From positions 55,981 to 119,980 of the IMG/VR virus record IMGVR_UViG_3300042397_001782: 64,000 nt of DNA, one strand, 5' to 3'. Positions 1 through 64,000 of this stretch are shown here, in pieces (positions within the stretch are counted from its first letter, which is position 1; the number at the start of each line of letters is the position of its first letter). Source of the stretch: a virus. The notes under the pieces were generated by a model. It saw only the letters and a program-made list of their open reading frames with translations, did not search any database and was not told the DNA's origin. The position numbers and the translations under genes are program-made.

Positions 1-120
1 CTCCGATATACTACAGAATAGTTTTTTACTCGTATGAGTAGAAAATTTACAATACTCCTTTATAATAGCTTTTTTTTCTGCCTCTGTATAGGCAAATGGT
101 TTGATTTTTCCTACTTTCAT
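1..120 (-). CDS. Hypothetical protein, partial (runs off window start)
   Basis: ATG at 120 with A-rich leader; MKVGKIKPFAYTEAEKK... is open to position 1; not in the ORF track. Confidence 0.6.
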   Translation of the reverse strand, partial: MKVGKIKPFAYTEAEKKAIIKEYCKFSTHTSKKLFCSISE

Positions 121-128
121 TTAATTAT

Positions 129-383
129 TTATTTAGTGGCGTTATTAATTACTTTCTCAATTCTGACTAATAGCCACAACGGCATATCATTCCAGTTATC
201 TTTTCTTTGATAATACTCCTGTATTTCCTTTAGTAGTTCTAATTTTTCATCTTCGGGATTATGTTTATCTAAATAGTCTCTTAAATCTGATTTTAAATTA
301 TACAATAATTCATCTTCATCTTTATCATTATAGGTGGATGATTGGTATATATTAAATAGTTCGCTATATTGTGTCTCTGTCAT
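129..383 (-). CDS. Hypothetical early-region protein (84 aa)
   Basis: ORF track; repeated leader motif upstream. Confidence 0.75.
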   Translation of the reverse strand: MTETQYSELFNIYQSSTYNDKDEDELLYNLKSDLRDYLDKHNPEDEKLELLKEIQEYYQRKDNWNDMPLWLLVRIEKVINNATK

Positions 384-409
384 TTTTTATGATTTTAAAT
401 TGTTATAAA

Positions 410-565
410 TTAGTTTAATTTGCCAAATATTTTCTTATAGATAGCATTCAAACTTGTTGCACTATATTGTCTTTGATCCTTTTTGGCTATATAAGTTCCA
501 TTCATTCCTAGAGTAATTGAATATCCGTTTTTTGATAGTTTTTTTCTTATTGATTCAGTTGTCAT
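410..565 (-). CDS. Small basic hypothetical protein (51 aa, MTTESIRKKLSKNGYSITLG...)
   Basis: Translated by hand; fills the gap between neighbours; same leader motif as 129..383. Confidence 0.7.
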   Translation of the reverse strand: MTTESIRKKLSKNGYSITLGMNGTYIAKKDQRQYSATSLNAIYKKIFGKLN

Positions 566-596
566 TTTTTATGATTTTTAAAGTGTTATAAATTTT

Positions 597-962
597 TTAT
601 ATAGTAGCCTCAGTCAGTTCGTGAATAGTCAAAAAGATATTATTCGCATATAATTCTAATTTGTCTTTTTTCCATAGTTCTATATCTTCTTCACTTGCTT
701 CACTATTTTCATTGTCCACTAGTACGCTATAGTGTAAGGTATTTTTTGAAGTGTTTATTCCTTCTTCGTGGTCTATATGTGCATAATCAAAATTAAATTT
801 GTAATATAGTTCGTATTCAAAATATTTTTGAATAGCTTCTTTTGTAGTTTCTGAATTGATTATTTTACTTTTTAAGGAATAGCCGTTTACATAGTCGGTT
901 TCGCCCTCGTTATAGCTATCTTTGAAAATTTCGTGGGTACTTGAAATGATAAATTTTTTCAT
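597..962 (-). CDS. Hypothetical acidic protein (121 aa)
   Basis: ORF track; co-oriented gene run. Confidence 0.8.
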   Translation of the reverse strand: MKKFIISSTHEIFKDSYNEGETDYVNGYSLKSKIINSETTKEAIQKYFEYELYYKFNFDYAHIDHEEGINTSKNTLHYSVLVDNENSEASEEDIELWKKDKLELYANNIFLTIHELTEATI

Positions 963-987
963 TGGTTTACTTTTTTAAGATATTAAT

Positions 988-1012
988 AAAACGGGCGTTT
1001 TTAGGCACGCCC
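988..1012 (-). terminator. Probable intrinsic terminator
   Basis: cgggcgt/acgcccg stem followed by a T-run on the minus strand, just downstream of 1030..1875. Confidence 0.6.
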
Positions 1013-1029
1013 GAAGCCTCTGTAATTAA

Positions 1030-1875
1030 TTAAAAATGTTTTTTTGCTAATTGGTTAAGGTATGCAATTTCAAACGTATGGCACCCGATTTTAATTATTT
1101 TTTTGTCTATATAGTTTATGGAGTAGTCTAGGACACTATCGCCCACCTTTAATATATTTTTTTCTAAACATTCATAAAACTTTTTAGCAATTACGAAAGG
1201 AATTTCAACTCTCTGCGTAGTTTCAAAACGATTTTTTTCTGTGTTATACCTCAAAAAGTCTCTATCCAGTCTTTTATATAGATAGTTAGTTTCGAAATTA
1301 TACCACTTTGTCAACTCTTTTTTAAGTAATTTTTTGGCTTCTGCTAGTTTCTTTTTTGCTTCTGTTTTTTGTAGTTCGGATATTTTACTACTAAACTCTA
1401 AAAACTCGTTTTTATTTTGTACGTTTAGGGCTTCTGCAAGAGTTAAAGGCGTTTCAATCTCAAAAAATTGTACATACTTATCAACTTGACTTTTGATATT
1501 ATTTAATTGGTTTATATAAATTTCGGGTTTTTTTGCCTTTAATAGGCTACGCCCTATATTTTTAGCCTCATTTAGCCACGTTTTAAAGTTTTCCTCGTGG
1601 TCTGTTAAATGATAACAATAAATTTTGTCTATATGACTACTTGCACCCCTTACAATACTAATCTGCTTAGAGGTGGTGTTGCTATAAGATCTTAAAGTGA
1701 AAAGTATTTTATTTTCCCCTCCCCGCTCTATATGTTTAGCAATTGGAAAATGACTCCCGTACGAGTATATCGTATCATTGTGGAAATAAAAATTATTTGT
1801 TGGTGTACGGGCTTCGTTTTGTAATTTATTTGCCCATAGGTGTGCTACTTGTTGTTTATTTACTACTTTTTTCAT
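1030..1875 (-). CDS. Phage hypothetical protein (281 aa)
   Basis: Long ORF; N-terminal VAHLWAN...TIYSYGSHFPIA motif recalled from phage early-region proteins. Confidence 0.85.
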   Translation of the reverse strand: MKKVVNKQQVAHLWANKLQNEARTPTNNFYFHNDTIYSYGSHFPIAKHIERGGENKILFTLRSYSNTTSKQISIVRGASSHIDKIYCYHLTDHEENFKTWLNEAKNIGRSLLKAKKPEIYINQLNNIKSQVDKYVQFFEIETPLTLAEALNVQNKNEFLEFSSKISELQKTEAKKKLAEAKKLLKKELTKWYNFETNYLYKRLDRDFLRYNTEKNRFETTQRVEIPFVIAKKFYECLEKNILKVGDSVLDYSINYIDKKIIKIGCHTFEIAYLNQLAKKHF

Positions 1876-1907
1876 ATTGTTACTTTTTTAAAGATTTTAA
1901 AATAATA

Positions 1908-1938
1908 GGGCAAAGATATAGTTTTTTAATCTTTGCCC
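1908..1938. promoter_or_regulatory. 10-bp inverted repeat overlapping a minus-strand TATCTTTG promoter element
   Basis: gggcaaagat (1908-1917) / atctttgccc (1929-1938); caaagata is the reverse complement of tatctttg. Confidence 0.5.
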
Positions 1939-1956
1939 CTGTTAATAGTTGTTAAT

Positions 1957-2628
1957 TTAAGACTTTTTAGCTATGGTATAAACATCAAAAGTTTTTCCCG
2001 ATGCTATTGTTTTGAACTCATAGCCTAATTTTTCAAATATTCTAGGATAGCACGAAACGCCAACGCCTCCCTCAATACTCGGAGTTATTCCGTAGCCACT
2101 ACCATAGCCGAAAATATCCCTATTTTCTTTGTCTAAATTATCATTCTTTATTGAATATAGGGGCTTTAATACCTCATTAATTTGATTCAGACAATTAGCC
2201 ACAGACGTACTTTGTTTATCGTACCCGCACCCGCTTACACTACCCGAAAATACTTTGTTTGTTCTCGTATTGCCTTCTATATCTTTGTAGCTATAAACAC
2301 ACTCAGCCGATGGGTTCATTCCCCACGTTTTAGATTTTTTCCACTCTATCAATATTTGAGCCTCGATAAATTCCCCCGCCTTGCCAATGGTTAAGACTTG
2401 ATTAACTTGTCTCTCTATGCTCTTAAATACTTGCTTTTCTTTACGCTTGATTAAATAGGCTTTAGCCTCCTCTAGCGTTGATTCTTTTAGGCTTTTTCCC
2501 TTTGGGAGTAGATTATTATAGTACCAAATGTCAAGGTCTTGCACCTCGTTAATTTTTTCTAGGTCTGTGATAAAATCGGTTAACCTTGTTTTTTCTTTTG
2601 CCTCTATGGCTTTTATTATATTTCTCAT
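1957..2628 (-). CDS. Phage hypothetical protein (223 aa, SGCGYDK motif)
   Basis: Long ORF with Gly-rich motifs SGCGYDKQS and GGVGVSC. Confidence 0.85.
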   Translation of the reverse strand: MRNIIKAIEAKEKTRLTDFITDLEKINEVQDLDIWYYNNLLPKGKSLKESTLEEAKAYLIKRKEKQVFKSIERQVNQVLTIGKAGEFIEAQILIEWKKSKTWGMNPSAECVYSYKDIEGNTRTNKVFSGSVSGCGYDKQSTSVANCLNQINEVLKPLYSIKNDNLDKENRDIFGYGSGYGITPSIEGGVGVSCYPRIFEKLGYEFKTIASGKTFDVYTIAKKS

Positions 2629-2689
2629 TCTATCCCGTTTATTTATTCAGTTTTGACGGGTTACTGGGTTTTTAATTTAAAGATATTAA

Positions 2690-2854
2690 TTATTTATTAT
2701 TTTGTTTTATTCCTGTTATACACTCTATATAGTTTTTTGTTGGCTTACCCTTACAAGCCTCCATAGCGTTTCTATATTCTATTTGTTTAAATAGATACAT
2801 CATCGAACATAACGCTAAAAAGAATAGTATTGTTTTTATTATGTCTTTTTTCAT
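2690..2854 (-). CDS. Small membrane protein (probable start MKKDIIK)
   Basis: ORF track 2690..2902; the promoter overlaps the longer start, so the downstream ATG is preferred; one hydrophobic segment. Confidence 0.6.
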   Translation of the reverse strand: MKKDIIKTILFFLALCSMMYLFKQIEYRNAMEACKGKPTKNYIECITGIKQNNK

Positions 2855-2888
2855 ATTGATTATATTTATTTGGTTATGAATTATAGTG

Positions 2889-2918
2889 CAAAGATAGTAC
2901 ATATACAGAACTTGTCAA
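2889..2918 (-). promoter_or_regulatory. Bacteroidota sigma70-type promoter driving the leftward genes
   Basis: Minus strand reads TTGACA-N16-TATCTTTG (TAnnTTTG -7 element). Confidence 0.75.
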
Positions 2919-2929
2919 GCCCCCTAGAC

Positions 2930-3059
2930 GTTAAAGATTGTAAAAAGATATTAATAAATGTAAACTAAAAGATCGCCCCTTTCTTAACACAATTTAACGA
3001 AACCACGCATATAACATTCTAAACTAAATACCCCCAATTATCTTGTTAAACTTTGTTAA
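2930..3059. repeat. Phased GTTAA/TTAAC pentamer array with 10-bp period
   Basis: GTTAA-like words at 2930, 2940, 2950, 2960, 3045, 3055; TTAAC at 2984, 2994. Confidence 0.5.
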
Positions 3060-3269
3060 TGTTTCAGAGATCTATAATAGTATTTTGCTATATCTAAGCT
3101 ACTAGGATATTGATATGTAAATAGGCTTTAATGGGTGGATAGGGGCGAGAGTGGGTATAATAGGTCACTTACCCTTACCCACCAGAAAATAATCGCTTAG
3201 AACGCCTCTAATGAGATAATGTATAAATATATTCGGACAAATTTGTCTTTTTTTCCTACTGCTAGTTGC

Positions 3270-3860
3270 ACTCCTCCCGTTTTCCCGCCCCTACTTTGCC
3301 CCTCCTCTGTACTTTGCACCCTGTCCGCCCTACTTTGTCCCGCCCTCAATATCCCGCCCCTGTATTGTGCGGGGATATGTAGCCACCCCACCCTATATAT
3401 ATTATTCTATTAGAACTCCCCTCCCCCCTCCGCCCTATGTATATACCCCGCCCTATATATACCCGCCTATGGATATTCTGTATACTAGTAGATAGACAGA
3501 CAGACAGACTAGACAGACAGAGAAACCCTAGAGACTATAGACTAGAGACTAGTCCACCACCACCCGCCCCCAGTCCACAGACTAGGCACAACGCCCACGC
3601 CCTAGAGATATTCCCCAAAACTATTTCTCGCTAATGGAAAACCGAGTTTTTGGAATTTATGGGAGGGTATTTGAAAATTGGGTCATGCATACGGGCTATG
3701 TTATTGATACACCCCACTTTTCATTCTCACATAACATACGGGGGGATAGTTTTTTTGTTCTACTGGGGGGGATATGATTTTGGGTAGGGCTAAAAAAATT
3801 TTAGGGGGGTGGGGGGTGTATAAAAAATAAAAAATTAGGGGGAGATTTTCGGGGGTTTGG
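3270..3860. repeat. Low-complexity non-coding region: CCGCCC repeats, AGAC/AGACT microrepeats, then G-tracts
   Basis: About 8 CCGCC(C) copies in 3280-3570; agac repeats 3484-3552; G-runs 3660-3860; lies at the strand switch. Confidence 0.7.
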
Positions 3861-3940
3861 TTATAGGTAAAACTTGCATATAAATAATTAAAGAAGCGTT
3901 AAAAAAAGTACCTAGGAAAATCAAGGGTTCCGAGAGGGTG

Positions 3941-3982
3941 AAAGTACATTTTTGTACTTTTCGTGTACATTTTTGTACTTTT
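3941..3982. repeat. Iteron-like 18-bp direct repeat x2 with 21-bp period, each copy containing an internal inverted repeat
   Basis: gtacatttttgtactttt at 3944-3961 and 3965-3982. Confidence 0.75.
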
Positions 3983-4076
3983 GACCCGCTGAAACCCGCA
4001 TTTCTTCGTTGAGGGGTTTTTGGAAAAGGGTGTGATAAATGTGTAAAATAAATTCTTTCTAATAGAAAAATAATTC

Positions 4077-4106
4077 TTGCTATTTGTATAAAAGTTTGTA
4101 TCTTTG
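4077..4106 (+). promoter_or_regulatory. Bacteroidota-type promoter for the rightward genes
   Basis: TTGCTA-N16-TATCTTTG, same spacing as the promoters at 2889 and 40164. Confidence 0.7.
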
Positions 4107-4122
4107 CAGAAATATTAAAAAT

Positions 4123-4551
4123 ATGAAAAAATTAGAAATAGGAACTAGAGTATTTGATATTAGATGGGGGTGGGGAGAAGTTGTAGAATATAGGGAAGAT
4201 TTTAATGAAATTTCCTATCCTATTATTGTTAGGTTTGATGGAAAGGGAATAAGTACATACACTCTAAGTGGGGTACATAGTATGGGGGATTCATCTCCTC
4301 TATTATCTCTTACAGAATATTCTTTAGAGAACGGGGGCTTCACTGATATAAGTGAGTGGGGTAAGCCTAAGGTGGGGGATTTGGGGTATTTCTGGAATTA
4401 TGAGACTAAATCTTTTGTATTCTATTCTAAGCTAATAGGTATTGATAGTTCTTCCACATACAAATATACTATGGCAGATAGTACTGATTGGACATATTTT
4501 AGCAAAGAAGTTCCAGAATGGTTTTTAGATAAAATAAATAAACAAATATAA
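4123..4551 (+). CDS. Hypothetical protein (start MKKLEIG)
   Basis: ORF track; ATG at 4123 lies downstream of the promoter. Confidence 0.8.
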   Translation: MKKLEIGTRVFDIRWGWGEVVEYREDFNEISYPIIVRFDGKGISTYTLSGVHSMGDSSPLLSLTEYSLENGGFTDISEWGKPKVGDLGYFWNYETKSFVFYSKLIGIDSSSTYKYTMADSTDWTYFSKEVPEWFLDKINKQI

Positions 4552-4620
4552 AACAATTAGTTATGACGGTTGATATAGTGGAAATAGATGTATTAGGAGG
4601 ATAGAAAATAAATATATTGT

Positions 4621-5142
4621 ATGTACGAGAAGGTAATTAAATTAAAACATAACGAAAGGGCTGCTAAGATAGACTTAGACACTGGAGAAGTGGCAGAAGT
4701 GGCAGTGCATAATAGGGAAAAAAAGCAGCCAAAGGACCCTTCTATGAATTTCTTTATCAGTACTGAGAGTTATTCTAGATTTTTTACAAAGGCTTGGCAA
4801 TTATTAGAGACTCAAACCACTGATACAGAGTTTAAAGTGGCTTATAAGATGTCTATGATGGCTCATGCCTATACAAATAGTTTAGAACCATTAAGACCAG
4901 AGAGTACAATGAAGGAATTATCGGAGTTTTTCAATGTTGATAGGAGAAAAATACAGAATATAATTGAAAAATTATTTAAATTAGGGGTGATAGGAAAGTT
5001 TCAGGTGTATGATAGGTTTGAAAATCATCATAACTACTGGGTATTCAACCCTTATTTGTCTTTTAATGGAAAAATAATTAAAAAAGACGTACAAAGTTTA
5101 TTTAATAACACGCACTATGCGGCACTATCCCCTATTTTATAA
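4621..5142 (+). CDS. RepL-like winged-helix replication/DNA-binding protein
   Basis: N-terminal IDLDTGEV; HTH TMKELSEFFNVDRRKIQNIIEKLFKLGVI; wing YWVFNPYLSFNG; RepL-like genes are reported in crAss-like phages. Confidence 0.65.
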   Translation: MYEKVIKLKHNERAAKIDLDTGEVAEVAVHNREKKQPKDPSMNFFISTESYSRFFTKAWQLLETQTTDTEFKVAYKMSMMAHAYTNSLEPLRPESTMKELSEFFNVDRRKIQNIIEKLFKLGVIGKFQVYDRFENHHNYWVFNPYLSFNGKIIKKDVQSLFNNTHYAALSPIL

Positions 5143-5158
5143 ATAAATTAACATAACA

Positions 5159-5482
5159 ATGAGTGTAAGAGTTATCTGTATTGACGAAAAGAATAAGCCA
5201 AAGGAAATCCCAGCAAGTAAATGGGTGAAAGAACAAGAACTCTATCATATTCTAATGATATTCTATTCCATTCCCTCTAAAACAATGGCATACACTTTGG
5301 AAGAAATAGATCTTGACGAATCCTGTGCTCCTTATGGAGTATTTGATGCTAAAAGATTTGCCATACATCAGGATGATTTAGAGGAATTTATAGAACTTGC
5401 TAAAAATTGCACAGAGTTAAATGATATTGAGATAAAGGAATTAATTGAACAAGAAGAATTTGAAATAATAGAAAATGAATAA
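5159..5482 (+). CDS. Phage hypothetical protein (107 aa)
   Basis: ORF track; tight gene packing. Confidence 0.8.
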   Translation: MSVRVICIDEKNKPKEIPASKWVKEQELYHILMIFYSIPSKTMAYTLEEIDLDESCAPYGVFDAKRFAIHQDDLEEFIELAKNCTELNDIEIKELIEQEEFEIIENE

Positions 5483-5654
5483 CATAGCATATTGTATAGG
5501 GGGTATTCTCATTATATTGAAGGCATTAGGATATATACAAGATTTGTCTTGGTGGTGGTGTACGTTTCCTTTTTGGATAGAAATAGTTTCTATAATTGTT
5601 GTTGTGGGAGTTATTAATGTAATGGGAATATTAAAAGAATTTTTTAATTCATAA
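5475..5654 (+). CDS. Small two-TM membrane protein (59 aa, LKALG..LSWWWC..PFW)
   Basis: Translated by hand; overlaps the upstream stop; hydrophobic, with a WWW..P.W motif recalled from small phage membrane proteins. Confidence 0.7.
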   Translation: MNNIAYCIGGILIILKALGYIQDLSWWWCTFPFWIEIVSIIVVVGVINVMGILKEFFNS

Positions 5655-5658
5655 GGAC

Positions 5659-5886
5659 ATGGAGTTTGAGATAGATTTCAATAGACACAATAATGATAGA
5701 TTTCTAATTGATAGATTAGGTGCTTGGGTGGATAGATATGATGATTTTGACGCTATTAAGATAGAAATAAAAGACTTAGAGGAATTAGAAATGCTTTTAG
5801 CAAAAGTAAATCACTGTTTAGGAGGGGAGTATTCTGCAATAGTTTCTTTCGATCCTCCCGCTATATTCTTAGATGACAAAGTTTAA
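5659..5886 (+). CDS. Hypothetical protein (75 aa)
   Basis: ORF track. Confidence 0.7.
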   Translation: MEFEIDFNRHNNDRFLIDRLGAWVDRYDDFDAIKIEIKDLEELEMLLAKVNHCLGGEYSAIVSFDPPAIFLDDKV

Positions 5887-5910
5887 TCATTAAAATTAAA
5901 ATATAAAAAA

Positions 5911-6099
5911 ATGGCAGAAATAATTATTACAGACTTACAAGGAAATAAACAAACTATATCTTTTCCTGAAAAATTTAATATAGAGGTGGGGGAGTATAAA
6001 ACCACAGATGTCATCTCTAGGGAAACTTTTATTAGGAAGATTCAAGATTTAGTGTCTTTTTCTAACTTTTTAAATGAAAAAACTGTTTTTAAGGAGTGA
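5911..6099 (+). CDS. Hypothetical protein (62 aa)
   Basis: ORF track; A-rich leader. Confidence 0.7.
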   Translation: MAEIIITDLQGNKQTISFPEKFNIEVGEYKTTDVISRETFIRKIQDLVSFSNFLNEKTVFKE

Positions 6100-6146
6100 T
6101 GGAACTTTTTTAAAATAATAATTGTTAAATAAAAAACACATACAAA

Positions 6147-6563
6147 ATGGGAGTATATAAACAAAGTATAAAAAAAGGCAAGAAAGAGTGCTTTATAGAA
6201 AGGGCTAGAGTATTACTAGCCACTAGAGGGCTATTACTTTCTGACAAGACCCTAGAGGTTTTATATTGGGTATTGTATTATAAAATAGACTACCCTGCAT
6301 TAGATGCTAATAATGTGGGAAAATTTAAGAATATGAATCAAATGCATGTAGTGATTGCAAAGCACATGCAAGTATTTTCTTCTTATATTGGGGCTTATAT
6401 AAATGATAGAATCATTCCTTTTAAGATTTTAAAGAAGACAGTTTCAATACCAGCAGATAGATTCTCTAAACCTAGGGTATTGGATTATGAAATACCTCAA
6501 TGGCTAGAAAAAATGTACAAAGATAAAGAATTTAAATTAGATATAAATTTTATATATGAATAA
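6147..6563 (+). CDS. Hypothetical protein, possibly winged-helix (138 aa)
   Basis: ORF track; LSDKTLEVL helix pattern. Confidence 0.7.
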   Translation: MGVYKQSIKKGKKECFIERARVLLATRGLLLSDKTLEVLYWVLYYKIDYPALDANNVGKFKNMNQMHVVIAKHMQVFSSYIGAYINDRIIPFKILKKTVSIPADRFSKPRVLDYEIPQWLEKMYKDKEFKLDINFIYE

Positions 6564-6747
6564 GAGCATTGTACAGATAATAAAAGAAATGAACTCTCCA
6601 TATAGAAAGCTTATGATAATGGATAATGCCACCTATGACATGCTTAAAAGAGAGCTAGGTATGGAATACTATGAGGAGCTAGTAAAATATAAAAACCTCA
6701 CAATAGCTATAAGCTTAGACGATAACTTAAAATTAATGTTAGTATGA
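6556..6747 (+). CDS. Hypothetical protein (63 aa)
   Basis: ORF track; overlapping start/stop coupling. Confidence 0.65.
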   Translation: MNKSIVQIIKEMNSPYRKLMIMDNATYDMLKRELGMEYYEELVKYKNLTIAISLDDNLKLMLV

Positions 6748-6938
6748 TGGTGATATTGGCTGTAAAATTACTTTTAATCTTAACTTTTCTGCTCACCATG
6801 GCAGCTTTAAATATATTTTTTAAGGTAGAAGAAGACTGTGATTTTAATATAATGATTAAAAGAATAGCCAGAGACTTTTTAATTATATTGGTGCTATTTT
6901 GTTTCATATCCACCTTAGTGATTGCAAATGTCCAATAG
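6744..6938 (+). CDS. Small two-TM membrane protein
   Basis: Two hydrophobic segments; ATGA overlap with the upstream gene. Confidence 0.65.
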   Translation: MMVILAVKLLLILTFLLTMAALNIFFKVEEDCDFNIMIKRIARDFLIILVLFCFISTLVIANVQ

Positions 6939-7209
6939 TATATTTGAGGAAGTTTCTAGTAATCTTGGGGATGTTTCCCCCGAAATGGTGGAAATCATTT
7001 ATAAGGATTATGTAAAAACGCTTTCAAAGGAAATGTCAAAGTCTCCAGATAGGGAGATGTATTTGCCTAAGTTTGGTAAAATAGCTCCAAGCATTATAAA
7101 GATAAAGAAAAGGCTTAGGATGTTCTTTAAGTTGAGGCATGTAGAAAAAACACAAAAAATGATAAATACAATTAGATCATTAAGAAATAATAAAAATAAA
7201 AGAAAATAA
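6928..7209 (+). CDS. HU/IHF-like DNA-binding protein
   Basis: Helix-helix then MYLPKFGKI (compare HU V.L.GFGTF), basic C-terminus. Confidence 0.55.
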   Translation: MSNSIFEEVSSNLGDVSPEMVEIIYKDYVKTLSKEMSKSPDREMYLPKFGKIAPSIIKIKKRLRMFFKLRHVEKTQKMINTIRSLRNNKNKRK

Positions 7210-7221
7210 AAATTATTTTCG

Positions 7222-7229
7222 TATATTTG
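7222..7229 (+). promoter_or_regulatory. TAnnTTTG promoter element
   Basis: tatatttg in intergenic DNA, ending 35 bp before ATG 7264. Confidence 0.55.
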
Positions 7230-7263
7230 TAAAAATTTTAAAACACACAAAACAATCAAAATT

Positions 7264-7692
7264 ATGACAATTAAAGAATTCAAAGAACAACCAATTCCAG
7301 ATTTTGGATTTGAAATCAAAAGAGAAAATCACATTTTAGTACAATGTTACGCTAAAAAAAGTGCATTGGCTTCTCAGCTAGTGGGTATGGACAACCGTAA
7401 AACCACTGAAATTAAAAATGCTTTTAAAGTATTGATGGCTAATGGTTCTAAAACCTTTAAAGAAGGAGATATTATTTCTCTTGGAGATAATATGGTGGAT
7501 AAACCAATTGTAAGCTATAAGCCACCTGTAGGAGGAGATCCTGAGGGAGAAGCTAGACCAGTATTCGGCTCCTATCTACAAGGACTAATGCCATTTGCAT
7601 TCTTCTGTAATAAGTTAGAAGACGCAGACGATGCTTTAGAGCTTACATTTTTAATACCAGAGGATCTTGTCACCGTAAAACATAATATATAA
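7264..7692 (+). CDS. Hypothetical protein, possible GroES-like fold
   Basis: NHILVQ...KVLMANG..FKEGDII pattern resembles the GroES beta-barrel. Confidence 0.5.
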   Translation: MTIKEFKEQPIPDFGFEIKRENHILVQCYAKKSALASQLVGMDNRKTTEIKNAFKVLMANGSKTFKEGDIISLGDNMVDKPIVSYKPPVGGDPEGEARPVFGSYLQGLMPFAFFCNKLEDADDALELTFLIPEDLVTVKHNI

Positions 7693-7693
7693 A

Positions 7694-7948
7694 ATGGAAA
7701 AAAATATCAATAAGAAAAAAACACCCGCTTCTCCTAAGAAGAAATCGTCTAGAGTGACTAAAAAAGAAGAGACCTCTTTGTTAGAGAGCAATAAGATAGA
7801 GGATAGTATTATAAATGAAACTCCAATTGTTTATAATACCCCAAAATGCACTGTTCCTTCTTCAGATATTCTTGGAATAAAGTCATTTACGGAGTCTTTA
7901 CGATACAAAATTGTAAATTTTATAAAACTATTACTAACCTATAAATAA
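7694..7948 (+). CDS. Hypothetical basic protein (84 aa)
   Basis: ORF track. Confidence 0.65.
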   Translation: MEKNINKKKTPASPKKKSSRVTKKEETSLLESNKIEDSIINETPIVYNTPKCTVPSSDILGIKSFTESLRYKIVNFIKLLLTYK

Positions 7949-7953
7949 AAAAA

Positions 7954-8274
7954 ATGAAACCAATGATGATGATGAACAACAAAAAGAAAATTCTTTCATT
8001 AACAAAAGAGACTAATTCAGAGAAAGAAACTTATGCCCTTAAAAAAAGAACTGAGAAAGAAGAAGTTACAAAAACTTTAGAAAAAATCAGCAACGGATGG
8101 CTTTTAACAGTGGATAAATATTCTTTAGATGGAGGAGATGAGTATTCTTGCATTAAAAAGTATTTTGAAAAAAACCCTTTAGAAATGGAAGAAGAAGAGG
8201 ATAAAGAAGAGGAAGAAGTTGGAAAAATGGCAGGAGAAGGGTTTATGGAAAATTGGGATGTTTTAAGCCTATAA
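7954..8274 (+). CDS. Hypothetical protein (106 aa)
   Basis: ORF track; EKISNGWLL motif; acidic tail. Confidence 0.75.
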   Translation: MKPMMMMNNKKKILSLTKETNSEKETYALKKRTEKEEVTKTLEKISNGWLLTVDKYSLDGGDEYSCIKKYFEKNPLEMEEEEDKEEEEVGKMAGEGFMENWDVLSL

Positions 8275-8286
8275 ATAATTTTCAAT

Positions 8287-8592
8287 ATGTTTGCCAATCC
8301 AAATGCAGCTAATCCTGCAAAGATTAATTTTAAGAATGTAAAAAACTTCCTCTCTGCACAAGTCAGGGAGGCAGGTTTTTTGCCTGAATGTGAAAAAGAA
8401 CAAGTGCTCTGGAGAGCAGAAGTGGCTAAAGAATGCACTGTAAATGGTAGCTGCTTAGAATGTGGGTGTGAAACCCCCGACCTATATTACGGTACAGATG
8501 GGTGTAAGAGAAAGGAAAATCCTTGCTTCCCTGATATGATGGGAGAAGAGGAGTGGGAGAAGTTTAAATTAGAAAACAATATAAATTTTTAA
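8287..8592 (+). CDS. Cys-rich putative Zn-binding protein
   Basis: C-x5-CLECGC...C...CFPDMM...W pattern. Confidence 0.75.
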   Translation: MFANPNAANPAKINFKNVKNFLSAQVREAGFLPECEKEQVLWRAEVAKECTVNGSCLECGCETPDLYYGTDGCKRKENPCFPDMMGEEEWEKFKLENNINF

Positions 8593-8596
8593 TAAA

Positions 8597-8926
8597 ATGA
8601 CAGATAATATCAACCCAAACTTAAAGCTCACCACAGTGGTATTTGAACCAGACGTAGTATTGGTTACAGGTAGAAGAAATGACACTGTAAGCGGAAAAGC
8701 ATTAGTAAAAAACATAGGGAATGAAACCTTTGTATGCCAAAGTGTTTCTAAAAGTTGTGGGTGTACCACTCCTTCAGGAATCAATACAGGAACTATTATA
8801 GAGCCAGGAGAAAGCAATGAGTTAAATTTTAGTATTCAACTAGGCACTCCTTCAGATAAGTTCATTTATGTCCATGGTAATGCCACCGCAATATCTCTTA
8901 GAATCACAAAAAACATTATTTCTTAA
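8597..8926 (+). CDS. DUF1573-like Ig-fold protein
   Basis: KNIG...VSKSCGCTTP...IEPGES motif characteristic of DUF1573. Confidence 0.7.
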   Translation: MTDNINPNLKLTTVVFEPDVVLVTGRRNDTVSGKALVKNIGNETFVCQSVSKSCGCTTPSGINTGTIIEPGESNELNFSIQLGTPSDKFIYVHGNATAISLRITKNIIS

Positions 8927-8935
8927 ACTTTTATT

Positions 8936-9448
8936 ATGGAACTAATTGTAGATAATAAAAGATTAACTTATATTTTTCATAATGATTTTGAGTTATCAGC
9001 AATTAATGATGCCTTAACATTTTTAAATAATAATGATTTACCTATTAATTTTTTCATTAACACTCCTGGAGGTTATACAAGTTTTGTACATCCTTTATCT
9101 AAAGCTATTGAGGATTATGAGGATATAGTTCTCTACCCTATTGAGGAATGCTCAAGTGCAGGATTTTTCTTATTAATGAACACTACCGCTCCAATTTGTT
9201 TTTTAGATAAATCAATGAGGGCTATTGTTCATTTTCCAAGAATAGATTGTTTAGTGGACCTTAATGAAACTCCTATTTATGATAAAAAAGAATTAAAACT
9301 TAGATCATTGAATAATAAATTTAAAGACCTTTTGTTAAAACTACCCTTAGAGCAAAAGCAACTAAAAAAACTATTAAAAGGAGAAGACATAACCCTATAT
9401 TATAATGATTTATTAGAGATTTTTAAAGATAGAATAATACATGAGTAA
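8936..9448 (+). CDS. ClpP-like (S14/crotonase-fold) serine protease
   Basis: PINFFINTPGG; CSSAGFFLL (candidate catalytic Ser); AIVHFP (candidate catalytic His). Confidence 0.7.
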   Translation: MELIVDNKRLTYIFHNDFELSAINDALTFLNNNDLPINFFINTPGGYTSFVHPLSKAIEDYEDIVLYPIEECSSAGFFLLMNTTAPICFLDKSMRAIVHFPRIDCLVDLNETPIYDKKELKLRSLNNKFKDLLLKLPLEQKQLKKLLKGEDITLYYNDLLEIFKDRIIHE

Positions 9449-9854
9449 CCATAATAATCATTTTGAAATTAGAAAAAGTAAAAGACTAAAACAAGTACAT
9501 TCTACAAGGGATTTCTTTACTGGCGAGACTATTCTTTTTATATGTTGCGAAGAATCAAAGATACCTACTCAACACACAATACAATTAGACGTAAATTACC
9601 ATGTGCTAGACCCTATTGTAAAATACATTAAGCATTCCTTTGACCCCAACGTAAGAGTAGAGGGACATTCTTTAGTAGCCACTAGGAGAATAAGAGAGGG
9701 GGAGGAGATTAAGAGAAACTATTACGAAACTGAGGAAATTATTGTAAAAGAGTTTACAGATAAGGAAACAGGAGAAAAGGTAAACACAAAGAATCTCTAT
9801 TTATTTAATAATAAAAACACAGACGATGGATTATTATTTAATGCAGAATTTTGA
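9441..9854 (+). CDS. SET-domain protein (putative methyltransferase)
   Basis: VHSTRDFFTGE; YIKHSFDPN (NHSCxPN-like); LVATRRIREGEEIKRNY (ELxxxY-like). Confidence 0.75.
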   Translation: MSNHNNHFEIRKSKRLKQVHSTRDFFTGETILFICCEESKIPTQHTIQLDVNYHVLDPIVKYIKHSFDPNVRVEGHSLVATRRIREGEEIKRNYYETEEIIVKEFTDKETGEKVNTKNLYLFNNKNTDDGLLFNAEF

Positions 9855-10377
9855 TTATGAGGTTAATAGAATTTTATTTTGGGAAGTGAATCCTGAATTT
9901 AAATTTACAGAACCTTTTGATAATTTTTATAATTCTTCAGAGAACAAGGACTACACTTCAGAAGTAATGTGGGCCATATATCTTTTTTGTGATATAAAGT
10001 CTCCAAAGATTAGACTTAGAAAAGATGAAAGAGCAGAAGACATTAAAAAATACTTTTTAAAAGAAGATTCTTTTGATTTTGACCATCACGAAGACTTGAT
10101 AGATGCCTATCCAAAGGTAGTGATGACAAAGATACAAAGAGAGTTGAAGGTATGGCAGGATAAGATAGAGGAGAGAAATAAGTTTCTAGAAACCCTTTCT
10201 TATAGCTTAGATACCTTTGAAGCCCTTGATAAGATGATGAAAGACTCCAAGCTTATCTGGGAATCTTTTGGAAAGGTTTACAAGGAATACCAAGATGAGA
10301 ACATTGAAACTAGGGCTAGAGGAGGAAGAGAAGAATCTTTCACTGAGAAATTAGTAAGCAAAGCAAGCAAAAAATAA
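9826..10377 (+). CDS. Phage protein upstream of terminase (possible small terminase or packaging factor)
   Basis: Helical 183 aa, C-terminal RARGG, position in the packaging module. Confidence 0.6.
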   Translation: MDYYLMQNFDYEVNRILFWEVNPEFKFTEPFDNFYNSSENKDYTSEVMWAIYLFCDIKSPKIRLRKDERAEDIKKYFLKEDSFDFDHHEDLIDAYPKVVMTKIQRELKVWQDKIEERNKFLETLSYSLDTFEALDKMMKDSKLIWESFGKVYKEYQDENIETRARGGREESFTEKLVSKASKK

Positions 10378-10416
10378 ACAACACACACAAAACAATAATT
10401 TATAAAACTAAAAAGT

Positions 10417-10611
10417 ATGTACCCAGTAAATAAACCAAATATTTATAATCAGCCAAAACCAGGAGAAAGATTTTCTTTAAAAGAAGGGAGATATTTTTGG
10501 TATTCAAGTATTATGAAAACGTATAATAAAGCCCAACAAGCTGCTTGGCAGAAAGAAATGGAAGAAAAAACCAAGCAAGACCCTCAAACAACAGATGATA
10601 ATATTAATTGA
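10417..10611 (+). CDS. Hypothetical protein (64 aa)
   Basis: ORF track; CA-rich leader. Confidence 0.65.
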   Translation: MYPVNKPNIYNQPKPGERFSLKEGRYFWYSSIMKTYNKAQQAAWQKEMEEKTKQDPQTTDDNIN

Positions 10612-10852
10612 TACGGAAGATAAAGTAATTGAAGTAGAAGGTGTTGATAACGCAAAAGAAACAAAAAAAATTATTAGAGAAACTCTAAAAAATTTTGATG
10701 ATTTTGAGCACATTATAACTCCATCTATAGAAATTAAAATTATTCCTATAAATACAGATTTTATAATGAATAATTTTTTTAAAAATTTTACTAACCTATC
10801 TGGTGACAAAAAAAATAGTTTAGACATAAAACCTGGTCCGCCAAAACAATGA
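10595..10852 (+). CDS. Hypothetical protein (85 aa)
   Basis: ORF track; overlaps the terminase start (ATGA). Confidence 0.65.
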   Translation: MIILIDTEDKVIEVEGVDNAKETKKIIRETLKNFDDFEHIITPSIEIKIIPINTDFIMNNFFKNFTNLSGDKKNSLDIKPGPPKQ

Positions 10853-13152
10853 TTATAGATACTTCTTATATTTTTCCAAAAATATATGACAATACTCCTT
10901 TTATTAAAAACCACCCTGTTTTACACCCTCATAGTACAGCTTATTCTGAATATTGGACTAAAGAACTTGAGGAATTTATTTTAGGGATGTGGAGAGAGGA
11001 ACAAACTCCTGAAGGACTGCGTTGGAGGTACATGAACCCTCAATTAAACTACTTTGCCAACTATCACACCATCACTATTCAAGATGGTAAGCAACGTATT
11101 AAATCTAGACCTAGCCTATTGGATATAAATTGGACAATTTTAAATTGTTGGTTTATTTGTAGAGGCTTTAGCGGGTTTGATGAGGATGATGAATACACCT
11201 GTAATTGGACTGCAAAGTTAAAGCAAGATAAATTGTTAAACAATAGTCTTCCTGATATTCCTCTTAAATTTTTAAATAACCTCACTGATAATTGTTATAA
11301 GAAAGATGGCACGTTAAAGACTTATGTAGATCCTTTAGAATATCTTAATGGTACCCATGAAAAACCTCTTGGTAATCCTTTTTATGAGAATAACGCATTG
11401 AACCTCTTTGTGTTAGGGTCTAGGTCTGGAGGAAAAAGCTTTATGGCATCAGCGTTAATGGAACATGAGTGGTTATCAGATGGGGCAAAGACTGTGGAGG
11501 ATTATCTATCAGGTAGGAATAAAGTGGAAATATTTTGCGGGTCAGCCAGTTCAGGAAAATCTTCTCAGCTTTTAGATAAATTCTCAAACTCTTTAAAGAA
11601 TCTTCCTGGGGAGTATTTTGACAGGGATTATTTTCCTTCTCCTTTTAGTAGGACTTTTTCAGGAACATTGAAGGTAGGTAACTCTAAAAATCCTTATAGG
11701 TTTGAGTATGAGAAAAAGATAGGAAATTCTCTAGTAAAAGAAGGTACAGGGTCCTTGTTGATACATGAAACGTATAAAGACAATAAGCAAGCAGCCGTTG
11801 GGGGTCGTTACAATGTCCTAGTGGTAGAAGAGGTGGGTTTGGAAGATAAGATTCTCACCGTACATGGAGCGAATGAGTCTACACAGGATATGGGGGCAGG
11901 TAAGTTTGGATCTTCCTTATATTTAGGAACAGGCGGGGATATGGATAAAGTTATTGAGTCTGAGATTATATTCAGAGACCCTGAAGCTTATGATTTTCTA
12001 GGATTTAAAGATATTTATGAAGGAAGAGGAACTATAGGCTTCTTTCTTCCAGCTATTTACACCAATTTAGCATATAAAGATGAAAATGGTAATACGGATG
12101 TAGACACCTCTCTTAAATTTGAGATGGAAAGACGTGAAGAAAAGAAGCAAGCTAATAATACTTCTGCTTATGATGAGTATATTATGTCTAGGCCAATTAA
12201 GCCTTCTGAAATGTTTCTCTCAAAAACAGGTAATAAATTCCCTATCGTTATGCTCAGAGAACAACAAGCTTCCAATGATAGATACCAGTTTAAAAAACAT
12301 TTAAGAACATTGGGAAACCTTGTTGAAGACCCTGATTTTATTACAGGTGTTAAATTTAAACCTAACTTTGATTTAAGACCTATAGATAGATTTCCACATG
12401 ATTCTAAGTCAGATTTAAAAAGTGCTTGGGAATTTTATGAGCACCCTCCAGTGGGAATTATACCCCCTAATTTATTTAAAATTGTATATGACCCTATTAG
12501 AGATGAAGGCGGAGGTACCTCATTAGCAGCAATTTACGTTTACAAGTCTAATAATACCTTAGACAATAACGGTAATGAAATTGTGGCTTGGTGGGTAGGA
12601 AGATATGATATGCCTGAAGAAATACATTTAAATTGTGTATTGGCTGCTAAATACTTTAATGCTCAAGTGATGTTTGAGAATAACATTATTGACTTTAAGA
12701 ATTATTGTATGCGTACAGGAAACTACCATATACTTGCCTCCACCCCAAAACAAATAATTGAGAAAGCTATAAAAGACCCCACATTAAAGTATGATGTGGG
12801 AATTCCAATGACAAACCCTTTGAAGCAATATGCTTTAAGATTGGCACAACAATGGTTGTTGGAGGAGAAGAAAAAATATGCAGAAGAGCTAGAGGATGGG
12901 ACAAAGAGAGAAATAGTGGTGAGAAACTTAAACACTATTAAAGATGATTTGCTATTAGAAGAACTTGTACAATTCAACGATAAGGGAAACTTTGACCGTG
13001 TGTCTGCTTTCCTGTTATTAATGCTTTGGCTAGAGCAAGATAAAGAAATGGTTATAAAAGAGTCTGAAGACATAGTGAAAAAAACTTCAAATGATTTTTA
13101 TAAAGACTTATATAATAACCAGTTAAAAAACACTAATTTACTGAAATATTAA
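10849..13152 (+). CDS. terL: Terminase large subunit
   Basis: Walker A GSRSGGKS; Walker B LVVEEVG; GTGG motif; nuclease YDP and NFDRVSA; directly upstream of the portal. Confidence 0.92.
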   Translation: MIIDTSYIFPKIYDNTPFIKNHPVLHPHSTAYSEYWTKELEEFILGMWREEQTPEGLRWRYMNPQLNYFANYHTITIQDGKQRIKSRPSLLDINWTILNCWFICRGFSGFDEDDEYTCNWTAKLKQDKLLNNSLPDIPLKFLNNLTDNCYKKDGTLKTYVDPLEYLNGTHEKPLGNPFYENNALNLFVLGSRSGGKSFMASALMEHEWLSDGAKTVEDYLSGRNKVEIFCGSASSGKSSQLLDKFSNSLKNLPGEYFDRDYFPSPFSRTFSGTLKVGNSKNPYRFEYEKKIGNSLVKEGTGSLLIHETYKDNKQAAVGGRYNVLVVEEVGLEDKILTVHGANESTQDMGAGKFGSSLYLGTGGDMDKVIESEIIFRDPEAYDFLGFKDIYEGRGTIGFFLPAIYTNLAYKDENGNTDVDTSLKFEMERREEKKQANNTSAYDEYIMSRPIKPSEMFLSKTGNKFPIVMLREQQASNDRYQFKKHLRTLGNLVEDPDFITGVKFKPNFDLRPIDRFPHDSKSDLKSAWEFYEHPPVGIIPPNLFKIVYDPIRDEGGGTSLAAIYVYKSNNTLDNNGNEIVAWWVGRYDMPEEIHLNCVLAAKYFNAQVMFENNIIDFKNYCMRTGNYHILASTPKQIIEKAIKDPTLKYDVGIPMTNPLKQYALRLAQQWLLEEKKKYAEELEDGTKREIVVRNLNTIKDDLLLEELVQFNDKGNFDRVSAFLLLMLWLEQDKEMVIKESEDIVKKTSNDFYKDLYNNQLKNTNLLKY

Positions 13153-13159
13153 AATAAAT

Positions 13160-13190
13160 TTTATAAAAAAATAATTTTTAATTAATTTTG
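13160..13190 (+). promoter_or_regulatory. Shared upstream motif (also 15777-15807), candidate late promoter
   Basis: TTTATAAAAAAATAATTTTT-N4-AATTTTG precedes both portal and putative scaffold genes. Confidence 0.45.
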
Positions 13191-13210
13191 TTTTTTTAAA
13201 TAAACTAAAA

Positions 13211-15721
13211 ATGGTAATAAACGATAGTTTAACCGCACAATTCTTAAACATGCCTGGAAGTGATAGGCTAAGTTATAAGAAAAAAATAGCTGATAACTAT
13301 GCCTGGGCAAGGCAAAGAATGGATTACCTATGCAATCAATACAACTATTATAACGAGAGAAAAGAAAAATTCAAGATAAACTACGAACTATATAACGGTA
13401 GAATGGATTTTACCAGTTATATAAATACAGGGAATATAATTGAGAATGAATTAGGAATGGATATTCCAGAAATAGAAATCAATCAAAGTGATTTTATACA
13501 TTTTCCTATATTACAAAACGTATTACACGATCTAGAAGGAGAGGAGATAAAAAGACCTTTTAATCTTAGAGTGGTTAGTACAAACTCTACAAGTGAGTCA
13601 GTTAGACAAAGAAAGCGTAGAGAGCTTTTAATTGAGAATACTTCTAAGATTGTAAGACAAGAATTGCTTTTAAAAGCAAAGGCAGTTAATCAAAAAAGAC
13701 TAGAAGAAATAAAAGCCCAGATGGACCCTTCAATGGACCCTCAGTATTTAGAAAAGCTACAAGAAATTACTGCTAATCTAGATGCACAGCTTGAGGAAAC
13801 CATTAATAAAATGACTCCAGTGGAGGTAGAAACTTACATGGCTAAAGGCTTTAGATTACCTGAAGAGAAGCTTACCGATGAGCTATTACAATACCATATT
13901 CGTACAGATAGAATTAAAAAAGTTTTTGATAAAGGCTGGAAAGATGTAATTATTACAGGAGAAGAAGTATATTGGACAGGAGAGTTAAATGGTAGACCTA
14001 CTATCAGAGCTTGTAATCCCCTGTATTTTAACTATGCTAAGTCAAAAGATGTTGACTTCTTGGATGAAGCAGACTGGTGTACTTACGATGAGTATCTATC
14101 TATTTACGAGATATATCAAAAATTTGGTAATATAATTACCGAAGAAGAAAGAGAAGTTTTTGACAAATATGAGTCTACATTAAACTCTCCTTCAGATTCT
14201 AAGGTGTGGGAAATTATTCCTAACGCTATTATGAATCCTACAGATTCCGAAGCTACTCCTAGCTGGGTAGACCCTTGGGAAGATAATTACAGTGATAATT
14301 TTAAAATTAGAAGACTTAGAGTAACGCATGTTGTTTGGAAGTCTTTGAAAAAAATTAAATATATCTTTAGGTTAAATGAAAATGGCACCCTAGAAAAAAC
14401 TATTGCGGATGAAACTTATGTTTTTAACAAAGAAACAGATGTTAAGCAAGAAATTTTATGGATACCTGAATTTTGGCATGGATATAAAATATTCACCAAT
14501 CCAAAGATTTATATAAAAGTTGAACCTATTCCTAATCAATATAGAGACGTTGACAACCCTTTTCAAATTAGAGGCCCTTATACAGGCTCTGTTTATTCGG
14601 CAAGAAACTCCGCCCCTATAGCAATTGCTGACTTAGGAAAACCTTGGCAGTTCTTGTACAATGTAGTTATCAATCAAATTATTGAATTGATGAAGACAGA
14701 TATAGGTAATGTATTGCTAGGATTACAAGAACAAATTCCAAAGGAAATGACTCCTACACAGTGGATGACTTATATTAAGAAATTCAAGGTGGCTTTAATT
14801 AGTGCTTCTAAAGAAGGAGATTTAAGAAATATGGGAATAGATCCTAACTATTGGAAATCTATCAACCTATCTCACGCACAAGAAATAAATCAAAAAATAC
14901 AACTATTAGAATATATTGAGAAAAAAATGGCACAGTCTATGAGCTATAACCCTGGTAGACTAGGACAGCAATCTCCTTATGAGTCTATAGGCAATAACCA
15001 ACAAAGTATTATACAATCCTCTAATCAAACGGAGAAATGGTTCTACATGCATAATTATGTAAAAGAAAGAACCGTTGAGAACTATATTGAAATATGTAAA
15101 GTAATCTATAAGGAAAACCCATTAAAGGCTTCTTATATTCTTTCAGATTTAAGTATAGCTACTTTGAATACAGAGGTGGCAGATTTTGCAAATTATAACT
15201 ATAAAGTATTCATTACAAATACATTAAGAGATACAGAGATTATTAGTCAATTGAAAACCTTAATTCAACCTATTATCCAAAATAGTGGAGGAGATTTAAG
15301 AGTGGCTACAGAAATTCTCACTACAGAGAATGCTACAGAAGTTAAAAATATCATTGCTAGGATTCAGGAGCAAAAAGAAGCTAAAGAAGAGCAAATGCAA
15401 AAATCTCAACAAGAGCAACAAATGCAAATGCAACAAATGCAGATTCAAGCTAAACAAGAAGAAATGAAAATGCAGAAACAAATAGCTGATGATAGAAACG
15501 CTGTAACATTAAAGGCTGCGGAGTTGAATGCTCAGAGATTAGAAAGAGCAAACGATATTGACCAAGATGGAACAAACGACTTGATTCAATTGCAGATGGA
15601 AAAAAATGAAAATGAGTCAAGCGTAGAGCTCAATGATGCCAAGATAGCACAGATACAACTTCAGAATAAAAAAATTGAAACTGAAATTCAACTAATGAAA
15701 AAAAAGGGTAAAAAGGAGTAA
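13211..15721 (+). CDS. Portal protein (crAss-like)
   Basis: 836 aa between TerL and capsid genes; NYELYNG, GEEIKRPF, GKPWQFLYN motifs; Gln-rich coiled-coil tail with DIDQDG. Confidence 0.88.
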   Translation: MVINDSLTAQFLNMPGSDRLSYKKKIADNYAWARQRMDYLCNQYNYYNERKEKFKINYELYNGRMDFTSYINTGNIIENELGMDIPEIEINQSDFIHFPILQNVLHDLEGEEIKRPFNLRVVSTNSTSESVRQRKRRELLIENTSKIVRQELLLKAKAVNQKRLEEIKAQMDPSMDPQYLEKLQEITANLDAQLEETINKMTPVEVETYMAKGFRLPEEKLTDELLQYHIRTDRIKKVFDKGWKDVIITGEEVYWTGELNGRPTIRACNPLYFNYAKSKDVDFLDEADWCTYDEYLSIYEIYQKFGNIITEEEREVFDKYESTLNSPSDSKVWEIIPNAIMNPTDSEATPSWVDPWEDNYSDNFKIRRLRVTHVVWKSLKKIKYIFRLNENGTLEKTIADETYVFNKETDVKQEILWIPEFWHGYKIFTNPKIYIKVEPIPNQYRDVDNPFQIRGPYTGSVYSARNSAPIAIADLGKPWQFLYNVVINQIIELMKTDIGNVLLGLQEQIPKEMTPTQWMTYIKKFKVALISASKEGDLRNMGIDPNYWKSINLSHAQEINQKIQLLEYIEKKMAQSMSYNPGRLGQQSPYESIGNNQQSIIQSSNQTEKWFYMHNYVKERTVENYIEICKVIYKENPLKASYILSDLSIATLNTEVADFANYNYKVFITNTLRDTEIISQLKTLIQPIIQNSGGDLRVATEILTTENATEVKNIIARIQEQKEAKEEQMQKSQQEQQMQMQQMQIQAKQEEMKMQKQIADDRNAVTLKAAELNAQRLERANDIDQDGTNDLIQLQMEKNENESSVELNDAKIAQIQLQNKKIETEIQLMKKKGKKE

Positions 15722-15849
15722 ACCCTTATAAACACTGGGCTCATTAATGAATTTTTTTATTCTAAGAAAAAAATAATTTATAAAAAAATAATTTTTTTTC
15801 AATTTTGCAGTACAAAACAATTATTTCACACACACATAAACAAACAAAC

Positions 15850-16992
15850 ATGCAAGATAACAATTTAGATTTTGAAATTATAGAATTCAATGAAGATCTT
15901 TTAAATGATAATAATTTATCAGATAAAATAGAATCTATAAACGAAACGGAACAAACAGAGGAGGAAGAAGAAGATGAGGATAACGATTCTTCTTTAGTTA
16001 ATGCTGATTTAGTAGATGAAGACAATATTGATGACCTTGACCTCAATGACGAAGAAAAGGAAGCAATATTAAATAAGAAGAAAGAAAGCTCCTCTTCTCA
16101 AAAAGAAGAAGAAGAAGAAGAGTCTTCAGAAAATGAGGAAGAAAATTCAGAAGTAGATCCTTTAAAAATATTCGCTTCAGAATTACAGGAAAAAAACCTT
16201 TTAAATCTTCCAGAAGATTGGGATGGATCAGAAGAAGCTTTATTTGAAGCTTATGAAGCCACTTTAGATGAAAGGGCTTTAAATTTAATAAAGAGTTCTT
16301 ATAAAATAAATGACCCTAGAGTAGACGGTGTTCTTAATTTTTTAAAGAATGGGGGAAATATTGATGATTATGTCAATTTACACGCAGAAACAAATTGGGT
16401 GGATGTAGACATTGAAGATGAAGATAATGCTACAGCTCTTGTAAAAACATATTTAACTTCGGTTAAAAATTTAGAAGAAGAAGAGGCAGAATCGTTATTG
16501 GATGGGTATAAAGAAAAAGGAAAGCTATTTAGTCAAGCTAGTAAAATTCAAGCTGATTTAAAAGTTTTCAGAGAAAAACAAGAAGACGATCTTATAAAAT
16601 CTCAACAAGAATATGCTCGTATACAAAGAGAAGAATACATTAAGAGTGTAAATAAAATAAGAGAAACTATTCAAAGCGGCAAAAGTAATAATGTAGTTAT
16701 TGCTAAAAACCAAAAAAGTAATTTTGAAGATTTTATTTTTTCACCTCAAGAGATAAGAAACGCTAGAGGAGAAGTTGTAGGAAGAGCTACAGGCTTCAAA
16801 CAAAAATTAAATGAGTATCTTTCTGACCCTGAAAAAATGGTAGCATTAGCTTACAAAATATTTGAAGGATTGTCAGATAAGTCAGATAAAGTTGAAGTGG
16901 CAAGTAAAGAAAAAAGTAAGTTGGCAGAAAGTTTAAGAAGAGCTTCTGGAAAAACAAAGCCAAACACAATTAAATTAGAATTCATAAATTAA
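15850..16992 (+). CDS. Acidic putative scaffolding protein
   Basis: Very D/E-rich N-terminus, helical C-terminus, between portal and MCP; ATG 15850 preferred over the track start 15805. Confidence 0.65.
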   Translation: MQDNNLDFEIIEFNEDLLNDNNLSDKIESINETEQTEEEEEDEDNDSSLVNADLVDEDNIDDLDLNDEEKEAILNKKKESSSSQKEEEEEESSENEEENSEVDPLKIFASELQEKNLLNLPEDWDGSEEALFEAYEATLDERALNLIKSSYKINDPRVDGVLNFLKNGGNIDDYVNLHAETNWVDVDIEDEDNATALVKTYLTSVKNLEEEEAESLLDGYKEKGKLFSQASKIQADLKVFREKQEDDLIKSQQEYARIQREEYIKSVNKIRETIQSGKSNNVVIAKNQKSNFEDFIFSPQEIRNARGEVVGRATGFKQKLNEYLSDPEKMVALAYKIFEGLSDKSDKVEVASKEKSKLAESLRRASGKTKPNTIKLEFIN

Positions 16993-17017
16993 ATATAAAA
17001 AATTAAATTAAATTAAC

Positions 17018-18595
17018 ATGAAATTATCACAAAGTAAATTCGGTATTATAAAGGCCCCTACGATTACAGGCGATCGTAACTGGGGTATGAACTATACCAA
17101 CTTAAACAATCTATATGCTGCAGGTTTGATTAAAACAGACGTAGACGCATTAGGTGGTATGGGTCAATTAGCCTCTATGAAAACATTGTTTGACGGTACT
17201 GCACCACTATTGGAACTTGCCCAAGGTTCTGACACTATCACTGTTGAAGGTGACAAAGTAGAATGGGAATTCATGGTTTCAGGATACAGACCCGCTCTTA
17301 TAGTTGAAGACGTTGAAGCAGGAAACCTTACAAAAGGTATTGCTCAAAGAGAGTTTAAAATTAAACTTGACATTGGAACATTTGTAGAAGGTGATACACT
17401 AGTATTCACTGACAGCAAAAAATTCAACATGCGTGTAAGTAAAGCTCCTGTTAAAGAAGGATCTTTTACAGTTTACACAGTTAAATTGATGACTGACAGC
17501 CCAAGCTTGTTTGTTGACAATAGTTTGTTCACTCCAGGAACAAGAGTGATGAAAATGCACTCCACTTATTCTGAGGCATCTGTAAAAGGTGGTTCAATGA
17601 GTGTTGATGCTATCGGTAAAATTAAATTCCGTTCTGGATTGACAAGATTTAGAAAACAATATGCAATGACAGGAGATGCTGCTCAAAGAAAATTGAACGG
17701 TAACTTGTCTGAGGCAGATTTGTTAATCTTAGCAGGAAGAAAAGCAGGTGAGAGCCAACAAGCTTTCCAAACAAGAATTGCTAACGCATTGAGCAAAAAA
17801 AATACAGGTAACATGTATATCACTTCCGTTGCTGAGGTTAAATTCAACAAAGAATTTGAAATGGAAAAAGAACTTCACTTGATGTATCAAAGAAGTACTT
17901 CTACAGTTATTGACGAGTCTACAGGATACTTTGTAAACCAAGGTCCAGGTCTTCAAGAGATTTTGGAAGATGGATATAGAGAATTCTATAACACTTTCTC
18001 TATTGGTCTTATCAAAGACTTCCTACAAGATATATTCTTCGGTAGAGTTGCTTACGATCAAAGAAATGTTGTAATGTGGACAGGTGAAATAGGACTAAGA
18101 TTATTTGATGAGGCTATCAACCAAATAACTCAAGGTTTCTTCAAAGATATGAAAGATTATTTCATCAAAACAGATGGTGCTTCATTGGTACCAGGTGGAC
18201 CAACAGGATTGTCTTACACTGAAACTCCATATACTCAATACAAATTGAAATTTGGTGGTTCATTGACAGTTATGCACATGAAAGCTTATGATGATGTAAC
18301 TTTCAACACTATCCTAGATGAGAATGGTTATCCAGCAGAGTCTTCAAGATTTACATTCGTTAACTACGGATTAGGTGATGGTTTTGGTAAAAACATTTCC
18401 TACTTGAAATCTAAGAGAGATGTAGCTTACGGTTACGAAGGTGGATTGTCAAGTCCTTACGGTAATAACCAAGGAGGATTGATGTCTCACTCAGGTGACT
18501 TCTGGACAGTACATAGAATGGAATACGCAGGTATCTTGGTAAAAGATGTTACAAAATGCGGTGAGTTGATTCCAGCAGCATTAAGAGGAAAATAA
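17018..18595 (+). CDS. Major capsid protein (crAss-like)
   Basis: 525 aa; synteny after portal and scaffold; GPGLQE and TGEIG motifs; strong terminator follows. Confidence 0.88.
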   Translation: MKLSQSKFGIIKAPTITGDRNWGMNYTNLNNLYAAGLIKTDVDALGGMGQLASMKTLFDGTAPLLELAQGSDTITVEGDKVEWEFMVSGYRPALIVEDVEAGNLTKGIAQREFKIKLDIGTFVEGDTLVFTDSKKFNMRVSKAPVKEGSFTVYTVKLMTDSPSLFVDNSLFTPGTRVMKMHSTYSEASVKGGSMSVDAIGKIKFRSGLTRFRKQYAMTGDAAQRKLNGNLSEADLLILAGRKAGESQQAFQTRIANALSKKNTGNMYITSVAEVKFNKEFEMEKELHLMYQRSTSTVIDESTGYFVNQGPGLQEILEDGYREFYNTFSIGLIKDFLQDIFFGRVAYDQRNVVMWTGEIGLRLFDEAINQITQGFFKDMKDYFIKTDGASLVPGGPTGLSYTETPYTQYKLKFGGSLTVMHMKAYDDVTFNTILDENGYPAESSRFTFVNYGLGDGFGKNISYLKSKRDVAYGYEGGLSSPYGNNQGGLMSHSGDFWTVHRMEYAGILVKDVTKCGELIPAALRGK

Positions 18596-18611
18596 AACTT
18601 CAATAGGCTTT

Positions 18612-18642
18612 AGGGTATGAGCCATCTAATCATACCCTTTTT
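18612..18642 (+). terminator. Intrinsic terminator after MCP
   Basis: agggtatga/tcataccct 9-bp stem plus T-run. Confidence 0.8.
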
Positions 18643-18644
18643 AT

Positions 18645-18715
18645 AGCAGGAGGGAGGTATGGATCTCTCTGGTCTCATAAACCAGTTTAACCAGTTCGAG
18701 TCTGAGTCGTTGCTA
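18645..18715 (+). tRNA. Degenerate tRNA with CAT anticodon (Met/Ile2-like), possibly a pseudo-tRNA
   Basis: Anticodon arm ctggt-CTCATAA-accag; T-loop TTCGAGT; D-arm gagg/tctc; acceptor agcag/ttgct with mismatches; no encoded CCA. Confidence 0.6.
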
Positions 18716-18745
18716 CTATTTTTTAATCACACAAACAACAAAACA

Positions 18746-19657
18746 ATGAGTACATTATTAAACAAGAAGGTAAAAATTTACCCTAACATTAAAAAAAATA
18801 AGCATTGGCAAGTAAATATTGACCCTGCTTATAGACAAGCTTCTGAAAGCTATGCATTTTTGGCTAATGCTAACACCATTAGACCTCAATTTGATGAGAA
18901 TGCTTACAGATACAATCTAGGTCCTATCAATGATAGATACACTGATGAACAAATAAATGAATTAGTAAGAAAACTTGCATTAAATGATGAGTATACTAAT
19001 CAAAAAATAACTTCAGCAGATCCTTCTAATAGAAAAGACCCTTTCTTTACACATAGTAAGTGTAGAGCTAAATTAGGAAGAGATATTCAAACTCTTGACC
19101 TAAATAAACCGACAGAAGAATTGATTTATGCAATCATGTCGGCAGATTCAATGACAGTGGTGGGAGAGACTTCTCTATCTAAACACCCAGCCGCAGAGTG
19201 GATTATTGAAGATGAAATAGCAGATGCTACTGTGAGAGAGTCTAAGCGTGAAAAAACAAGTAAATTACACGAAAGATACAATAAACTCACACTATCTCAA
19301 AAGAGAGACATGAGTACCGCTTTAGGTATTAAATTGACAGGAGATGAGAAAGAAGTGATTATAGAAGACTTGTTGTATTCTAAAATTACAGAAAACAGTA
19401 ATAAAGAAACTTTGACAGCTATACAAGATTTATTTATTGAGCTATCAGATTCTAAAAATAAAGCAAAATTGGAAGTTACTATCAATGTTGAGAAAATGTA
19501 CCAATATGCAGTGTTAAGAAAAGAAAATATAAAAGTATTTTTTAACGGAGAGCAACTTCAAACAGATACTATAAATATTATTGATTTCTTACAAAAACCA
19601 GAAAATTCTTCACTATATTTAAGCCTAGAAGAGGCTTTAAAAGCTAAGATGAAATAA
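18746..19657 (+). CDS. crAss-like capsid-module protein (start MSTLLNKK)
   Basis: The track start 18659 lies inside the tRNA; ATG 18746 has a CA-rich leader; immediately follows MCP. Confidence 0.75.
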   Translation: MSTLLNKKVKIYPNIKKNKHWQVNIDPAYRQASESYAFLANANTIRPQFDENAYRYNLGPINDRYTDEQINELVRKLALNDEYTNQKITSADPSNRKDPFFTHSKCRAKLGRDIQTLDLNKPTEELIYAIMSADSMTVVGETSLSKHPAAEWIIEDEIADATVRESKREKTSKLHERYNKLTLSQKRDMSTALGIKLTGDEKEVIIEDLLYSKITENSNKETLTAIQDLFIELSDSKNKAKLEVTINVEKMYQYAVLRKENIKVFFNGEQLQTDTINIIDFLQKPENSSLYLSLEEALKAKMK

Positions 19658-20361
19658 TGTTTTCAATAAAAGAAGCCCATTATAAATTTAAACAACATGC
19701 AAACAAGGTAGATGGGTTAAGAAACGCTAACTTTCTTATACCTCAGATAGACGAATACCTTTTTGAAGCTTACATAATTTATATTGAAAACATTTGTGAG
19801 CAATTAGAGATAAACCAAAAAAGAAGAGATGACATAAGGGAGCTAGAAATTAAAAATTTTCTACTCCCAGTCACTAAGATTAACGATGACTATTACACTG
19901 CAGATTTACCCGCAGATTACTATAGATATTTAGAGTCTTATTCTGTATGTTTTACAGATAAATGTCCAAAGAAAAGTATTAAGAATTTTTTCATACAAAA
20001 GGATGATATTTATACAAATGATCCTATGTTTAATTCTTCCTATGTTTTTGAAAGAGTTAACATGGATATGTCAGGCAATAAGTTATACTTATACTATGAA
20101 GGATTTGATATAGACAAAGTTTTTCTTTCTTATATTAGAAAACCTTTAAGGCCAGGAAATCCACAAGACTTTTTAAATGGAGGGGGCACTTATAACTTAC
20201 CTAATGGAACTCCTGCAGTTCAAAGAGATATAGAAATCAACTCAACTTTCCAAGCAAACAAAATTATAGATATTGCAGTATTAATAGCAATGAGAGATAT
20301 AGGCAATACTATAGATTTTGAGTCACAATTAAATAAAATTTTAAACATATCAAAAATTTAA
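19657..20361 (+). CDS. Putative head-tail connector/ring protein
   Basis: ANFLIPQID..L..A, LPADY..Y, LSYIRKP, IIDIAV motifs typical of podovirus/crAss ring proteins. Confidence 0.65.
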   Translation: MFSIKEAHYKFKQHANKVDGLRNANFLIPQIDEYLFEAYIIYIENICEQLEINQKRRDDIRELEIKNFLLPVTKINDDYYTADLPADYYRYLESYSVCFTDKCPKKSIKNFFIQKDDIYTNDPMFNSSYVFERVNMDMSGNKLYLYYEGFDIDKVFLSYIRKPLRPGNPQDFLNGGGTYNLPNGTPAVQRDIEINSTFQANKIIDIAVLIAMRDIGNTIDFESQLNKILNISKI

Positions 20362-20383
20362 TAAACCTTAAATAAATTTAAAA

Positions 20384-21559
20384 ATGAGATCAAGAATTCA
20401 AAAACAAATTTTCCTTCCAACTGCCGCAGTATCAGGTAGTGCAACAGGATACGGTATTGTCCCAACGGGTACTGCATTTTACAATGCTACCACTAAGCAA
20501 TACTTATTAAGACCAGGTCAAATCGGATTTTACAATGCCGAGACCAACACAGCAGTAAATGCTACTACTATCGTAGGAGTAAAATCTATTTTTATTGCAA
20601 TTGGTGTAGATAAAACTGCATCTAAATTAACTTCTGACAGTGTAAGATTAGCTTCAGGTGAGACTATTACATCTTGTTCAATTGATGATGCAAGTGTAAA
20701 AGCTCCTCAAGAGGGTGAGTCTAACAAAGCTAAGTTTAACTTCTCTTGTACAGATTGTTCACAAAACTATTCTATTGGAATCAGAATTAACGATCCTACA
20801 TTGAACTTTTTCTACCCAGAAAACAGATACCATGTAGAATTGATTTCTGTTCAATCAGAAGAATGTCCTTCTTGCGATGGTGATTGTGACTACACTCATG
20901 ATTGTGAAGAAGTTGCATTGAAATTGAAAGCAGAAATTGAAGCAAACGAGTTGTTGTCTAAATATGTAGATACAGTAAGAACTTCTGCAGACCCAGTTAG
21001 TCCAATAACTCCAGCAGCAGGTTTCTCTTGTGCAATCGAAATTACTTTCAAAGTAAACACTGCAGAGTGTGTATGTTTCCCTCCATCAGAGGCTATCATT
21101 GATAGATATACTATCGGTTCTATTCAAGTTATCTTAGGTTCAGCTTGGGCTCCAAATTCTACAAGTGTTTCTGTAGACAATACAGGAATGCAATTGCCAG
21201 AAGGTCATGGTGCTAAGTTGCAATGGGAAGAGTATCATGAAATGCCAGGTGGTACAGGTTTCGATGGTTTGAACAATGAAGTTGAAACTACAGGAGCTCC
21301 TTACTATGCTCAATTAAATGTATCAAGAACTAAAAACTTACTAGTAGATTGTAATGAAACATATTGCCAATATGTGTTAGGATACCATACAGTTTCTCCA
21401 AATGAGAATGCAAATGGTATGAATTGGAATCCAAACTTTATCACAACTATCTTAGTACCAGAAGCTCATAGCACTACTCAAACAGCAGTGGAAGCTACTT
21501 TGAATGCTTTTGTTACAACAGGACCTTGTGGTAAGACAATTGAACTTGAGTGTCTATAA
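20384..21559 (+). CDS. Putative structural (auxiliary capsid-like) protein, Cys-rich
   Basis: 391 aa, beta-rich, last gene of the capsid operon, followed by a terminator. Confidence 0.6.
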   Translation: MRSRIQKQIFLPTAAVSGSATGYGIVPTGTAFYNATTKQYLLRPGQIGFYNAETNTAVNATTIVGVKSIFIAIGVDKTASKLTSDSVRLASGETITSCSIDDASVKAPQEGESNKAKFNFSCTDCSQNYSIGIRINDPTLNFFYPENRYHVELISVQSEECPSCDGDCDYTHDCEEVALKLKAEIEANELLSKYVDTVRTSADPVSPITPAAGFSCAIEITFKVNTAECVCFPPSEAIIDRYTIGSIQVILGSAWAPNSTSVSVDNTGMQLPEGHGAKLQWEEYHEMPGGTGFDGLNNEVETTGAPYYAQLNVSRTKNLLVDCNETYCQYVLGYHTVSPNENANGMNWNPNFITTILVPEAHSTTQTAVEATLNAFVTTGPCGKTIELECL

Positions 21560-21613
21560 GACATTCTACAAAAAAAGAATATTATTAATTAATATATTGT
21601 TTTGTGTGTGGAG

Positions 21614-21649
21614 TAGGTGGTAGAGGAAACTTTGCCGCCTATTTTTTTT
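21614..21649 (+). terminator. Intrinsic terminator
   Basis: taggtggtagag-GAAA-ctttgccgccta plus T8. Confidence 0.85.
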
Positions 21650-21721
21650 ATACATATAACATAAATTTTATAATATAAAAATTAATACTTATTTTTGTTT
21701 ATTATTATTAAAAATAAATAC

Positions 21722-22171
21722 ATGAAAAACACTTTAATTCTTTCAGAGGCGATTTATAAAGGCAAAATAAAACAAGTCAATCAAGATTCCTTTGTAAATA
21801 TGACAGATATTGTCAATGAGATTTTTGCTTGTTTTAACATTCCTTGTTGTGAAAACCAATCAGATTTTTTTATTAGAAAAGCCTACTTATTAAAAGGAAG
21901 AAAAAAACCAGGAGCTAACTGGACTTCCCTTAACAAAATAGTAATGGATATTTATAATTGTGAATTCACAGAAACCTTCTGCCCTGGATTAAGAAGTGAA
22001 CAGTGGTGGATTACCACTGATGTCATAAGACCTGCAAAAACTGTTGAAACTATTAGCTTTACAGGAGTAATTAAAAAAGTTTTTGCATGTTGCAATTTAT
22101 TAACAAATATTGTTACTCAAAATTCAAATTGTTTATTATCTCAAAATGGTCAATATATTGTAACTCAATAA
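21722..22171 (+). CDS. Cys-rich anchor-domain protein (paralog family A, short form)
   Basis: Shares ~125-aa domain (IYKG..FVNM..CC..RKKPGANW..WWITTDVIRP..CC) with 24620 and 25840; tatttttg promoter element at 21690. Confidence 0.8.
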   Translation: MKNTLILSEAIYKGKIKQVNQDSFVNMTDIVNEIFACFNIPCCENQSDFFIRKAYLLKGRKKPGANWTSLNKIVMDIYNCEFTETFCPGLRSEQWWITTDVIRPAKTVETISFTGVIKKVFACCNLLTNIVTQNSNCLLSQNGQYIVTQ

Positions 22172-22182
22172 ACTAAAAAAAT

Positions 22183-22833
22183 ATGTCAAGTGTAAAAATA
22201 ACAGAACTATCAAGTTCAGGACCTTTAACAGGTTCAGAAGTATTACCTATTGTGCAAGGTAATCAAACAGTAAAAACAACAGTACAAGAAATAGGTTCAT
22301 TTACTAGACCTTACAAAGTTTATACAGCTTTATTGACTCAAAGTGGTGGGGATGACCCGCTATCAATTGATTCAGGTTTATTAACTATTGGAGTAACGTA
22401 TTATATAAATAATAATTCTTCCGGAATGGATTTTACAAATGTTGGAGCGCCAAATAATATTGCAGGGGAATCTACATACTTTATTGCAACAGGAACTACT
22501 CCTAACTCGTGGGGGGCAGGAGAAGGAACAGGAAACGGTACTTTAAGCTACAACACAGGAGCTCCCGTAGTAACAGTGTTAGAGAATACTATTGGGAATA
22601 TTTGGTTTACTTATGATATGGTTGGAAGATATAATGTAAATTCTGATGGATTATTTACAACAAATAAAACTTATAGTGTGCCTTATGTGTATAGTCCTCT
22701 TTCAGATTTACCTAATGGCATTTTTATAGAAAATTTAACAGTAAATTATTCACAAATTATTTCTATATATAATGCAGATACAGTAGATAATCAATTATCA
22801 AACACCTCAATCGAGATCAGAGTTTACGAATAA
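22183..22833 (+). CDS. Putative fibre/decoration protein (SVKITEL N-terminus)
   Basis: VKITEL...LPIVQG N-terminal module; YKVYTALLTQSG and ENTIGNIWF...IEIRVY segments. Confidence 0.7.
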   Translation: MSSVKITELSSSGPLTGSEVLPIVQGNQTVKTTVQEIGSFTRPYKVYTALLTQSGGDDPLSIDSGLLTIGVTYYINNNSSGMDFTNVGAPNNIAGESTYFIATGTTPNSWGAGEGTGNGTLSYNTGAPVVTVLENTIGNIWFTYDMVGRYNVNSDGLFTTNKTYSVPYVYSPLSDLPNGIFIENLTVNYSQIISIYNADTVDNQLSNTSIEIRVYE

Positions 22834-22863
22834 AAATAAATAAAAGATATTAAATAAATAAAA

Positions 22864-24246
22864 ATGGCAAGTGTAAAAATAACTCAACTTCCTAATGTAT
22901 TAGGAAATCAAATAAATCCAGCAGTGGATATTTTACCTATTGTAAGAGTAGGTGCAGATTCTACAGATAAAATAACTGTAGAAGAATTAGGAACCCTTTT
23001 TGGAGGAGGATTAGAAGGGACTCAATATGTTTATGTAGCAGCTAATGGTACAGATGTAGAAAATGCTGCTGAACTTCAAGCTGCTTATGTTACTGCTCAG
23101 GGTATGTCTTCAAGTATAACAAATAGAATTACTATAATTGCTGCACCCGGAAATTATAATTTTAGCACTGCTAATTTTGTAATGAATAAACAATACATTG
23201 ACTTAGTTTCATTAGATGGAAATAAAAGTATAGTATTTAACGGCTCAAATACAATAGAGATAACTGAAAATGATGTATTTGTCAAAGGTGTAGATGTTGG
23301 AACATTAAACTTTACTATAGCAAATTCATTAAATTTCTTAAGGGTTGAAAACTGCACAGGTGGAGAGGGTTCATTTGCTGGTTACGGCGGCATAGCAAGT
23401 GGCACGTTTACTAACTGCACAGGTGGAAAGAATTCATTTGGTGGTGACGGTGGCACAGCAAGTGGCACGTTTACTAACTGCACAGGTGGAGATAATTCAT
23501 TTGGTGGTGCCGGCACAGCAAGTGGCACTTTCACTAGTTGCACAGGTGGAAATAATTCATTTGGAGGTGACGGTGGCACAGCAAGTGGTGTGTTTACTAA
23601 CTGCACAGGTCTATATGCTTCATTTAGTGGCGATGGTGGCACAGCGAATGGTGTGTTTACTAATTGCACAGGTGTAGATAATTCATTTGGTGGTAACGGT
23701 GGCATAGCAAGTGGTGTGTTTACTAATTGTACAGGTAGAGATTATTCATTTGGTGGTGCCGGCATAGCAAATAGCACTTTCACTAATTGCACAGGTGGAG
23801 ATTATTCATTTGGTGGCGATGCCGGCACAGCAAGTGGTGTGTTTACTAATTGTACAGGTGGAAGGGGTGTATTTGGTGGCAGTGGCGGCACAGCAAATGG
23901 CACGTTTAATAGTTGCACAGGTGGAGATGGTTCATTTGGTGGCGGTGGCACAGCGAGTGGTGTGTTTACTAATTGTACAGGTGTAGATTATTCATTTGGA
24001 ATAACGTCTTTAGGAACTTTTACAAATTGCACAGCAGGAATTAATTCATTTGGAGGTAGCGGAACATCATCAGGAATATTTACTTCTTGTGTAGGAGGGG
24101 AATATTCATTTGGTGGAGATTTAATGGGAACATTATCAGGAAAATTATTTTATTGTCGTATAACATTAGGTACATTTGCAACCGTATCAGGTAGTGGAAG
24201 AACTTATTACTGTGTAGATGGAAATGGAAACCCTAATAATCAATAA
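22864..24246 (+). CDS. Putative beta-helix tailspike/fibre protein with 20-21-aa tandem repeats
   Basis: SVKITQL N-terminus; about 13 copies of ASGxFTNCTGGxxSFGG. Confidence 0.75.
   Translation: MASVKITQLPNVLGNQINPAVDILPIVRVGADSTDKITVEELGTLFGGGLEGTQYVYVAANGTDVENAAELQAAYVTAQGMSSSITNRITIIAAPGNYNFSTANFVMNKQYIDLVSLDGNKSIVFNGSNTIEITENDVFVKGVDVGTLNFTIANSLNFLRVENCTGGEGSFAGYGGIASGTFTNCTGGKNSFGGDGGTASGTFTNCTGGDNSFGGAGTASGTFTSCTGGNNSFGGDGGTASGVFTNCTGLYASFSGDGGTANGVFTNCTGVDNSFGGNGGIASGVFTNCTGRDYSFGGAGIANSTFTNCTGGDYSFGGDAGTASGVFTNCTGGRGVFGGSGGTANGTFNSCTGGDGSFGGGGTASGVFTNCTGVDYSFGITSLGTFTNCTAGINSFGGSGTSSGIFTSCVGGEYSFGGDLMGTLSGKLFYCRITLGTFATVSGSGRTYYCVDGNGNPNNQ
23350..24120 (+). repeat. Intragenic 60/63-bp tandem repeat array
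   Basis: Recurrent gcaagtgg..tttactaa(c/t)tgcacaggtgga..ttcatttggtgg; GC-richer than flanks. Confidence 0.85.
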
Positions 24247-24266
24247 CATAAAAAACAAATAAAAAT

Positions 24267-24599
24267 ATGAAAAATTATCAATTAATAATAGAAGGAACTT
24301 GGATAGAATTATTACCTGTAGAATTAACAGAAACTCAAATAGAGTTATTAAAGTCTACTAAAGAAACAGATGCAGAAGCTAAATCTGAATTAATAGCAGA
24401 GATTAAAGAATCAAGAGAAGGAGCAGTATCTTCTGAATTGACTGAAAAGTTAAATACACTTTACACTTCTTTAAAACCTGAATTAAAAGAAGAAGATATT
24501 TATCAATTAATTTCTGCTGACTTTTCTGAAAAAGAAAATAAATTTACAGGAATTATTAACTATAGAGTTAATGGAGAACATAAGCAAGTAAGATTCTAA
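24267..24599 (+). CDS. Small acidic protein, possible fibre chaperone
   Basis: ORF directly after the beta-helix gene. Confidence 0.6.
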   Translation: MKNYQLIIEGTWIELLPVELTETQIELLKSTKETDAEAKSELIAEIKESREGAVSSELTEKLNTLYTSLKPELKEEDIYQLISADFSEKENKFTGIINYRVNGEHKQVRF

Positions 24600-24619
24600 A
24601 AATAAATAAATAAAAATAC

Positions 24620-25801
24620 ATGAAAAGAATTAATATTATTTCAGAGACAATTTACAAAGGGCAACATAAACTTGTTAATAAAGGTGCTTTTATTAATATG
24701 TCAAAATTAATTTCAGACATATTTGCTTGTTTTAATATTCCTTGCTGTGACAAACAAGCAGATTACTTTGTAAGAAAATCTGCTTTAATTTATAGTAGAA
24801 AAAAACCAGGAGCTAATTGGCAATCTTTAAACAAATTAGTTTTAGATGTTTATAATTGTTGTGCAAATACAACCTTGTGTTCTAATAACCAAAGTCAATG
24901 GTGGATAACTACAGATGTTATTAGACCTAGAAAAACAGTTGAAACAATTAACTTTACAAATATAATAATTAAAGTTCTTACTTGTTGTGAACTATTAGAT
25001 TGTTGTGCACCTGTAGTGCCTCCAGGACCTCTTTATAATTTTGATATAACAGCATTAGATTGGCCAGGTATTAATGGAGTAACAGATCAAGCTTCTTTTG
25101 AAGCATTTATATTAGGTTCCTCAGATTATACTAATATTACTGTAACTTCTTTTAATTATACTCCTACAAGAGTTCAAGCAAATATAAATGTTACTGGGGG
25201 ATCAATTGTTAATTTTGGAATTTTTGGGAATGGTTTTGAAATTATTCACGCTTTAAGTGGTTTTGATAATTTATCTAGTTTATATTTAAGTAATAATTTA
25301 CTAACAGCCTTTAATCCAACTATTCCTTTAGATTCTACCCTAGGTAATATAGAGTTAGTTAATAATCAAATAGTAAACTTTAACCCATCAATTGCTTTAC
25401 CAAGTGGTTTGATGGGATTAAATTTAAATAATAATCAAATAGTAACTTTTGACCCTACTATTGCGTTACCAAGTACTTTGACTCAATTACAACTGCAAGG
25501 TAATCAAATAGTTACTTTTAATCCTACTAATCCTCTTCCTTCTCCTATCTTTTTATTAAATTTAGATAATAATTTGTTAACAGAGTTTAATCCAACTACA
25601 CTATTTCCAACTACTAGTTTAACAGATTTAAGGTTAAAAAATAATTTAATAACTACTGCAGGATATGTTGCTTCTGAACCATGGGCAAATAGTTTATCAG
25701 TAGGTATATCAGCTATTCAATTTACAGGTAATGTTAACTCTGTAGCTGGTACAAATTTAGAAAGCATATTAATAGGTAAAGGATATAACGTAATACCTTA
25801 A
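24620..25801 (+). CDS. Family-A anchor domain plus leucine-rich-repeat protein
   Basis: N-terminal shared domain; 23-aa LRRs LxxLxLxxNQIVTFxPxxxLP. Confidence 0.85.
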   Translation: MKRINIISETIYKGQHKLVNKGAFINMSKLISDIFACFNIPCCDKQADYFVRKSALIYSRKKPGANWQSLNKLVLDVYNCCANTTLCSNNQSQWWITTDVIRPRKTVETINFTNIIIKVLTCCELLDCCAPVVPPGPLYNFDITALDWPGINGVTDQASFEAFILGSSDYTNITVTSFNYTPTRVQANINVTGGSIVNFGIFGNGFEIIHALSGFDNLSSLYLSNNLLTAFNPTIPLDSTLGNIELVNNQIVNFNPSIALPSGLMGLNLNNNQIVTFDPTIALPSTLTQLQLQGNQIVTFNPTNPLPSPIFLLNLDNNLLTEFNPTTLFPTTSLTDLRLKNNLITTAGYVASEPWANSLSVGISAIQFTGNVNSVAGTNLESILIGKGYNVIP

Positions 25802-25839
25802 AATCTATAATAACTATAAAATTAAATAAAAATAAAAAC

Positions 25840-27093
25840 GTGAAAAAAATTAATATTATTTCAGAGACAATTTATAAAGGAAAACACAAACTTGTGAATC
25901 AAGGGGCTTTTGTTAATATGTCAGACTTGATGGGAGATATATTCTCTTGTTTTGGTATAACTTGTTGTAATGGGTTACTTGACAGCAAATCAGATTATTT
26001 TTTAAGAAAATCTGCTTTAATTTATGGTAGAAAAAAACCAGGTGCTAATTGGCAATCTCTAAACAAATTAGTCTTAGACGTATATAATTGTTGCAAAAAA
26101 ACAACTTTATGTCCAGGCTCAAGAAGTGCACAATGGTGGATTACAACAGATGTGATTAGGCCAGCTAAAACTATTGAAACTATTAATTTTACCACTATTA
26201 TAGATAAAGTATTAAACTGTTGTGGAATAACTGAATGTGGATGTCCTCTTTCTTATAATTTTGATATAACAGCAGATTGGCGTTTAGTAGGAACAGTACC
26301 TGTAAGTGACCAAGCTACTTTTGAAGATTGGTTAACTAATGATTTAGGGGCTACGTCTGTAGTAATAAGTTCTTTTGATTTAACAGGTAATAGATTACAA
26401 GCTAATATAACAGTAGCTGGAGTAGTAACTATTAATTTAGCTAGTAAAAATGTTACTTTAGTAGAAAAGATTGGAGGATTTGACAGTAGTTTATTAATAC
26501 TAGGATTAAATGGTAATCAAATAGTTACTTTTAACCCATCAATTCCTTTACCAAGTAGTTTAGGGATATTACAATTAAATGGTAATCAAATTGTAACATT
26601 TAATCCAACTATTGCGTTACCAAGTAGTTTAGCTTTGTTAGGTTTATCTTATAATCAAATAGTTACATTTAACCCTAGTATTGCCTTACCAAATAGTTTA
26701 ATTAGCTTAACTTTAGATGGAAATTTAATTGTAACATTTAATCCAACTATTGCGTTACCAAGTAGTTTAACTCAATTACTACTGCAAGGTAATCAAATAG
26801 TTACTTTTGACCCTACTTTATCTTTACCTAGTAGTTTAATTGAGTTAGGTTTATCTGGTAATCAAATAGTAATATTTAATCCATCTAATGAACTGCCTAT
26901 TTCTTTAACTCAATTAGCTTTAGATAGTAATCAAATGACAACGGCAGGATTTACATCTAGTGAACCTTGGGCAAATGCTCAAACTGCTTTTTCTTCTACT
27001 TGTACTGTAAGTATGTTCAGTAATATTAATTCAATTACAGGCACAAACTTAGAGACTATATTGCTAACTAAAAACTGTACAATAATTCCTTAA
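25840..27093 (+). CDS. Family-A anchor domain plus leucine-rich-repeat protein (paralog)
   Basis: GTG start; same architecture with about 7 LRRs; shared cap SEPWAN...GTNLE.IL. Confidence 0.85.
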   Translation: MKKINIISETIYKGKHKLVNQGAFVNMSDLMGDIFSCFGITCCNGLLDSKSDYFLRKSALIYGRKKPGANWQSLNKLVLDVYNCCKKTTLCPGSRSAQWWITTDVIRPAKTIETINFTTIIDKVLNCCGITECGCPLSYNFDITADWRLVGTVPVSDQATFEDWLTNDLGATSVVISSFDLTGNRLQANITVAGVVTINLASKNVTLVEKIGGFDSSLLILGLNGNQIVTFNPSIPLPSSLGILQLNGNQIVTFNPTIALPSSLALLGLSYNQIVTFNPSIALPNSLISLTLDGNLIVTFNPTIALPSSLTQLLLQGNQIVTFDPTLSLPSSLIELGLSGNQIVIFNPSNELPISLTQLALDSNQMTTAGFTSSEPWANAQTAFSSTCTVSMFSNINSITGTNLETILLTKNCTIIP

Positions 27094-27167
27094 AATATAA
27101 TTAAACTTTAATTTATAAACTCAAAATTAATTCTCATATTTGCAATAAATCTTACGAAAAATAATTT

Positions 27168-27836
27168 ATGCCAGAATTTGCAAATGAAAGAGAAAAAAAT
27201 ATAAAATTCCAAATTACTTTAAATGAGGAACAAAAACAAGCGAAATCAGTTATACTTCAAAATAGTATAACGTATATTGCAGGAAAGGCGGGGTCAGGAA
27301 AAACACTGGTATCTTGCCAAGTAGCTTTAGATTTGTTTTTTAAAAAGCAAGTAAAGCATATTATAATAACAAGACCTGCTGTAGAAGCTGGAGAAAAATT
27401 AGGGTTTTTACCTGGGGGTATGGAAGAAAAACTTGACCCTTATGTACAAGCCATCTATCAGAATTTCTATTCTTTATATAAGAAAGACAAGATAGATAAT
27501 ATGATAAAAGAAGGGTCTATACAGATAAAACCTTTTGCTTATATGAGAGGTAGTACATTTTGTGAAGCTGTAATTATAGTGGATGAAGTACAAAATACTA
27601 CTGAAAGTCAGGTAAAAATGGTTCTGGAAAGATTAGGTAAAGGAAGTAAGATGATGCTATGTGGAGATATTAACCAAATAGATTTAGGTAGAGGAATTAC
27701 TTCAGGAATAAAATTTTTAGATTTTTTACAAGAAAAAGAATTAAAAAATTATACTAAAATTGTTTTAAAAACTAACCATAGAGATCCAATTGTAGAGGAA
27801 ATATTAAACTTATACGAAAGCTTTAAAGCACAATAA
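27168..27836 (+). CDS. phoH: PhoH-like ATPase
   Basis: GKAGSGKT, ITRPAVEAGEKLGFLPG, AYMRGSTF, DEVQN, GDINQID motifs. Confidence 0.95.
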   Translation: MPEFANEREKNIKFQITLNEEQKQAKSVILQNSITYIAGKAGSGKTLVSCQVALDLFFKKQVKHIIITRPAVEAGEKLGFLPGGMEEKLDPYVQAIYQNFYSLYKKDKIDNMIKEGSIQIKPFAYMRGSTFCEAVIIVDEVQNTTESQVKMVLERLGKGSKMMLCGDINQIDLGRGITSGIKFLDFLQEKELKNYTKIVLKTNHRDPIVEEILNLYESFKAQ

Positions 27837-27837
27837 A

Positions 27838-28404
27838 ATGAATTTAAATTTAGAATTTAGTCAACATAGTTGCAAATATATTTATGTTAATAATACTTCA
27901 GAGTATGATTTAACATTAGGTGCAGTTAAAACAACTTATATTAAAGTATTAAATCCAGGTCAAACTGAAACTATACAACTATCAATTCCTTTTGAAGGAC
28001 AACTTACTTTAAATGCTAAAAATTTAGGCCAACAAACTGATTTAAACGCACTTTTACAGGATATATTAGAAGGTTATTATACTATTGAGTTAGTGGTAAC
28101 ACAACAACTAAATAATAGTAGTCCTATAGTAACTAGTAGCGAAACTTTTTGTTATTATAATACTTGTCAATTAGATTGTACTATTGATAAGAAAACCTTG
28201 GAATTTTTACAAAACAAATGTTGTAATGAACAAGATTGTACAGGTAAATTAAGACAAGAAACTAAAGATATTGAAACTTTAAAGTTATATAGAGAAGGAT
28301 TAAAATCTTCTGCAAGTCTATGTAAAAAAGAAACTGCCACGGAAATACACGAATGTCTTCAGTATAAATTAGGAGTATTAAATATTGATTGTGGTTGTAA
28401 ATAA
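27838..28404 (+). CDS. Cys-rich putative structural protein
   Basis: EGYYTIEL...ETFCYYNTCQLDC, similar to the C-terminus of 29073..29939; ends DCGCK. Confidence 0.7.
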   Translation: MNLNLEFSQHSCKYIYVNNTSEYDLTLGAVKTTYIKVLNPGQTETIQLSIPFEGQLTLNAKNLGQQTDLNALLQDILEGYYTIELVVTQQLNNSSPIVTSSETFCYYNTCQLDCTIDKKTLEFLQNKCCNEQDCTGKLRQETKDIETLKLYREGLKSSASLCKKETATEIHECLQYKLGVLNIDCGCK

Positions 28405-28412
28405 CTAAATAT

Positions 28413-29009
28413 ATGACTTTAAGTACTTATAAAGATTTATTGTGTAAATTAGATGCTGAAATTTCAAAGTTAGTGCAATCTTTTTGTAGATCAGAAACTT
28501 ATGGGTATAAGACTTGTAAAGATAAATTACAAAAATTAATTTATACTAAACAACTTTTAAAAAACAATTTTATTAGAATAAAATTAGATAAGAACTTTTA
28601 TTGCTTAGAAGAGACTGAAGATTATACAATTACAAAGACTTTAATTAGAATAATAGGAACTAAAGCTGAAATACTTGTAAAGAAAATAAAAAAAATTATT
28701 AAAACTGATAAAAGTTTTGTGTGGGATTTTCCCCCACTTCCACAACCAAATGGAGTTTGGGTAGGGTCTTTTTTTGTACCAGTGCCTGTCAATACTCTTG
28801 CTGATATAGAAAATGTAAAAATATATTTAGAAAATAAAAAATTATTTTCTTTCTTTGCATTTGCAGTTGATTACAGTAAAAAACAAATACTATCTTCTAA
28901 ATATCTTGAAGAAGAAATAGAGGAATGTATTGAGTATCAAGAAATAGATAAATATTGTCTACAGTGTTTAGATGAATTAAAACTAAAAAGACTGATAGAA
29001 ACTATTTAA
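28413..29009 (+). CDS. Hypothetical protein (198 aa)
   Basis: ORF track. Confidence 0.7.
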   Translation: MTLSTYKDLLCKLDAEISKLVQSFCRSETYGYKTCKDKLQKLIYTKQLLKNNFIRIKLDKNFYCLEETEDYTITKTLIRIIGTKAEILVKKIKKIIKTDKSFVWDFPPLPQPNGVWVGSFFVPVPVNTLADIENVKIYLENKKLFSFFAFAVDYSKKQILSSKYLEEEIEECIEYQEIDKYCLQCLDELKLKRLIETI

Positions 29010-29072
29010 TATTATTAAACATATAAATAACTTTCCAATAGAATTTATTGGATATATAAAAAAAATATAAAA

Positions 29073-29939
29073 ATGTTAACAGTAGAAAACTATAATTGCC
29101 AGTACCTTAAATTAGATTCTCCTACAATTCAAAGATTAAAGGAAAATTTGTTATTAATGCCTTCTGAGTTTACAAAAGTAGAGTTAGAGTATAATATTAA
29201 TTGTGGAGACACCCCTATTAAAAAGGAATTGCAATACACTCATTTTAATTATTGGTCAATAGATTTGTCTCAGAATATTGCTAAAAGTGATGTTTTAGAT
29301 GAAATTATTTTTAAACATATAATAACTGGCCAAGAATTTTCTATAGATAACTTAAATATAGATATGGCTACTGCTACAGTAGGAGATTACTTAACTGCAA
29401 TAACTGATTTGTTGATAAACAATGGATTAAGTACTGTAGGGTTAAGTGTTGTACTTGTGGGCAATGAACTTAGAATAACAGGATTACCTACAGGTATAGT
29501 TCCTATTAGTTTTAATATGTCTACAACTATTGAGATATTTTTATTTAACTTTAATAGCCAAGGAAATTGGTTTTATGGGTTAGATTATTTATACTTACGA
29601 CCAGCATCTTTTAATCTTGTAAACTTTATAGATGGGGTTTATAGAATTAAACTTATATATACATTAGTAGATGGCTCAACTATAGAAGAAACTCAGTGTT
29701 TTTTTGCTGATTGTACTATTAAATGTAAAATAGCCTCATTATTAGAAGATGCCTTAGAAGATGATACATTAAATAAAAACATGTATCTATATTATTTAGC
29801 CCTAACTACTTCTGGAAATTGCGGAGGTTGTAATTGTGCAGAAATGTGTGAATTATACGAAAGAATAGTTGCATATTTAAATAACCCTATTATAATAGAT
29901 AAATTAAATTCTAAATCTTGTTGCAGTGGATGTAATTAA
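29073..29939 (+). CDS. Cys-rich putative structural protein
   Basis: DGVYRIKL...ETQCFFADCTIKC; CGGCNC; ends SCCSGCN. Confidence 0.7.
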   Translation: MLTVENYNCQYLKLDSPTIQRLKENLLLMPSEFTKVELEYNINCGDTPIKKELQYTHFNYWSIDLSQNIAKSDVLDEIIFKHIITGQEFSIDNLNIDMATATVGDYLTAITDLLINNGLSTVGLSVVLVGNELRITGLPTGIVPISFNMSTTIEIFLFNFNSQGNWFYGLDYLYLRPASFNLVNFIDGVYRIKLIYTLVDGSTIEETQCFFADCTIKCKIASLLEDALEDDTLNKNMYLYYLALTTSGNCGGCNCAEMCELYERIVAYLNNPIIIDKLNSKSCCSGCN

Positions 29940-32553
29940 GTGCTCATTACCACAACTGGTAATTAATTTTATTGACCATATTGGACCTGACTCTCAAGAA
30001 TTAGAGTCTGTTATTATACAAAACTATATAAATAGTTTAAATTGTAATACTAAAGAGATAATTTGTGTGTCAAAATACGATACTATATGTGAAGACACTG
30101 TAAATAATTTATGTAAATTATTTATTAACGCTCTTACCATAGAGGCAACTCCTACTGGAATTAAAATAACTCCAGTTATATTTAATAGTTTTGGAACTAT
30201 TACATATAATTGGACTTTTGATCCTACAAAATTTACTTTGCCTAGTGGTAAAACTGTAACAGACCCTGTATTATTTCTTGATTGGATTAATGGAAATATT
30301 GTTTCAGACTTTGAGGTTAGTTTAAAAATAGTAGATGGAAAAGGTTGTAATTTTGAAATACAAAAGGATATAAGTTATTGTGAATCATGTTTAAACCCCA
30401 CTTTATCTATAGAATATGCTCCTTGTTGGGTTTACATAGGTAATGATGATTATTTATTAAAAATAACCCCTGATTTTTCTTGTGTAGGACTTCCTAATTA
30501 CAATAATTACTTAACTAATATTTACATATCTAGTCCTGATATTTCTATAGTAAAAGATACAAATAATGATTGGAATTTAAAAGTAAAAGATATAAATGCT
30601 TTTAAAGCTTTAAATTGTGGAAATGATGGGAAGATATATTTTGGAAAGTCATTTGCCAGAGAAATATATGAATATAACGTAAATACAGGAGATGCTACGT
30701 TTAAACTTACATTTCCTCCTAGTGTAGTTTACAATCACCCTACATTGGGAAGCATTACAGTGCCTTTAAACACAGGAGATGGGGATATAGCAGTAACGGC
30801 AAATAAGATTTTCTTCCTAAATTGGTTTACAGCACCAGACCCTACAGGAACATTTCCTATGAATTATTCATTTGTAGGCAGATATGATATTGATTGGAAT
30901 GCGTTAGTTTTATCTAACTTTACAATGATAGCAGAACCTTCTGGAGCAGACTATGAAGATGGGTTTTATGTTTCTTTAGAAGCAGTAAGCGATGATTTAG
31001 TATTAGTAGATTGGGTTCAAGGAATGCAGCCTGGAGGATTTCTTCCTGCAACAGAATATGAGATTAGAGAATACGATTTCTCAACTTTAACTTATACTTT
31101 ATTTTCAGATATAACTGCTCTTTATGGAGTTGATAGTTGTGTAAATGATATTGCATTTGATGGTACACATGTTTACATGTTACAGGGCAATTTTACTAGT
31201 AATCCTGTATTTATAATAAGAAAATTTAATTATATTACAAAGGCTCTTGTAGCTTCAAGTTCACCCTTATCATTCTCTATAAATGCTGTGAGTCCTCCAG
31301 GAATAGCAGTATTAGATGGAAAGATATATGTTGCCGAAGATTTTGGAAATGTATTAGTGTATGATGCTACTACATTTAATTACTTATACAACAGAGATAT
31401 AACTAACATAAATATCAGAGGAACTGTTCCTCCTGCTGCTCCTCTAGATGCTATTTCTGGAATGGGTCAAATACCTCCTTCACCTTCTGAAAATTTAGAA
31501 ATAAATTATACTGTAGACTATAACGAATGTGGAGTAGTAAAAACTATAGAATTAACTGAAGATTTTCCTTGTGATATACCATTGTGTTGTGAAGATTGCG
31601 AACTAGATTTAAATATTACATTTGCAGACTGCTATATTCCTTATTCAGATGAAGGTATAGTTGGTGGTGCAGTAGAAGTTACTATTACATCTAATGGTTG
31701 TGTAAATGTAAATAATATTGATTTTGAAGGAGCAGTAGTCACTGATAATACATTGGGTACCTCAAATATACTAAAATTTGTAAAAATAAACAATAAGTGG
31801 CATATTCTTTCATCTGAAAGTTCTTGGCCAGTAGGCATGATTAGTGTAATATTTGGGTATACAGTTTGCGGAGTTTCTAAAAATTATTCAGGAACTTTTG
31901 GAAAAAATGACATAAATGAGTGTTGTGCAGATTGTCCAGAAGAAAATGCTTTTACTGTAACAATAGCAGATTGTTATGAGAAAACAGAGGGTATCACCAT
32001 ACTAGCTAACTATACAATAAATTGTCCAGGTTGGACAAACACTAGTAGCGTTGTAGCATCTGTAATAAAAAATGGAGTTCAAATAGGAACAGTGTCTACT
32101 TTTGGTGGTGGATATAGAATAGAATTTTCAACTAATGAAATTTCAGAAATTTGTGACATTGAACTACAATTAACTTCAAACATAGATGATTGTAATGGAG
32201 ACCCAACTTTGTTTTATAGTACATTAACAATCCCTTGTGATATTGCAGAATGCGGACCATGTGTTGATTGTGATGATATTAATGAAGCCGATTATAGTAT
32301 AAATATAAATGATTTATGTTGGTCTGAAACTAATCCTGCATTAAGTAAGTATGAAGCAGTTATTCCAAACGTGTTCACTTGTGCAGGTAAAGTATTAAAA
32401 GTTAGTTCTATAACAGTACTATCATCTACGGGTTGTACTTATACTACCGTAGTTAGAGATGGAATTTGGTACTTAACAGTAGATAAAACCTGTGCGGACA
32501 TTAACCCTAATTCAACTATAAATTTAAGAATCTGTTGGAATGATTGCGACTAA
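29926..32553 (+). CDS. Large Cys-rich beta-rich protein (beta-sandwich segments around a possible beta-propeller)
   Basis: GTG start; DIAVTANKIF, DIAFDGTHVY, GIAVLDGKIY blade-like motifs; CxxC/CCxxC linkers. Confidence 0.7.
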   Translation: MDVIKCSLPQLVINFIDHIGPDSQELESVIIQNYINSLNCNTKEIICVSKYDTICEDTVNNLCKLFINALTIEATPTGIKITPVIFNSFGTITYNWTFDPTKFTLPSGKTVTDPVLFLDWINGNIVSDFEVSLKIVDGKGCNFEIQKDISYCESCLNPTLSIEYAPCWVYIGNDDYLLKITPDFSCVGLPNYNNYLTNIYISSPDISIVKDTNNDWNLKVKDINAFKALNCGNDGKIYFGKSFAREIYEYNVNTGDATFKLTFPPSVVYNHPTLGSITVPLNTGDGDIAVTANKIFFLNWFTAPDPTGTFPMNYSFVGRYDIDWNALVLSNFTMIAEPSGADYEDGFYVSLEAVSDDLVLVDWVQGMQPGGFLPATEYEIREYDFSTLTYTLFSDITALYGVDSCVNDIAFDGTHVYMLQGNFTSNPVFIIRKFNYITKALVASSSPLSFSINAVSPPGIAVLDGKIYVAEDFGNVLVYDATTFNYLYNRDITNINIRGTVPPAAPLDAISGMGQIPPSPSENLEINYTVDYNECGVVKTIELTEDFPCDIPLCCEDCELDLNITFADCYIPYSDEGIVGGAVEVTITSNGCVNVNNIDFEGAVVTDNTLGTSNILKFVKINNKWHILSSESSWPVGMISVIFGYTVCGVSKNYSGTFGKNDINECCADCPEENAFTVTIADCYEKTEGITILANYTINCPGWTNTSSVVASVIKNGVQIGTVSTFGGGYRIEFSTNEISEICDIELQLTSNIDDCNGDPTLFYSTLTIPCDIAECGPCVDCDDINEADYSININDLCWSETNPALSKYEAVIPNVFTCAGKVLKVSSITVLSSTGCTYTTVVRDGIWYLTVDKTCADINPNSTINLRICWNDCD

Positions 32554-32565
32554 AAAATAAAAAAT

Positions 32566-33657
32566 ATGGCAGAAAAATGTATAAATAAGGGTTTAGAAGC
32601 TCTTACAGAATTTGATAAAACTTGTTGTGGGTGTCCTGCAGAAATTACTTCTTATTATCCAAGTGCTGATCCTTATATTTCTTATGAGGTTGGTCCAGAA
32701 GATATGTTAAGTTTTTCTACGACTCAATGGGTAATCCCTATTAAATTTCATTGTGGATGTAATGAAGTTTACAATCCTGGGGGAGGGGCAACTAAAACAG
32801 AATATTATTCTAAAATACATTCTGTAAAAGTTGTAGGAACAAATACTGCTAATGTATCTTTTGTATATTTAAACAACGCTACTTTTTCAAATGCATATCC
32901 CTCTAATTTTGGAGGAAATACTTATAGCCAAACATTAAATGGATGGGCAATGGTTGTAGATAAAGACCCTACAAATGTTTTACAAGCTAAATCTTCTGGA
33001 CTAGGGGGAGTTAATATAGAGGTTCAAAAATGTTCAGATAGTACACCTTTTCCTTTCTCGTTATATACTGAGTATTTTTTTGCAGACAATTTTAGAAGAT
33101 ATAGCAATACGACAGGTTGTAGTAATACAGGTGGAGCAACAAATCAAATTTATTTATGGCAAGGTGCCCAAAATGGTGGAGGTGACACATTTTTAAATGG
33201 AAGCACTGGAACTGGATATGTAGGATGCTACAAAGATTTAACTACATACTTTGCAACACCTGTAGTTTTTTCAGACAGTTGTCTTGTTAGTCAGACAGGT
33301 TCTAATATTAGATGGCAAGCATTAAAGACAATCCAATCTATAACTGTAGTTGGTTCAAATGAGCCTTTAACTTGGGGGTCAAATACTCCAAATAGTGTTT
33401 GGGCTACTTATAATGGTTCCCAAGGATTATGGTATATAAATGTAGATAAAAATCCTGGAGGAACTTATCATACTAAAACAGTGGCTAATCCAACTATTGA
33501 TTCAACAGTTGATTTAGAGATAGTGGTATTGGAAGCCAATACCCCTTGTAAAGTAGACCCAAATGACGCTTTTGATAACTCTATAAAAACAAGTACAATT
33601 ACTGTTACTAATTTGGCTCTAAGTAATTTTAACAATACTACTTTCTGTACTTTTTAA
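32566..33657 (+). CDS. Putative structural protein with two internal repeats
   Basis: KIHSVKVVGTN..GWAMVVDKDP versus KTIQSITVVGSN..LWYINVDKNP; N-terminal CCGC. Confidence 0.65.
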   Translation: MAEKCINKGLEALTEFDKTCCGCPAEITSYYPSADPYISYEVGPEDMLSFSTTQWVIPIKFHCGCNEVYNPGGGATKTEYYSKIHSVKVVGTNTANVSFVYLNNATFSNAYPSNFGGNTYSQTLNGWAMVVDKDPTNVLQAKSSGLGGVNIEVQKCSDSTPFPFSLYTEYFFADNFRRYSNTTGCSNTGGATNQIYLWQGAQNGGGDTFLNGSTGTGYVGCYKDLTTYFATPVVFSDSCLVSQTGSNIRWQALKTIQSITVVGSNEPLTWGSNTPNSVWATYNGSQGLWYINVDKNPGGTYHTKTVANPTIDSTVDLEIVVLEANTPCKVDPNDAFDNSIKTSTITVTNLALSNFNNTTFCTF

Positions 33658-33674
33658 TTAATTAAACAAAAAAT

Positions 33675-34670
33675 ATGTGTGTAGACTGTAACCCTTTAGA
33701 AAGCAATACTGGATTAATTCAATATTCAGGACCAGATTTAGTTATTTGTAATGGGAATACCATTACTAATGGAGAATTACTTACATCTGTAATTGCTAAG
33801 TTTGATAATTGTATTGGAGTAATCCAAAGTCAATTAGATATGTCAAGTTTAGTAGAAAATAGTCCTTGTATTAATTTAACTAAAACTTCTTTATTAACAG
33901 TACTACAAAGTATTTTAGACACTGAGTCTGCTTATTGTACTCAGTTGCAAACATTAAATACTCAATTAACTGCTTTACAAATTCAAGTAGATAATTTAAA
34001 TTTAACAAAGCCTGTTACTGTAACTGCTTGTGACCCCACTAGAGTTACTTTAACTGAAACCCCTAGTTCAAAGACTTTTAACGTAAGTGGATTAGTTCCA
34101 CCAAAAACTATTCTTCCTTATTTTGGATTACTTACAGATTTTTCTCCATCAGGTTTAGGGCTACCTAATACGCCAATGGCGGGATGGGCAATTGCAAATG
34201 GAAATAATGGCACTATAAATGCTTTAAACCGATTTATAAAGTATGGTCCTAGTGCAATTACAACCCCAAGCGGTAGTAATACAGTTCTATTAGATGATAC
34301 CAATATTCCTCCAGTATCTTTTACTACCAATGCTAATTTTACTGTAACAGGTACTACTAATGAGTCAGGAAAACATACTCATAGGATTAGACATGCTTTT
34401 AATGAAGGACCTTTAACAAATTGTCCTGATTGGTTTGAAAATTCTGGTGAAGACCCTTGTTGTGCAAATGGTTCAGGAGTAGATCCTGGAACTGATTGTG
34501 GGGGGTCCCAATATGGAACAATTGGATATTCAGGATTACATTCTCATACATTTACAGGAAGTGCTACAGGGTCATTTACAGGAAGTACTATAAATTCTAG
34601 TGTTCAATCTATAAGTGTTCAACCTGTTCATATACAAGCTATTCCTATTCAATGGGTTGGACAATGCTAA
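33675..34670 (+). CDS. Tail fibre protein with collar-like domain and HxH tip motifs
   Basis: Coiled coil; VPPKTILPY...GWAIANGNNGT collar motif; GKHTH and GLHSH. Confidence 0.7.
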   Translation: MCVDCNPLESNTGLIQYSGPDLVICNGNTITNGELLTSVIAKFDNCIGVIQSQLDMSSLVENSPCINLTKTSLLTVLQSILDTESAYCTQLQTLNTQLTALQIQVDNLNLTKPVTVTACDPTRVTLTETPSSKTFNVSGLVPPKTILPYFGLLTDFSPSGLGLPNTPMAGWAIANGNNGTINALNRFIKYGPSAITTPSGSNTVLLDDTNIPPVSFTTNANFTVTGTTNESGKHTHRIRHAFNEGPLTNCPDWFENSGEDPCCANGSGVDPGTDCGGSQYGTIGYSGLHSHTFTGSATGSFTGSTINSSVQSISVQPVHIQAIPIQWVGQC

Positions 34671-34683
34671 TAATAAATAAATA

Positions 34684-35925
34684 ATGACTAAGCAAAAAAT
34701 TATAGACCTTTTTGGGTATAAAGCAGGAAGAAAGTTATATAACTTACTATATAGTAGTTGTGCTAATTTTTGTTGCATGGTAAAAGACTGTCTTGGAATT
34801 AGTTCTTTAGGAAGTCCAACATTGTATTTAAATCAACAAGGAGAATGGAGTGCTTCAACAGGACCTCAAGGACCCCAGGGTCCGCAGGGACCACAAGGTA
34901 TCCAAGGTATTCAAGGGATTCAAGGTCCAGTAGGTGCAGCATTAACAGTATTAGGTTCTTATCCTGATCTTGCTTCATTTTTAGCAGGACCTGGAGGAAG
35001 TCCAGGAAACCCTGGAGAAGCTTGGATTATAGAATCTGATGGTTCTTTATATGTATGGCATACAATAACTAATACTTGGGATGATGTAGGAGATTTGCAA
35101 GGACCTCAAGGTTTACAAGGTGTTCAAGGGATTCAGGGTATTCAAGGAATACAGGGTTTACAGGGAATACAGGGTGTGCAAGGTCCTCAAGGACTTTCAG
35201 GATTTGAATGGGACCCAACAAGAATAAGTCCAAATCAATATTTAATAGGAGATATTGTAAACTATCTTGGCAATTATTATATTTGTATAGCTAACAATGA
35301 TGCATTAATTCCTCCTTCTTCTTTAGGGGTTTATTGGAACACATATTCATTTGTTGGTCCTCAAGGACCTCAAGGTATTCAAGGGATACAAGGTGTCCCA
35401 GGACCTGTAGGTATGCCAGGATTATTTGCTCAAACTGGTAATAGTACAATAATTTCAGGAACAACAGTAGAAAGTTCTTTAATTAACGGAGGTGTGGGTA
35501 CTTTAAGTGTACCTGCAAATGGATTTCAAGTTGGCGATAGTTTTAGAGCAGTATTTGGAGGGGTTATGAATGCTGCTAATAACCAAACTATAAGAATAAG
35601 AGTAAAAACAAATGGAACTATACTATTAGATAGTGGTGTACAGGCTTTGACAAACTCAATTATAAATGATATTTGGAGTTTAAATATTGATTTTACCATT
35701 AGACAAATAGGCGGTGCAACTGTAGCATCTATAGTTTCACTTGGCTCATTTCATTATATTAAAACTTCTAATGCATCAACTCAAGGCTTTGCATTTAACG
35801 TGGTCAATAATACTACATTTAACACTACAATAAACAATACATTAGATGTAACTGTACAATGGGGTTCCAATAATGCAGGTAATAATATTTATAGTGATAT
35901 ATTTATATTAAATAAAACATATTAA
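34684..35925 (+). CDS. Collagen-like fibre protein (paralog family B)
   Basis: Three Gly-X-Y tracts; N-terminal [21 protein letters not shown] shared with 35939; CBM-like [14 protein letters not shown] segment. Confidence 0.85.
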
Positions 35926-35938
35926 AAAAGTTAAATAA

Positions 35939-36835
35939 ATGAGCAGATTAAGTAGAGCAGATATTTTAACAATGTTTGGGTACAAAGCAGGTACCAAACT
36001 ATACAATTTATTATACAGCAGTTGTGCTAACTTTTGTTGTATAATTAAAAATTGTTTAGGTATTTCTAGTGGAGGTAATGCAGGTTTAGTTTTAAATCAA
36101 CGGGGAGATTGGGTTACTGCAGGTGGTGGAGGTAGTCAAAACTTATCAAGTGTTTTAGTAGTAGGCAATACATCTGGAGCTAATGATATAGTTTTTGACG
36201 CTACTCAAGGATTATATTTTGCGAATAGCTCACGATTAAGAGAGGGAACTATAGATGCATCACTTGGAGGTGCAAAAGGTATAGCTCAAATTTGTGCGGT
36301 TGGCTATGAATTAAAGTGGGAAGCTGGGAGACTTTATGTAATGGATGGTAATGGTACTGGAATTAGACAATCACTATATAATTTCATAACTGCTCCAACA
36401 GTAAATGATGATGTTACAAAAGGATATGGAATAGGGTCTTTATGGACACTAGATGATAATACTACTTATGTATGTTCTGATGCAAGTACAGGAGCTGCGG
36501 TGTGGGCTAGATTTGTATCTACTCCTAGTGTTCAGTTTTTTGTAAGTTCTGCAACAGTAACGCCTGTATTCGGAAATGACTTAGTAGTTATAACAGCTCA
36601 GGCTGCAGGATTAACACTAGCAAATCCTACAGGAACATGGGTACAAGGTAAAGACTTAGTAATAAGAATAAAAGACAATGGAACTCCAAGGTCAATAGCA
36701 TACGATACAAAATATAGAGCTATAGGAGTAACTTTGCCAATTACAACGGTTGCAAATAAAACTACTTATTTAGGTATTGTTTACAACTCAACAGATGATA
36801 CATTTGATATAATTGGAGTAACTACACAAGCATAA
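35939..36835 (+). CDS. Fibre-like protein (paralog family B)
   Basis: Shared N-terminal Cys domain; APTVNDD..GY.IGSLW and LANPTG..QG..LVIRIKDNG modules. Confidence 0.75.
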   Translation: MSRLSRADILTMFGYKAGTKLYNLLYSSCANFCCIIKNCLGISSGGNAGLVLNQRGDWVTAGGGGSQNLSSVLVVGNTSGANDIVFDATQGLYFANSSRLREGTIDASLGGAKGIAQICAVGYELKWEAGRLYVMDGNGTGIRQSLYNFITAPTVNDDVTKGYGIGSLWTLDDNTTYVCSDASTGAAVWARFVSTPSVQFFVSSATVTPVFGNDLVVITAQAAGLTLANPTGTWVQGKDLVIRIKDNGTPRSIAYDTKYRAIGVTLPITTVANKTTYLGIVYNSTDDTFDIIGVTTQA

Positions 36836-36836
36836 T

Positions 36837-37637
36837 ATGAGCTATCGAACTATAATATCTTTAATGCCAAAACCTTTTTCTATTGATCCAGATGCTCAAG
36901 CTTTTTTAACGGCTGCTAGTATAACAAATGCTACTATTTCAGGAGCTATTAATACTTTAGTAGTTCAAATGAAAACTGATAATATATGGTCTAAAATGAA
37001 AGCTATATATCCTATGGTAGGAGGTACGGCATCTACTCACAAGTTCAATTTAAAAGACCCACGAGATTTAGATGCAGCGTTTAGATTGCAATTTAATGGA
37101 GGATGGACACATTCAGCTAATGGTGCTTTGCCAAATGGAGTAAATGCTTTTGCTAATACATATTATAATCCACGAAATAGTGGTCAATTAAATTCCGCAC
37201 ATTTATCATATTATTCTAGAACAAATTTGGGTACATCAGGACTTCAAGTTGAAATTGGGGCTTTTGATGGCAACTCTCAATGGTTATTATATACTTACGC
37301 TAATAGTAGCACTCAAGGAATTAATGGTAGTTTTGTTAATATACCTTATGGTGCTATAATACCAACAAATGGGTTTTTATTAGGTCAAAGATTAAACAAC
37401 ACTACAATTAATTATTTTCACAAAGGAGTTAAAATACAAACTTTGACCAATAATTCAACTAACACCCCAAATAGTTCAATTTACTTAGCAGCCAGAAATG
37501 ATGGAACACCCGTTTTAGTTTCCTCAAAAGAATGTGCATTTGCATCATTAGGTGATGGATTAACCGACACAGAAGCTGCTAATATGTATACAGCTTTGCA
37601 AACCTTCCAAACCACTTTAAATAGGCAAATAGTTTAA
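36837..37637 (+). CDS. Phage protein with possible lectin/LamG-like C-terminus
   Basis: DPDAQAFL...YPMVGG..HKFNLKDP motif; beta-rich remainder. Confidence 0.7.
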   Translation: MSYRTIISLMPKPFSIDPDAQAFLTAASITNATISGAINTLVVQMKTDNIWSKMKAIYPMVGGTASTHKFNLKDPRDLDAAFRLQFNGGWTHSANGALPNGVNAFANTYYNPRNSGQLNSAHLSYYSRTNLGTSGLQVEIGAFDGNSQWLLYTYANSSTQGINGSFVNIPYGAIIPTNGFLLGQRLNNTTINYFHKGVKIQTLTNNSTNTPNSSIYLAARNDGTPVLVSSKECAFASLGDGLTDTEAANMYTALQTFQTTLNRQIV

Positions 37638-37648
37638 AAATAAATAAC

Positions 37649-37864
37649 ATGATATTAGTAGGGCTTTTAACAGAAACACAAAAAGAACAATTAGTAGGAC
37701 AGTGGTATGAAACAGACAGTTTTTTTAACCCAATACAAGACATTAATGATAATTGGGTTATATCTATTGAGGAGATGCATGATTGCGTAAACCCTGACTT
37801 TATGTGGGTAAAAGACTTAGAGCAGATAGAATACCAACCGAAACCAATTGAGCCTCCTTTTTAA
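37649..37864 (+). CDS. Small phage protein (71 aa)
   Basis: GLLT..QKEQL.GQ...DSFFNPIQD..DNW.IS.EE. Confidence 0.75.
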   Translation: MILVGLLTETQKEQLVGQWYETDSFFNPIQDINDNWVISIEEMHDCVNPDFMWVKDLEQIEYQPKPIEPPF

Positions 37865-37905
37865 TTATTAATTAATAAAATTATATAATTTAAATATAAA
37901 AAATA

Positions 37906-38334
37906 ATGGGAAAATATTTTAATGCTTTTATAATGTCCATAATAACTTTTTTTTCTCCTATAGTAGGATTATTATTAGCTGTCGGAGCTATGATTATTTT
38001 AGACACTGTATTAGGAATTACAAAGGCTATTAAAAATGAAGGATGGGAATCTGTTACTTCAAGAAAAGCAAGTGTTATTATAAGTAAATTTTTACTTTAC
38101 CAATTAACAGTAATAACATTTTTTATAATAGACTATAACTTAATAAATGAGTTTACAAAAGTACATTATCAAAACAATTATTTATTAACTAAATTTATAA
38201 CACTCTCTTTATGTTTTGTTGAAGCAAAAAGTATAGATGAAAATATTAAATCTATATTTGGATTTTCTATTTGGACAACCCTAAAAGAAGTTTTAATGAG
38301 AACACAAGAAATAAAAAAAACTATAAAAAAATAA
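37906..38334 (+). CDS. Holin
   Basis: Three TM segments; ILDTVLGI and EAKSIDEN motifs; precedes an endolysin. Confidence 0.75.
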   Translation: MGKYFNAFIMSIITFFSPIVGLLLAVGAMIILDTVLGITKAIKNEGWESVTSRKASVIISKFLLYQLTVITFFIIDYNLINEFTKVHYQNNYLLTKFITLSLCFVEAKSIDENIKSIFGFSIWTTLKEVLMRTQEIKKTIKK

Positions 38335-38338
38335 AATT

Positions 38339-38806
38339 ATGAAATTATCAAAACATTTAGATCTAGCGGAAGTTACAAGATCAGAAACTGCAAAAAGAAA
38401 TGGAGTTAGCAACATACCTACTCCTGAGCATATTGAAAACTTTAAATTATTGGCTGAAAAAATATTCGAGCCTATTAGAGAGCATTTTAATGTTCCTATT
38501 TTTATATCTAGTGGATATAGAAGCAAAGCTTTAAACCAAGCTATTGGTGGGAGTTTAACCTCACAACATTGCCAAGGTGAAGCAATTGATATTGATATGG
38601 ATGGTAGCTCAAGCGGAGTTACTAATGCTCAAGTATTCCAATTCATTAAAGACAACTTGAATTTTGACCAAATGATTTGGGAATTTGGAACAGATAAAAA
38701 TCCTGATTGGGTTCATGTTTCTTATGAATCAACTGGTAAACAAAGAAAACAAATACTTAAAGCCATAAAAGTTAACGGTAAAACAAGTTATGTTCCTTAT
38801 AAATAA
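38339..38806 (+). CDS. Peptidase M15A-type endolysin
   Basis: ISSGYRS..LN.AIGG...SQHCQGEAID and WVHVSY Zn-binding motifs. Confidence 0.9.
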   Translation: MKLSKHLDLAEVTRSETAKRNGVSNIPTPEHIENFKLLAEKIFEPIREHFNVPIFISSGYRSKALNQAIGGSLTSQHCQGEAIDIDMDGSSSGVTNAQVFQFIKDNLNFDQMIWEFGTDKNPDWVHVSYESTGKQRKQILKAIKVNGKTSYVPYK

Positions 38807-38838
38807 ATTAAAACTACAAAAACTTAAAAAATAAAACT

Positions 38839-39099
38839 ATGAAATTTTTTAGAGAAATGTTTAGCGATGATAATTCAATTAATGAGAAATCTGTTATTGG
38901 ATTCCTGGCATTTATTATGATGTCCTTATTCGCAATTGTAGATATTGTTACAGGATATTTAGGAAAAGAGCTTGTTGTAAATGAATTTATATTCAATGCT
39001 TTTGAAGTGCTAGTGTTAGGTTCATTTGGTATTGCAGCTACAGAAAAAATTACAAGCATTATAAAATCTAATAAAAACGAAGAAAATGAGTCTGAGTAA
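38839..39099 (+). CDS. Second holin-like two-TM protein
   Basis: Two TM helices, charged C-terminus, overlaps the next lysin gene. Confidence 0.6.
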   Translation: MKFFREMFSDDNSINEKSVIGFLAFIMMSLFAIVDIVTGYLGKELVVNEFIFNAFEVLVLGSFGIAATEKITSIIKSNKNEENESE

Positions 39100-39697
39100 A
39101 TTACAAGAAAAAATTGGGGTAACTGCTGATGGAGCGTTTGGCCCTGGAACAATGAAAGCTGCTATGGCTTTTTATGGGTTTACACCTGAGAGAGCTGCAC
39201 ACTTTTTTGCACAAACAGCACATGAGTCTGGAAACTTTAAAGCGTTCTCTGAAAACTTAAACTATTCTGCTGACGGATTGGTAAAAATCTTTGGCAAATA
39301 CTTTACAGCGGCCACTGCCCCTAAGTATGCTAGAAACCCTGAAAAAATTGCTAACAAAGTTTATTCTTCTAGAATGGGCAATGGTGACGAAGCTTCAGGA
39401 GATGGCTGGAAATTTAGAGGAAGAGGGGCTCTTCAATTAACTGGTAAATCAAACTATCAAGCATTTTCAGATTATTTGAATAACCCTGATATTATGACTA
39501 ATCCTGACTTAGTTGCAGGTGAGCTTTCTTTTGAGTCTGCTAAATTCTTTTTTGATAAAAACAAACTTTGGGATATATGTGATAAAGGTGTAACCAAAGA
39601 AACTATTTTAGCCCTTACTAAAAGAATAAATGGGGGTACCCATGGTTTGGCTGATAGAGAAGAAAAAACCTTTAAATATTATACATACGTTAAATAA
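39086..39697 (+). CDS. GH19-family endolysin with N-terminal peptidoglycan-binding motif
   Basis: LQEKIGVTADGAFGPGT; FFAQTAHESG; FRGRGALQLTGKSNY; TKRINGGTHGL. Confidence 0.9.
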   Translation: MSLSKLQEKIGVTADGAFGPGTMKAAMAFYGFTPERAAHFFAQTAHESGNFKAFSENLNYSADGLVKIFGKYFTAATAPKYARNPEKIANKVYSSRMGNGDEASGDGWKFRGRGALQLTGKSNYQAFSDYLNNPDIMTNPDLVAGELSFESAKFFFDKNKLWDICDKGVTKETILALTKRINGGTHGLADREEKTFKYYTYVK

Positions 39698-40158
39698 TGA
39701 AATATTTATTTATAATTCTTATTGTTTTACTAGCAGTATATATGTGGCTATCACATGATAAGTTTGTTCAAAACGAAGCTATTATACAAAGACTAGAAGA
39801 CAGTTTGTCTAGAAAAGTAGACACCTTGATAGTAGAAAGAGATGTGGTAAAAGACCATTACATTAAATCTAAAGAGATTGTATATAAGATAGACGAAAGA
39901 TACATTGCAGGCAAAGATTCTGTTTGTGATAGCTTAGTAGTAGCCCTAAAAACATCTCTTACAAACTGTGATAAAGTAATAGTTAAATCAGATACTTTAA
40001 TCAAAACCCTTCTTGTGAGAGACACAGTTAGAGTGAAACATATACAATATTTACAGGCAAGAAATAAATTTTCTTTAATAGCTGGCCCAACCCTATCCTT
40101 TACTCCACAAGGAATACAACCTGGTGTTGGTATTGCTTTTGGGCTAAAGATAAAATAA
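39697..40158 (+). CDS. Spanin-like membrane protein
   Basis: N-terminal TM, coiled coil, C-terminal amphipathic beta-strands; last gene of the lysis cassette. Confidence 0.5.
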   Translation: MKYLFIILIVLLAVYMWLSHDKFVQNEAIIQRLEDSLSRKVDTLIVERDVVKDHYIKSKEIVYKIDERYIAGKDSVCDSLVVALKTSLTNCDKVIVKSDTLIKTLLVRDTVRVKHIQYLQARNKFSLIAGPTLSFTPQGIQPGVGIAFGLKIK

Positions 40159-40163
40159 AGCTA

Positions 40164-40193
40164 TTGACAAATAAAATAAATGTTGTATATTTG
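40164..40193 (+). promoter_or_regulatory. Consensus-like Bacteroidota promoter with no downstream ORF
   Basis: TTGACA-N16-TATATTTG. Confidence 0.75.
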
Positions 40194-40197
40194 TGCC

Positions 40198-40510
40198 AAA
40201 TTTATCTCACTGAGACAAATTTCTAGTGCCTGACGTTTGAGGGGAAACCCTGGTTCATAAGATTTCACTAGATAGTTTTAAATAAGTAAGGACCTCCGAG
40301 GATTAACAATTCAGATACCTTCAGGGATAGGAGAGGAAAAAATAGGATCAATGACGTAAGAACTGGGCTTCCCAGTTTCCTATTAAAATACACGATAGTA
40401 AATATTCCTAAGTACAGAGATGTATATGGAAATTTATGAACGAACTTACCAATAGAAACAAGATAAATGCGTTTATTGCAAAGTATATTCTGATTTCCTA
40501 GATTTTTTTT
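40198..40510 (+). ncRNA. Candidate structured non-coding RNA (~300 nt)
   Basis: Promoter-driven, no ORF in track, multiple stems with GNRA loops and a long-range pairing (see findings). Confidence 0.55.
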
Positions 40511-40635
40511 CTCGGGAGAACCCTCTATTTCTTTAAATAATATACTATAATCTTTAGTACTATTAATATGCTCTAACTATGCCCAAAAAAAATCACAAAA
40601 AATACATTTTTTTCTTTGAATTAAAAAAAAAGAAG

Positions 40636-40643
40636 TATCTTTG
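40636..40643 (+). promoter_or_regulatory. TAnnTTTG promoter element for a small RNA
   Basis: tatctttg followed within 80 nt by a terminator. Confidence 0.6.
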
Positions 40644-40644
40644 C

Positions 40645-40720
40645 GTGAGATAAATATAAAGATAGAGCAATTCTATCGGATACCCCTTGCTGATTCCCTT
40701 TGAGCAAGGGGTATTTTTTT
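40645..40720 (+). ncRNA. Candidate ~70-nt small RNA
   Basis: Promoter, gataga/tctatc hairpin, 12-bp terminator; no ORF. Confidence 0.5.
40680..40720 (+). terminator. Intrinsic terminator
   Basis: ataccccttgct/agcaaggggtat stem plus T-run. Confidence 0.85.
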
Positions 40721-40815
40721 ATAAAAACTAATAAAATCATAATTTTTTTTTACTTTTGTGAAAAATTATGTGCAATAAATAAAAAAAGCATTACTTTTGC
40801 ATAAAAAATATAATA

Positions 40816-42033
40816 ATGGTAGCACAAAAAACAATAAATAGATTTTTAAGTTGGAGAGAAAATAATCAAAATTATCTACAATTTGGAAGACCGAGTAAGA
40901 AAACTTTACTTAAAAGACTTAACAGAGAAGGGTTTAACCTTTGTCCAGAAGAATTAAGTTTTTTACTCAAACACTCAGGAAAAAATTCTTTTGTAAAAGA
41001 AAAAATAAATGAAGGGACTAATGTATGGGTTCCTTCGGAAATGGTAGATACAGTTAAAGAACTCAATGCCATCTACCAAGAAAGTAAAAAACTAGGATTA
41101 GATGTGGAAGACGTAAAGCATGGGTGGTTAAAAACACAAGATGCCTCAATGTTCTTCACTAATCCTTTATATAAGAAAAAAGAAGAGGATGGCTTCTATA
41201 ATGAACTAATAGAAGATTTACAAAGTTTTTCTCCTTCTTTTCCTGTCATAAAAAGAACACCTAGTAGTGAGGGCCATTTACTAATTATTGACCCTGCGGA
41301 TATACATGTGGGCAAATTAGCTATGGCTTTTGAAACAGGAGATGAATATAACACTAAAATTGCAGTAGAAAGAGTTTTAAAAGGAGTACAAGGTATTTTA
41401 GACAAGACATCAGGATTTAATATTGACCAAATTCTTTTTGTAGGCGGTAATGATATTTTACATATTGATACTCCAAAAAGAATGACTACTTCTGGTACTC
41501 CTCAAGATACAGATGGAATGTGGTATTCTAATTTCTTGGTAGCCAAGCAGTTGTATGTAGATGTATTAATGATGTTAATGCCAGTGGCAGATGTTCATTT
41601 CACATTTAACCCATCGAACCATGACTACACTAATGGCTTCTTTTTAGCGGATGTTATTAAAACATACTTTAAAGATTGCAAAAATATAACATTTGATTGT
41701 TCTATTGCACACAGAAAGTATTATAAGTATTATAACAACTTAATAGGAACAACTCATGGAGATGGAGCTAGACAAGCAGATTTGCCATTATTAATGGCAC
41801 ATGAAAGTAAAGATTGGAGCGATTGTAAGCATAGGTATATTTATACGCACCATGTGCACCATAAAACTGCTAAAGACCATATAGGGGTAACAATTGAAAG
41901 TTTAAGAAGCCCTAGTGCTTCAGATAGCTGGCACCATCGAAATGGGTATACAGGAGTACCAAAGGCGATAGAAGGGTTTATTCACCACAAAGAATTTGGA
42001 CAAGTGGCAAGGTTAACTCACATATTTATATAA
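40816..42033 (+). CDS. Calcineurin-like metallophosphoesterase
   Basis: DIHVG, GNDILH, SNHD, HGD, HVHH metal-binding motifs; tacttttg promoter elements at ~40751 and ~40792. Confidence 0.85.
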   Translation: MVAQKTINRFLSWRENNQNYLQFGRPSKKTLLKRLNREGFNLCPEELSFLLKHSGKNSFVKEKINEGTNVWVPSEMVDTVKELNAIYQESKKLGLDVEDVKHGWLKTQDASMFFTNPLYKKKEEDGFYNELIEDLQSFSPSFPVIKRTPSSEGHLLIIDPADIHVGKLAMAFETGDEYNTKIAVERVLKGVQGILDKTSGFNIDQILFVGGNDILHIDTPKRMTTSGTPQDTDGMWYSNFLVAKQLYVDVLMMLMPVADVHFTFNPSNHDYTNGFFLADVIKTYFKDCKNITFDCSIAHRKYYKYYNNLIGTTHGDGARQADLPLLMAHESKDWSDCKHRYIYTHHVHHKTAKDHIGVTIESLRSPSASDSWHHRNGYTGVPKAIEGFIHHKEFGQVARLTHIFI

Positions 42034-42037
42034 CAGT

Positions 42038-42232
42038 ATGGGGCCTTTTTTTTATTCTACAGGAGGTACTATAAATAACAACCAAACCAATGTTGATATG
42101 GGAGAAAACAGTATAAATCTAATATCAATTTATAGATACTTTATTTCCCATCCTTCATGCCAATTTAGAAATATGCCTTATCAAATTTTTGCACCAAGTT
42201 ATAAAAATTGGTTAGAAGCTAAGTATAATTAA
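42038..42232 (+). CDS. Hypothetical protein (64 aa)
   Basis: ORF track; fills the gap between neighbours. Confidence 0.55.
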   Translation: MGPFFYSTGGTINNNQTNVDMGENSINLISIYRYFISHPSCQFRNMPYQIFAPSYKNWLEAKYN

Positions 42233-42244
42233 AAATAAAACATT

Positions 42245-42919
42245 ATGACAATAAGAGAAATTATAAGTGGATATAGGGTGCCTATAGACCATGGTCTTCC
42301 TTCAGATGACACAGATTTTCCTACAAAATATATCTATCACTTAATGAAGTTAGCTAGAGCTAAGTTATTATATGATAGATTAAATGACCCTAGGTTTAAT
42401 TATAATTTAGCTCTACAAACTTTAGAATGTGTGGAGCTACAATTAGCAGATACTAACGAATGTTGTGAAAAGCTTCCTTCAGGATGCAAATGGTTGAAAT
42501 CAAAAAACCCTATACCTGAAACTATCAATAACATGATTAACAAAGTGTATAATGATAGGGGAGACACTTACAATAGAATACTATCAGAGTCTTCCAATTC
42601 ATTTAAAAGATATTCTTTTATAGAAGAAAGTGATTTTAAATATTTGATTAAAAACAGCTATTTATTTGTACCAGATTTAGATAGCCCTCAATGGGTAAAA
42701 ATTGAAGGCTTATTTTATGATGACGAAGTAATTAAAGCTACATGTGGACCAGTGTGTGATTTATTAGATACAGAGTTTCCTTTAGATAGCAGATTGGTTA
42801 CAACTATGTACGCTATTATGAATGAAATGATACTGAAAGTATATCCTTTCTTTAAGAAGGATGTTACAAATGATGGTACAACTGACGATACTTTAAATAC
42901 TAATGCGAAGGGTAAGTAA
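42245..42919 (+). CDS. crAss-like tail/ring structural protein
   Basis: QTLECVEL...C...C..LKS..PIP, NSYLF, EFPLD motifs; synteny with IHF-like and tubular genes. Confidence 0.65.
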   Translation: MTIREIISGYRVPIDHGLPSDDTDFPTKYIYHLMKLARAKLLYDRLNDPRFNYNLALQTLECVELQLADTNECCEKLPSGCKWLKSKNPIPETINNMINKVYNDRGDTYNRILSESSNSFKRYSFIEESDFKYLIKNSYLFVPDLDSPQWVKIEGLFYDDEVIKATCGPVCDLLDTEFPLDSRLVTTMYAIMNEMILKVYPFFKKDVTNDGTTDDTLNTNAKGK

Positions 42920-43286
42920 TAAACCAAAATCTTTTTATTCTTTAACTAAGGCGGCAAAGGATAGCAAATTTGAGGACAAGCAACTCTATAAAAGAGTTGT
43001 AGAAGAAATATTTAAAGTTGCTGGTCAAAGACTTATATATAAAAATAGAGTAAATCTTCCTGGATTAGGGGCATTTTATTTAACTGCTTATAAATCTGAT
43101 AAGAAAATAGTAGATTTTGGAATGACAAAAAAATTAGGTAAAACTGTTTACTATACAAATTTTCATTCAAATAGAGTTAGATATAGAATATCTTGGGGAA
43201 AAAGTATAAGAACAAAGTATTATATTTTTAAACCATATAGATTTTTAAATAGAGAATTAGCTAAAAAAATAATAAACGATGATTAA
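42903..43286 (+). CDS. IHF/HU-like protein of the crAss tail module
   Basis: YKRVVEEIF...VNLPGLGAFYL; very basic; position before the tail tubular gene as in crAss-like phages. Confidence 0.7.
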   Translation: MRRVSNKPKSFYSLTKAAKDSKFEDKQLYKRVVEEIFKVAGQRLIYKNRVNLPGLGAFYLTAYKSDKKIVDFGMTKKLGKTVYYTNFHSNRVRYRISWGKSIRTKYYIFKPYRFLNRELAKKIINDD

Positions 43287-44229
43287 TATAGAATTAGTAC
43301 CTATAAGCACTGTAATTGAAAACTGGAAACAAATTGCGGTATCAGAATTAAACTTTAACGAAGATCTACTCACTGAGTGGATTTTAGATGCTTATAACGA
43401 CATTGGAACCTATAAGCAATATAAAGAAAGAGTGCAGAAGCTTAAAGTAAGAAATTACAAAGCACAGCTTCCTTGTGGGTTTAGACAGTCTTTATATGTA
43501 TTGGCACAGCCTATACGACCTCAAGAAGAAGCTTTTTTCTTGACAGAGTACATTAGACAGGAACCTGGTAATGAAAACTGTACATGGGAGTATAAAAGAG
43601 TTTGTAAATGCCCTGAAGATAAACATTGTAATTGTGAACAAAACTACATAGAAACTGCAGGATATTTATTTATCAATAATCTAGAACAAGCAAAAGGTTT
43701 CAAGTTTGCAACAGTACAAGATTTTACACAATGGTTCACTACAAACCCAAGAAGATGGATAGTATTACAACCTCAAAAAAATGAGGTGTCCCTTTTAAAT
43801 TATAGAGAATTAGGCATTAAGCTACATCCTTCACACTTTTTTACTATAGATAATGGGTACATTATAACAGACTTTAAAGAGGCTGATTTATTAATTGGAT
43901 ATTTGGGAATACCAATTGGGGAAGATGGTCTTCCATTAGTTCCAAATATGGGAAGTTATACAAATGCTTTAATTGCTGCGTTAGAAAGAAAGTTTGCTTA
44001 TATACAATATAGAAAGAGCAGAAGCAATGCTGATTTAAACTTTTTCCAACTATCTGATAGAGAATATTCAAAATGGAAAGTTAAAGCGAGAGAGGACATG
44101 AATGCTCAGACATTTGAAGAAATGTGGGCTATGGGAGAAGCCACAAATCAGTTTTTGGTTCCTAACGAATATCATGGTTTAGATCAAAGAAAATCTCAGA
44201 AAATAAATAACGGATTTACAAGATATTAA
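43279..44229 (+). CDS. Tail tubular/ring protein (P22 gp4-like)
   Basis: VRNYKAQLPCGF, IDNGYIITDFKE, GEDGLPLVP motifs; synteny. Confidence 0.7.
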   Translation: MINIELVPISTVIENWKQIAVSELNFNEDLLTEWILDAYNDIGTYKQYKERVQKLKVRNYKAQLPCGFRQSLYVLAQPIRPQEEAFFLTEYIRQEPGNENCTWEYKRVCKCPEDKHCNCEQNYIETAGYLFINNLEQAKGFKFATVQDFTQWFTTNPRRWIVLQPQKNEVSLLNYRELGIKLHPSHFFTIDNGYIITDFKEADLLIGYLGIPIGEDGLPLVPNMGSYTNALIAALERKFAYIQYRKSRSNADLNFFQLSDREYSKWKVKAREDMNAQTFEEMWAMGEATNQFLVPNEYHGLDQRKSQKINNGFTRY

Positions 44230-44240
44230 TAAGTTAAGCT

Positions 44241-47200
44241 ATGGCAGAGCAAAATAATAATAAAACAAGAAGTTTACAAGATATAAAAAACTATACCTTC
44301 ACCAAAGGTATGAATGATGACGCTTCTCCAGAAGCACAGCCTGCAGATACCTACAGAGCCGCTTTAAACATGGTGAAAGAATCCTCTGAAGGAGATGAGA
44401 ATTTTCTCACCACAGAATATTCTAATGCATTTAGAATCAAGTTGCCTGGAAAAGTTTTACATTCTAACTTGATTAAGCAATTAAATCAAGTTGTAGTCTT
44501 CTTGCACACAAATGAAATAGGATTATATGACCCTAATTTAAATACTTATACTAAGTTATATGCTTCTCCTGGTTTAAATTTTTCAATATATATAGATTCT
44601 GTATCTTTTACAAAAACAGAATGTGAAGATGTTGTATTAATTTTTTGGGACTCAGTAAATAGAGTGCGAAATATTAATATATCTAAATTTATAAAAGAAG
44701 GGCCTGGTGATGGTCCTGTTGAGGAATTAGAGTTATTTAAAACTGCAGACACTTGTATTAATTTAAGTGATGTAAGTTTTATAGAAAATGCTGCTTATAA
44801 TGTAGACGCAGGAGTTTATAGACCTTTTATTCAATATGAAGATGAGGATGGTAATACTACTAATTATTATATAATAAATGAAAATATACCTTTAATAGAA
44901 GATGGTACAAATGGTACCTATGAGTACATTGATGGGAATGAGTCTAAAATTTTAAATAAAAGTATTGTACTAAAATTTGATAATGTAGACACTAAATATC
45001 CTTTTATTAACGTAGGGTTTATAAAAACAGTTAATGGAGTGCCCACTGCTTTTATTTTTAAAAGAAAGCAACCTACAAATATTTTTTCTACAGTAACGTA
45101 TGAAGGAGATACTACTTTTATTCAAACTGTAGATATTGCAGAAGTTCTAACTAAAAGAGCTTTTTATTTATCTGCAAAAACAGGTTTAATTTATAATAAT
45201 AGTTTACTATTAGGAGGATTAAAAGGTAAAAGAAATGTTGATTATCAACAATATGCAAATAAAATTTCTGTAAAATATGTAACAGGAAGAATTAATTTAA
45301 GTAGAACAAAGGGATATAAAAATCCTGAACATATTATTCACCATAAGTCTTGGATGAGGGATGAAAATTATATGTTAGGTATTGTATTAGAGTTTGAAGA
45401 TATGTCAGAATCTGCTGCATTTCCTTTAATAAATAAACAATATACTCCTTTTCCTGAATTTACAGGTTCGGGAGGTCCTAGACCTGAGACAAATGATACA
45501 AAATTATGTTGTACAGATGATAGAGTTTATTGGAAAGAAGTTAATACAGCAAAAAGAACTGCATATAATCATTTTGCAGGAGACCTTAGTGTAACAGATT
45601 TTTGTTCAGGAACTATAGATAATAATTCTAACAATATTAGATCTGAGGGTTATTTAGGTTATTTTGAATCAGAAGAAAAATATCCTGTTATATTAAGATG
45701 TGGAGCTTCTCCAGGGTCATTAGATGTTAATGATTATATGTATCCTGTAGATACTAGCACTGGAAAAGCAATAGGAAAAAATATTACATTATTTAAAATG
45801 CCAGACTCTACTATTGAGCCTTTCCACAATAATATAATAGATGATTTTGCTATTGAAGATAATAAAAATAGATTTGATAGTAAATATGATAATTTAGAAA
45901 TTTATCCTTTAGGTTTAAAACTAGAGAATATAGAGTTTCCTACACTAGAAGAAACAGATGGGGTAAAAGTTACAGGATATAGAATTGTATATGTAAGGAG
46001 AGACACTTTTAATAAGTCAGTACAAGATAAAGGTTGGTTTGTTGAGATGTTTAAAAATAATCTTAATGGCACAGATTATATTTATCCTAAACATAATGTT
46101 AATTCTGGAGCTAAGTGGGATTATTTTTCAAATCTTAGAGATAGAACTATTGAAAGCTCTAGCCCTATACAAGATTTTGTAAGAAACTGTGGATATGGAA
46201 AACACTATGATAATGGTATAATATTTTATGGGGGTAATACATTATTTTCTCAACTAGGAGTTAATGTTAATCATGTTAAAATAGAGCAACAATATAATAC
46301 AACAGGTTATTATATAGATTCTGTTAGAGGTCAAAATTCTGATAGGTTTAGTACTATAGGAGATAATACTTATGACCCTTCTACATTTTTAGATAAAGAT
46401 GGTAGATTTAGATCTGCTTCAATACAAATTTATAATTTATATAATTATGGATATGACCAAAAGTCGGATGGAACTTTAGATAGAAGTAGAGGCTATTTTA
46501 ATAGAACAGAAGTTATTTATCAATTTAAAAATATTTGTACAGATAACTATTCTTATGTAAATGATAATGTCATTCTTAATAAAATTTTAAACTCAGATTT
46601 TTCTTTAGTTAATTTTTACAGAGAAAGTGGGTTTTATTTAGATTTTAATAACCCTACAGACTTATCATTTAATAAAAATTATAGAGAGTTTAATAATCAA
46701 ACTTTTACAGTAGCGAGTACTACTACAGTAACTATACCTCTTAATACTTTTTTATCTCCAGGGCAAATTGTAACAATATCTAATTTAGGGGGTTGTAATA
46801 CTACTTCTGTATTTGGCCCAGTAGGTAGACAATTTACTGTTATTAATGGTACAACATTACAAGTAATAGGAACTCCTTTTACTTTGGCTCAAGTTGGTTT
46901 AAGTTGTAATACTATTGACTATGATGTAAGTACTTCTAGACAATATTTTAATTCAGATTCTAGTGCAAAAAAATGTAATTGTACTACTTTATTTGATAAT
47001 ATTGTAGAAAATATAATTGGTGGAATAGGGGTAAGATTGTTGACAGCAACTTCAACATCTGATATATTAGTACCTATTCCTCCCGCTACATCTTTTCCTA
47101 CAACAATAACTGATTATCCTAACGGAACAATATTTACTATTAATGCAGTGTCTCCTCCTACTGTTCCTTTTTTAGCTGGAGATAAATATAAATGGAATAG

Positions 47201-49532
47201 TACATTAAATCAATTAGAAAAACAAAGTCCTTATTATAGTCCAATACCTTCTCCTCTTCCTATAGATACTACTTTAGATTTTGAAGCAGATACATGGGTA
47301 AACCAAACTTTTACAGTCCCTGCTGGACTTGGAAAAATAATTAATTATGCTAACTCTTTACCTACAGGTTCTCAAATAACTATTATAAATAGTCCAGGAT
47401 CACCATTGGCAAATGGGCAATCTTTTATTGTAAGTAGTACTACTCAAATAACTTATACAGGATTTTTTAATTTAGATGGGGGCAGTTCAGGAGTAACACT
47501 ATCAAATGTTTCTATTAGAGTTAATTTAATGCCTGGAAATAGCGATCAATATTTTTTAGAAAATTATTTAGATAATGCTACTTCTACAAATATTTTAAAT
47601 GATTGTAATACAGGGTATATTTACTATGGTTCCATAAAAAATAACTTACCTAGACAATATGGAAGTATTGATGATATGTTTTTTATTGATACAGGGTTGA
47701 AAGGATGTGCTGGTCAAAACAGTTTGATAGGATTTTATGGAGATAGTTATATTAATACTTTTTCTTTTGTAAGAACAGGTGTTACAGGAATGTTAGAAGA
47801 TTCTATTATAGATGATAATAGTGCTACATTTGCAGATAAATTTGACCCTAAATATACTATAAATAATATAATAGGGGCAAGCAATAGGTCTTATTTATTA
47901 AATTTATACTTAGCTCAAAAAGCAAATATAACTTTATTAAACACTGTTACAGAGTCTGATGTAAACTTAGATTTAAGATATGAAGGGCCTACTTTTAATG
48001 AAGTGTATTATCCTAAATTAGCTAATGGTAAATATAAATTATTTTCCACTAGAAAAATTGAATATGCAGAAGACTGTTATTTAAATACTTATTTTTATGA
48101 ACTATTTTGCAATAATAAAAATGATAATTGTACAACTAGTGCGACTGAATTCATAGAATATAATGATGCCTATAGAAATTTCCATGATAATAAAATAAAC
48201 TTAAATAATGATTATAATGAATTAAATGGTATGAGATTTAATCTTATTAAACCAATTAATTCTACATATAAAACTTGTGAGTGTGATACTGAATTTGACA
48301 ATAGAATTGCAATTTCTTCTAAAGATAATCAATCTATTAGTCAATTAAATTATAGTAAATTTTTACCAAATGATTTTATTACACTACCTCATAAAGAAGG
48401 AAAGATAACTAATTTATTTAAAGAAAACCAAGTACTTTATGCACATACCACAGATAATGTTTGGAAATTACTTACATTAGAGTCTAGGCTTCAAGCGGAT
48501 AATAATCAAGTATATTTAGGAACTAATAATTTATTATCCAGTCAATCTCTAGAATTATTTGCTTCTAATGAAGGATATATGGGATTACAAGATAAAAGAT
48601 TTTCATTCCAAAATAATACTGGATATTTCTTTGCAGACTTAAAAACCCAAACATTAAATCTAATGTCAGGGGGAAGGTTAGATGCTATTTCTACTTATGG
48701 TATGAACAGCTTCTTTAAAAACCAATGGAATACATACTTTAATTCTTATGGGGCTTCTACAAACTCTAATTTGCCTATTATACCTCAATCAAACCCAGAT
48801 TTGTCCACAGTGGAGATTTATTTTGGATATGATTATAGACATAAAAGACTTCTTCTAACGGATAAAACAAACGGATTTACCCTTAGTTATTACCCAGAAG
48901 ATAAGGCATTTTATTCTTTCCATTCGTATCTACCAATGGCGTATCTTCAGAATAGAGACACTTTCTTTACTCAGAATGATAATTATGACGTTTATATACA
49001 TCAAGATAACTTTAATTCTTATAGAAAATTCTATGGTGTTAATTACCCTTCTTTAATTGACGGAGTATTTACCTATCATCCATTAGTATACACAACACTT
49101 AATAATGTTGGTATGAAAATAGATGCCTATAAAAATGTTAACGGTCAGCTATTGATTACCAATGAAGTACCTACAAGTTTACAGGTTTGGACTAGCAGAC
49201 AACATAGTGGGGAAGTTTTCTTAAAAACTCCTATTAACGCTGATTACATGGAGAATGTTGTATTAAATAATCAATTTCACAACATAATAAATGGGGTTGT
49301 ATATTGTAACAACTTGGCTAACTATGTGTTAGACGATACTATTAATTTTTTGAATGGGGATATTTTTCCAGTTCCTAATGCCAATGTAAGTTTTTCTAAG
49401 GATTGGACCCAAGTAGATAGGCTTGAGAATAATTTCTTTAACTATCGAATCAGTATAGATAACAAAGATTTAGAAAATTTAAAATTTATACTTAAATTTA
49501 CAGTTCTTAATTACAATATATCCATGCGTTAA
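44241..49532 (+). CDS. Tail stabilization/muzzle protein (P22 gp10-like)
   Basis: 1763 aa; FTKGMNDD...YRAALNM N-terminus; KSWMRDENY; FTLSY...FYSFHSYLP C-terminus. Confidence 0.78.
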   Translation: MAEQNNNKTRSLQDIKNYTFTKGMNDDASPEAQPADTYRAALNMVKESSEGDENFLTTEYSNAFRIKLPGKVLHSNLIKQLNQVVVFLHTNEIGLYDPNLNTYTKLYASPGLNFSIYIDSVSFTKTECEDVVLIFWDSVNRVRNINISKFIKEGPGDGPVEELELFKTADTCINLSDVSFIENAAYNVDAGVYRPFIQYEDEDGNTTNYYIINENIPLIEDGTNGTYEYIDGNESKILNKSIVLKFDNVDTKYPFINVGFIKTVNGVPTAFIFKRKQPTNIFSTVTYEGDTTFIQTVDIAEVLTKRAFYLSAKTGLIYNNSLLLGGLKGKRNVDYQQYANKISVKYVTGRINLSRTKGYKNPEHIIHHKSWMRDENYMLGIVLEFEDMSESAAFPLINKQYTPFPEFTGSGGPRPETNDTKLCCTDDRVYWKEVNTAKRTAYNHFAGDLSVTDFCSGTIDNNSNNIRSEGYLGYFESEEKYPVILRCGASPGSLDVNDYMYPVDTSTGKAIGKNITLFKMPDSTIEPFHNNIIDDFAIEDNKNRFDSKYDNLEIYPLGLKLENIEFPTLEETDGVKVTGYRIVYVRRDTFNKSVQDKGWFVEMFKNNLNGTDYIYPKHNVNSGAKWDYFSNLRDRTIESSSPIQDFVRNCGYGKHYDNGIIFYGGNTLFSQLGVNVNHVKIEQQYNTTGYYIDSVRGQNSDRFSTIGDNTYDPSTFLDKDGRFRSASIQIYNLYNYGYDQKSDGTLDRSRGYFNRTEVIYQFKNICTDNYSYVNDNVILNKILNSDFSLVNFYRESGFYLDFNNPTDLSFNKNYREFNNQTFTVASTTTVTIPLNTFLSPGQIVTISNLGGCNTTSVFGPVGRQFTVINGTTLQVIGTPFTLAQVGLSCNTIDYDVSTSRQYFNSDSSAKKCNCTTLFDNIVENIIGGIGVRLLTATSTSDILVPIPPATSFPTTITDYPNGTIFTINAVSPPTVPFLAGDKYKWNSTLNQLEKQSPYYSPIPSPLPIDTTLDFEADTWVNQTFTVPAGLGKIINYANSLPTGSQITIINSPGSPLANGQSFIVSSTTQITYTGFFNLDGGSSGVTLSNVSIRVNLMPGNSDQYFLENYLDNATSTNILNDCNTGYIYYGSIKNNLPRQYGSIDDMFFIDTGLKGCAGQNSLIGFYGDSYINTFSFVRTGVTGMLEDSIIDDNSATFADKFDPKYTINNIIGASNRSYLLNLYLAQKANITLLNTVTESDVNLDLRYEGPTFNEVYYPKLANGKYKLFSTRKIEYAEDCYLNTYFYELFCNNKNDNCTTSATEFIEYNDAYRNFHDNKINLNNDYNELNGMRFNLIKPINSTYKTCECDTEFDNRIAISSKDNQSISQLNYSKFLPNDFITLPHKEGKITNLFKENQVLYAHTTDNVWKLLTLESRLQADNNQVYLGTNNLLSSQSLELFASNEGYMGLQDKRFSFQNNTGYFFADLKTQTLNLMSGGRLDAISTYGMNSFFKNQWNTYFNSYGASTNSNLPIIPQSNPDLSTVEIYFGYDYRHKRLLLTDKTNGFTLSYYPEDKAFYSFHSYLPMAYLQNRDTFFTQNDNYDVYIHQDNFNSYRKFYGVNYPSLIDGVFTYHPLVYTTLNNVGMKIDAYKNVNGQLLITNEVPTSLQVWTSRQHSGEVFLKTPINADYMENVVLNNQFHNIINGVVYCNNLANYVLDDTINFLNGDIFPVPNANVSFSKDWTQVDRLENNFFNYRISIDNKDLENLKFILKFTVLNYNISMR

Positions 49533-52500
49533 TGGCTAAAGGTAAAAATAAACTTAATAAACCTAATTCTTCAGGGTGGTTGGATAACTACTCTGAGGAA
49601 TTTTCTATTAGTAAATATGCTGATGGAGATAGAGTTATTGACCCTTTACTTTCTCCTGGACAGCTAGCTCAACTAAATAAATTAAAAGAATTATCAAAAA
49701 AACTTCCAAAAGATGAAGAAATTCTTTTAAAACAAATGCAAAATAAAAGAGCTCAAGATAAATTATCTGTTTCAAAAGAAAAAACTACTGCTGATAAATT
49801 AAAAAAGCTTGTTAGAGAGCCTGTTACTACATTAGCAGACCAAGCTGAATATAATAATTTTGATTTATTATTTGGTACTCCAGGAAGAGTAGGTACAGGT
49901 ATATATAGTACTGTTGGTAATTTATTAACTCCTTCTACTTATCCTACATTAGGAAAAGGTGCGGTTAATTTAGTTAGTAATGCTTTAGCAGATAAAAATG
50001 TTTATGAGGGAGTTAATGAAGATGCTAGTAAAATATTAGGAGAAGGGTTAGATATTTTAGATATAATAGATATGGGAGTGGCTTTAAAGTCTTTGCCTTA
50101 TTTAAATAAATATATACCTAACTCTAAACAACTATCTGGTTCTAGTATAACTTCTTCTGTAGAGGATGTTGGTAAAGGTTTTAAATCAGAAATAGATAAT
50201 ATTAGTTCTGATATTTTAAAACTAAGGGAGGAAAAAACCCTTTATGAAAATAATTATAAAAACCTTATTAGTAGATATAAAAATAAAGAAATAACTCCTG
50301 AACAATATAAGATAGAGTACCAAAAAATATTACCAAAAGATGTGTATTTATTAGGGGATTTAGAGAAAAAAGTAAGAGAATTGCGAGTAAGACAAGATAT
50401 TTTTAACACTCCACAAAAAAATATATTAAACTCTAAAAACCAATTAGGTAAAAATATATCCGATGGTGGGTCAAATAATAAAGGTGTTTTTGAAATTGGC
50501 GATAAGTATGTAGCAAAACTATCAGCACATGGATATGATGATGCAAGTAGATTGGTGAATTACGCTGATAAAATTAAGTCTTCAAGAATAATGAAAACAC
50601 ATCAAGTTAAAGATATAGATGGAAAAGTTTATTTAGTTCAAGATAAAGCAAAAGGCACTCCTTATACTAAATTATCAGAAAAAGACTTAAAAACTATTCC
50701 CAAAAATCAAATAGATAATTTTTATAATGATATTGCAGAATTAGAAAAAAATGGTTTAAATATAGATATTAGTGGGAATAAATCAAATATATTTTATGAC
50801 CCTAAAAAAGGATTTCAGTTTATAGATTTAGGAATAGGTAAAATGCCAGATATTGAAGATATAAATAAATTAGTTATTAAAAAACAAGATGGGGGAGAAA
50901 TAAATCAATATGAAGATGGTGGCAAATTAAAACAATATTTTAAACTTCCAACCAAACGTGTTGCTGTGGATAACACTTATAATAAGAATAGTCCAATAGG
51001 CAACAGTTCTGATGATAAGGAAATGGTTAACAGGTTGTTAATAGAAAAAGTCAACAACGCCCGAAAGGCTAAAGAAAATGAAGATGCAAAAAAATATGTA
51101 GAAAAAGACTTTAAAGAATCTGTAGATTTCTTTGAGAATTATTATAATTCTCCTAGATACAAAGAAATGTTAAAAAATTCTACAAATCTAGAAGATGTAT
51201 ATAATGAACAAAGAATAGATAATCTTAGAACTACTGCTGCATTTAGTAAAAATAATGATGAAGGAAATCCAAATAGTTTTGGATATTCTAATAGTTATTC
51301 AGGAGATATTTCTATTTTACCTGCGGGTAGGGGAGATAAATATACAATGACACATGAACTAAGTCATTCTTCTGATAGACCCTATATTTCTTCATTACCT
51401 AATGAATTATTTAAAGATTTAGGGTTAAAAACTAGATTTAATCCTACAAAATCTGTTTTAAAAAACGTATTAAATATTGGAACTACTAAAAATAGAGTAA
51501 TACCCTATTTAGATGAAATGAGAATTTTAGATAACCAAAAAAAGTTTGATTCAAAATTTCATTTAAATAAAAATAATATTAATGAAGAAAACTTTAATTC
51601 TTTTTATAGAAATTATGTAGGAGAGCCTACTGAAGTAAGAGCAAGGTTAATGGAAATTAGAAGAGGGGGACTAGACAATAATATTTATAATCCTTTTAAA
51701 GAAAAGGTTACTCCTGAAAATTATAAAAAATTAAAAGATTACTTTTATAAAAAAGATGACATAGATAGTCCAATTTTTGATTTAGAACAGTTATACGATG
51801 AAAATAAAGTTATAAAGTTTTTAAATGAAATTTCTGAAAACAAAGAGGAAGACACAGTTCCAATGGCTAAAAATGGAGGAGAAATAAACCAATATGAAGA
51901 TGGGGGCAAATTAAAACAATATTTTAAACTCCCAACCAAACGTGTTGCTGTAGATAACACTTATAATAAGAATAGTTTAAAATTAGACAGTTCTGATGAT
52001 AAGGAAATGGTTAACAGGTTATTAAGAGAAAAAGCCAATGAATCCCAAAAGGCTAAAGAAAAAAGGATAGCTGATGTAAGAAGGCTAGAAGAGTTAAATC
52101 AGAAATCTATGTTAGAAACTGCAAATGCAAAAGATTTGTATGACATAGGAGAAGGGATGAAAAGTAAATATAGATTTTCAAATGAAGACAACTTCTTTGA
52201 TGACTATATTAACCCACTTAATATGGTAGGGGGAATGGCTGGAGGATTAGCTCAAACTCCAGAATTAATTAACCAAGGAGAGTATTTAAATGCAGCATTA
52301 AATGTAGGATTACCTTTAACCGTTGGGGCTTTAGCAGGTATTGGCACTCAAAATACAGGACAGTTTGTAAATAACTTAATTAATCCTTTAGCTGATGTAA
52401 GTGATAAACTTTTAAAAAAACAATCAGTACAAAAATTTTTAAAAACCCCTCGTTTTGATTTAGGTCGTAAAGAGTTTTTACCAGAATCTTTATCTTTTGA

Positions 52501-54586
52501 TTATCAAGATTTAGGTGATGAAAATTTTGCTGTTTTATTAAAAGACCCTAATAATAAAATCCAAGCAAATCTTTCTTTATTTAAAGAAGATGAAGATTGG
52601 TATAAGCCTAGAATGATTACAGTAAAAGAAATTCTTCAAGGACATAAAATACAAGATATTTTATATCAAAAAGGTATTGAAGAAGTTAGAAAAAAAGGCT
52701 TAAAAGGTATTAGAAGTGGGGATTATTTAATGGAACCAGAAAAAACTATAAAAGCTCAAAATAGATTTATTAAAGAAAATTTACTGCCTGATGCTAGTAC
52801 ACAAAATAAAAATTTACCTATAGTAGGATTATTAAACCATAAAAATCCAAATTTATATGAAGATTTTTTTGCATATTATGCTACTATACCTAAAGAAATA
52901 AAATATAAACATTCTATAAAAGAATTGTATGATAGTTTTAAAAATATACTACCAGGTAATAAATCTACAAAAGCTTTAGAGTATTTAAATGGTGGTACCA
53001 TAAATAACAATATGAAAAATAAAAAAACTAAAAAATATCCTGCAGGAGGTTATCTTAATTATCAAGAAGGATATAAAGGATTCGGTATGGGTCCTGAATT
53101 ATATCAAGATAATTCATACTTTAGATCAGTAATGCCTGACAATATTGAAGATATGGAAGAAATGATTAATAAACCAAGCGTATTTTCAGGAATTAATGAT
53201 GTATTAGGTTCTGTAAATCAAGGAGTTAATCAAGTTACTGGGTTAATGAGTAAATTTCAAAATCCACAAACAGGTATGACTAATACAGGTATGATTAATC
53301 CTGAACAAGCTTTTATGCAAAATTATCAAAGTACTCCAGGAAAAAAAATAGATATTAACGATCCTGCTAACCTTACAGATTTTGAAGATTTTGATATGTC
53401 AAATCTTTGGTCAGATTATTTTAATCCTTCAAAATCATCTAATCCTTTTCCCTCAAATTTATTAAATTCAGTTGCACCTCCAGCTAAAAATGGAGGTTAT
53501 TTAAAAAAATACCAAGATGGAGGAGAAATGGATATGTTGCCTGTGGGTGCCCCAGAATATATTCATAAAAGCAATGTATTTAATGAACAGTATAATCCTG
53601 TACCGAGAGTACATTTTAGTGATGATACTACTGCTTATGATATGGGAGTAAATCTAAATGATTTAGTAAATATGAACGGAGGTAGAATAAGACAATATGC
53701 AGGAGGTGGTTTTGCAGAAATGTATGGTAATAGTTATGGCGGGGCATCTAGTTCTCCTAGATTATTTAATGCAAATACAGGTAGAGCAACTTTAGGAGAA
53801 TTACAAGCTGCTACTCAAAATGATTTTTTAAATACAAAAGTAAGAAATGATAGACAACAGTTTGTAGATGATAAAGTAGATTGGGGTGCATTTAACTTTT
53901 TAAAACAACCTGCAGGATTTGTATTAGGTAGATTAAGTGAAGTACCGATTGTAGGAAATATTACTAAAAGTGCTTTAGGAGATTCTTTTTTAACAAGAAC
54001 AAAAGGTTACACAGTAGGGTCTGGTGTAGGAAAAACTATTACGGGGGTTGGAAAAATTGCTGGAGGTATAGCTACAGGTAATGTTGGTATGGTAGGTAGT
54101 GGTATTGGAGATGTAGGTTCAGGAGTTGGAAGTACTTATGGTAATTTAGCTGCTAGAGATGCTATGTCAGATTATAATAAATCAGGCTATGTTTCAAATA
54201 AAAGACTTGAAAAAGCTTCCCAAGATTTTGGTAATATGATGGATACTGCTTCAGGGTTATTTGGTAACATAAAAGGAGGAGTAGGTATGGCTAAAAATAT
54301 GGGGGGAATGGAAGGAATGTTTGGAAATATGAAAGGAGGCCAAACAGGTATGAAAGGATTTGGTAATTTTATGGGTAATTTGACAGGATTTAGAAACGAA
54401 GATGGAGGCATGTTAGATTATGAATATACTATGGTTCCTGAGTTTAAAAAAGGAGGACTTACTCCTAGTAAAGCAGAGAAAATGTTACACGATAAAAGTT
54501 TTACTACTGATAAACAAAGAAAATACTTTGGTTATATAGCTTCACAAAATAAAAAAACTGAGGGTGGTTGGTTAGACTCTCTATAA
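49532..54586 (+). CDS. Modular polyvalent putative cargo protein: kinase-like, zincin (HELSH), GNAT-like and Gly-rich membrane segment, delimited by GG motifs
   Basis: Motifs described in findings; lies directly after the stabilization gene, where crAss-like cargo genes sit. Confidence 0.75.
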   Translation: MAKGKNKLNKPNSSGWLDNYSEEFSISKYADGDRVIDPLLSPGQLAQLNKLKELSKKLPKDEEILLKQMQNKRAQDKLSVSKEKTTADKLKKLVREPVTTLADQAEYNNFDLLFGTPGRVGTGIYSTVGNLLTPSTYPTLGKGAVNLVSNALADKNVYEGVNEDASKILGEGLDILDIIDMGVALKSLPYLNKYIPNSKQLSGSSITSSVEDVGKGFKSEIDNISSDILKLREEKTLYENNYKNLISRYKNKEITPEQYKIEYQKILPKDVYLLGDLEKKVRELRVRQDIFNTPQKNILNSKNQLGKNISDGGSNNKGVFEIGDKYVAKLSAHGYDDASRLVNYADKIKSSRIMKTHQVKDIDGKVYLVQDKAKGTPYTKLSEKDLKTIPKNQIDNFYNDIAELEKNGLNIDISGNKSNIFYDPKKGFQFIDLGIGKMPDIEDINKLVIKKQDGGEINQYEDGGKLKQYFKLPTKRVAVDNTYNKNSPIGNSSDDKEMVNRLLIEKVNNARKAKENEDAKKYVEKDFKESVDFFENYYNSPRYKEMLKNSTNLEDVYNEQRIDNLRTTAAFSKNNDEGNPNSFGYSNSYSGDISILPAGRGDKYTMTHELSHSSDRPYISSLPNELFKDLGLKTRFNPTKSVLKNVLNIGTTKNRVIPYLDEMRILDNQKKFDSKFHLNKNNINEENFNSFYRNYVGEPTEVRARLMEIRRGGLDNNIYNPFKEKVTPENYKKLKDYFYKKDDIDSPIFDLEQLYDENKVIKFLNEISENKEEDTVPMAKNGGEINQYEDGGKLKQYFKLPTKRVAVDNTYNKNSLKLDSSDDKEMVNRLLREKANESQKAKEKRIADVRRLEELNQKSMLETANAKDLYDIGEGMKSKYRFSNEDNFFDDYINPLNMVGGMAGGLAQTPELINQGEYLNAALNVGLPLTVGALAGIGTQNTGQFVNNLINPLADVSDKLLKKQSVQKFLKTPRFDLGRKEFLPESLSFDYQDLGDENFAVLLKDPNNKIQANLSLFKEDEDWYKPRMITVKEILQGHKIQDILYQKGIEEVRKKGLKGIRSGDYLMEPEKTIKAQNRFIKENLLPDASTQNKNLPIVGLLNHKNPNLYEDFFAYYATIPKEIKYKHSIKELYDSFKNILPGNKSTKALEYLNGGTINNNMKNKKTKKYPAGGYLNYQEGYKGFGMGPELYQDNSYFRSVMPDNIEDMEEMINKPSVFSGINDVLGSVNQGVNQVTGLMSKFQNPQTGMTNTGMINPEQAFMQNYQSTPGKKIDINDPANLTDFEDFDMSNLWSDYFNPSKSSNPFPSNLLNSVAPPAKNGGYLKKYQDGGEMDMLPVGAPEYIHKSNVFNEQYNPVPRVHFSDDTTAYDMGVNLNDLVNMNGGRIRQYAGGGFAEMYGNSYGGASSSPRLFNANTGRATLGELQAATQNDFLNTKVRNDRQQFVDDKVDWGAFNFLKQPAGFVLGRLSEVPIVGNITKSALGDSFLTRTKGYTVGSGVGKTITGVGKIAGGIATGNVGMVGSGIGDVGSGVGSTYGNLAARDAMSDYNKSGYVSNKRLEKASQDFGNMMDTASGLFGNIKGGVGMAKNMGGMEGMFGNMKGGQTGMKGFGNFMGNLTGFRNEDGGMLDYEYTMVPEFKKGGLTPSKAEKMLHDKSFTTDKQRKYFGYIASQNKKTEGGWLDSL
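50889..52062 (+). repeat. 190-bp intragenic direct repeat (50889-51078 and 51873-52062)
   Basis: Both copies encode GGEINQYEDGGKLKQYFKLPTKRVAVDNTYNKNS...SSDDKEMVNRLL; offset 984 bp, in frame. Confidence 0.9.
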
Positions 54587-54597
54587 AAAATAACAAT

Positions 54598-57204
54598 ATG
54601 AAAGAATTATTATTAAAACTTGCTAAAGTTAAAAATGAGAAGGAATTCTATAAAAAGTATCCTACTCAAGAAGCATTCTTTAAGGCACATCCTGAAGCAA
54701 AAGAAATTATTGCTCAGTATCAGCAAGAAATGATGGCAAATTCCCAAGAAGAAATGCAAGGTAATCCTGAAGCATCTATGGAAAAAATGGCACAAGGAGG
54801 TTTGATAAGAAGAGCAGATGGCTCTTACTCTCAAAGAGGGTTATGGGATAACATAAGAGCTAACAAGGGTTCAGGTAAAAAACCTACAAAAGAAATGTTA
54901 GAGCAAGCTAAGAAAATCCAAGCAGAAGAAATGATGTATGGAGGAATGATAGATGAATACGGAAATGGAGGTTACACTGTAAGAAGAAGTAATGATAGAA
55001 AAGGTAAAACACACGTTGTTACTGGCCCTGATGGTACTAAAAAATATTTCGGGGATCCTAATATGGGTGAAAGAAGTAAATCTAAGCATGGTAAAGAAGC
55101 TTTTTATGCGAGACATAAAACAAATTTAAAAAATAACCCTTATTTTAGAGCTTATGCAAGATCAACTTGGGAAGATGGAGGAATTCTTCCTGATATGCAA
55201 CAATTAATGTTAGCAGGACAAGACATGTATAATATGGGAGGATATGTAGAATATCCTACAATGTACCCTGGAGGGGGAATGATAGCAGGTCCTATGATGG
55301 GGTATGTAGATAATTTTAACTATGCTATGGGAGGAAGAATGTATGAGCAAGGCGGCATGATAAATAGCATGACACAAGGTATTCCTGTACAGACAGAAAC
55401 ATTTGAAGGACAGGCAGAACAAGTTGCTTTGCCTGATGGTACAATTAAGTCAGTAGATGCTACTACTACTCATGAAAATATGTCAGACGGAGAAGTAACA
55501 GATGTTTTACCAGGAGGTTCGCATATTCAAAGTGCTCGTAATAAACTTACTACTGATCAGTATGCACAGTTAATGCAAATGTTTAATCCTGAGAGTGCCG
55601 AACAAGATATTAAAAAATTATCACAAGTATATCAAAATAAATATGGTAAGAAGAATGGTAAAAAACTTTCTCCTGCTGATATTTCAGAATACGCTAAAAA
55701 TAAATACCAAACAAAATCTACTCCAAATGCATTTGATACTGATAAATTAAAAGAAGGAAATAAAAAAGCCTACTTGGAATTGAGTATGCAAATGAATGAT
55801 TTGATAAAGTCAGGAAAAGAAATTGCTGAAGGTAAAATGCCTGAACAAACACCAATGATGGCTTGGGGAGGAAATGTAAATAAATATGTTGGTGGAGGAG
55901 AAATTGATACTTTTTTAAGCCAATTATTAACCCCAGAAACCACTAATCTAATTAAAAACACTACTTTTGATGAAAGTAGAGGAAAATATAGATTAAATAT
56001 GGAGCCTAATATGAGTTTGCAGGAAAAAATGGGTTTAGCTGATGCTGCGGAAAGATTTGGTATCAATAATTTAGTACAAGGAAGAAATAAAGATTTTCCT
56101 AATTTTGTAGGGGGATTTACTCCACAAGATTTTGAAAAAAGAATTGTATATGCTAATGAAGGACCTAAAGGTTTAGAGAATAAATCAGATCTTGAAATAA
56201 GAAAAAAAGCTTTAAACTTAATGGGATACAAAGGTAATCTAAGTGATACTCAATTAAGTGATGTAAAGTCTTTATATAATGATCCTAGATTTAAAGAAAT
56301 CTATTCAAGTTTTACCAATTACCTTCCTTCTGATAAATTTAGAAAAACAAGAGGTAATGATTTTATGATGGGTGCTGAACATTTTGATGCTTTAGGAAAT
56401 TATGTAGAACCTCAGCCAATAACGGCTACACCAGCAATAATTGCTCAAACTCCTGGAGAAAAAGTTGCTGGCCCACAATTAGGTGCAACAACTCCTGTGT
56501 CACCAGCGGCCAGAATTCCTATGCAAAATAGATTTAACTTTGGATTACTTGAAGGTCAATTAGGTAGAGGTTTACAAGGTAATCAAGCTTACTTAAATGC
56601 AGCTATGAGTTTATCTCCTGTTTATACAATGGAAACACCTGATACTTTTATTAGAAGCAGAAGAAATGAAATTCCTATAGGAAATATATTATATAATATT
56701 GAAAGAGCACAAAGAAACTCTGCTAATGCTTTAGCAAATCAAACAGGAGATTGGAGCACATTGGCAGGTAATATTGCTAATGCTGGAGCACAAGCTTATA
56801 ATCAAATAGGAGATACTTTAAGTGCTCTAAATGAGAAAAATCTAGGGTTATATAATACAACTCAAGACTTACAACAAAATCTATTGAGCTCTAATGTAGG
56901 GGTAAGAAATCAAAATCTTACCAACATGCAAAATATGATGAATTATAAAAGGAACTTATCTGGACAAAAAGCTGTTAAAGATGCAGAACTATATTCTAAA
57001 TATGTAAAATCTATGTCTGAAAATTCTCAAGAAGAACAAAATCAAAAACTAGCAATGTTAAATATTATGGCTTCTAAACCAGATATGTTTAAAGGAGAAC
57101 AAGGACAAAGATTTGCAAATCAGATTATGGGTAATTACGGATCTTATAATAATCCTTTTGCAGGATCAGTATTAGATTTTGGATTAAGTAATTTATTTAA
57201 ATAA
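54598..57204 (+). CDS. Second GG-punctuated putative cargo protein
   Basis: ATG 54598 preferred; EFYKKYPTQEAF N-terminus; many [MYW]xxGG motifs; Q/N-rich helical C-terminus. Confidence 0.8.
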   Translation: MKELLLKLAKVKNEKEFYKKYPTQEAFFKAHPEAKEIIAQYQQEMMANSQEEMQGNPEASMEKMAQGGLIRRADGSYSQRGLWDNIRANKGSGKKPTKEMLEQAKKIQAEEMMYGGMIDEYGNGGYTVRRSNDRKGKTHVVTGPDGTKKYFGDPNMGERSKSKHGKEAFYARHKTNLKNNPYFRAYARSTWEDGGILPDMQQLMLAGQDMYNMGGYVEYPTMYPGGGMIAGPMMGYVDNFNYAMGGRMYEQGGMINSMTQGIPVQTETFEGQAEQVALPDGTIKSVDATTTHENMSDGEVTDVLPGGSHIQSARNKLTTDQYAQLMQMFNPESAEQDIKKLSQVYQNKYGKKNGKKLSPADISEYAKNKYQTKSTPNAFDTDKLKEGNKKAYLELSMQMNDLIKSGKEIAEGKMPEQTPMMAWGGNVNKYVGGGEIDTFLSQLLTPETTNLIKNTTFDESRGKYRLNMEPNMSLQEKMGLADAAERFGINNLVQGRNKDFPNFVGGFTPQDFEKRIVYANEGPKGLENKSDLEIRKKALNLMGYKGNLSDTQLSDVKSLYNDPRFKEIYSSFTNYLPSDKFRKTRGNDFMMGAEHFDALGNYVEPQPITATPAIIAQTPGEKVAGPQLGATTPVSPAARIPMQNRFNFGLLEGQLGRGLQGNQAYLNAAMSLSPVYTMETPDTFIRSRRNEIPIGNILYNIERAQRNSANALANQTGDWSTLAGNIANAGAQAYNQIGDTLSALNEKNLGLYNTTQDLQQNLLSSNVGVRNQNLTNMQNMMNYKRNLSGQKAVKDAELYSKYVKSMSENSQEEQNQKLAMLNIMASKPDMFKGEQGQRFANQIMGNYGSYNNPFAGSVLDFGLSNLFK

Positions 57205-57219
57205 TTAAATTAATAATTA

Positions 57220-58629
57220 ATGAGTCAAAGAAGAAACCAAGCAGGTATGTTTCCTGGAGCTTTTGGAGGGTTTTCTAGAATTGGAGAACAAGAGATGTAT
57301 GACCCTACTTGGGCCAATATAGATTTTGCAGATTTTAAAGGATTAGATATGAATCTAATAAATGAAAATGCTAAATTTTCTCAAGAAGTAGCAAACGATA
57401 GGTTAAAAGATATTTTAAAGCAAAGAGATGCTATTTTAGATAAAGTAAAATTACATAAAAGATATAGTGATTTACAAGGACAATTGGATAATAAGCTAGG
57501 ATCTATTATAGATAATATGGGTAATGTTCAATTATCTGATGCTGCAAATTACACTGCGTTAAATACTAATTTAATTAAAACTAAAAATGACCCTGTTTTA
57601 CAAAATGCTGTAAAAGTTTCAGAAGAGGCTATGGCTTATGAAAAATATAAATCAGAACACCCTGAAATTGCAGATCAAGCTTGGAATAATGGAGGATTAG
57701 AAAACAATAATGAAATTAATTTTCAAAGATTTTTGAGAGGAGAAACAAATGATTTTCAGTTCAATCCAGTATATAAAGAATACGATTTACAGGCTAAAGC
57801 AGATGCTTTTGCTAAAGATCTTCCTGCTGAAGAGAGAAACTCTATAGAGAAGTATGGAGTATATGGATTGCAAGAAAAAGCAGTAGAAGATAAATCAGTT
57901 GCAAGAGTTCAACAAGCTTTTGAAGGATTTAAACAAGGTTTGATGCAAGATCCTGAATTTCTATCTTGGTATAATAGAAGAGGTAAATATGAGCAAAATA
58001 GAGGAGGAAGTATTGATGACGTAATTAATAATATGTTTAAATCTTCTGCTGCTAGATATGGTACATCTACACCAAATATTAAAGTAAGTATGCCTAGAGA
58101 AAACCCTGATATTGGAACGAGAATACAAATTGCTGAAAATGCTAGAGCTCAGGGAAGATATGATGCAGAGGTAGAAGAAGGTACTTTAGGTGGAGGAAGG
58201 GGTAACAATTCTGCTACAGGGCAACCTTATGTAAATTATAATGATAGTACTTTTAATCCTGTAGGTAATGAAACCACTTTAATTCAGGCAGATAAAATAA
58301 ATACATTAAAAAATTTATTAAACAAATCTCAACAAACAGGAAGCGAGGGGGCTAAACCTATTTTATTATCAGATCCTAATAAAGATAATATAGTTAGAGA
58401 TAAGAAAAAAGAAGCAATAAGATATACCTCAGAGTATCAGCCAACAGGTTATTTTACAAAAGGTAATAATAATAATGTTTTTGTAGAAGTAAAAGGAAAA
58501 GACGATAAAATATATTATGTTCAGTATGATCAAGGTACTTTTGAAAGAAATGTAGTAGGAGTTCCTGCTAATACTACTACTTCAACTAACACTAATACAG
58601 ATCCTTTAGGATTAGGAATAAAAAAATAA
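57220..58629 (+). CDS. Putative ejected/cargo protein (469 aa)
   Basis: Helical; cargo-gene context; ends TDPLGLG. Confidence 0.75.
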   Translation: MSQRRNQAGMFPGAFGGFSRIGEQEMYDPTWANIDFADFKGLDMNLINENAKFSQEVANDRLKDILKQRDAILDKVKLHKRYSDLQGQLDNKLGSIIDNMGNVQLSDAANYTALNTNLIKTKNDPVLQNAVKVSEEAMAYEKYKSEHPEIADQAWNNGGLENNNEINFQRFLRGETNDFQFNPVYKEYDLQAKADAFAKDLPAEERNSIEKYGVYGLQEKAVEDKSVARVQQAFEGFKQGLMQDPEFLSWYNRRGKYEQNRGGSIDDVINNMFKSSAARYGTSTPNIKVSMPRENPDIGTRIQIAENARAQGRYDAEVEEGTLGGGRGNNSATGQPYVNYNDSTFNPVGNETTLIQADKINTLKNLLNKSQQTGSEGAKPILLSDPNKDNIVRDKKKEAIRYTSEYQPTGYFTKGNNNNVFVEVKGKDDKIYYVQYDQGTFERNVVGVPANTTTSTNTNTDPLGLGIKK

Positions 58630-58642
58630 ATTAAATTTACAA

Positions 58643-61600
58643 ATGACTAGAACTGAATTTCTTACAAATATAAGAACAAAATATCCTCAATATAATAATA
58701 TTGACGATAATACTCTTTTTAATAAAATAATTGAAAAATATCCTGTATATAAAAATCAAATTACAGATTTTAACACTCAACAAACCCCAAAACAACAAGC
58801 ACCTGTACAGCAAAACAAAGTTGCTACAGTAAAAAATCAGCCTACTCAAAAAGAGGAGCCAAGTATTTGGGAGAAAACAAAAAGTTTTTTAGGGTTTGGA
58901 GAAGAAGAAACTAAACCTGTAACTACTGCAAAAAAACAACCTGTTACAAAACCTCTTATTAGTCAAGAGTTTGTGGAAAAACTTCCAGAAACTGGTTATC
59001 AGGCACCTAAAGAAACTATTAGTATTTTAGATAATGAGTATGAAAAGAAAAAGAAAGCAGTAGAGGATAAATATAATGCTTTGCAAAATGCTAAAAGTAA
59101 CGTTGAAATATCTAGTTTTTCAGGAGGAATGGGAAGTCAGCCTTCTATAAGATATAAAGTAAATTACAATCAACAAAAACAGTTAGAGTTAGATGCACTA
59201 GATGTAGAAAAAGCAAAAAAACAAGGTAAAAATATTACTCCTGTAGAACAAACCTATTATGGAGTTAAATATGATGAAGCAAAAAAAGCTTCGCAAACTA
59301 AAATTGAAACTTTATCTAAACAAAAGAAAAGTTACAAAGAAGAGTTGGGGAAAGTGGAGGGATTCGCTATGGGTGCAGGAAAAATTATTGGAGGTATAAC
59401 TACAGGTAATCTAGGAATGATAGGAAGAGATGCTTATGCTTCAGTGTTTGGAGCAATAAAAGCAATAAAAAATACTTGGGATCATAACACACAAGTAGAT
59501 GCTCAAATTGCAGAGGAAGAAAGACAAGTACGTCAAACCGAAAGAAAGATAGAACTTAATAAATCAGGGGTATCTGTGTTTAAAAACGTAGACTTAACAA
59601 ATGATGCAGAAGTAATTAAAGCAGCATCATTGATTGATCCTACAATAAAAAGTGATATTAAAGAAGCTAGAAAAAAAATTGGAGAAGAGACCACAAAGCT
59701 TTTCCCTACTGCAATAAAACAAACTAAAGTAAAGGATACAGGGTTTTTATCCGAATTACCTGACTTTAGCTCAATTAACCCAACTATAGCTTTAATAGAA
59801 GGATTTATAAATTATACAAAAGTGGGTAAATTTAAAAACCTTACTTATGAACAATACCAAAGACAAGCGTTAGAAAAATCTCTTAGGGTTCTTGAAAATG
59901 AACAAAATATTGAGTTAACCTCTTATTATGATGATATTCAATCCTCTATTGGGGTACCAAAAACAAAAGTTAATACAAAAATTAACGAGTATATAAATTT
60001 ATCTAATGGATTTAATATAAATGAATTACCTATAGAAGATCAAAAATTATTTAATAATCCTAGTTTTCAAGCATTAGCAAATGTATTTGTAAACAGAAGT
60101 ATTCCTGCAATAGGCGAAGATAAGAAAAAAATCATATCTATGGCTAATATGGATAAGTTTATAGGAGAGAAAAGAAAACTTTTCGGAAATTTAAATAAAG
60201 TGGAAAACATAGGAAAAGAAGAAGCTGTTGCTTCTGCTATTCTTGATAAAAATTTAGAAGAACAAGGTACTTTTAGTTCAGCAGGATTTGATAATTTACT
60301 TTATAATAGTACTAAGTTTTTAACACGATCGGGAGATTTTGTAGTAAATCAAACTGCTGCTGGTGCTCAAATTATTTCTCAAGTTGCTACAGCAGATAAA
60401 TATACTCCAAAATGGACTGAGAAAATTCTTGATAACACAGACTTATTTGATAATCTTACTCAAGAAGATAGCCATTTTAAATTAGACTTCTTAAAAGATG
60501 ATAAATATTATATAGGAGAAACCCCTTCAGGTATAAAATACCACGCAAAGTTAGATGCAGATATGGATATTGAGAATGCATTTGGAGGAGGGTTTGAATA
60601 CACTATTAATAATCCTGAAGTAATGGAAGAAATTGCTAAGGATTTCTATGCTAATAAAGAAAAATATGTAGCTAGTGCTAAAACTTTAGCAGATATTGAA
60701 GGAGGTACTTCTGTTTTTATAGAAAACTTATGGAATAGTGTACAAAAAGAATTCGCTCAAGAAATTCCTTCATTAATTGTTGAAGGAGGGGCAGGTAGAG
60801 TTGTAGGAGCAGCCATTGGAACTATTTCTGATGCAGATAAAGCTAGGAGAGTAGCTAGAGGAGCTGATTTTTTAATTAATACTGCAAGTGCCATGACCGA
60901 AATGTATCCTTCTATATATAAAAAGTATAAGGAAGCAGCGGAGGATAAAGATAATCATATGCCTGCTTTATTGGCTTCAGGGGCATTAGCAATGGGTACT
61001 TATATGACTTCTTTCTTGCAGTCAAAAGCTATTGGATTAAATGGAGATTTTAGTACTCAAAGAATTATGCCTGGAGCTATAGATGCTACTTTAGAAACAG
61101 CAAGAATTCTTAGAAAAGAATTGGCCAACGTAGCTGATTTATCATTAAGAGAAAAACTTTTCAATGCAAATCTAAGAAAAGCTATGTATCAAAATGTGAT
61201 GAAAGTTGCAGGACAATCTATGAAAGATGCTGCTAGATCTGGATTGGAAGAAGGTGCTGAGGAAGTTATTTTAGAACCACTTATTAATCTAGGAGTAAAC
61301 TTCTTGAATGAAAAAATTACAGGAGATAAAGCTTATAATCAAGAAAGTTTGGCAGATTTAAATTTTTTAGACCCAAACACTGCAGCAGTATCTGCATTGA
61401 CTGGAAGTAGTTTATCTACAGGAATGGATTTGATGAAAGCTATGACTTCAAAAAATCCATATTCAAGAGAGGATTATTTAAAAGCAGCCTTTGAAAATGA
61501 AGCTACCTTTACTTCTTATGTAGATGTAATGACAGAAAGTAGTAGTAATAAATTTTCTAAGGAAGATCAAGCTAAAATGATGACTGATTATAAAGCACTA

Positions 61601-64000
61601 AAAGATGCTTATAATGCTAAAAAATCTGAACTTGGTGTAAATGAAGAAGCTCTTTCTACATTAAACTTTAAAAACCCTATCATTAAATCAATGATGGGTA
61701 ATATAGGACTAAGAGAAGAAGATTTAGAAAAAGTAAACAGTGAAAAGACTTTTGATAATGCTATTATCAGACAATCTCTTAATGAAAGAGATTTGGCTGA
61801 AAAGAAAATTGCATTGGATGAAGAAGTTGAAAAAGGAAATTTAACTGTTAATGCACAAGGAGCCTACAAAACAGTAGGGTCAAATCCTTTGACAAAGGAA
61901 CTAGAAACTAAAGTATCTGAATTTGAAAAACTACAATTAAGTAGCAATAATTTGTCTACTTTTATAGACACTTTTAACAAAGGTACTAAAAATGTACAAA
62001 AAGAGTACGTTTTGGAGATGGACGAAGCTACTTCTGCGGCACCTGATATTTTAGATGTTAAAAATAGTTCAGAAGGTAGTTATGCTTACAAGGCATTAAG
62101 TACTTCTGTCATGGATAAGCAAATGGCAGTGTCTCAATTAGCTGAAGTAAACACTAAGATAAATGATGCTAAACTAGATGGCCAAGATACTAAAGATCTA
62201 GAAGTTACTAAAAAAGAATTAGAAACTACTATAAAGAATAGTGATAAAGCAATTAATAACATTAAAAAACAATACAAAGCAGGTAGAACAGAGACTCAAT
62301 TAGAAGTAGAATCTAAGTTGAGAGATGTAAATACTGCTCAATCTGTTTTAGCAGAAAAATTGCGTATCCTTGCTCAAGTAGAAGCTTCTGGAGAAGAAGT
62401 GGATAACTCTGAAGTAGATCAAGTATTTTCTGAATATGAGAATACAGTAAAAGAATTAAACAAAGCTAACAACAAACTTAAAAAAGGGTATGGAGTTAGC
62501 TTAGTGAATAAAGAATATAAGCCTATGACAAGGCAAAGTTTTACTGAATTAAAAGAAAAAATTAAAGAAAAAAATGTTGTATCAGAGAAAGTAGCTGGGG
62601 GAAAAGCTACTTTAGGAGAATTAGAAAGTTTGTTAAGTCTAGAATATGAAACAGGTTCTAAAGAATTTACAGGAAGAACAGATATAACTACACCTAAAAC
62701 AAAGGAAGATATTGATGCTATTTTATCCAATAATGAACAACTTTATGAAGTGGCAAAAAGACTTGGTTTAGATAATAAAAAATCTTTAGCTCAAACTAAA
62801 AAAGCAGTTAAATCTTATCTTACAAAACAATTATCTTCTCAAGACGAGACTAAATTGGAAAGTATTTCTGCAATATTTTCACCAAAAACAGTGGTACAGA
62901 AAAATGGAAGTACATTATTTGAGGTGAATGGCGAATTGTTCTTACCTGTAGGTAATACAACGTCTATGGCTACAATGAGTGAGGAGGAAAAAAACACTGT
63001 ATTGACAAATGCTGTTATTACTGAAATAGCTAAACAAATATTTAATAATGCTTTAGTTTATACCCCATATAATCTTAGACAACTTATAAACAAAGTTATA
63101 GTTGATTCAGGGTTTGATACTGAAATTTCAATTAATGAAAACACTTTGAATATTATTATTGCTACTATTTCAGAGTTAAAATCAGACTTAGATGCTAATG
63201 GGTTTGCTTATAAGTTAAATGACGATGTAGTTACAAGTAATTTTCTATATCTATCTTTTGATAGAGGATATGAAGGAATGTCTACCCCACCTATATTAAC
63301 TGTAGTGGATAATGAAGGAAATGTACATTTAATTGATTTCCGATCATACTCTGATAATTATGTTGCAGATACTAATACATGGTCCAAAGAGCTTACAGAA
63401 ATGCAAGGGATTTTTGCTGATAATGGTATATCAGTATCTTCAATTAATGTATTACCAATACGAGTAAATAACTCTTATAGTACTGCAAACGGCTTAACTA
63501 CCTTAAATATAAATAAACAATCTTTTAATGTTATAGCTAACAATGATAACCCTATTAGTAAAACTCTTTTACAGTTGGCCAATGACCTACCTACTTTAGA
63601 AAATCTACAAGAAGAAGGTCTTTTAACAGAGGAAGAAGTAGAAGAATTTGCGCTTATTCCTATGGAAGAAGGAGTTACTGAAGATAAAACGGTAGAGAAA
63701 GAATTACCTTTTACAGAGCAAGAGTATGATGAAATGGTTTCAAATGAATTTGAAAATGTTAGTGATACTATAGTAGAAAAACTAAGAAATAAAATTACTA
63801 ATGGAGAGAAATTATCTCCAAAAGAGTTTGATGTTGTTAGTTTTGCAGAAGGAAAATTCACAGAAGAAGAAATCTCAAAAGCAAGAGAAAAATACATTGA
63901 AATTGATTTAACTCCTATAGATATTCCTACTACTGAAGAAGAAATAAAAGCAGAAGAAGTAAATAAGCCTGCGGAAACTATTGGAGAAAATATAATAGAA
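58643..64000 (+). CDS. Giant putative virion cargo protein, partial (>1780 aa)
   Basis: ATG 58643, MTRTEFLTNIRTKYPQY...IIEKYPVY; spot-checked in frame to the window end; absent from the track, consistent with no stop; EEGAEE motif near 61247. Confidence 0.8.
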   Translation, partial: MTRTEFLTNIRTKYPQYNNIDDNTLFNKIIEKYPVYKNQITDFNTQQTPKQQAPVQQNKVATVKNQPTQKEEPSIWEKTKSFLGFGEEETKPVTTAKKQPVTKPLISQEFVEKLPETGYQAPKETISILDNEYEKKKKAVEDKYNALQNAKSNVEISSFSGGMGSQPSIRYKVNYNQQKQLELDALDVEKAKKQGKNITPVEQTYYGVKYDEAKKASQTKIETLSKQKKSYKEELGKVEGFAMGAGKIIGGITTGNLGMIGRDAYASVFGAIKAIKNTWDHNTQVDAQIAEEERQVRQTERKIELNKSGVSVFKNVDLTNDAEVIKAASLIDPTIKSDIKEARKKIGEETTKLFPTAIKQTKVKDTGFLSELPDFSSINPTIALIEGFINYTKVGKFKNLTYEQYQRQALEKSLRVLENEQNIELTSYYDDIQSSIGVPKTKVNTKINEYINLSNGFNINELPIEDQKLFNNPSFQALANVFVNRSIPAIGEDKKKIISMANMDKFIGEKRKLFGNLNKVENIGKEEAVASAILDKNLEEQGTFSSAGFDNLLYNSTKFLTRSGDFVVNQTAAGAQIISQVATADKYTPKWTEKILDNTDLFDNLTQEDSHFKLDFLKDDKYYIGETPSGIKYHAKLDADMDIENAFGGGFEYTINNPEVMEEIAKDFYANKEKYVASAKTLADIEGGTSVFIENLWNSVQKEFAQEIPSLIVEGGAGRVVGAAIGTISDADKARRVARGADFLINTASAMTEMYPSIYKKYKEAAEDKDNHMPALLASGALAMGTYMTSFLQSKAIGLNGDFSTQRIMPGAIDATLETARILRKELANVADLSLREKLFNANLRKAMYQNVMKVAGQSMKDAARSGLEEGAEEVILEPLINLGVNFLNEKITGDKAYNQESLADLNFLDPNTAAVSALTGSSLSTGMDLMKAMTSKNPYSREDYLKAAFENEATFTSYVDVMTESSSNKFSKEDQAKMMTDYKALKDAYNAKKSELGVNEEALSTLNFKNPIIKSMMGNIGLREEDLEKVNSEKTFDNAIIRQSLNERDLAEKKIALDEEVEKGNLTVNAQGAYKTVGSNPLTKELETKVSEFEKLQLSSNNLSTFIDTFNKGTKNVQKEYVLEMDEATSAAPDILDVKNSSEGSYAYKALSTSVMDKQMAVSQLAEVNTKINDAKLDGQDTKDLEVTKKELETTIKNSDKAINNIKKQYKAGRTETQLEVESKLRDVNTAQSVLAEKLRILAQVEASGEEVDNSEVDQVFSEYENTVKELNKANNKLKKGYGVSLVNKEYKPMTRQSFTELKEKIKEKNVVSEKVAGGKATLGELESLLSLEYETGSKEFTGRTDITTPKTKEDIDAILSNNEQLYEVAKRLGLDNKKSLAQTKKAVKSYLTKQLSSQDETKLESISAIFSPKTVVQKNGSTLFEVNGELFLPVGNTTSMATMSEEEKNTVLTNAVITEIAKQIFNNALVYTPYNLRQLINKVIVDSGFDTEISINENTLNIIIATISELKSDLDANGFAYKLNDDVVTSNFLYLSFDRGYEGMSTPPILTVVDNEGNVHLIDFRSYSDNYVADTNTWSKELTEMQGIFADNGISVSSINVLPIRVNNSYSTANGLTTLNINKQSFNVIANNDNPISKTLLQLANDLPTLENLQEEGLLTEEEVEEFALIPMEEGVTEDKTVEKELPFTEQEYDEMVSNEFENVSDTIVEKLRNKITNGEKLSPKEFDVVSFAEGKFTEEEISKAREKYIEIDLTPIDIPTTEEEIKAEEVNKPAETIGENIIE

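Follow-up and report, generated by a model that had tools for sequence, protein, structure and literature searches.

Genomic Setting and Features of the Locus

The window, that is, the whole stretch of DNA that was analysed, spans 64 kb at the end of an IMG/VR virus record of 119,980 bases, which is complete according to CheckV. Nearly all of its long ORFs lie on the + strand, and matches to PHROGs in this phage include a terminase, a portal, and a major head protein. Flavobacterium phage FpV4 and related phages provide the best named relatives of the head protein (32% identity), and its matches, 116 records, include crAss-type phages of Bacteroides, Cellulophaga, and Azobacteroides. On the basis of these relatives, the phage is treated here as crAss-like, with a host among the Bacteroidota. 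Phages of the crAss-like group rank among the most abundant known. The distal part of the window (44241–64000) is occupied by successive very large ORFs of 1763, 1684, 878, 469, and >1786 aa, with the 1763-aa ORF matching a virion structural protein PHROG across its first 400 residues only.

The RNA gene described here sits in a 656-base gap (40159–40815). Two endolysin-like genes and an unassigned 153-aa ORF lie upstream of the gap, and a 405-aa gene of PHROG 704, annotated as 'DNA repair exonuclease', lies downstream. The lysis-gene block (37906–40158) is a mosaic among close relatives (compared in L089, L092, L096, and L009): the endolysin-like genes of 155 and 203 aa are present, absent, or reordered, and the identity of the 153-aa ORF falls to 53% in L089. 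The elements recognized within the gap are listed below in 5′ to 3′ order.

40164–40193, + strand: promoter, consisting of TTGACA, a 16-nt spacer, and TATATTTG, which corresponds to the −7 box TAnnTTTG of Bacteroidota sigma-A
40198–40222, + strand: P1, the 5′ hairpin, with the core UCUC/GAGA (40205–08/40212–15)
40222–40272, + strand: P2, seven pairs (40222–28/40266–72) enclosing a large invariant internal loop and P2a
40240–43/40248–51, + strand: P2a hairpin, capped by the GAAA tetraloop 40244–47
40273–40285, + strand: joining strand J2/3, A/U-rich, invariant in 12/12 sequences
40286–40290 (GUAAG) with 40445–40449 (CUUAC), + strand: P3, closing the junction that holds P4, P5, and P6
40293–40326, + strand: P4/P4a hairpin (40293–95/40324–26, 40298–301/40318–21, 40302–04/40314–16), taken from the MFE model
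40327–40342, + strand: purine-rich linker, AGGAGAGG followed by an A run, in which AGGAGAGGAAAAA is invariant and the length of the flank varies by 1 nt
40343–40382, + strand: P5 (40343–47/40378–82) and P5a (40361–67/40371–77)
40393–40442, + strand: P6 domain, with outer pairs 40393–94/40441–42, P6a (40398–401/40434–37), the receptor, and P6c
40407–12 (CCUAAG) with 40425–29 (UAUGG), + strand: 11-nt tetraloop receptor, flanking the five-pair, GNRA-capped hairpin P6c
40412–16/40421–25, + strand: P6c hairpin, with the GNRA loop 40417–20
40450–40485, + strand: tail, with a predicted, weakly kept hairpin (40450–56/40473–79)
40486–40525, + strand: variable stretch with a conserved end element, YYUC followed by GGGAGAACCC (40510–23), a possible 3′ boundary
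40636–40720, + strand: neighbouring unit, comprising a second TAnnTTTG box, TATCTTTG (40636–43), about 70 nt, and a hairpin terminator

Carriers and Variants of the RNA

A search with the exonuclease protein yielded 80 related loci in IMG/VR, and the RNA is present in six of them (L002–L007, by blastn or nhmmer) and absent from the other 74, nhmmer having found no copy in L008–L081. Two loci with 80% exonuclease identity illustrate what may stand in its place: L008 has a 371-aa gene with two PAS domains (L008:1774–2889), and L009 has only a 120-base gap. Searches with exact motifs located the RNA in 15 IMG/VR contigs; three such motifs and one two-anchor pattern all converge on the same 14–15 contigs. 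When metagenomes were scanned with the two-anchor pattern, 23 matches were obtained, seven of them true homologs according to nhmmer and 16 due to chance. In total, 29 copies representing 13 distinct variants are available.

These variants belong to about four to five lineages, namely, the window type, the L004 type with L113, L092, and L089/L091. The copy in L093 (3396–3723) is a chimera, with its 5′ part identical to the window type, its 3′ part identical to the L089 type, and the crossover located between ~40266 and 40343 in window coordinates. No match was found among GenBank phages in 'distant' mode, and 185,579 species genomes yielded 13 pattern matches and no homologs. When 93 sources were searched with a covariance model of the 3′ domain, only the window matched, and the 92 further loci contained no copy.

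There is one copy of the RNA in the phage genome, and in every carrier the exonuclease gene follows it directly; on the upstream side, the neighbour is a different one in L092, where the RNA itself is unchanged. As an optional cassette, the RNA occupies a variable slot with the lysis genes on one side and the exonuclease gene on the other, and it is confined to a small clade of freshwater crAss-like phages.

Conservation differs strongly along the locus, as is evident from comparison with L089, the most distant full carrier. Identities to L089 are as follows.

40200–40340, RNA 5′ domain: 95.7%
40341–40449, RNA 3′ domain: 71.8%
40450–40485, tail: 66.7% (and 83% even against the near-identical L094 type)
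40486–40590, spacer: 55.0%
Upstream ORF: 62.2%
Exonuclease gene: 76.1%

Judged by these identities, the 5′ domain is held much tighter than the neighbouring proteins, and the 3′ domain diverges as fast as its surroundings. A 140-nt domain that remains nearly unchanged against flanking genes at 62–76% identity points to some partner or activity.

Promoter, Transcript Boundaries, and RNA Libraries

The promoter assigned to this RNA by the first-pass annotation, TTGACA-N16-TATATT(TG) at 40164–40193, is present, and the core of this element (40164–40191) is the top promoter-like site of the region 39500–41500, with 11/12 matches. The TAnnTTTG box is kept in 13/13 variants, and the spacer between the boxes varies from one variant to another. 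According to PMC9723704, the TAnnTTTG box of Bacteroidota sigma-A is located at −12 to −5; by this rule, transcription would start near 40198, and the predicted start is placed at ~40198–40200 from the position of the box.

On the 3′ side, no clean terminator follows the RNA core, and the upstream ORF is likewise not separated from the RNA by a terminator. The element YYUC-GGGAGAACCC is kept in all full-length variants within a surrounding spacer that is only 55–74% identical, and a contig from an RNA library extends to 40514; the end of the RNA gene is predicted at about 40480–40525. Farther downstream, the neighbouring unit ends with a strong hairpin terminator (40683–40711, followed by a T run) that has a conserved 11-nt loop and a stem in which two pairs are compensated in the L089 type. 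This unit (40636–40720) is counted as a neighbour of the RNA gene. A third TAnnTTTG box, TACTTTTG, lies at ~40789–96, within the stretch 40765–40815 that precedes the start of the exonuclease gene, and with those at 40164–40193 and 40636–43 it makes three consecutive promoter-like boxes in the 656-base gap.

A 3.1-kb query (39000–42100) was compared with public RNA runs, and contigs were obtained from three metatranscriptomes of three studies, labelled riverine or freshwater, each containing only a small share of the query. They align with the window at 40297–40514 (no differences), 40220–40455 (one difference), and 40068–40292 (one difference), jointly covering 40068–40514. Outside this range, four RNA runs cover only the 32 nt of 39236–67, and absence there carries no weight. 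Such contigs, which cannot give strand, ends, or level and come from libraries that can hold DNA, lend modest support to the existence of this stretch as RNA reaching at least 40514. The contig 40068–40292 runs from the upstream ORF across the promoter into the RNA, and it is equally compatible with a separate transcript, with transcription that continues from the lysis operon, and with DNA.

This contig is among the observations that would be explained if the RNA were a cis-acting part of a longer transcript, either as the structured 3′ end or a processing site of the lysis operon, or as the head of a ~520-nt RNA extending as far as the terminator at 40711–40720. The lack of a terminator between the upstream ORF and the RNA agrees with such an arrangement, as does the location of the sole strong terminator at 40683–40720. 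In the ~520-nt version, 40200–10 would pair with 40645–55 in the 5′ flank of the neighbouring unit, and in the window these two segments are indeed exact 11-nt complements. However, this complementarity is absent in L089 and L093 and contains one mismatch in L092, and the intervening stretch 40486–40590 is the least conserved of all (55–74%). The adjoining TAnnTTTG box is kept in every one of the 13 variants, and the RNA is unchanged in L092 in spite of its different upstream neighbour. We consider a cis-acting role, in either version, improbable. The pairing of 40200–10 with 40645–55, which is not kept in L089 or L093, was dropped as a part of the mechanism.

Coding Potential and Family Assignment

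The first-pass annotation described the DNA that follows the promoter as free of ORFs. This applies to ~290 bases of the RNA locus, and no + strand ORF of at least 30 aa is present between 40159 and 40699. With any single stop codon reassigned, as in alternative genetic codes, no + frame is open beyond 58 codons. The variants differ from each other by 1-nt indels, which were counted in favour of a non-coding character.

The − strand deserves separate consideration, as it could encode a small hydrophobic protein, perhaps lysis-related, that in the window would have 41 aa (from 40393 down to 40268). A stop-free frame of at least 54 codons exists in 13/13 variants, and the peptide is hydrophobic and adjoins the lysis genes. 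Nevertheless, no start codon is conserved, and the longest ORF beginning with ATG, GTG, or TTG has 13 aa in three variants, 35 in three, 41 in four, and 51 in three. Upstream of 40384 the frame is shifted by 1-nt indels, no TAnnTTTG box is found on the − strand within 40261–40700, and all other genes in this region are on the + strand. The frame ends at 40268, whereas both conservation and compensated pairs reach 40200. Such a protein would be a most implausible explanation for the locus.

No Rfam family matches the 64-kb window at the gathering score, and when 39900–40900 was searched at E ≤ 10, nothing was found within 40195–40520. Neither ARAGORN nor Rfam returned a match to tmRNA, RNase P, 6S, or other catalogued housekeeping RNAs, and the novelty of the class, which in the first-pass annotation was left to a comparison with Rfam, holds. 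ARAGORN found no tRNA or tmRNA genes in the 64-kb window. The non-coding RNA of a retron or a defence RT was discarded as a candidate on account of the missing reverse transcriptase gene (no PF00078 matches in the 119,980-base record); PMC9226505 concerns UG27 RTs and has no bearing on this RNA gene. No paper describing a structured RNA gene of crAss-like phages surfaced in the full-text literature that was searched, supplements lying outside that search.

The RNA gene is best explained as a new family of free-standing, compactly folded non-coding RNA with a length of about 280–330 bases. Its kind is one already known, and it is classed with the free-standing, intricately folded phage RNAs that have no assigned function. 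The core of the original reading, a promoter-driven, structured, non-coding RNA of ~300 nt outside the recognised classes, is upheld by the Rfam results, the conservation, the pair changes, and the RNA-library contigs. That the locus carries a real structured RNA gene is, in our judgement, very probable.

Secondary Structure

The fold of the single sequence is not more stable than that of its shuffled versions (z = −1.49 for the + strand and −1.36 for the − strand), so the case for structure rests on the comparison of variants. Eight of the 58 modelled pairs are changed on both sides. The model of the 3′ domain comprises 29 fixed pairs and eight distinct rows; 97.0% of its cells are standard pairs, and six of the 29 pairs are changed on both sides. 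The covariation score of this domain was reached by none of 500 shuffles and the count of double-changed pairs by 10 of 500, and in a control in which partners were slid by 1–3 columns only 0–1 double-changed pairs remained. RNAalifold, run without a supplied model, recovers 27 of the 29 pairs, omitting two that are broken by a register shift in the L089 type. The 5′ domain also has 29 pairs, with 99.0% pairing and two double changes (one in P1, the other in the GAAA hairpin of L113), a count matched by 24 of 500 shuffles, which makes its pair statistics weak.

G·U or U·G is found at 11 modelled pairs, and A·C occurs in none of the nine unpaired cells, which indicates that it is the + strand that is functional as RNA. 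The variants represent only about four to five independent lineages, with most double changes contributed by one of them; the covariation is therefore real but thin. An exhaustive scan for helices illustrates the background level, since a competing four-pair helix, 40362–65/40396–99, also shows two 'covarying' pairs by chance. Covariation among homologs had been named in the first-pass annotation as a check on its pairings; helices are kept through compensatory changes, but these are few and come from few lineages.

In the 5′ domain, P1 has one double change, C-G to U-A in L091, with U·G at the same place in L089, and two unpaired cells, in L113 and L089. The UCUC/GAGA core of this hairpin had been recognized previously; the outer AAAUUU/AAAUUU pairs proposed with it are not retained, as they fall at or before the predicted start and position 40199 is U in 8/12 sequences. 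The helix 40222–28/40266–72 enclosing AGGG-GAAA-CCCU (40240–51), also noticed earlier, is present and kept in the variants as P2 and P2a. One of the seven pairs of P2 shows a change from A-U to G·U, and in P2a one double change from G-C to A-U is accompanied by one wobble in L113.

The 3′ part of the molecule is a plain multi-helix junction closed by P3. The complementarity of GUAAG and CUUAC that defines P3 is present as previously annotated, and its five pairs do not vary, leaving the helix neither supported nor contradicted by comparison. All 10 pairs of P4/P4a are invariant as well, and the variable sites in this hairpin, 40312 and 40322, are unpaired. A second cct/agg hairpin that had been suggested in this region (40318–20/40323–25) would have a 2-nt loop, which rules it out. 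In the linker that follows, GAGG (40333–36) is a candidate for pairing with the four bases that precede the conserved GGGAGAACCC (40514–23), to which it is complementary in all full-length variants, with no double changes.

P5 and P5a are separated by a bulge of 12–13 nt that carries the invariant GACGUAAGA. The pair 40343/40382 of P5 changes from U-A to C-G, and 40363/40375 of P5a passes through a series of C-G, U·G, and U-A. The AAUAGGA/UCCUAUU pairing of the first-pass annotation survives here in its core, UAGGA/UCCUA, and loses its outer two pairs in variants with a 1-nt deletion. P6 has four double-changed pairs, two in P6a and two in P6c, and the same helices are obtained from RNAalifold unaided. 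The AACUGGG/CCCAGUU and UACA-GAGA-UGUA hairpins, both recognized at the outset, are present with compensated pairs in the 3′-domain model.

A pseudoknot formed by 40253–60 with 40434–41 had also been put forward. None of its eight pairs is double-changed, three of 10 sequences each lose two pairs (one to a deletion and one to A·C), and its 3′ strand overlaps P6a, a helix whose compensated positions include precisely 40434 and 40436; this pairing is not supported. A short GUUC/GAAC contact, 40253–56/40438–41, is possible. The self-complementary ACGU occurs, invariant, in two unpaired stretches, 40233–36 and 40354–57, and the pairing of these two invariant strands with each other is a candidate for a further contact.

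GAAA Tetraloop and 11-nt Receptor

The GAAA tetraloop of P2a and the 11-nt receptor in P6 are the strongest feature of this RNA, one that the first-pass annotation missed. The receptor is on the two strands of one helix, and the GAAA loop is elsewhere. Both the tetraloop (40244–47) and the receptor are unchanged in 13/13 variants, and the two helices that adjoin the receptor carry four compensated pairs. The loop of P6c reads GAGA, GAAA, or GUGA and is GNRA in every case. The receptor pattern CCUAAG…UAUGG is found once in the window, inside the RNA, with 0.91 occurrences expected per 128 kb (both strands of 64 kb); for one strand of a 330-nt stretch, arithmetic gives a chance expectation of ~0.002. 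The chimera in L093 indicates that a 5′ part from one lineage can cooperate with a 3′ part from another, which fits an interface made of invariant pieces.

In group I introns of the Tetrahymena type, a GAAA tetraloop docks into an 11-nt receptor in the P4–P6 domain. The RNA described here resembles that domain in having the exact letters of the receptor closing a hairpin and a GAAA loop on a separate short helix, both invariant, as well as in size and helix density, which are those of an independently folding RNA domain. It differs in that it does not lie in an intron, lacks exons, has its own promoter, and gives no match to RF00028, and neither a P3–P7 pseudoknot nor a G-binding site is recognised in it.

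This resemblance raises the question of a ribozyme, or of a group I intron fragment that was domesticated and has kept a P4–P6-like folding module. The highly conserved unpaired core of the RNA and its tetraloop and receptor of the group I intron kind speak for such an origin, and the pattern composed of the receptor and the strand that follows it matched the two short lake-phage contigs L120 and L121, which hold a group I intron. However, a search at E ≤ 10 that found the L121 intron gave no match to RF00028 within 39900–40900, and the local alignment of the RNA with that intron scores 42, compared with a mean of 29 and a maximum of 49 for shuffles, the letters common to both being mostly those required by the pattern. 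The RNA is bounded by a stop codon and a promoter and interrupts no gene, relatives lacking it show an intact gap of 120 nt or a PAS-domain gene between the same two genes, and it is served by its own promoter. No small-ribozyme family in Rfam matches it either. A ribozyme or an intron remnant appears quite unlikely on these grounds, and homology to the L120/L121 intron was dropped as a candidate, the similarity not exceeding that of shuffles. The intron itself (L121:1145–1503, − strand, and L120; RF00028, 51.6 bits) contains an 11-nt receptor, and the sequence upstream of it in L120 resembles an endonuclease reading frame.

Comparison with Known Phage RNAs

Among catalogued RNAs, GOLLD (RF01998) and ROOL (RF03087) share with this one the traits of being phage-encoded and free-standing, with many helices, conserved unpaired nucleotides, and an origin in lake-type samples. 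GOLLD and ROOL are two to three times larger than the ~300-nt RNA and adjoin tRNA genes in phage or prophage DNA. The present RNA, in contrast, matches neither RF01998 nor RF03087 in sequence or structure and has no tRNA genes in the 64-kb window, and it is found, with a very narrow distribution, in crAss-like phages of Bacteroidota.

A tetraloop and its receptor in a single chain usually dock intramolecularly. An alternative use of the two motifs would be intermolecular docking in a self-assembling 'ornate' RNA that, like ROOL or GOLLD, forms a homo-oligomer (a dimer, ring, or cage). Both of those RNAs form RNA-only assemblies according to the abstracts of two reports (10.1101/2024.12.08.627333; PMC12990946). 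A phage-borne RNA with an invariant tetraloop and receptor and no adjoining gene for a protein partner would suit such an assembly, as would the invariant, self-complementary ACGU at the unpaired positions 40233–36 and 40354–57. Self-assembly is nonetheless doubtful for an RNA of ~300 nt, much smaller than either family, that matches neither of their Rfam models, has no tRNA neighbourhood, and carries both motifs on one chain, where docking within the molecule is the rule.

The pRNA of phi29 offers another comparison, being likewise phage-encoded, separately promoted, folded, and not an antisense regulator. The phage described here nevertheless has the usual large terminase and portal, and its RNA bears no similarity to pRNA in Rfam. 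The RNA is optional among close relatives, which makes it unlike an essential packaging RNA.

Proposed Mode of Action

In the proposed mechanism, host RNA polymerase with sigma-A would start the RNA at ~40198 from the TAnnTTTG promoter. The transcript would fold into a 5′ domain (P1 and P2/P2a) and a junction domain (P3 enclosing P4, P5, and P6), and docking of the GAAA loop of P2a into the receptor of P6 would clamp the two together. The almost invariant, largely unpaired 5′ domain may then serve as the working surface. During infection, the RNA would act in trans as an accessory ('moron'-like) factor that binds and holds a partner, most probably a protein of the host or the phage; neither an antisense regulator nor a leader is envisaged.

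The reading as a trans-acting accessory follows from the kept promoter, the slot that holds another accessory gene or nothing in relatives, the optional presence of the RNA, and its frozen 5′ domain. We infer both the action in trans and the existence of a partner from the position in a variable slot and the pattern of conservation, and binding of a partner by a trans-acting accessory RNA is put forward as a tentative mode of action. The reading in its entirety, that is, a real + strand gene of a new folded non-coding RNA family with the proposed fold and a role in trans, is favoured, with some reserve.

We can also speculate that the RNA is a phage RNA machine of a new class, with an invariant 5′ domain that either catalyses a reaction or captures a host factor or a small signalling molecule. 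An example of capture would be an RNA that counters a defence system of Bacteroidota as a 'sponge' or decoy, carried as a swappable cassette in the slot that holds a PAS-domain sensor gene in sibling phages. This extension is unlikely enough to be offered with caution, and no result points specifically to catalysis or packaging. The roles put forward in the first-pass annotation (ribozyme, protein decoy, packaging or replication RNA) are likewise conjecture.

The locus lends itself to direct study. At ~300 nt, an independently folding RNA with a loop-and-socket contact is within reach of direct structural analysis, and the close relatives that have no copy of it provide natural phages 'with' and 'without' the RNA for comparison.

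Follow-up and report, generated by a model that had tools for sequence, protein, structure and literature searches.

Two neighbouring genes in a 64,000-nucleotide stretch of viral DNA (the window) encode proteins of 1684 and 868 amino acids in which each cassette is closed by a common joint, [Y/F/W/M]-x-x-G-G followed by a hydrophobic residue at +1 or +2, often doubled 7-9 residues apart. The joint motif is real and family-wide, and insertion, deletion and duplication of cassettes take place at joints, even when two haplotypes of one assembly are compared. Judged from sequence, both gene products are best explained as cargo (ejection) proteins in the virion of a crAss-like Bacteroidota phage. 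A joint might serve as a hinge or as a cleavage site; genome searches found no cutting enzyme. Our tentative preference is that they are uncut hinge and swap points between cassettes.

Both ORFs occupy the crassvirus cargo position, downstream of the genes for ring protein 1 and a muzzle-like protein and upstream of the polymerase-block giants, a gene order that matches NC_049977 (Table 1). Ring protein 2, crass capsid, portal and TerL genes are also present in the genome context. The muzzle-like gene is positioned as gp44 of PhicrAss001, with BLASTP similarity to gp44 of E=0.017 only, and its homologues lie no more than 10 kb away in 41 of 72 related loci. There is no cysteine among the 2552 residues of the two proteins together, and across the 72 loci module-bearing ORFs have 1.4 Cys per 1000 residues vs. 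8.8 otherwise. The gene order shared with the PhicrAss001 cargo genes and the near absence of cysteine lead us to infer that virions package both proteins and deliver them together with the DNA; they are probably injected into the host. When 50,697 phage records were searched with the two proteins by tblastn, none matched, and no cultured phage was found to encode either protein. For the second protein a TTG start at 54568 would give 878 aa, but the ATG is more plausible.

Table 1. Features of the cargo region in window coordinates
Feature	Position	Strand	Basis or remark
Tail ring protein 1	43279..44229	+	Pfam CrAss_Ring_1, E=1.1e-22; marks crassvirus tail/cargo block
Muzzle-like virion protein, 1763 aa, 20 Cys	44241..49532	+	phrog_15100 virion structural protein, E=2.1e-39
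Putative polyvalent cargo protein, 1684 aa, 0 Cys	49532..54586	+	
Basic conserved N-terminal leader with GWLD, aa 1-35	49532..49636	+	
Helical stalk and minimal protein-kinase-like module, aa 206-452	50147..50887	+	AF2 confident at aa 212-435
Twin joint KQDGG-EINQ-YEDGG, aa 451-464	50882..50923	+	Within low-pLDDT stretch aa 436-522
Direct repeat copy 1, 193 nt (joint and KLKQYF... linker element)	50886..51078	+	Direct-repeat search
Zincin-like module, aa 520-784, HELSH at aa 608-612	51089..51883	+	HExxH
Direct repeat copy 2, including twin joint AKNGG-EINQ-YEDGG	51870..52062	+	89% identical to copy 1; spacing 984 nt
Possible GNAT-like module, aa 970-1150	52439..52981	+	Lead only
Joints YLNGG and YPAGG, aa 1151-1173	52982..53050	+	
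Twin joint AKNGG-YLKK-YQDGG, 53-aa acidic module, twin joint NMNGG-RIRQ-YAGGG	53483..53710	+	
Gly-rich, glycine-zipper-like segment, aa 1405-1625	53744..54406	+	Read from sequence; candidate membrane/pore element
Joints NEDGG and FKKGG, 37-aa basic module, terminal TEGG-WLDSL	54395..54583	+	
Putative second cargo protein, 868 aa, 0 Cys	54598..57204	+	ATG start at 54598
Joint MAQGG, basic module A (aa 69-116, pI 9.8), joint MMYGG	54787..54945	+	
Joint YGNGG, basic module B (aa 126-195, pI 10.1), joint WEDGG	54958..55182	+	
Four-joint cluster YNMGG, YPGGG, YAMGG, YEQGG	55228..55356	+	Low pLDDT, aa 193-296
Twin joint MAWGG-NVNK-YVGGG	55858..55899	+	MAWGG half kept in orthologues, YVGGG half not
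469-aa protein in cargo protein 2 position	57220..58629	+	Position; BLASTP vs gp46 E=0.014 only

The sequence-only reading had listed paired xxGG motifs in these ORFs, and all of the ORFs and motifs are present in the sequence. There are 22 GG runs in the 1684-aa protein and 12 in the 868-aa protein. Measured against 2000 composition-preserving shuffles, [YFMW]xxGG occurs 7 times in the former (1.61±1.26 expected; 3 shuffles reach 7) and 11 times in the latter (1.10±1.06 expected; no shuffle). The summed count of 18 vs. 2.67±1.61 expected is reached by none of the shuffles; for plain GG the sum is 37 vs. 21.1±4.2 (2 of 2000). The other 48 window ORFs of at least 100 aa hold nine such motifs, four of them in one 21%-Gly protein. 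Genome-wide, Y/F/M/W stands at P5 (five residues before the GG end) at 38 of 67 GG sites of the four cargo ORFs, which are two haplotype copies of each, vs. 13 of 143 in 96 other ORFs (odds ratio 13, Fisher p = 3.5e-13). In 72 independent viral loci the counts are 648 of 1169 GG sites in module-bearing ORFs and 473 of 2108 in 808 other ORFs. Among 2535 distinct GG contexts from 202 relatives, Y/F/W/M is found at P5 in 53% vs. a background of 12%, Leu/Ile/Val at P5 is three-fold depleted (5% vs. 15.6%), and hydrophobic residues at P4 are depleted as well (15% vs. 28%); P4, P3, P1' and P2' also show residue preferences. The pairing held up, since spacings of 9, 8 and 7 residues (79, 46 and 32 of 1404 motif-to-motif spacings) are among the commonest in the relatives.

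Homologues of the 1684-aa protein have the leader and the C-terminal 540 aa in common and differ in the middle modules. Their alignment breakpoints (aa 435-459, 457, 785 and 1128-1169) all adjoin joints, and the C-terminal region common to 36 of 52 homologues begins at YLNGG/YPAGG. At aa 29-33, where the leader ends, 8 of the 9 homologues listed have [YH]xxGG; this protein has YADGD. In orthologues of the 868-aa protein each extra or doubled cassette is bounded by xxGG, and the four-joint cluster is a place where such extra cassettes are held. The two haplotypes of this assembly differ by a 105-nt in-frame indel with GG codons at its flanks, and the 193-nt direct repeat brackets the zincin module. 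The check proposed earlier, whether modules come and go as units bounded by GG, thus has a positive outcome in the homolog alignments. Module-bearing ORFs of the 72 loci range from 318 to 2852 aa, an extreme length variation that joint-bounded cassettes explain. With the whole 868-aa query, 1290 representative proteins were found at E<=0.001; among 150 matches listed, most align solely in aa 45-260 at 39-82% identity. Module B is the most widespread module, and its invariant columns include the flanking GG. KYVGGG, NFVGG and VLPGG of the 868-aa protein showed no conservation in the orthologues aligned.

Of the self-contained modules claimed from sequence, the kinase fold, the HExxH zincin, the basic modules and the Gly-rich segment stood, while the GNAT assignment is a lead only. 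The best Foldseek match of the kinase-like module is the kinase OspG (4q5h_A, E=4.7e-4, TM 0.54 on target), followed by Lck, PknB and CDK2; the module also occurs in eight other giant proteins (HSPs to P0039-P0046), and its HSPs terminate at aa 435-459, next to the KQDGG-EINQ-YEDGG joint. The zincin-like module has no Pfam match; its AF2 pLDDT is about 90 over aa 705-735, and it gave HSPs to P0047-P0049, P0052, P0054 and P0017. The possible GNAT-like module also has no Pfam match, and its nearest named clusters in an Atlas feature search are viral GNAT acetyltransferases (score 0.89, the line being 0.9). The Gly-rich segment gave a weak, sub-threshold match to Pfam SctB2 (E=0.0031) and resembles the Gly-rich predicted TM region of gp45 of PhicrAss001. 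ART-PolyVal, Phage_lysozyme2 and DUF5872 modules are carried by homologues. With a kinase fold, an HExxH module and the GNAT lead, the 1684-aa protein has the at least two unrelated effector-type domains of a polyvalent protein. As in the polyvalent proteins of Iyer 2017 (PMC5512222), many unrelated effector domains, among them zincin (MPTase-like) and kinase domains and, in homologues, ART-PolyVal and lysozyme modules, are combined in one phage polypeptide whose delivery with the DNA is presumed; the same paper reports a distinct kinase for Bacteroidetes phages. In contrast, the available text of PMC5512222 describes no common junction motif, which is the main feature here, and the words "glycine", "linker" and "crAss" are absent from it. 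Ortholog alignments, motif statistics, linker positions and module identities together support a GG-bounded multi-effector cargo.

The joints lie in predicted unstructured linkers. In the AlphaFold model of the 868-aa protein 10 of 12 GG sites fall in segments of pLDDT <50 and one more abuts such a segment, and both twin joints in the modelled part of the 1684-aa protein are in low-pLDDT stretches; both models are poor overall (mean pLDDT 59.9 and 58.2), and Gly-rich stretches tend to score low anyway. Some GG sites are not joints: ISDGG (aa 309-313), the kinase glycine loop, and IRRGG (aa 709-713), in a confident helix of the zincin module, lie inside folds.

If the joints are uncut, the cargo chain would stay in one piece, the double glycine would act as hinge and helix stop, and each cassette could unfold and refold alone during threading through portal and tail. 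The common joint would keep recombinant proteins in frame, and such in-frame recombination would explain the cassette turnover. Support comes from the gene context, motif statistics, cassette turnover and linker positions given above, from the protease searches described below, and from gp45 (cargo protein 1), for which Bayfield 2023 (PMC10172136) places aa 214-245 in the tail and aa 425-552 on the portal, interpreted as one spanning chain. These resolved segments are bracketed by SAYGG210/FAEGGG265 and NAFGG428/FAYGG563, and the cryo-EM model, said to begin at residue 425, would contain an AFGG-W junction uncut. However, the continuity of gp45 is the authors' inference and not a demonstration. 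The preference for Y/F/W/M over Leu/Ile/Val at P5 is left unexplained, for a plain hinge needs no such residue; the preferences from P5 to P2' suggest that something reads the site. A predicted helix precedes only about 6 of 16 joints, so helix capping accounts for a minority. An invariant GG with an upstream hydrophobic residue is also a classical protease signature, and small one-module proteins keep both GG flanks, although 9 of 10 are from contigs <2 kb and may be fragments. The poor AF2 models also weigh against the hinge reading.

The likeness to gp45 extends to gene position after ring protein 1 and muzzle gene, a basic MAK-type N-terminus, the Gly-rich membrane-type segment, small basic modules, WLDxL near the C-terminus and the aromatic-GG joints that bracket its two resolved segments. 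Unlike the gp45 locus, there are two such proteins here, the larger with enzyme modules, and the strict motif is strongly enriched in them, whereas in gp45 it occurs 3 times vs. 1.3 expected and without significant enrichment (152 of 1000 shuffles reach 3). BLASTP of the cargo proteins against gp45 was insignificant (E>=0.26), a jackhmmer/hmmsearch profile that finds gp45 at 2e-38 matched neither of them, and the portal-binding domain PF25725 (crAss_CARG1) was found in neither whole proteins nor sub-regions nor six genome frames (E<=1). crAss_CARG1 is present in 6 of the 31 longest relatives with module B, and P0039 also carries it. By eye, gp45 module aa 375-423 resembles a cassette of the 868-aa orthologues.

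The sequence-only reading had held that the proteins are polyproteins cut after GG. The protease, which might come from the host, be a phage enzyme that has escaped recognition, or be a zincin packaged in the virion, would cut after assembly or injection and free the enzymes and basic modules. We regard this as possible but doubtful. The site is sequence-specific from P5 to P2' with an invariant GG, it stands at borders of unrelated modules in more than 1000 protein clusters, and the twin sites, the leader ending of the homologues and the five residues that follow the last GG are reminiscent of pro-peptides in their layout. Besides the 1684-aa protein, an ART-PolyVal protein of 749 aa from the polymerase block also has an HExxH zincin. 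The control genomes include that of Bacteroides thetaiotaomicron, in which C48 and C39 peptidases were found, so GG-type enzymes exist in hosts. On the other side, C5, C48, C39, OTU, S77 and S78 families gave no match at E<=1 in six frames of the phage genome (CheckV completeness 100%), and Pfam found no peptidase family besides an M15 endolysin in 66 proteins. The ORF between portal and capsid genes had no Pfam or PHROG match (the PHROGs scan covered 16 proteins). Having no Cys, neither cargo protein can itself be a cysteine protease. Joints are kept in homologues without any zincin, twin-site cuts would leave 7-9-residue scraps, and some sites have Pro at P1'. Zincin self-processing has been proposed for polyvalent proteins (Iyer 2017, PMC5512222), and the Drobysheva 2020 preprint, which notes a zincin domain, calls fused crass RNA-polymerase-block proteins "likely cleaved"; the processed-polyprotein part of the idea is thus not new, while a literature search found no published description of the joint. 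Virion gels of PhicrAss001 show bands up to >300 kDa, with no processing reported in the source text available.

What finds no support in the polyprotein claim is a detectable protease of GG or prohead type and the expected site, as the hydrophobic residue is at P5, not P4. The Gly-Gly sites of adenovirus and ASFV (pp220/pp62) are of the form (M/I/L)-X-G-G, with an aliphatic residue at P4. The present joints are like them in having an invariant GG after a hydrophobic residue at borders of putative virion-internal components, including small basic peptides, but the residue is aromatic at P5 and P4 is depleted, which differs from adenain, PLpro, ubiquitin-type and C39 sites. The clan CE proteases searched for (Peptidase_C5, Peptidase_C48) are among the families without a match. 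Double-glycine leaders of C39 systems have hydrophobic residues at -4 and -7, and unlike these systems the phage genome has no detectable Peptidase_C39, which host genomes do carry. In T4 a prohead protease trims the internal proteins at LxE; unlike such T4/HK97-type trimmed proteins, the cargo proteins are accompanied by no detected prohead protease gene.

T7, P22 and N4 ejection proteins and T4 internal proteins are Cys-poor proteins that reside in the head and leave it before the DNA does. The present proteins share the low Cys content and, by analogy, may share head storage and early ejection. T7 gp16 has a lytic-transglycosylase module, and homologues have a lytic-transglycosylase-like module directly after the leader. 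To our knowledge, none of these ejection and internal proteins has a repeated junction motif. A parallel between crassvirus and N4 ejection is drawn in the available text of PMC13434306.

We consider it unlikely that the joint is a short linear motif bound without cleavage by a partner. This partner might be the inside of the capsid, the portal, proteins of the tail lumen, a scaffold that acts during loading, or a host factor in periplasm or cytoplasm, which might grip each emerging joint and ratchet the chain into the cell. The choice of aromatic residues or Met over aliphatic ones is in keeping with multivalent binding, as is the regular recurrence of the joint in the chain, and in PhicrAss001 the cargo is described as retained at the muzzle, the ring proteins and the portal. 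Both ends of the 1684-aa protein carry GWLD, and gp45 has GGWL at the start of its portal-bound segment and WLDTL near its end. But the ordered bound parts described for PhicrAss001 are modules and not joints, no partner has been identified, AF2 gives the joints no structure, and an invariant double glycine is unusual in a binding motif. That the motif has no function is very improbable and already disfavoured: the proteins are Gly-rich (8.9% and 9.6%) and cassette duplication copies flanks too, but the shuffles do not reach the observed count, the joint is kept between modules without common sequence and in relatives with otherwise diverged linkers, and its position-specific preferences hold over the distinct contexts.

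Crassvirales are the most abundant human gut phages and are common elsewhere. The loading, ejection and use of their cargo proteins are described as unresolved as of 2026 in the text available from PMC13434306. A common junction signal gives a simple sequence rule by which otherwise unannotatable cargo proteins can be parsed into units. Uncut joints would represent a natural design that lets a multi-domain chain be threaded along a narrow passage and lets cassettes be exchanged in frame. Cut joints would mean that crassviruses possess a protease system of new specificity, for maturation or activation. Their cargo might then, with limited likelihood, consist of true polyproteins with a grammar of their own, [Y/F/W/M]-x-x-G-G before a hydrophobic residue, read by a protease so far unrecognised, either a zincin in the virion or an enzyme of new fold among the products of the unannotated genes. 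In that case maturation or injection would free a cocktail of enzymes and 45-70-residue basic peptides, and gain and loss of GG-bounded cassettes would retune the host-takeover payload from strain to strain.

The window is a portion of a crAss-like phage genome by its Pfam and PHROGs matches (see the table), and an IHF/HU-like protein recognised by Pfam is also encoded in it. Downstream of the 868-aa protein lie a 469-aa ORF and then an ORF of more than 1785 aa. This order resembles that of the cultured crassvirus PhicrAss001, in which the cargo proteins gp45 and gp46 and then the polymerase-block giants occupy the same position. A phage protein elsewhere in the genome carries a T9SS sorting domain, which indicates a host among the Bacteroidota. 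The cohesin-domain protein and the lectin with a dockerin-like segment may form a secreted cohesin-dockerin pair.

Features of the phage genome (window positions unless a locus, L002 or L003, is named)
Feature	Position	Evidence or remark
Large terminase	10849-13152	PHROGs
P22-type portal	13211-15721	Pfam
Crassvirus major capsid protein	17018-18595	Pfam, E=4.9e-65
Likely fibre/adhesin genes	22864-27093 and 34684-35925	candidates: 460-aa protein (21% Gly), two leucine-rich-repeat proteins, one collagen-repeat protein
PhoH-like ATPase	27168-27836	E=6e-64; amid the structural gene block
Lysis cassette (holin, M15 peptidase, GH19-like hydrolase)	37906-39697	between tail and ring-protein genes
Tail ring protein 2	42245-42919	Pfam
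Tail ring protein 1	43279-44229	Pfam, E=1.1e-22
1763-aa virion structural protein	44241-49532	PHROGs; position of the PhicrAss001 muzzle gp44
1684-aa protein	49532-54586	next ORF after the muzzle-like ORF
Second cargo ORF	54568/54598-57204	878 aa from TTG, 868 aa from first ATG
GIY-YIG/NUMOD3 homing-endonuclease-like ORF	L002:14527-15228	just upstream of the 749-aa protein
749-aa protein with HExxH (aa 319) and ART-PolyVal (E=5.5e-10)	L002:15218-17467 (G000:C1, outside the window)	between polymerase-block giants
C-type lectin protein with dockerin-like segment	L003:13919-14908 (-)	
Cohesin-domain protein with T9SS C-terminal sorting signal	L003:17162-19081 (-)	

The sequence-only reading described both cargo candidates as punctuated by Gly-Gly motifs, and every motif it listed was found in them. 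We call the short motif [YFMW]xxGG at a module border a joint; residues are counted back from the last Gly (P1) to P5, and P1' and P2' follow the GG. The proposed enrichment was borne out. Together the two proteins have 18 copies of the motif compared to 2.67±1.61 expected, and 0 of 2000 composition-preserving shuffles reached 18; on this result chance or composition was rejected as its origin. The 868-aa protein alone has 11, with 1.1 expected from shuffles, and only 9 in total are spread over the remaining 48 ORFs of the window. Over the whole 119,980-nt record, Tyr, Phe, Met or Trp stands at P5 in 38 of 67 GG sites of cargo ORFs versus 13 of 143 in 96 other ORFs.

A profile was built from 2535 distinct GG contexts in 202 related proteins. 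P5 is Tyr, Phe or Trp in 40% (background 9.2%), Met in 13% (3.2%) and Leu, Ile or Val in only 5% (15.6%). Ala, Lys, Gln and Glu are favoured and hydrophobics depleted at P4; Asn, Asp and Glu are favoured at P3 and Tyr, Glu and Met at P1', and P2' is Leu, Ile or Val in 38%. Doublets of joints spaced 7-9 residues apart (twin joints) are frequent. Across 72 independent viral contigs retrieved with one module, the P5 rule held at 648 of 1169 GG sites of module-bearing ORFs. For the 808 other ORFs, among which adjacent cargo genes and shadow frames were still counted, it held at 473 of 2108 sites. In 41 of these loci a muzzle homologue is encoded no more than 10 kb away. A codon-level signal, in which GGAGGA would act as a pause site of the Shine-Dalgarno type or as a site of recombination, was rejected because the preference for GGA is not general: it is used for 16/21 motif glycines versus 25/62 others in the 868-aa protein, and is not preferred in the 1684-aa protein (5/14 versus 58/136).

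The 52 homologues found for the 1684-aa protein at E<=0.001 fell into three groups. The largest, with 36 members, has in common the leader of 35 residues, the final ~540 residues or both, and differs in the middle; eight are giant proteins with only the region around aa 102-459 in common, and eight have only parts of aa 519-968. The homology breakpoints at aa 435-459, 457, 785 and 1128-1169 adjoin the joints at 451-464, 779-792 and 1151-1173. The variable slot of the homologues is filled by lysozyme-like, ART-PolyVal and DUF5872 modules and several distinct HExxH modules, each ending in xxGG; Pfam confirmed ART-PolyVal, DUF5872 and Phage_lysozyme2. In the 1684-aa protein, the predicted zincin module lies between two copies of a direct repeat of 193 nt (89% identical), which codes for the twin joint.

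An exhaustive search with the 868-aa protein gave 1290 representative proteins at E<=0.001. Most of the 150 listed matched only aa 45-260, which hold the two small basic modules A and B; these proteins are 133-2409 aa long, and the shared region can stand anywhere in them. Among the 40 matches listed for each module, module B is closed by TWxxGG in every case, and module A has GG directly before it in 39 and within a few residues after it in 35, three of the exceptions being protein ends. Ten small proteins of 78-160 aa, possible stand-alone forms, contain module B with both GG flanks; nine of them are encoded on contigs of only 541-1962 nt, which makes their completeness doubtful. When six orthologues were aligned with MAFFT, cassettes were absent, single or double, always between conserved xxGG joints, in agreement with the suggestion that modules are gained and lost as GG-bounded units. 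Nine conserved joints lie in aa 1-440 of the 868-aa protein.

The cargo block at window 52826-63650 recurs, in a diverged form, in the first ~11.7 kb of the 119,980-nt contig (G000:C1:1-11705), with 68-95% nucleotide identity by segment. The contig is longer than one genome, and the unit is thus ~108.8 kb. The two versions look like co-existing haplotypes joined by the assembler. Cargo genes are their most divergent part (913 versus 868 aa, with a cassette indel); the versions differ by a 105-nt in-frame cassette with Met/aromatic-Gly-Gly codons on both flanks.

Predicted domain boundaries were compared with motif positions. AF2 modelled the 868-aa protein poorly as a whole (mean pLDDT 59.9), with confident islands at aa 1-53, 126-192, 310-372 and 382-416, as well as long C-terminal helices. 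On this poor model, 10 of 12 GG sites lie at pLDDT <50 and one more adjoins, in line with sites outside folded domains; VLPGG, which is not conserved, lies in a block of pLDDT 50-70. The model of aa 206-800 of the 1684-aa protein has a mean pLDDT of 58.2; its two twin joints are in low-confidence stretches, and two GGs without an aromatic P5 are inside folds. Helix capping of the Schellman type was demoted to a partial contributor, because a predicted helix precedes only ~6 of 16 joints and P5 is poor in aliphatic residues.

The modules named by the sequence-only reading fared differently. The confident part of the predicted kinase-like module matches protein kinases, the best being the minimal kinase OspG (E=4.7e-4, the only match at E<=0.001), followed by Lck, PknB and CDK2. 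This fits the distinct kinase of Bacteroidetes phage polyvalent proteins described in passages of Iyer et al. (PMC5512222). A zincin module is predicted from the motif HELSH (aa 608) and a helical core modelled with confidence. The GNAT-like module has a sub-threshold lead and nothing above threshold. Foldseek with the 868-aa model against PDB gave no match at E<=0.001, phmmer against PDB sequences nothing below E=0.46, and Pfam and PHROGs no family on either whole protein; for ten sub-regions, Pfam at E<=10 turned up nothing beyond sub-threshold noise. There was no tblastn match for either protein in 50,697 cultured-phage records; these exact modules are in no experimental system. The Gly-rich segment (window 53744-54406) has a weak sub-threshold Pfam match to SctB, a type III secretion translocon protein (E=0.0031, 18.4 bits versus a cut-off of 26.5), a hint of a possible pore-forming role.

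Because crAss_CARG1, the defining portal-binding domain of gp45, was not found by profile searches in the proteins or the genome, putative membership in the gp45 family is judged from gene position and common modules alone. As a lead, aa 1327-1365 of the 1684-aa protein resemble gp45 aa 455-492 by eye (BLAST E 0.4-0.8). Passages of Bayfield 2023 (PMC10172136) assign gp45 aa 214-245 to the tail barrel and aa 425-552 to the portal, and propose one channel-spanning chain. Aromatic-GG joints flank both resolved segments; in gp45 such joints end at residues 210, 265, 333, 428 and 563. The strict motif occurs 3 times in gp45 versus 1.3 expected, which is not a significant enrichment. GWLD occurs in the leader of the 1684-aa protein (window 49574-49585) and in its C-terminal GGWLDSL (54566-54577), and is kept in homologues. 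Similarly, GGWL opens the portal-bound segment of PhicrAss001 gp45 and WLDTL lies near its C-terminus, and GWLD may be a docking peptide. The presumed ejected proteins (window 44241-64000) contain 0 Cys in 1684, 868, 469 and 1786 residues, and two ~2170-aa giants have 1 each; the adjacent muzzle-like protein has 20. Module-bearing ORFs of the 72 related loci have 1.4 Cys per 1000 residues versus 8.8 in other ORFs.

We tentatively favour the joint as an uncut hinge and swap joint. A reader of the joint, either a protease or a binding partner, is kept in play mainly because the aromatic-specific preference at P5 is unexplained. That the joint is a protease cleavage site, as first proposed, is possible but somewhat less likely. 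The only candidate phage proteases are the two proteins in which HExxH was found, the 1684-aa protein and the 749-aa polymerase-block protein, and an unrecognised protease may be among the many ORFs without any match. Against cleavage, both proteins lack Cys, joints are retained in homologues without a zincin in the same protein, and the genome, rated 100% complete by CheckV and translated in six frames, has no match at E<=1 to Peptidase_C48, C5, C39, S78, OTU or S77. Pfam on 66 proteins found one peptidase family, the M15 endolysin, and PHROGs on 16 proteins none. Known GG-specific protease sites have a hydrophobic residue at P4, whereas hydrophobics are depleted there in cargo joints. An uncut docking motif, recognised by a binding partner, is unlikely, and a joint without function is very improbable.

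The proposal of cleaved crassvirus polyproteins was only partly new. Excerpts of the Drobysheva 2020 preprint already give it for the polymerase block, with a zincin as possible cutter, and passages of Iyer 2017 (PMC5512222) give zincin processing for polyvalent proteins generally. No paper on cleavage of Crassvirales cargo proteins was found by title or opening lines of the abstract, and the Bayfield 2023 text, as far as available, has no mention of protease, cleavage or proteolysis. Portions of Shkoporov 2018 report PhicrAss001 gel bands of 15 to >300 kDa and do not name gp45 in the text. The joint motif itself had no earlier description in titles, abstract starts and passages on crassvirus cargo proteins, Gly-Gly processing and polyproteins. 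The location of joints at module borders supports a multi-effector cargo built of GG-bounded units, and the joint provides a cassette grammar across the family of crassvirus cargo proteins.
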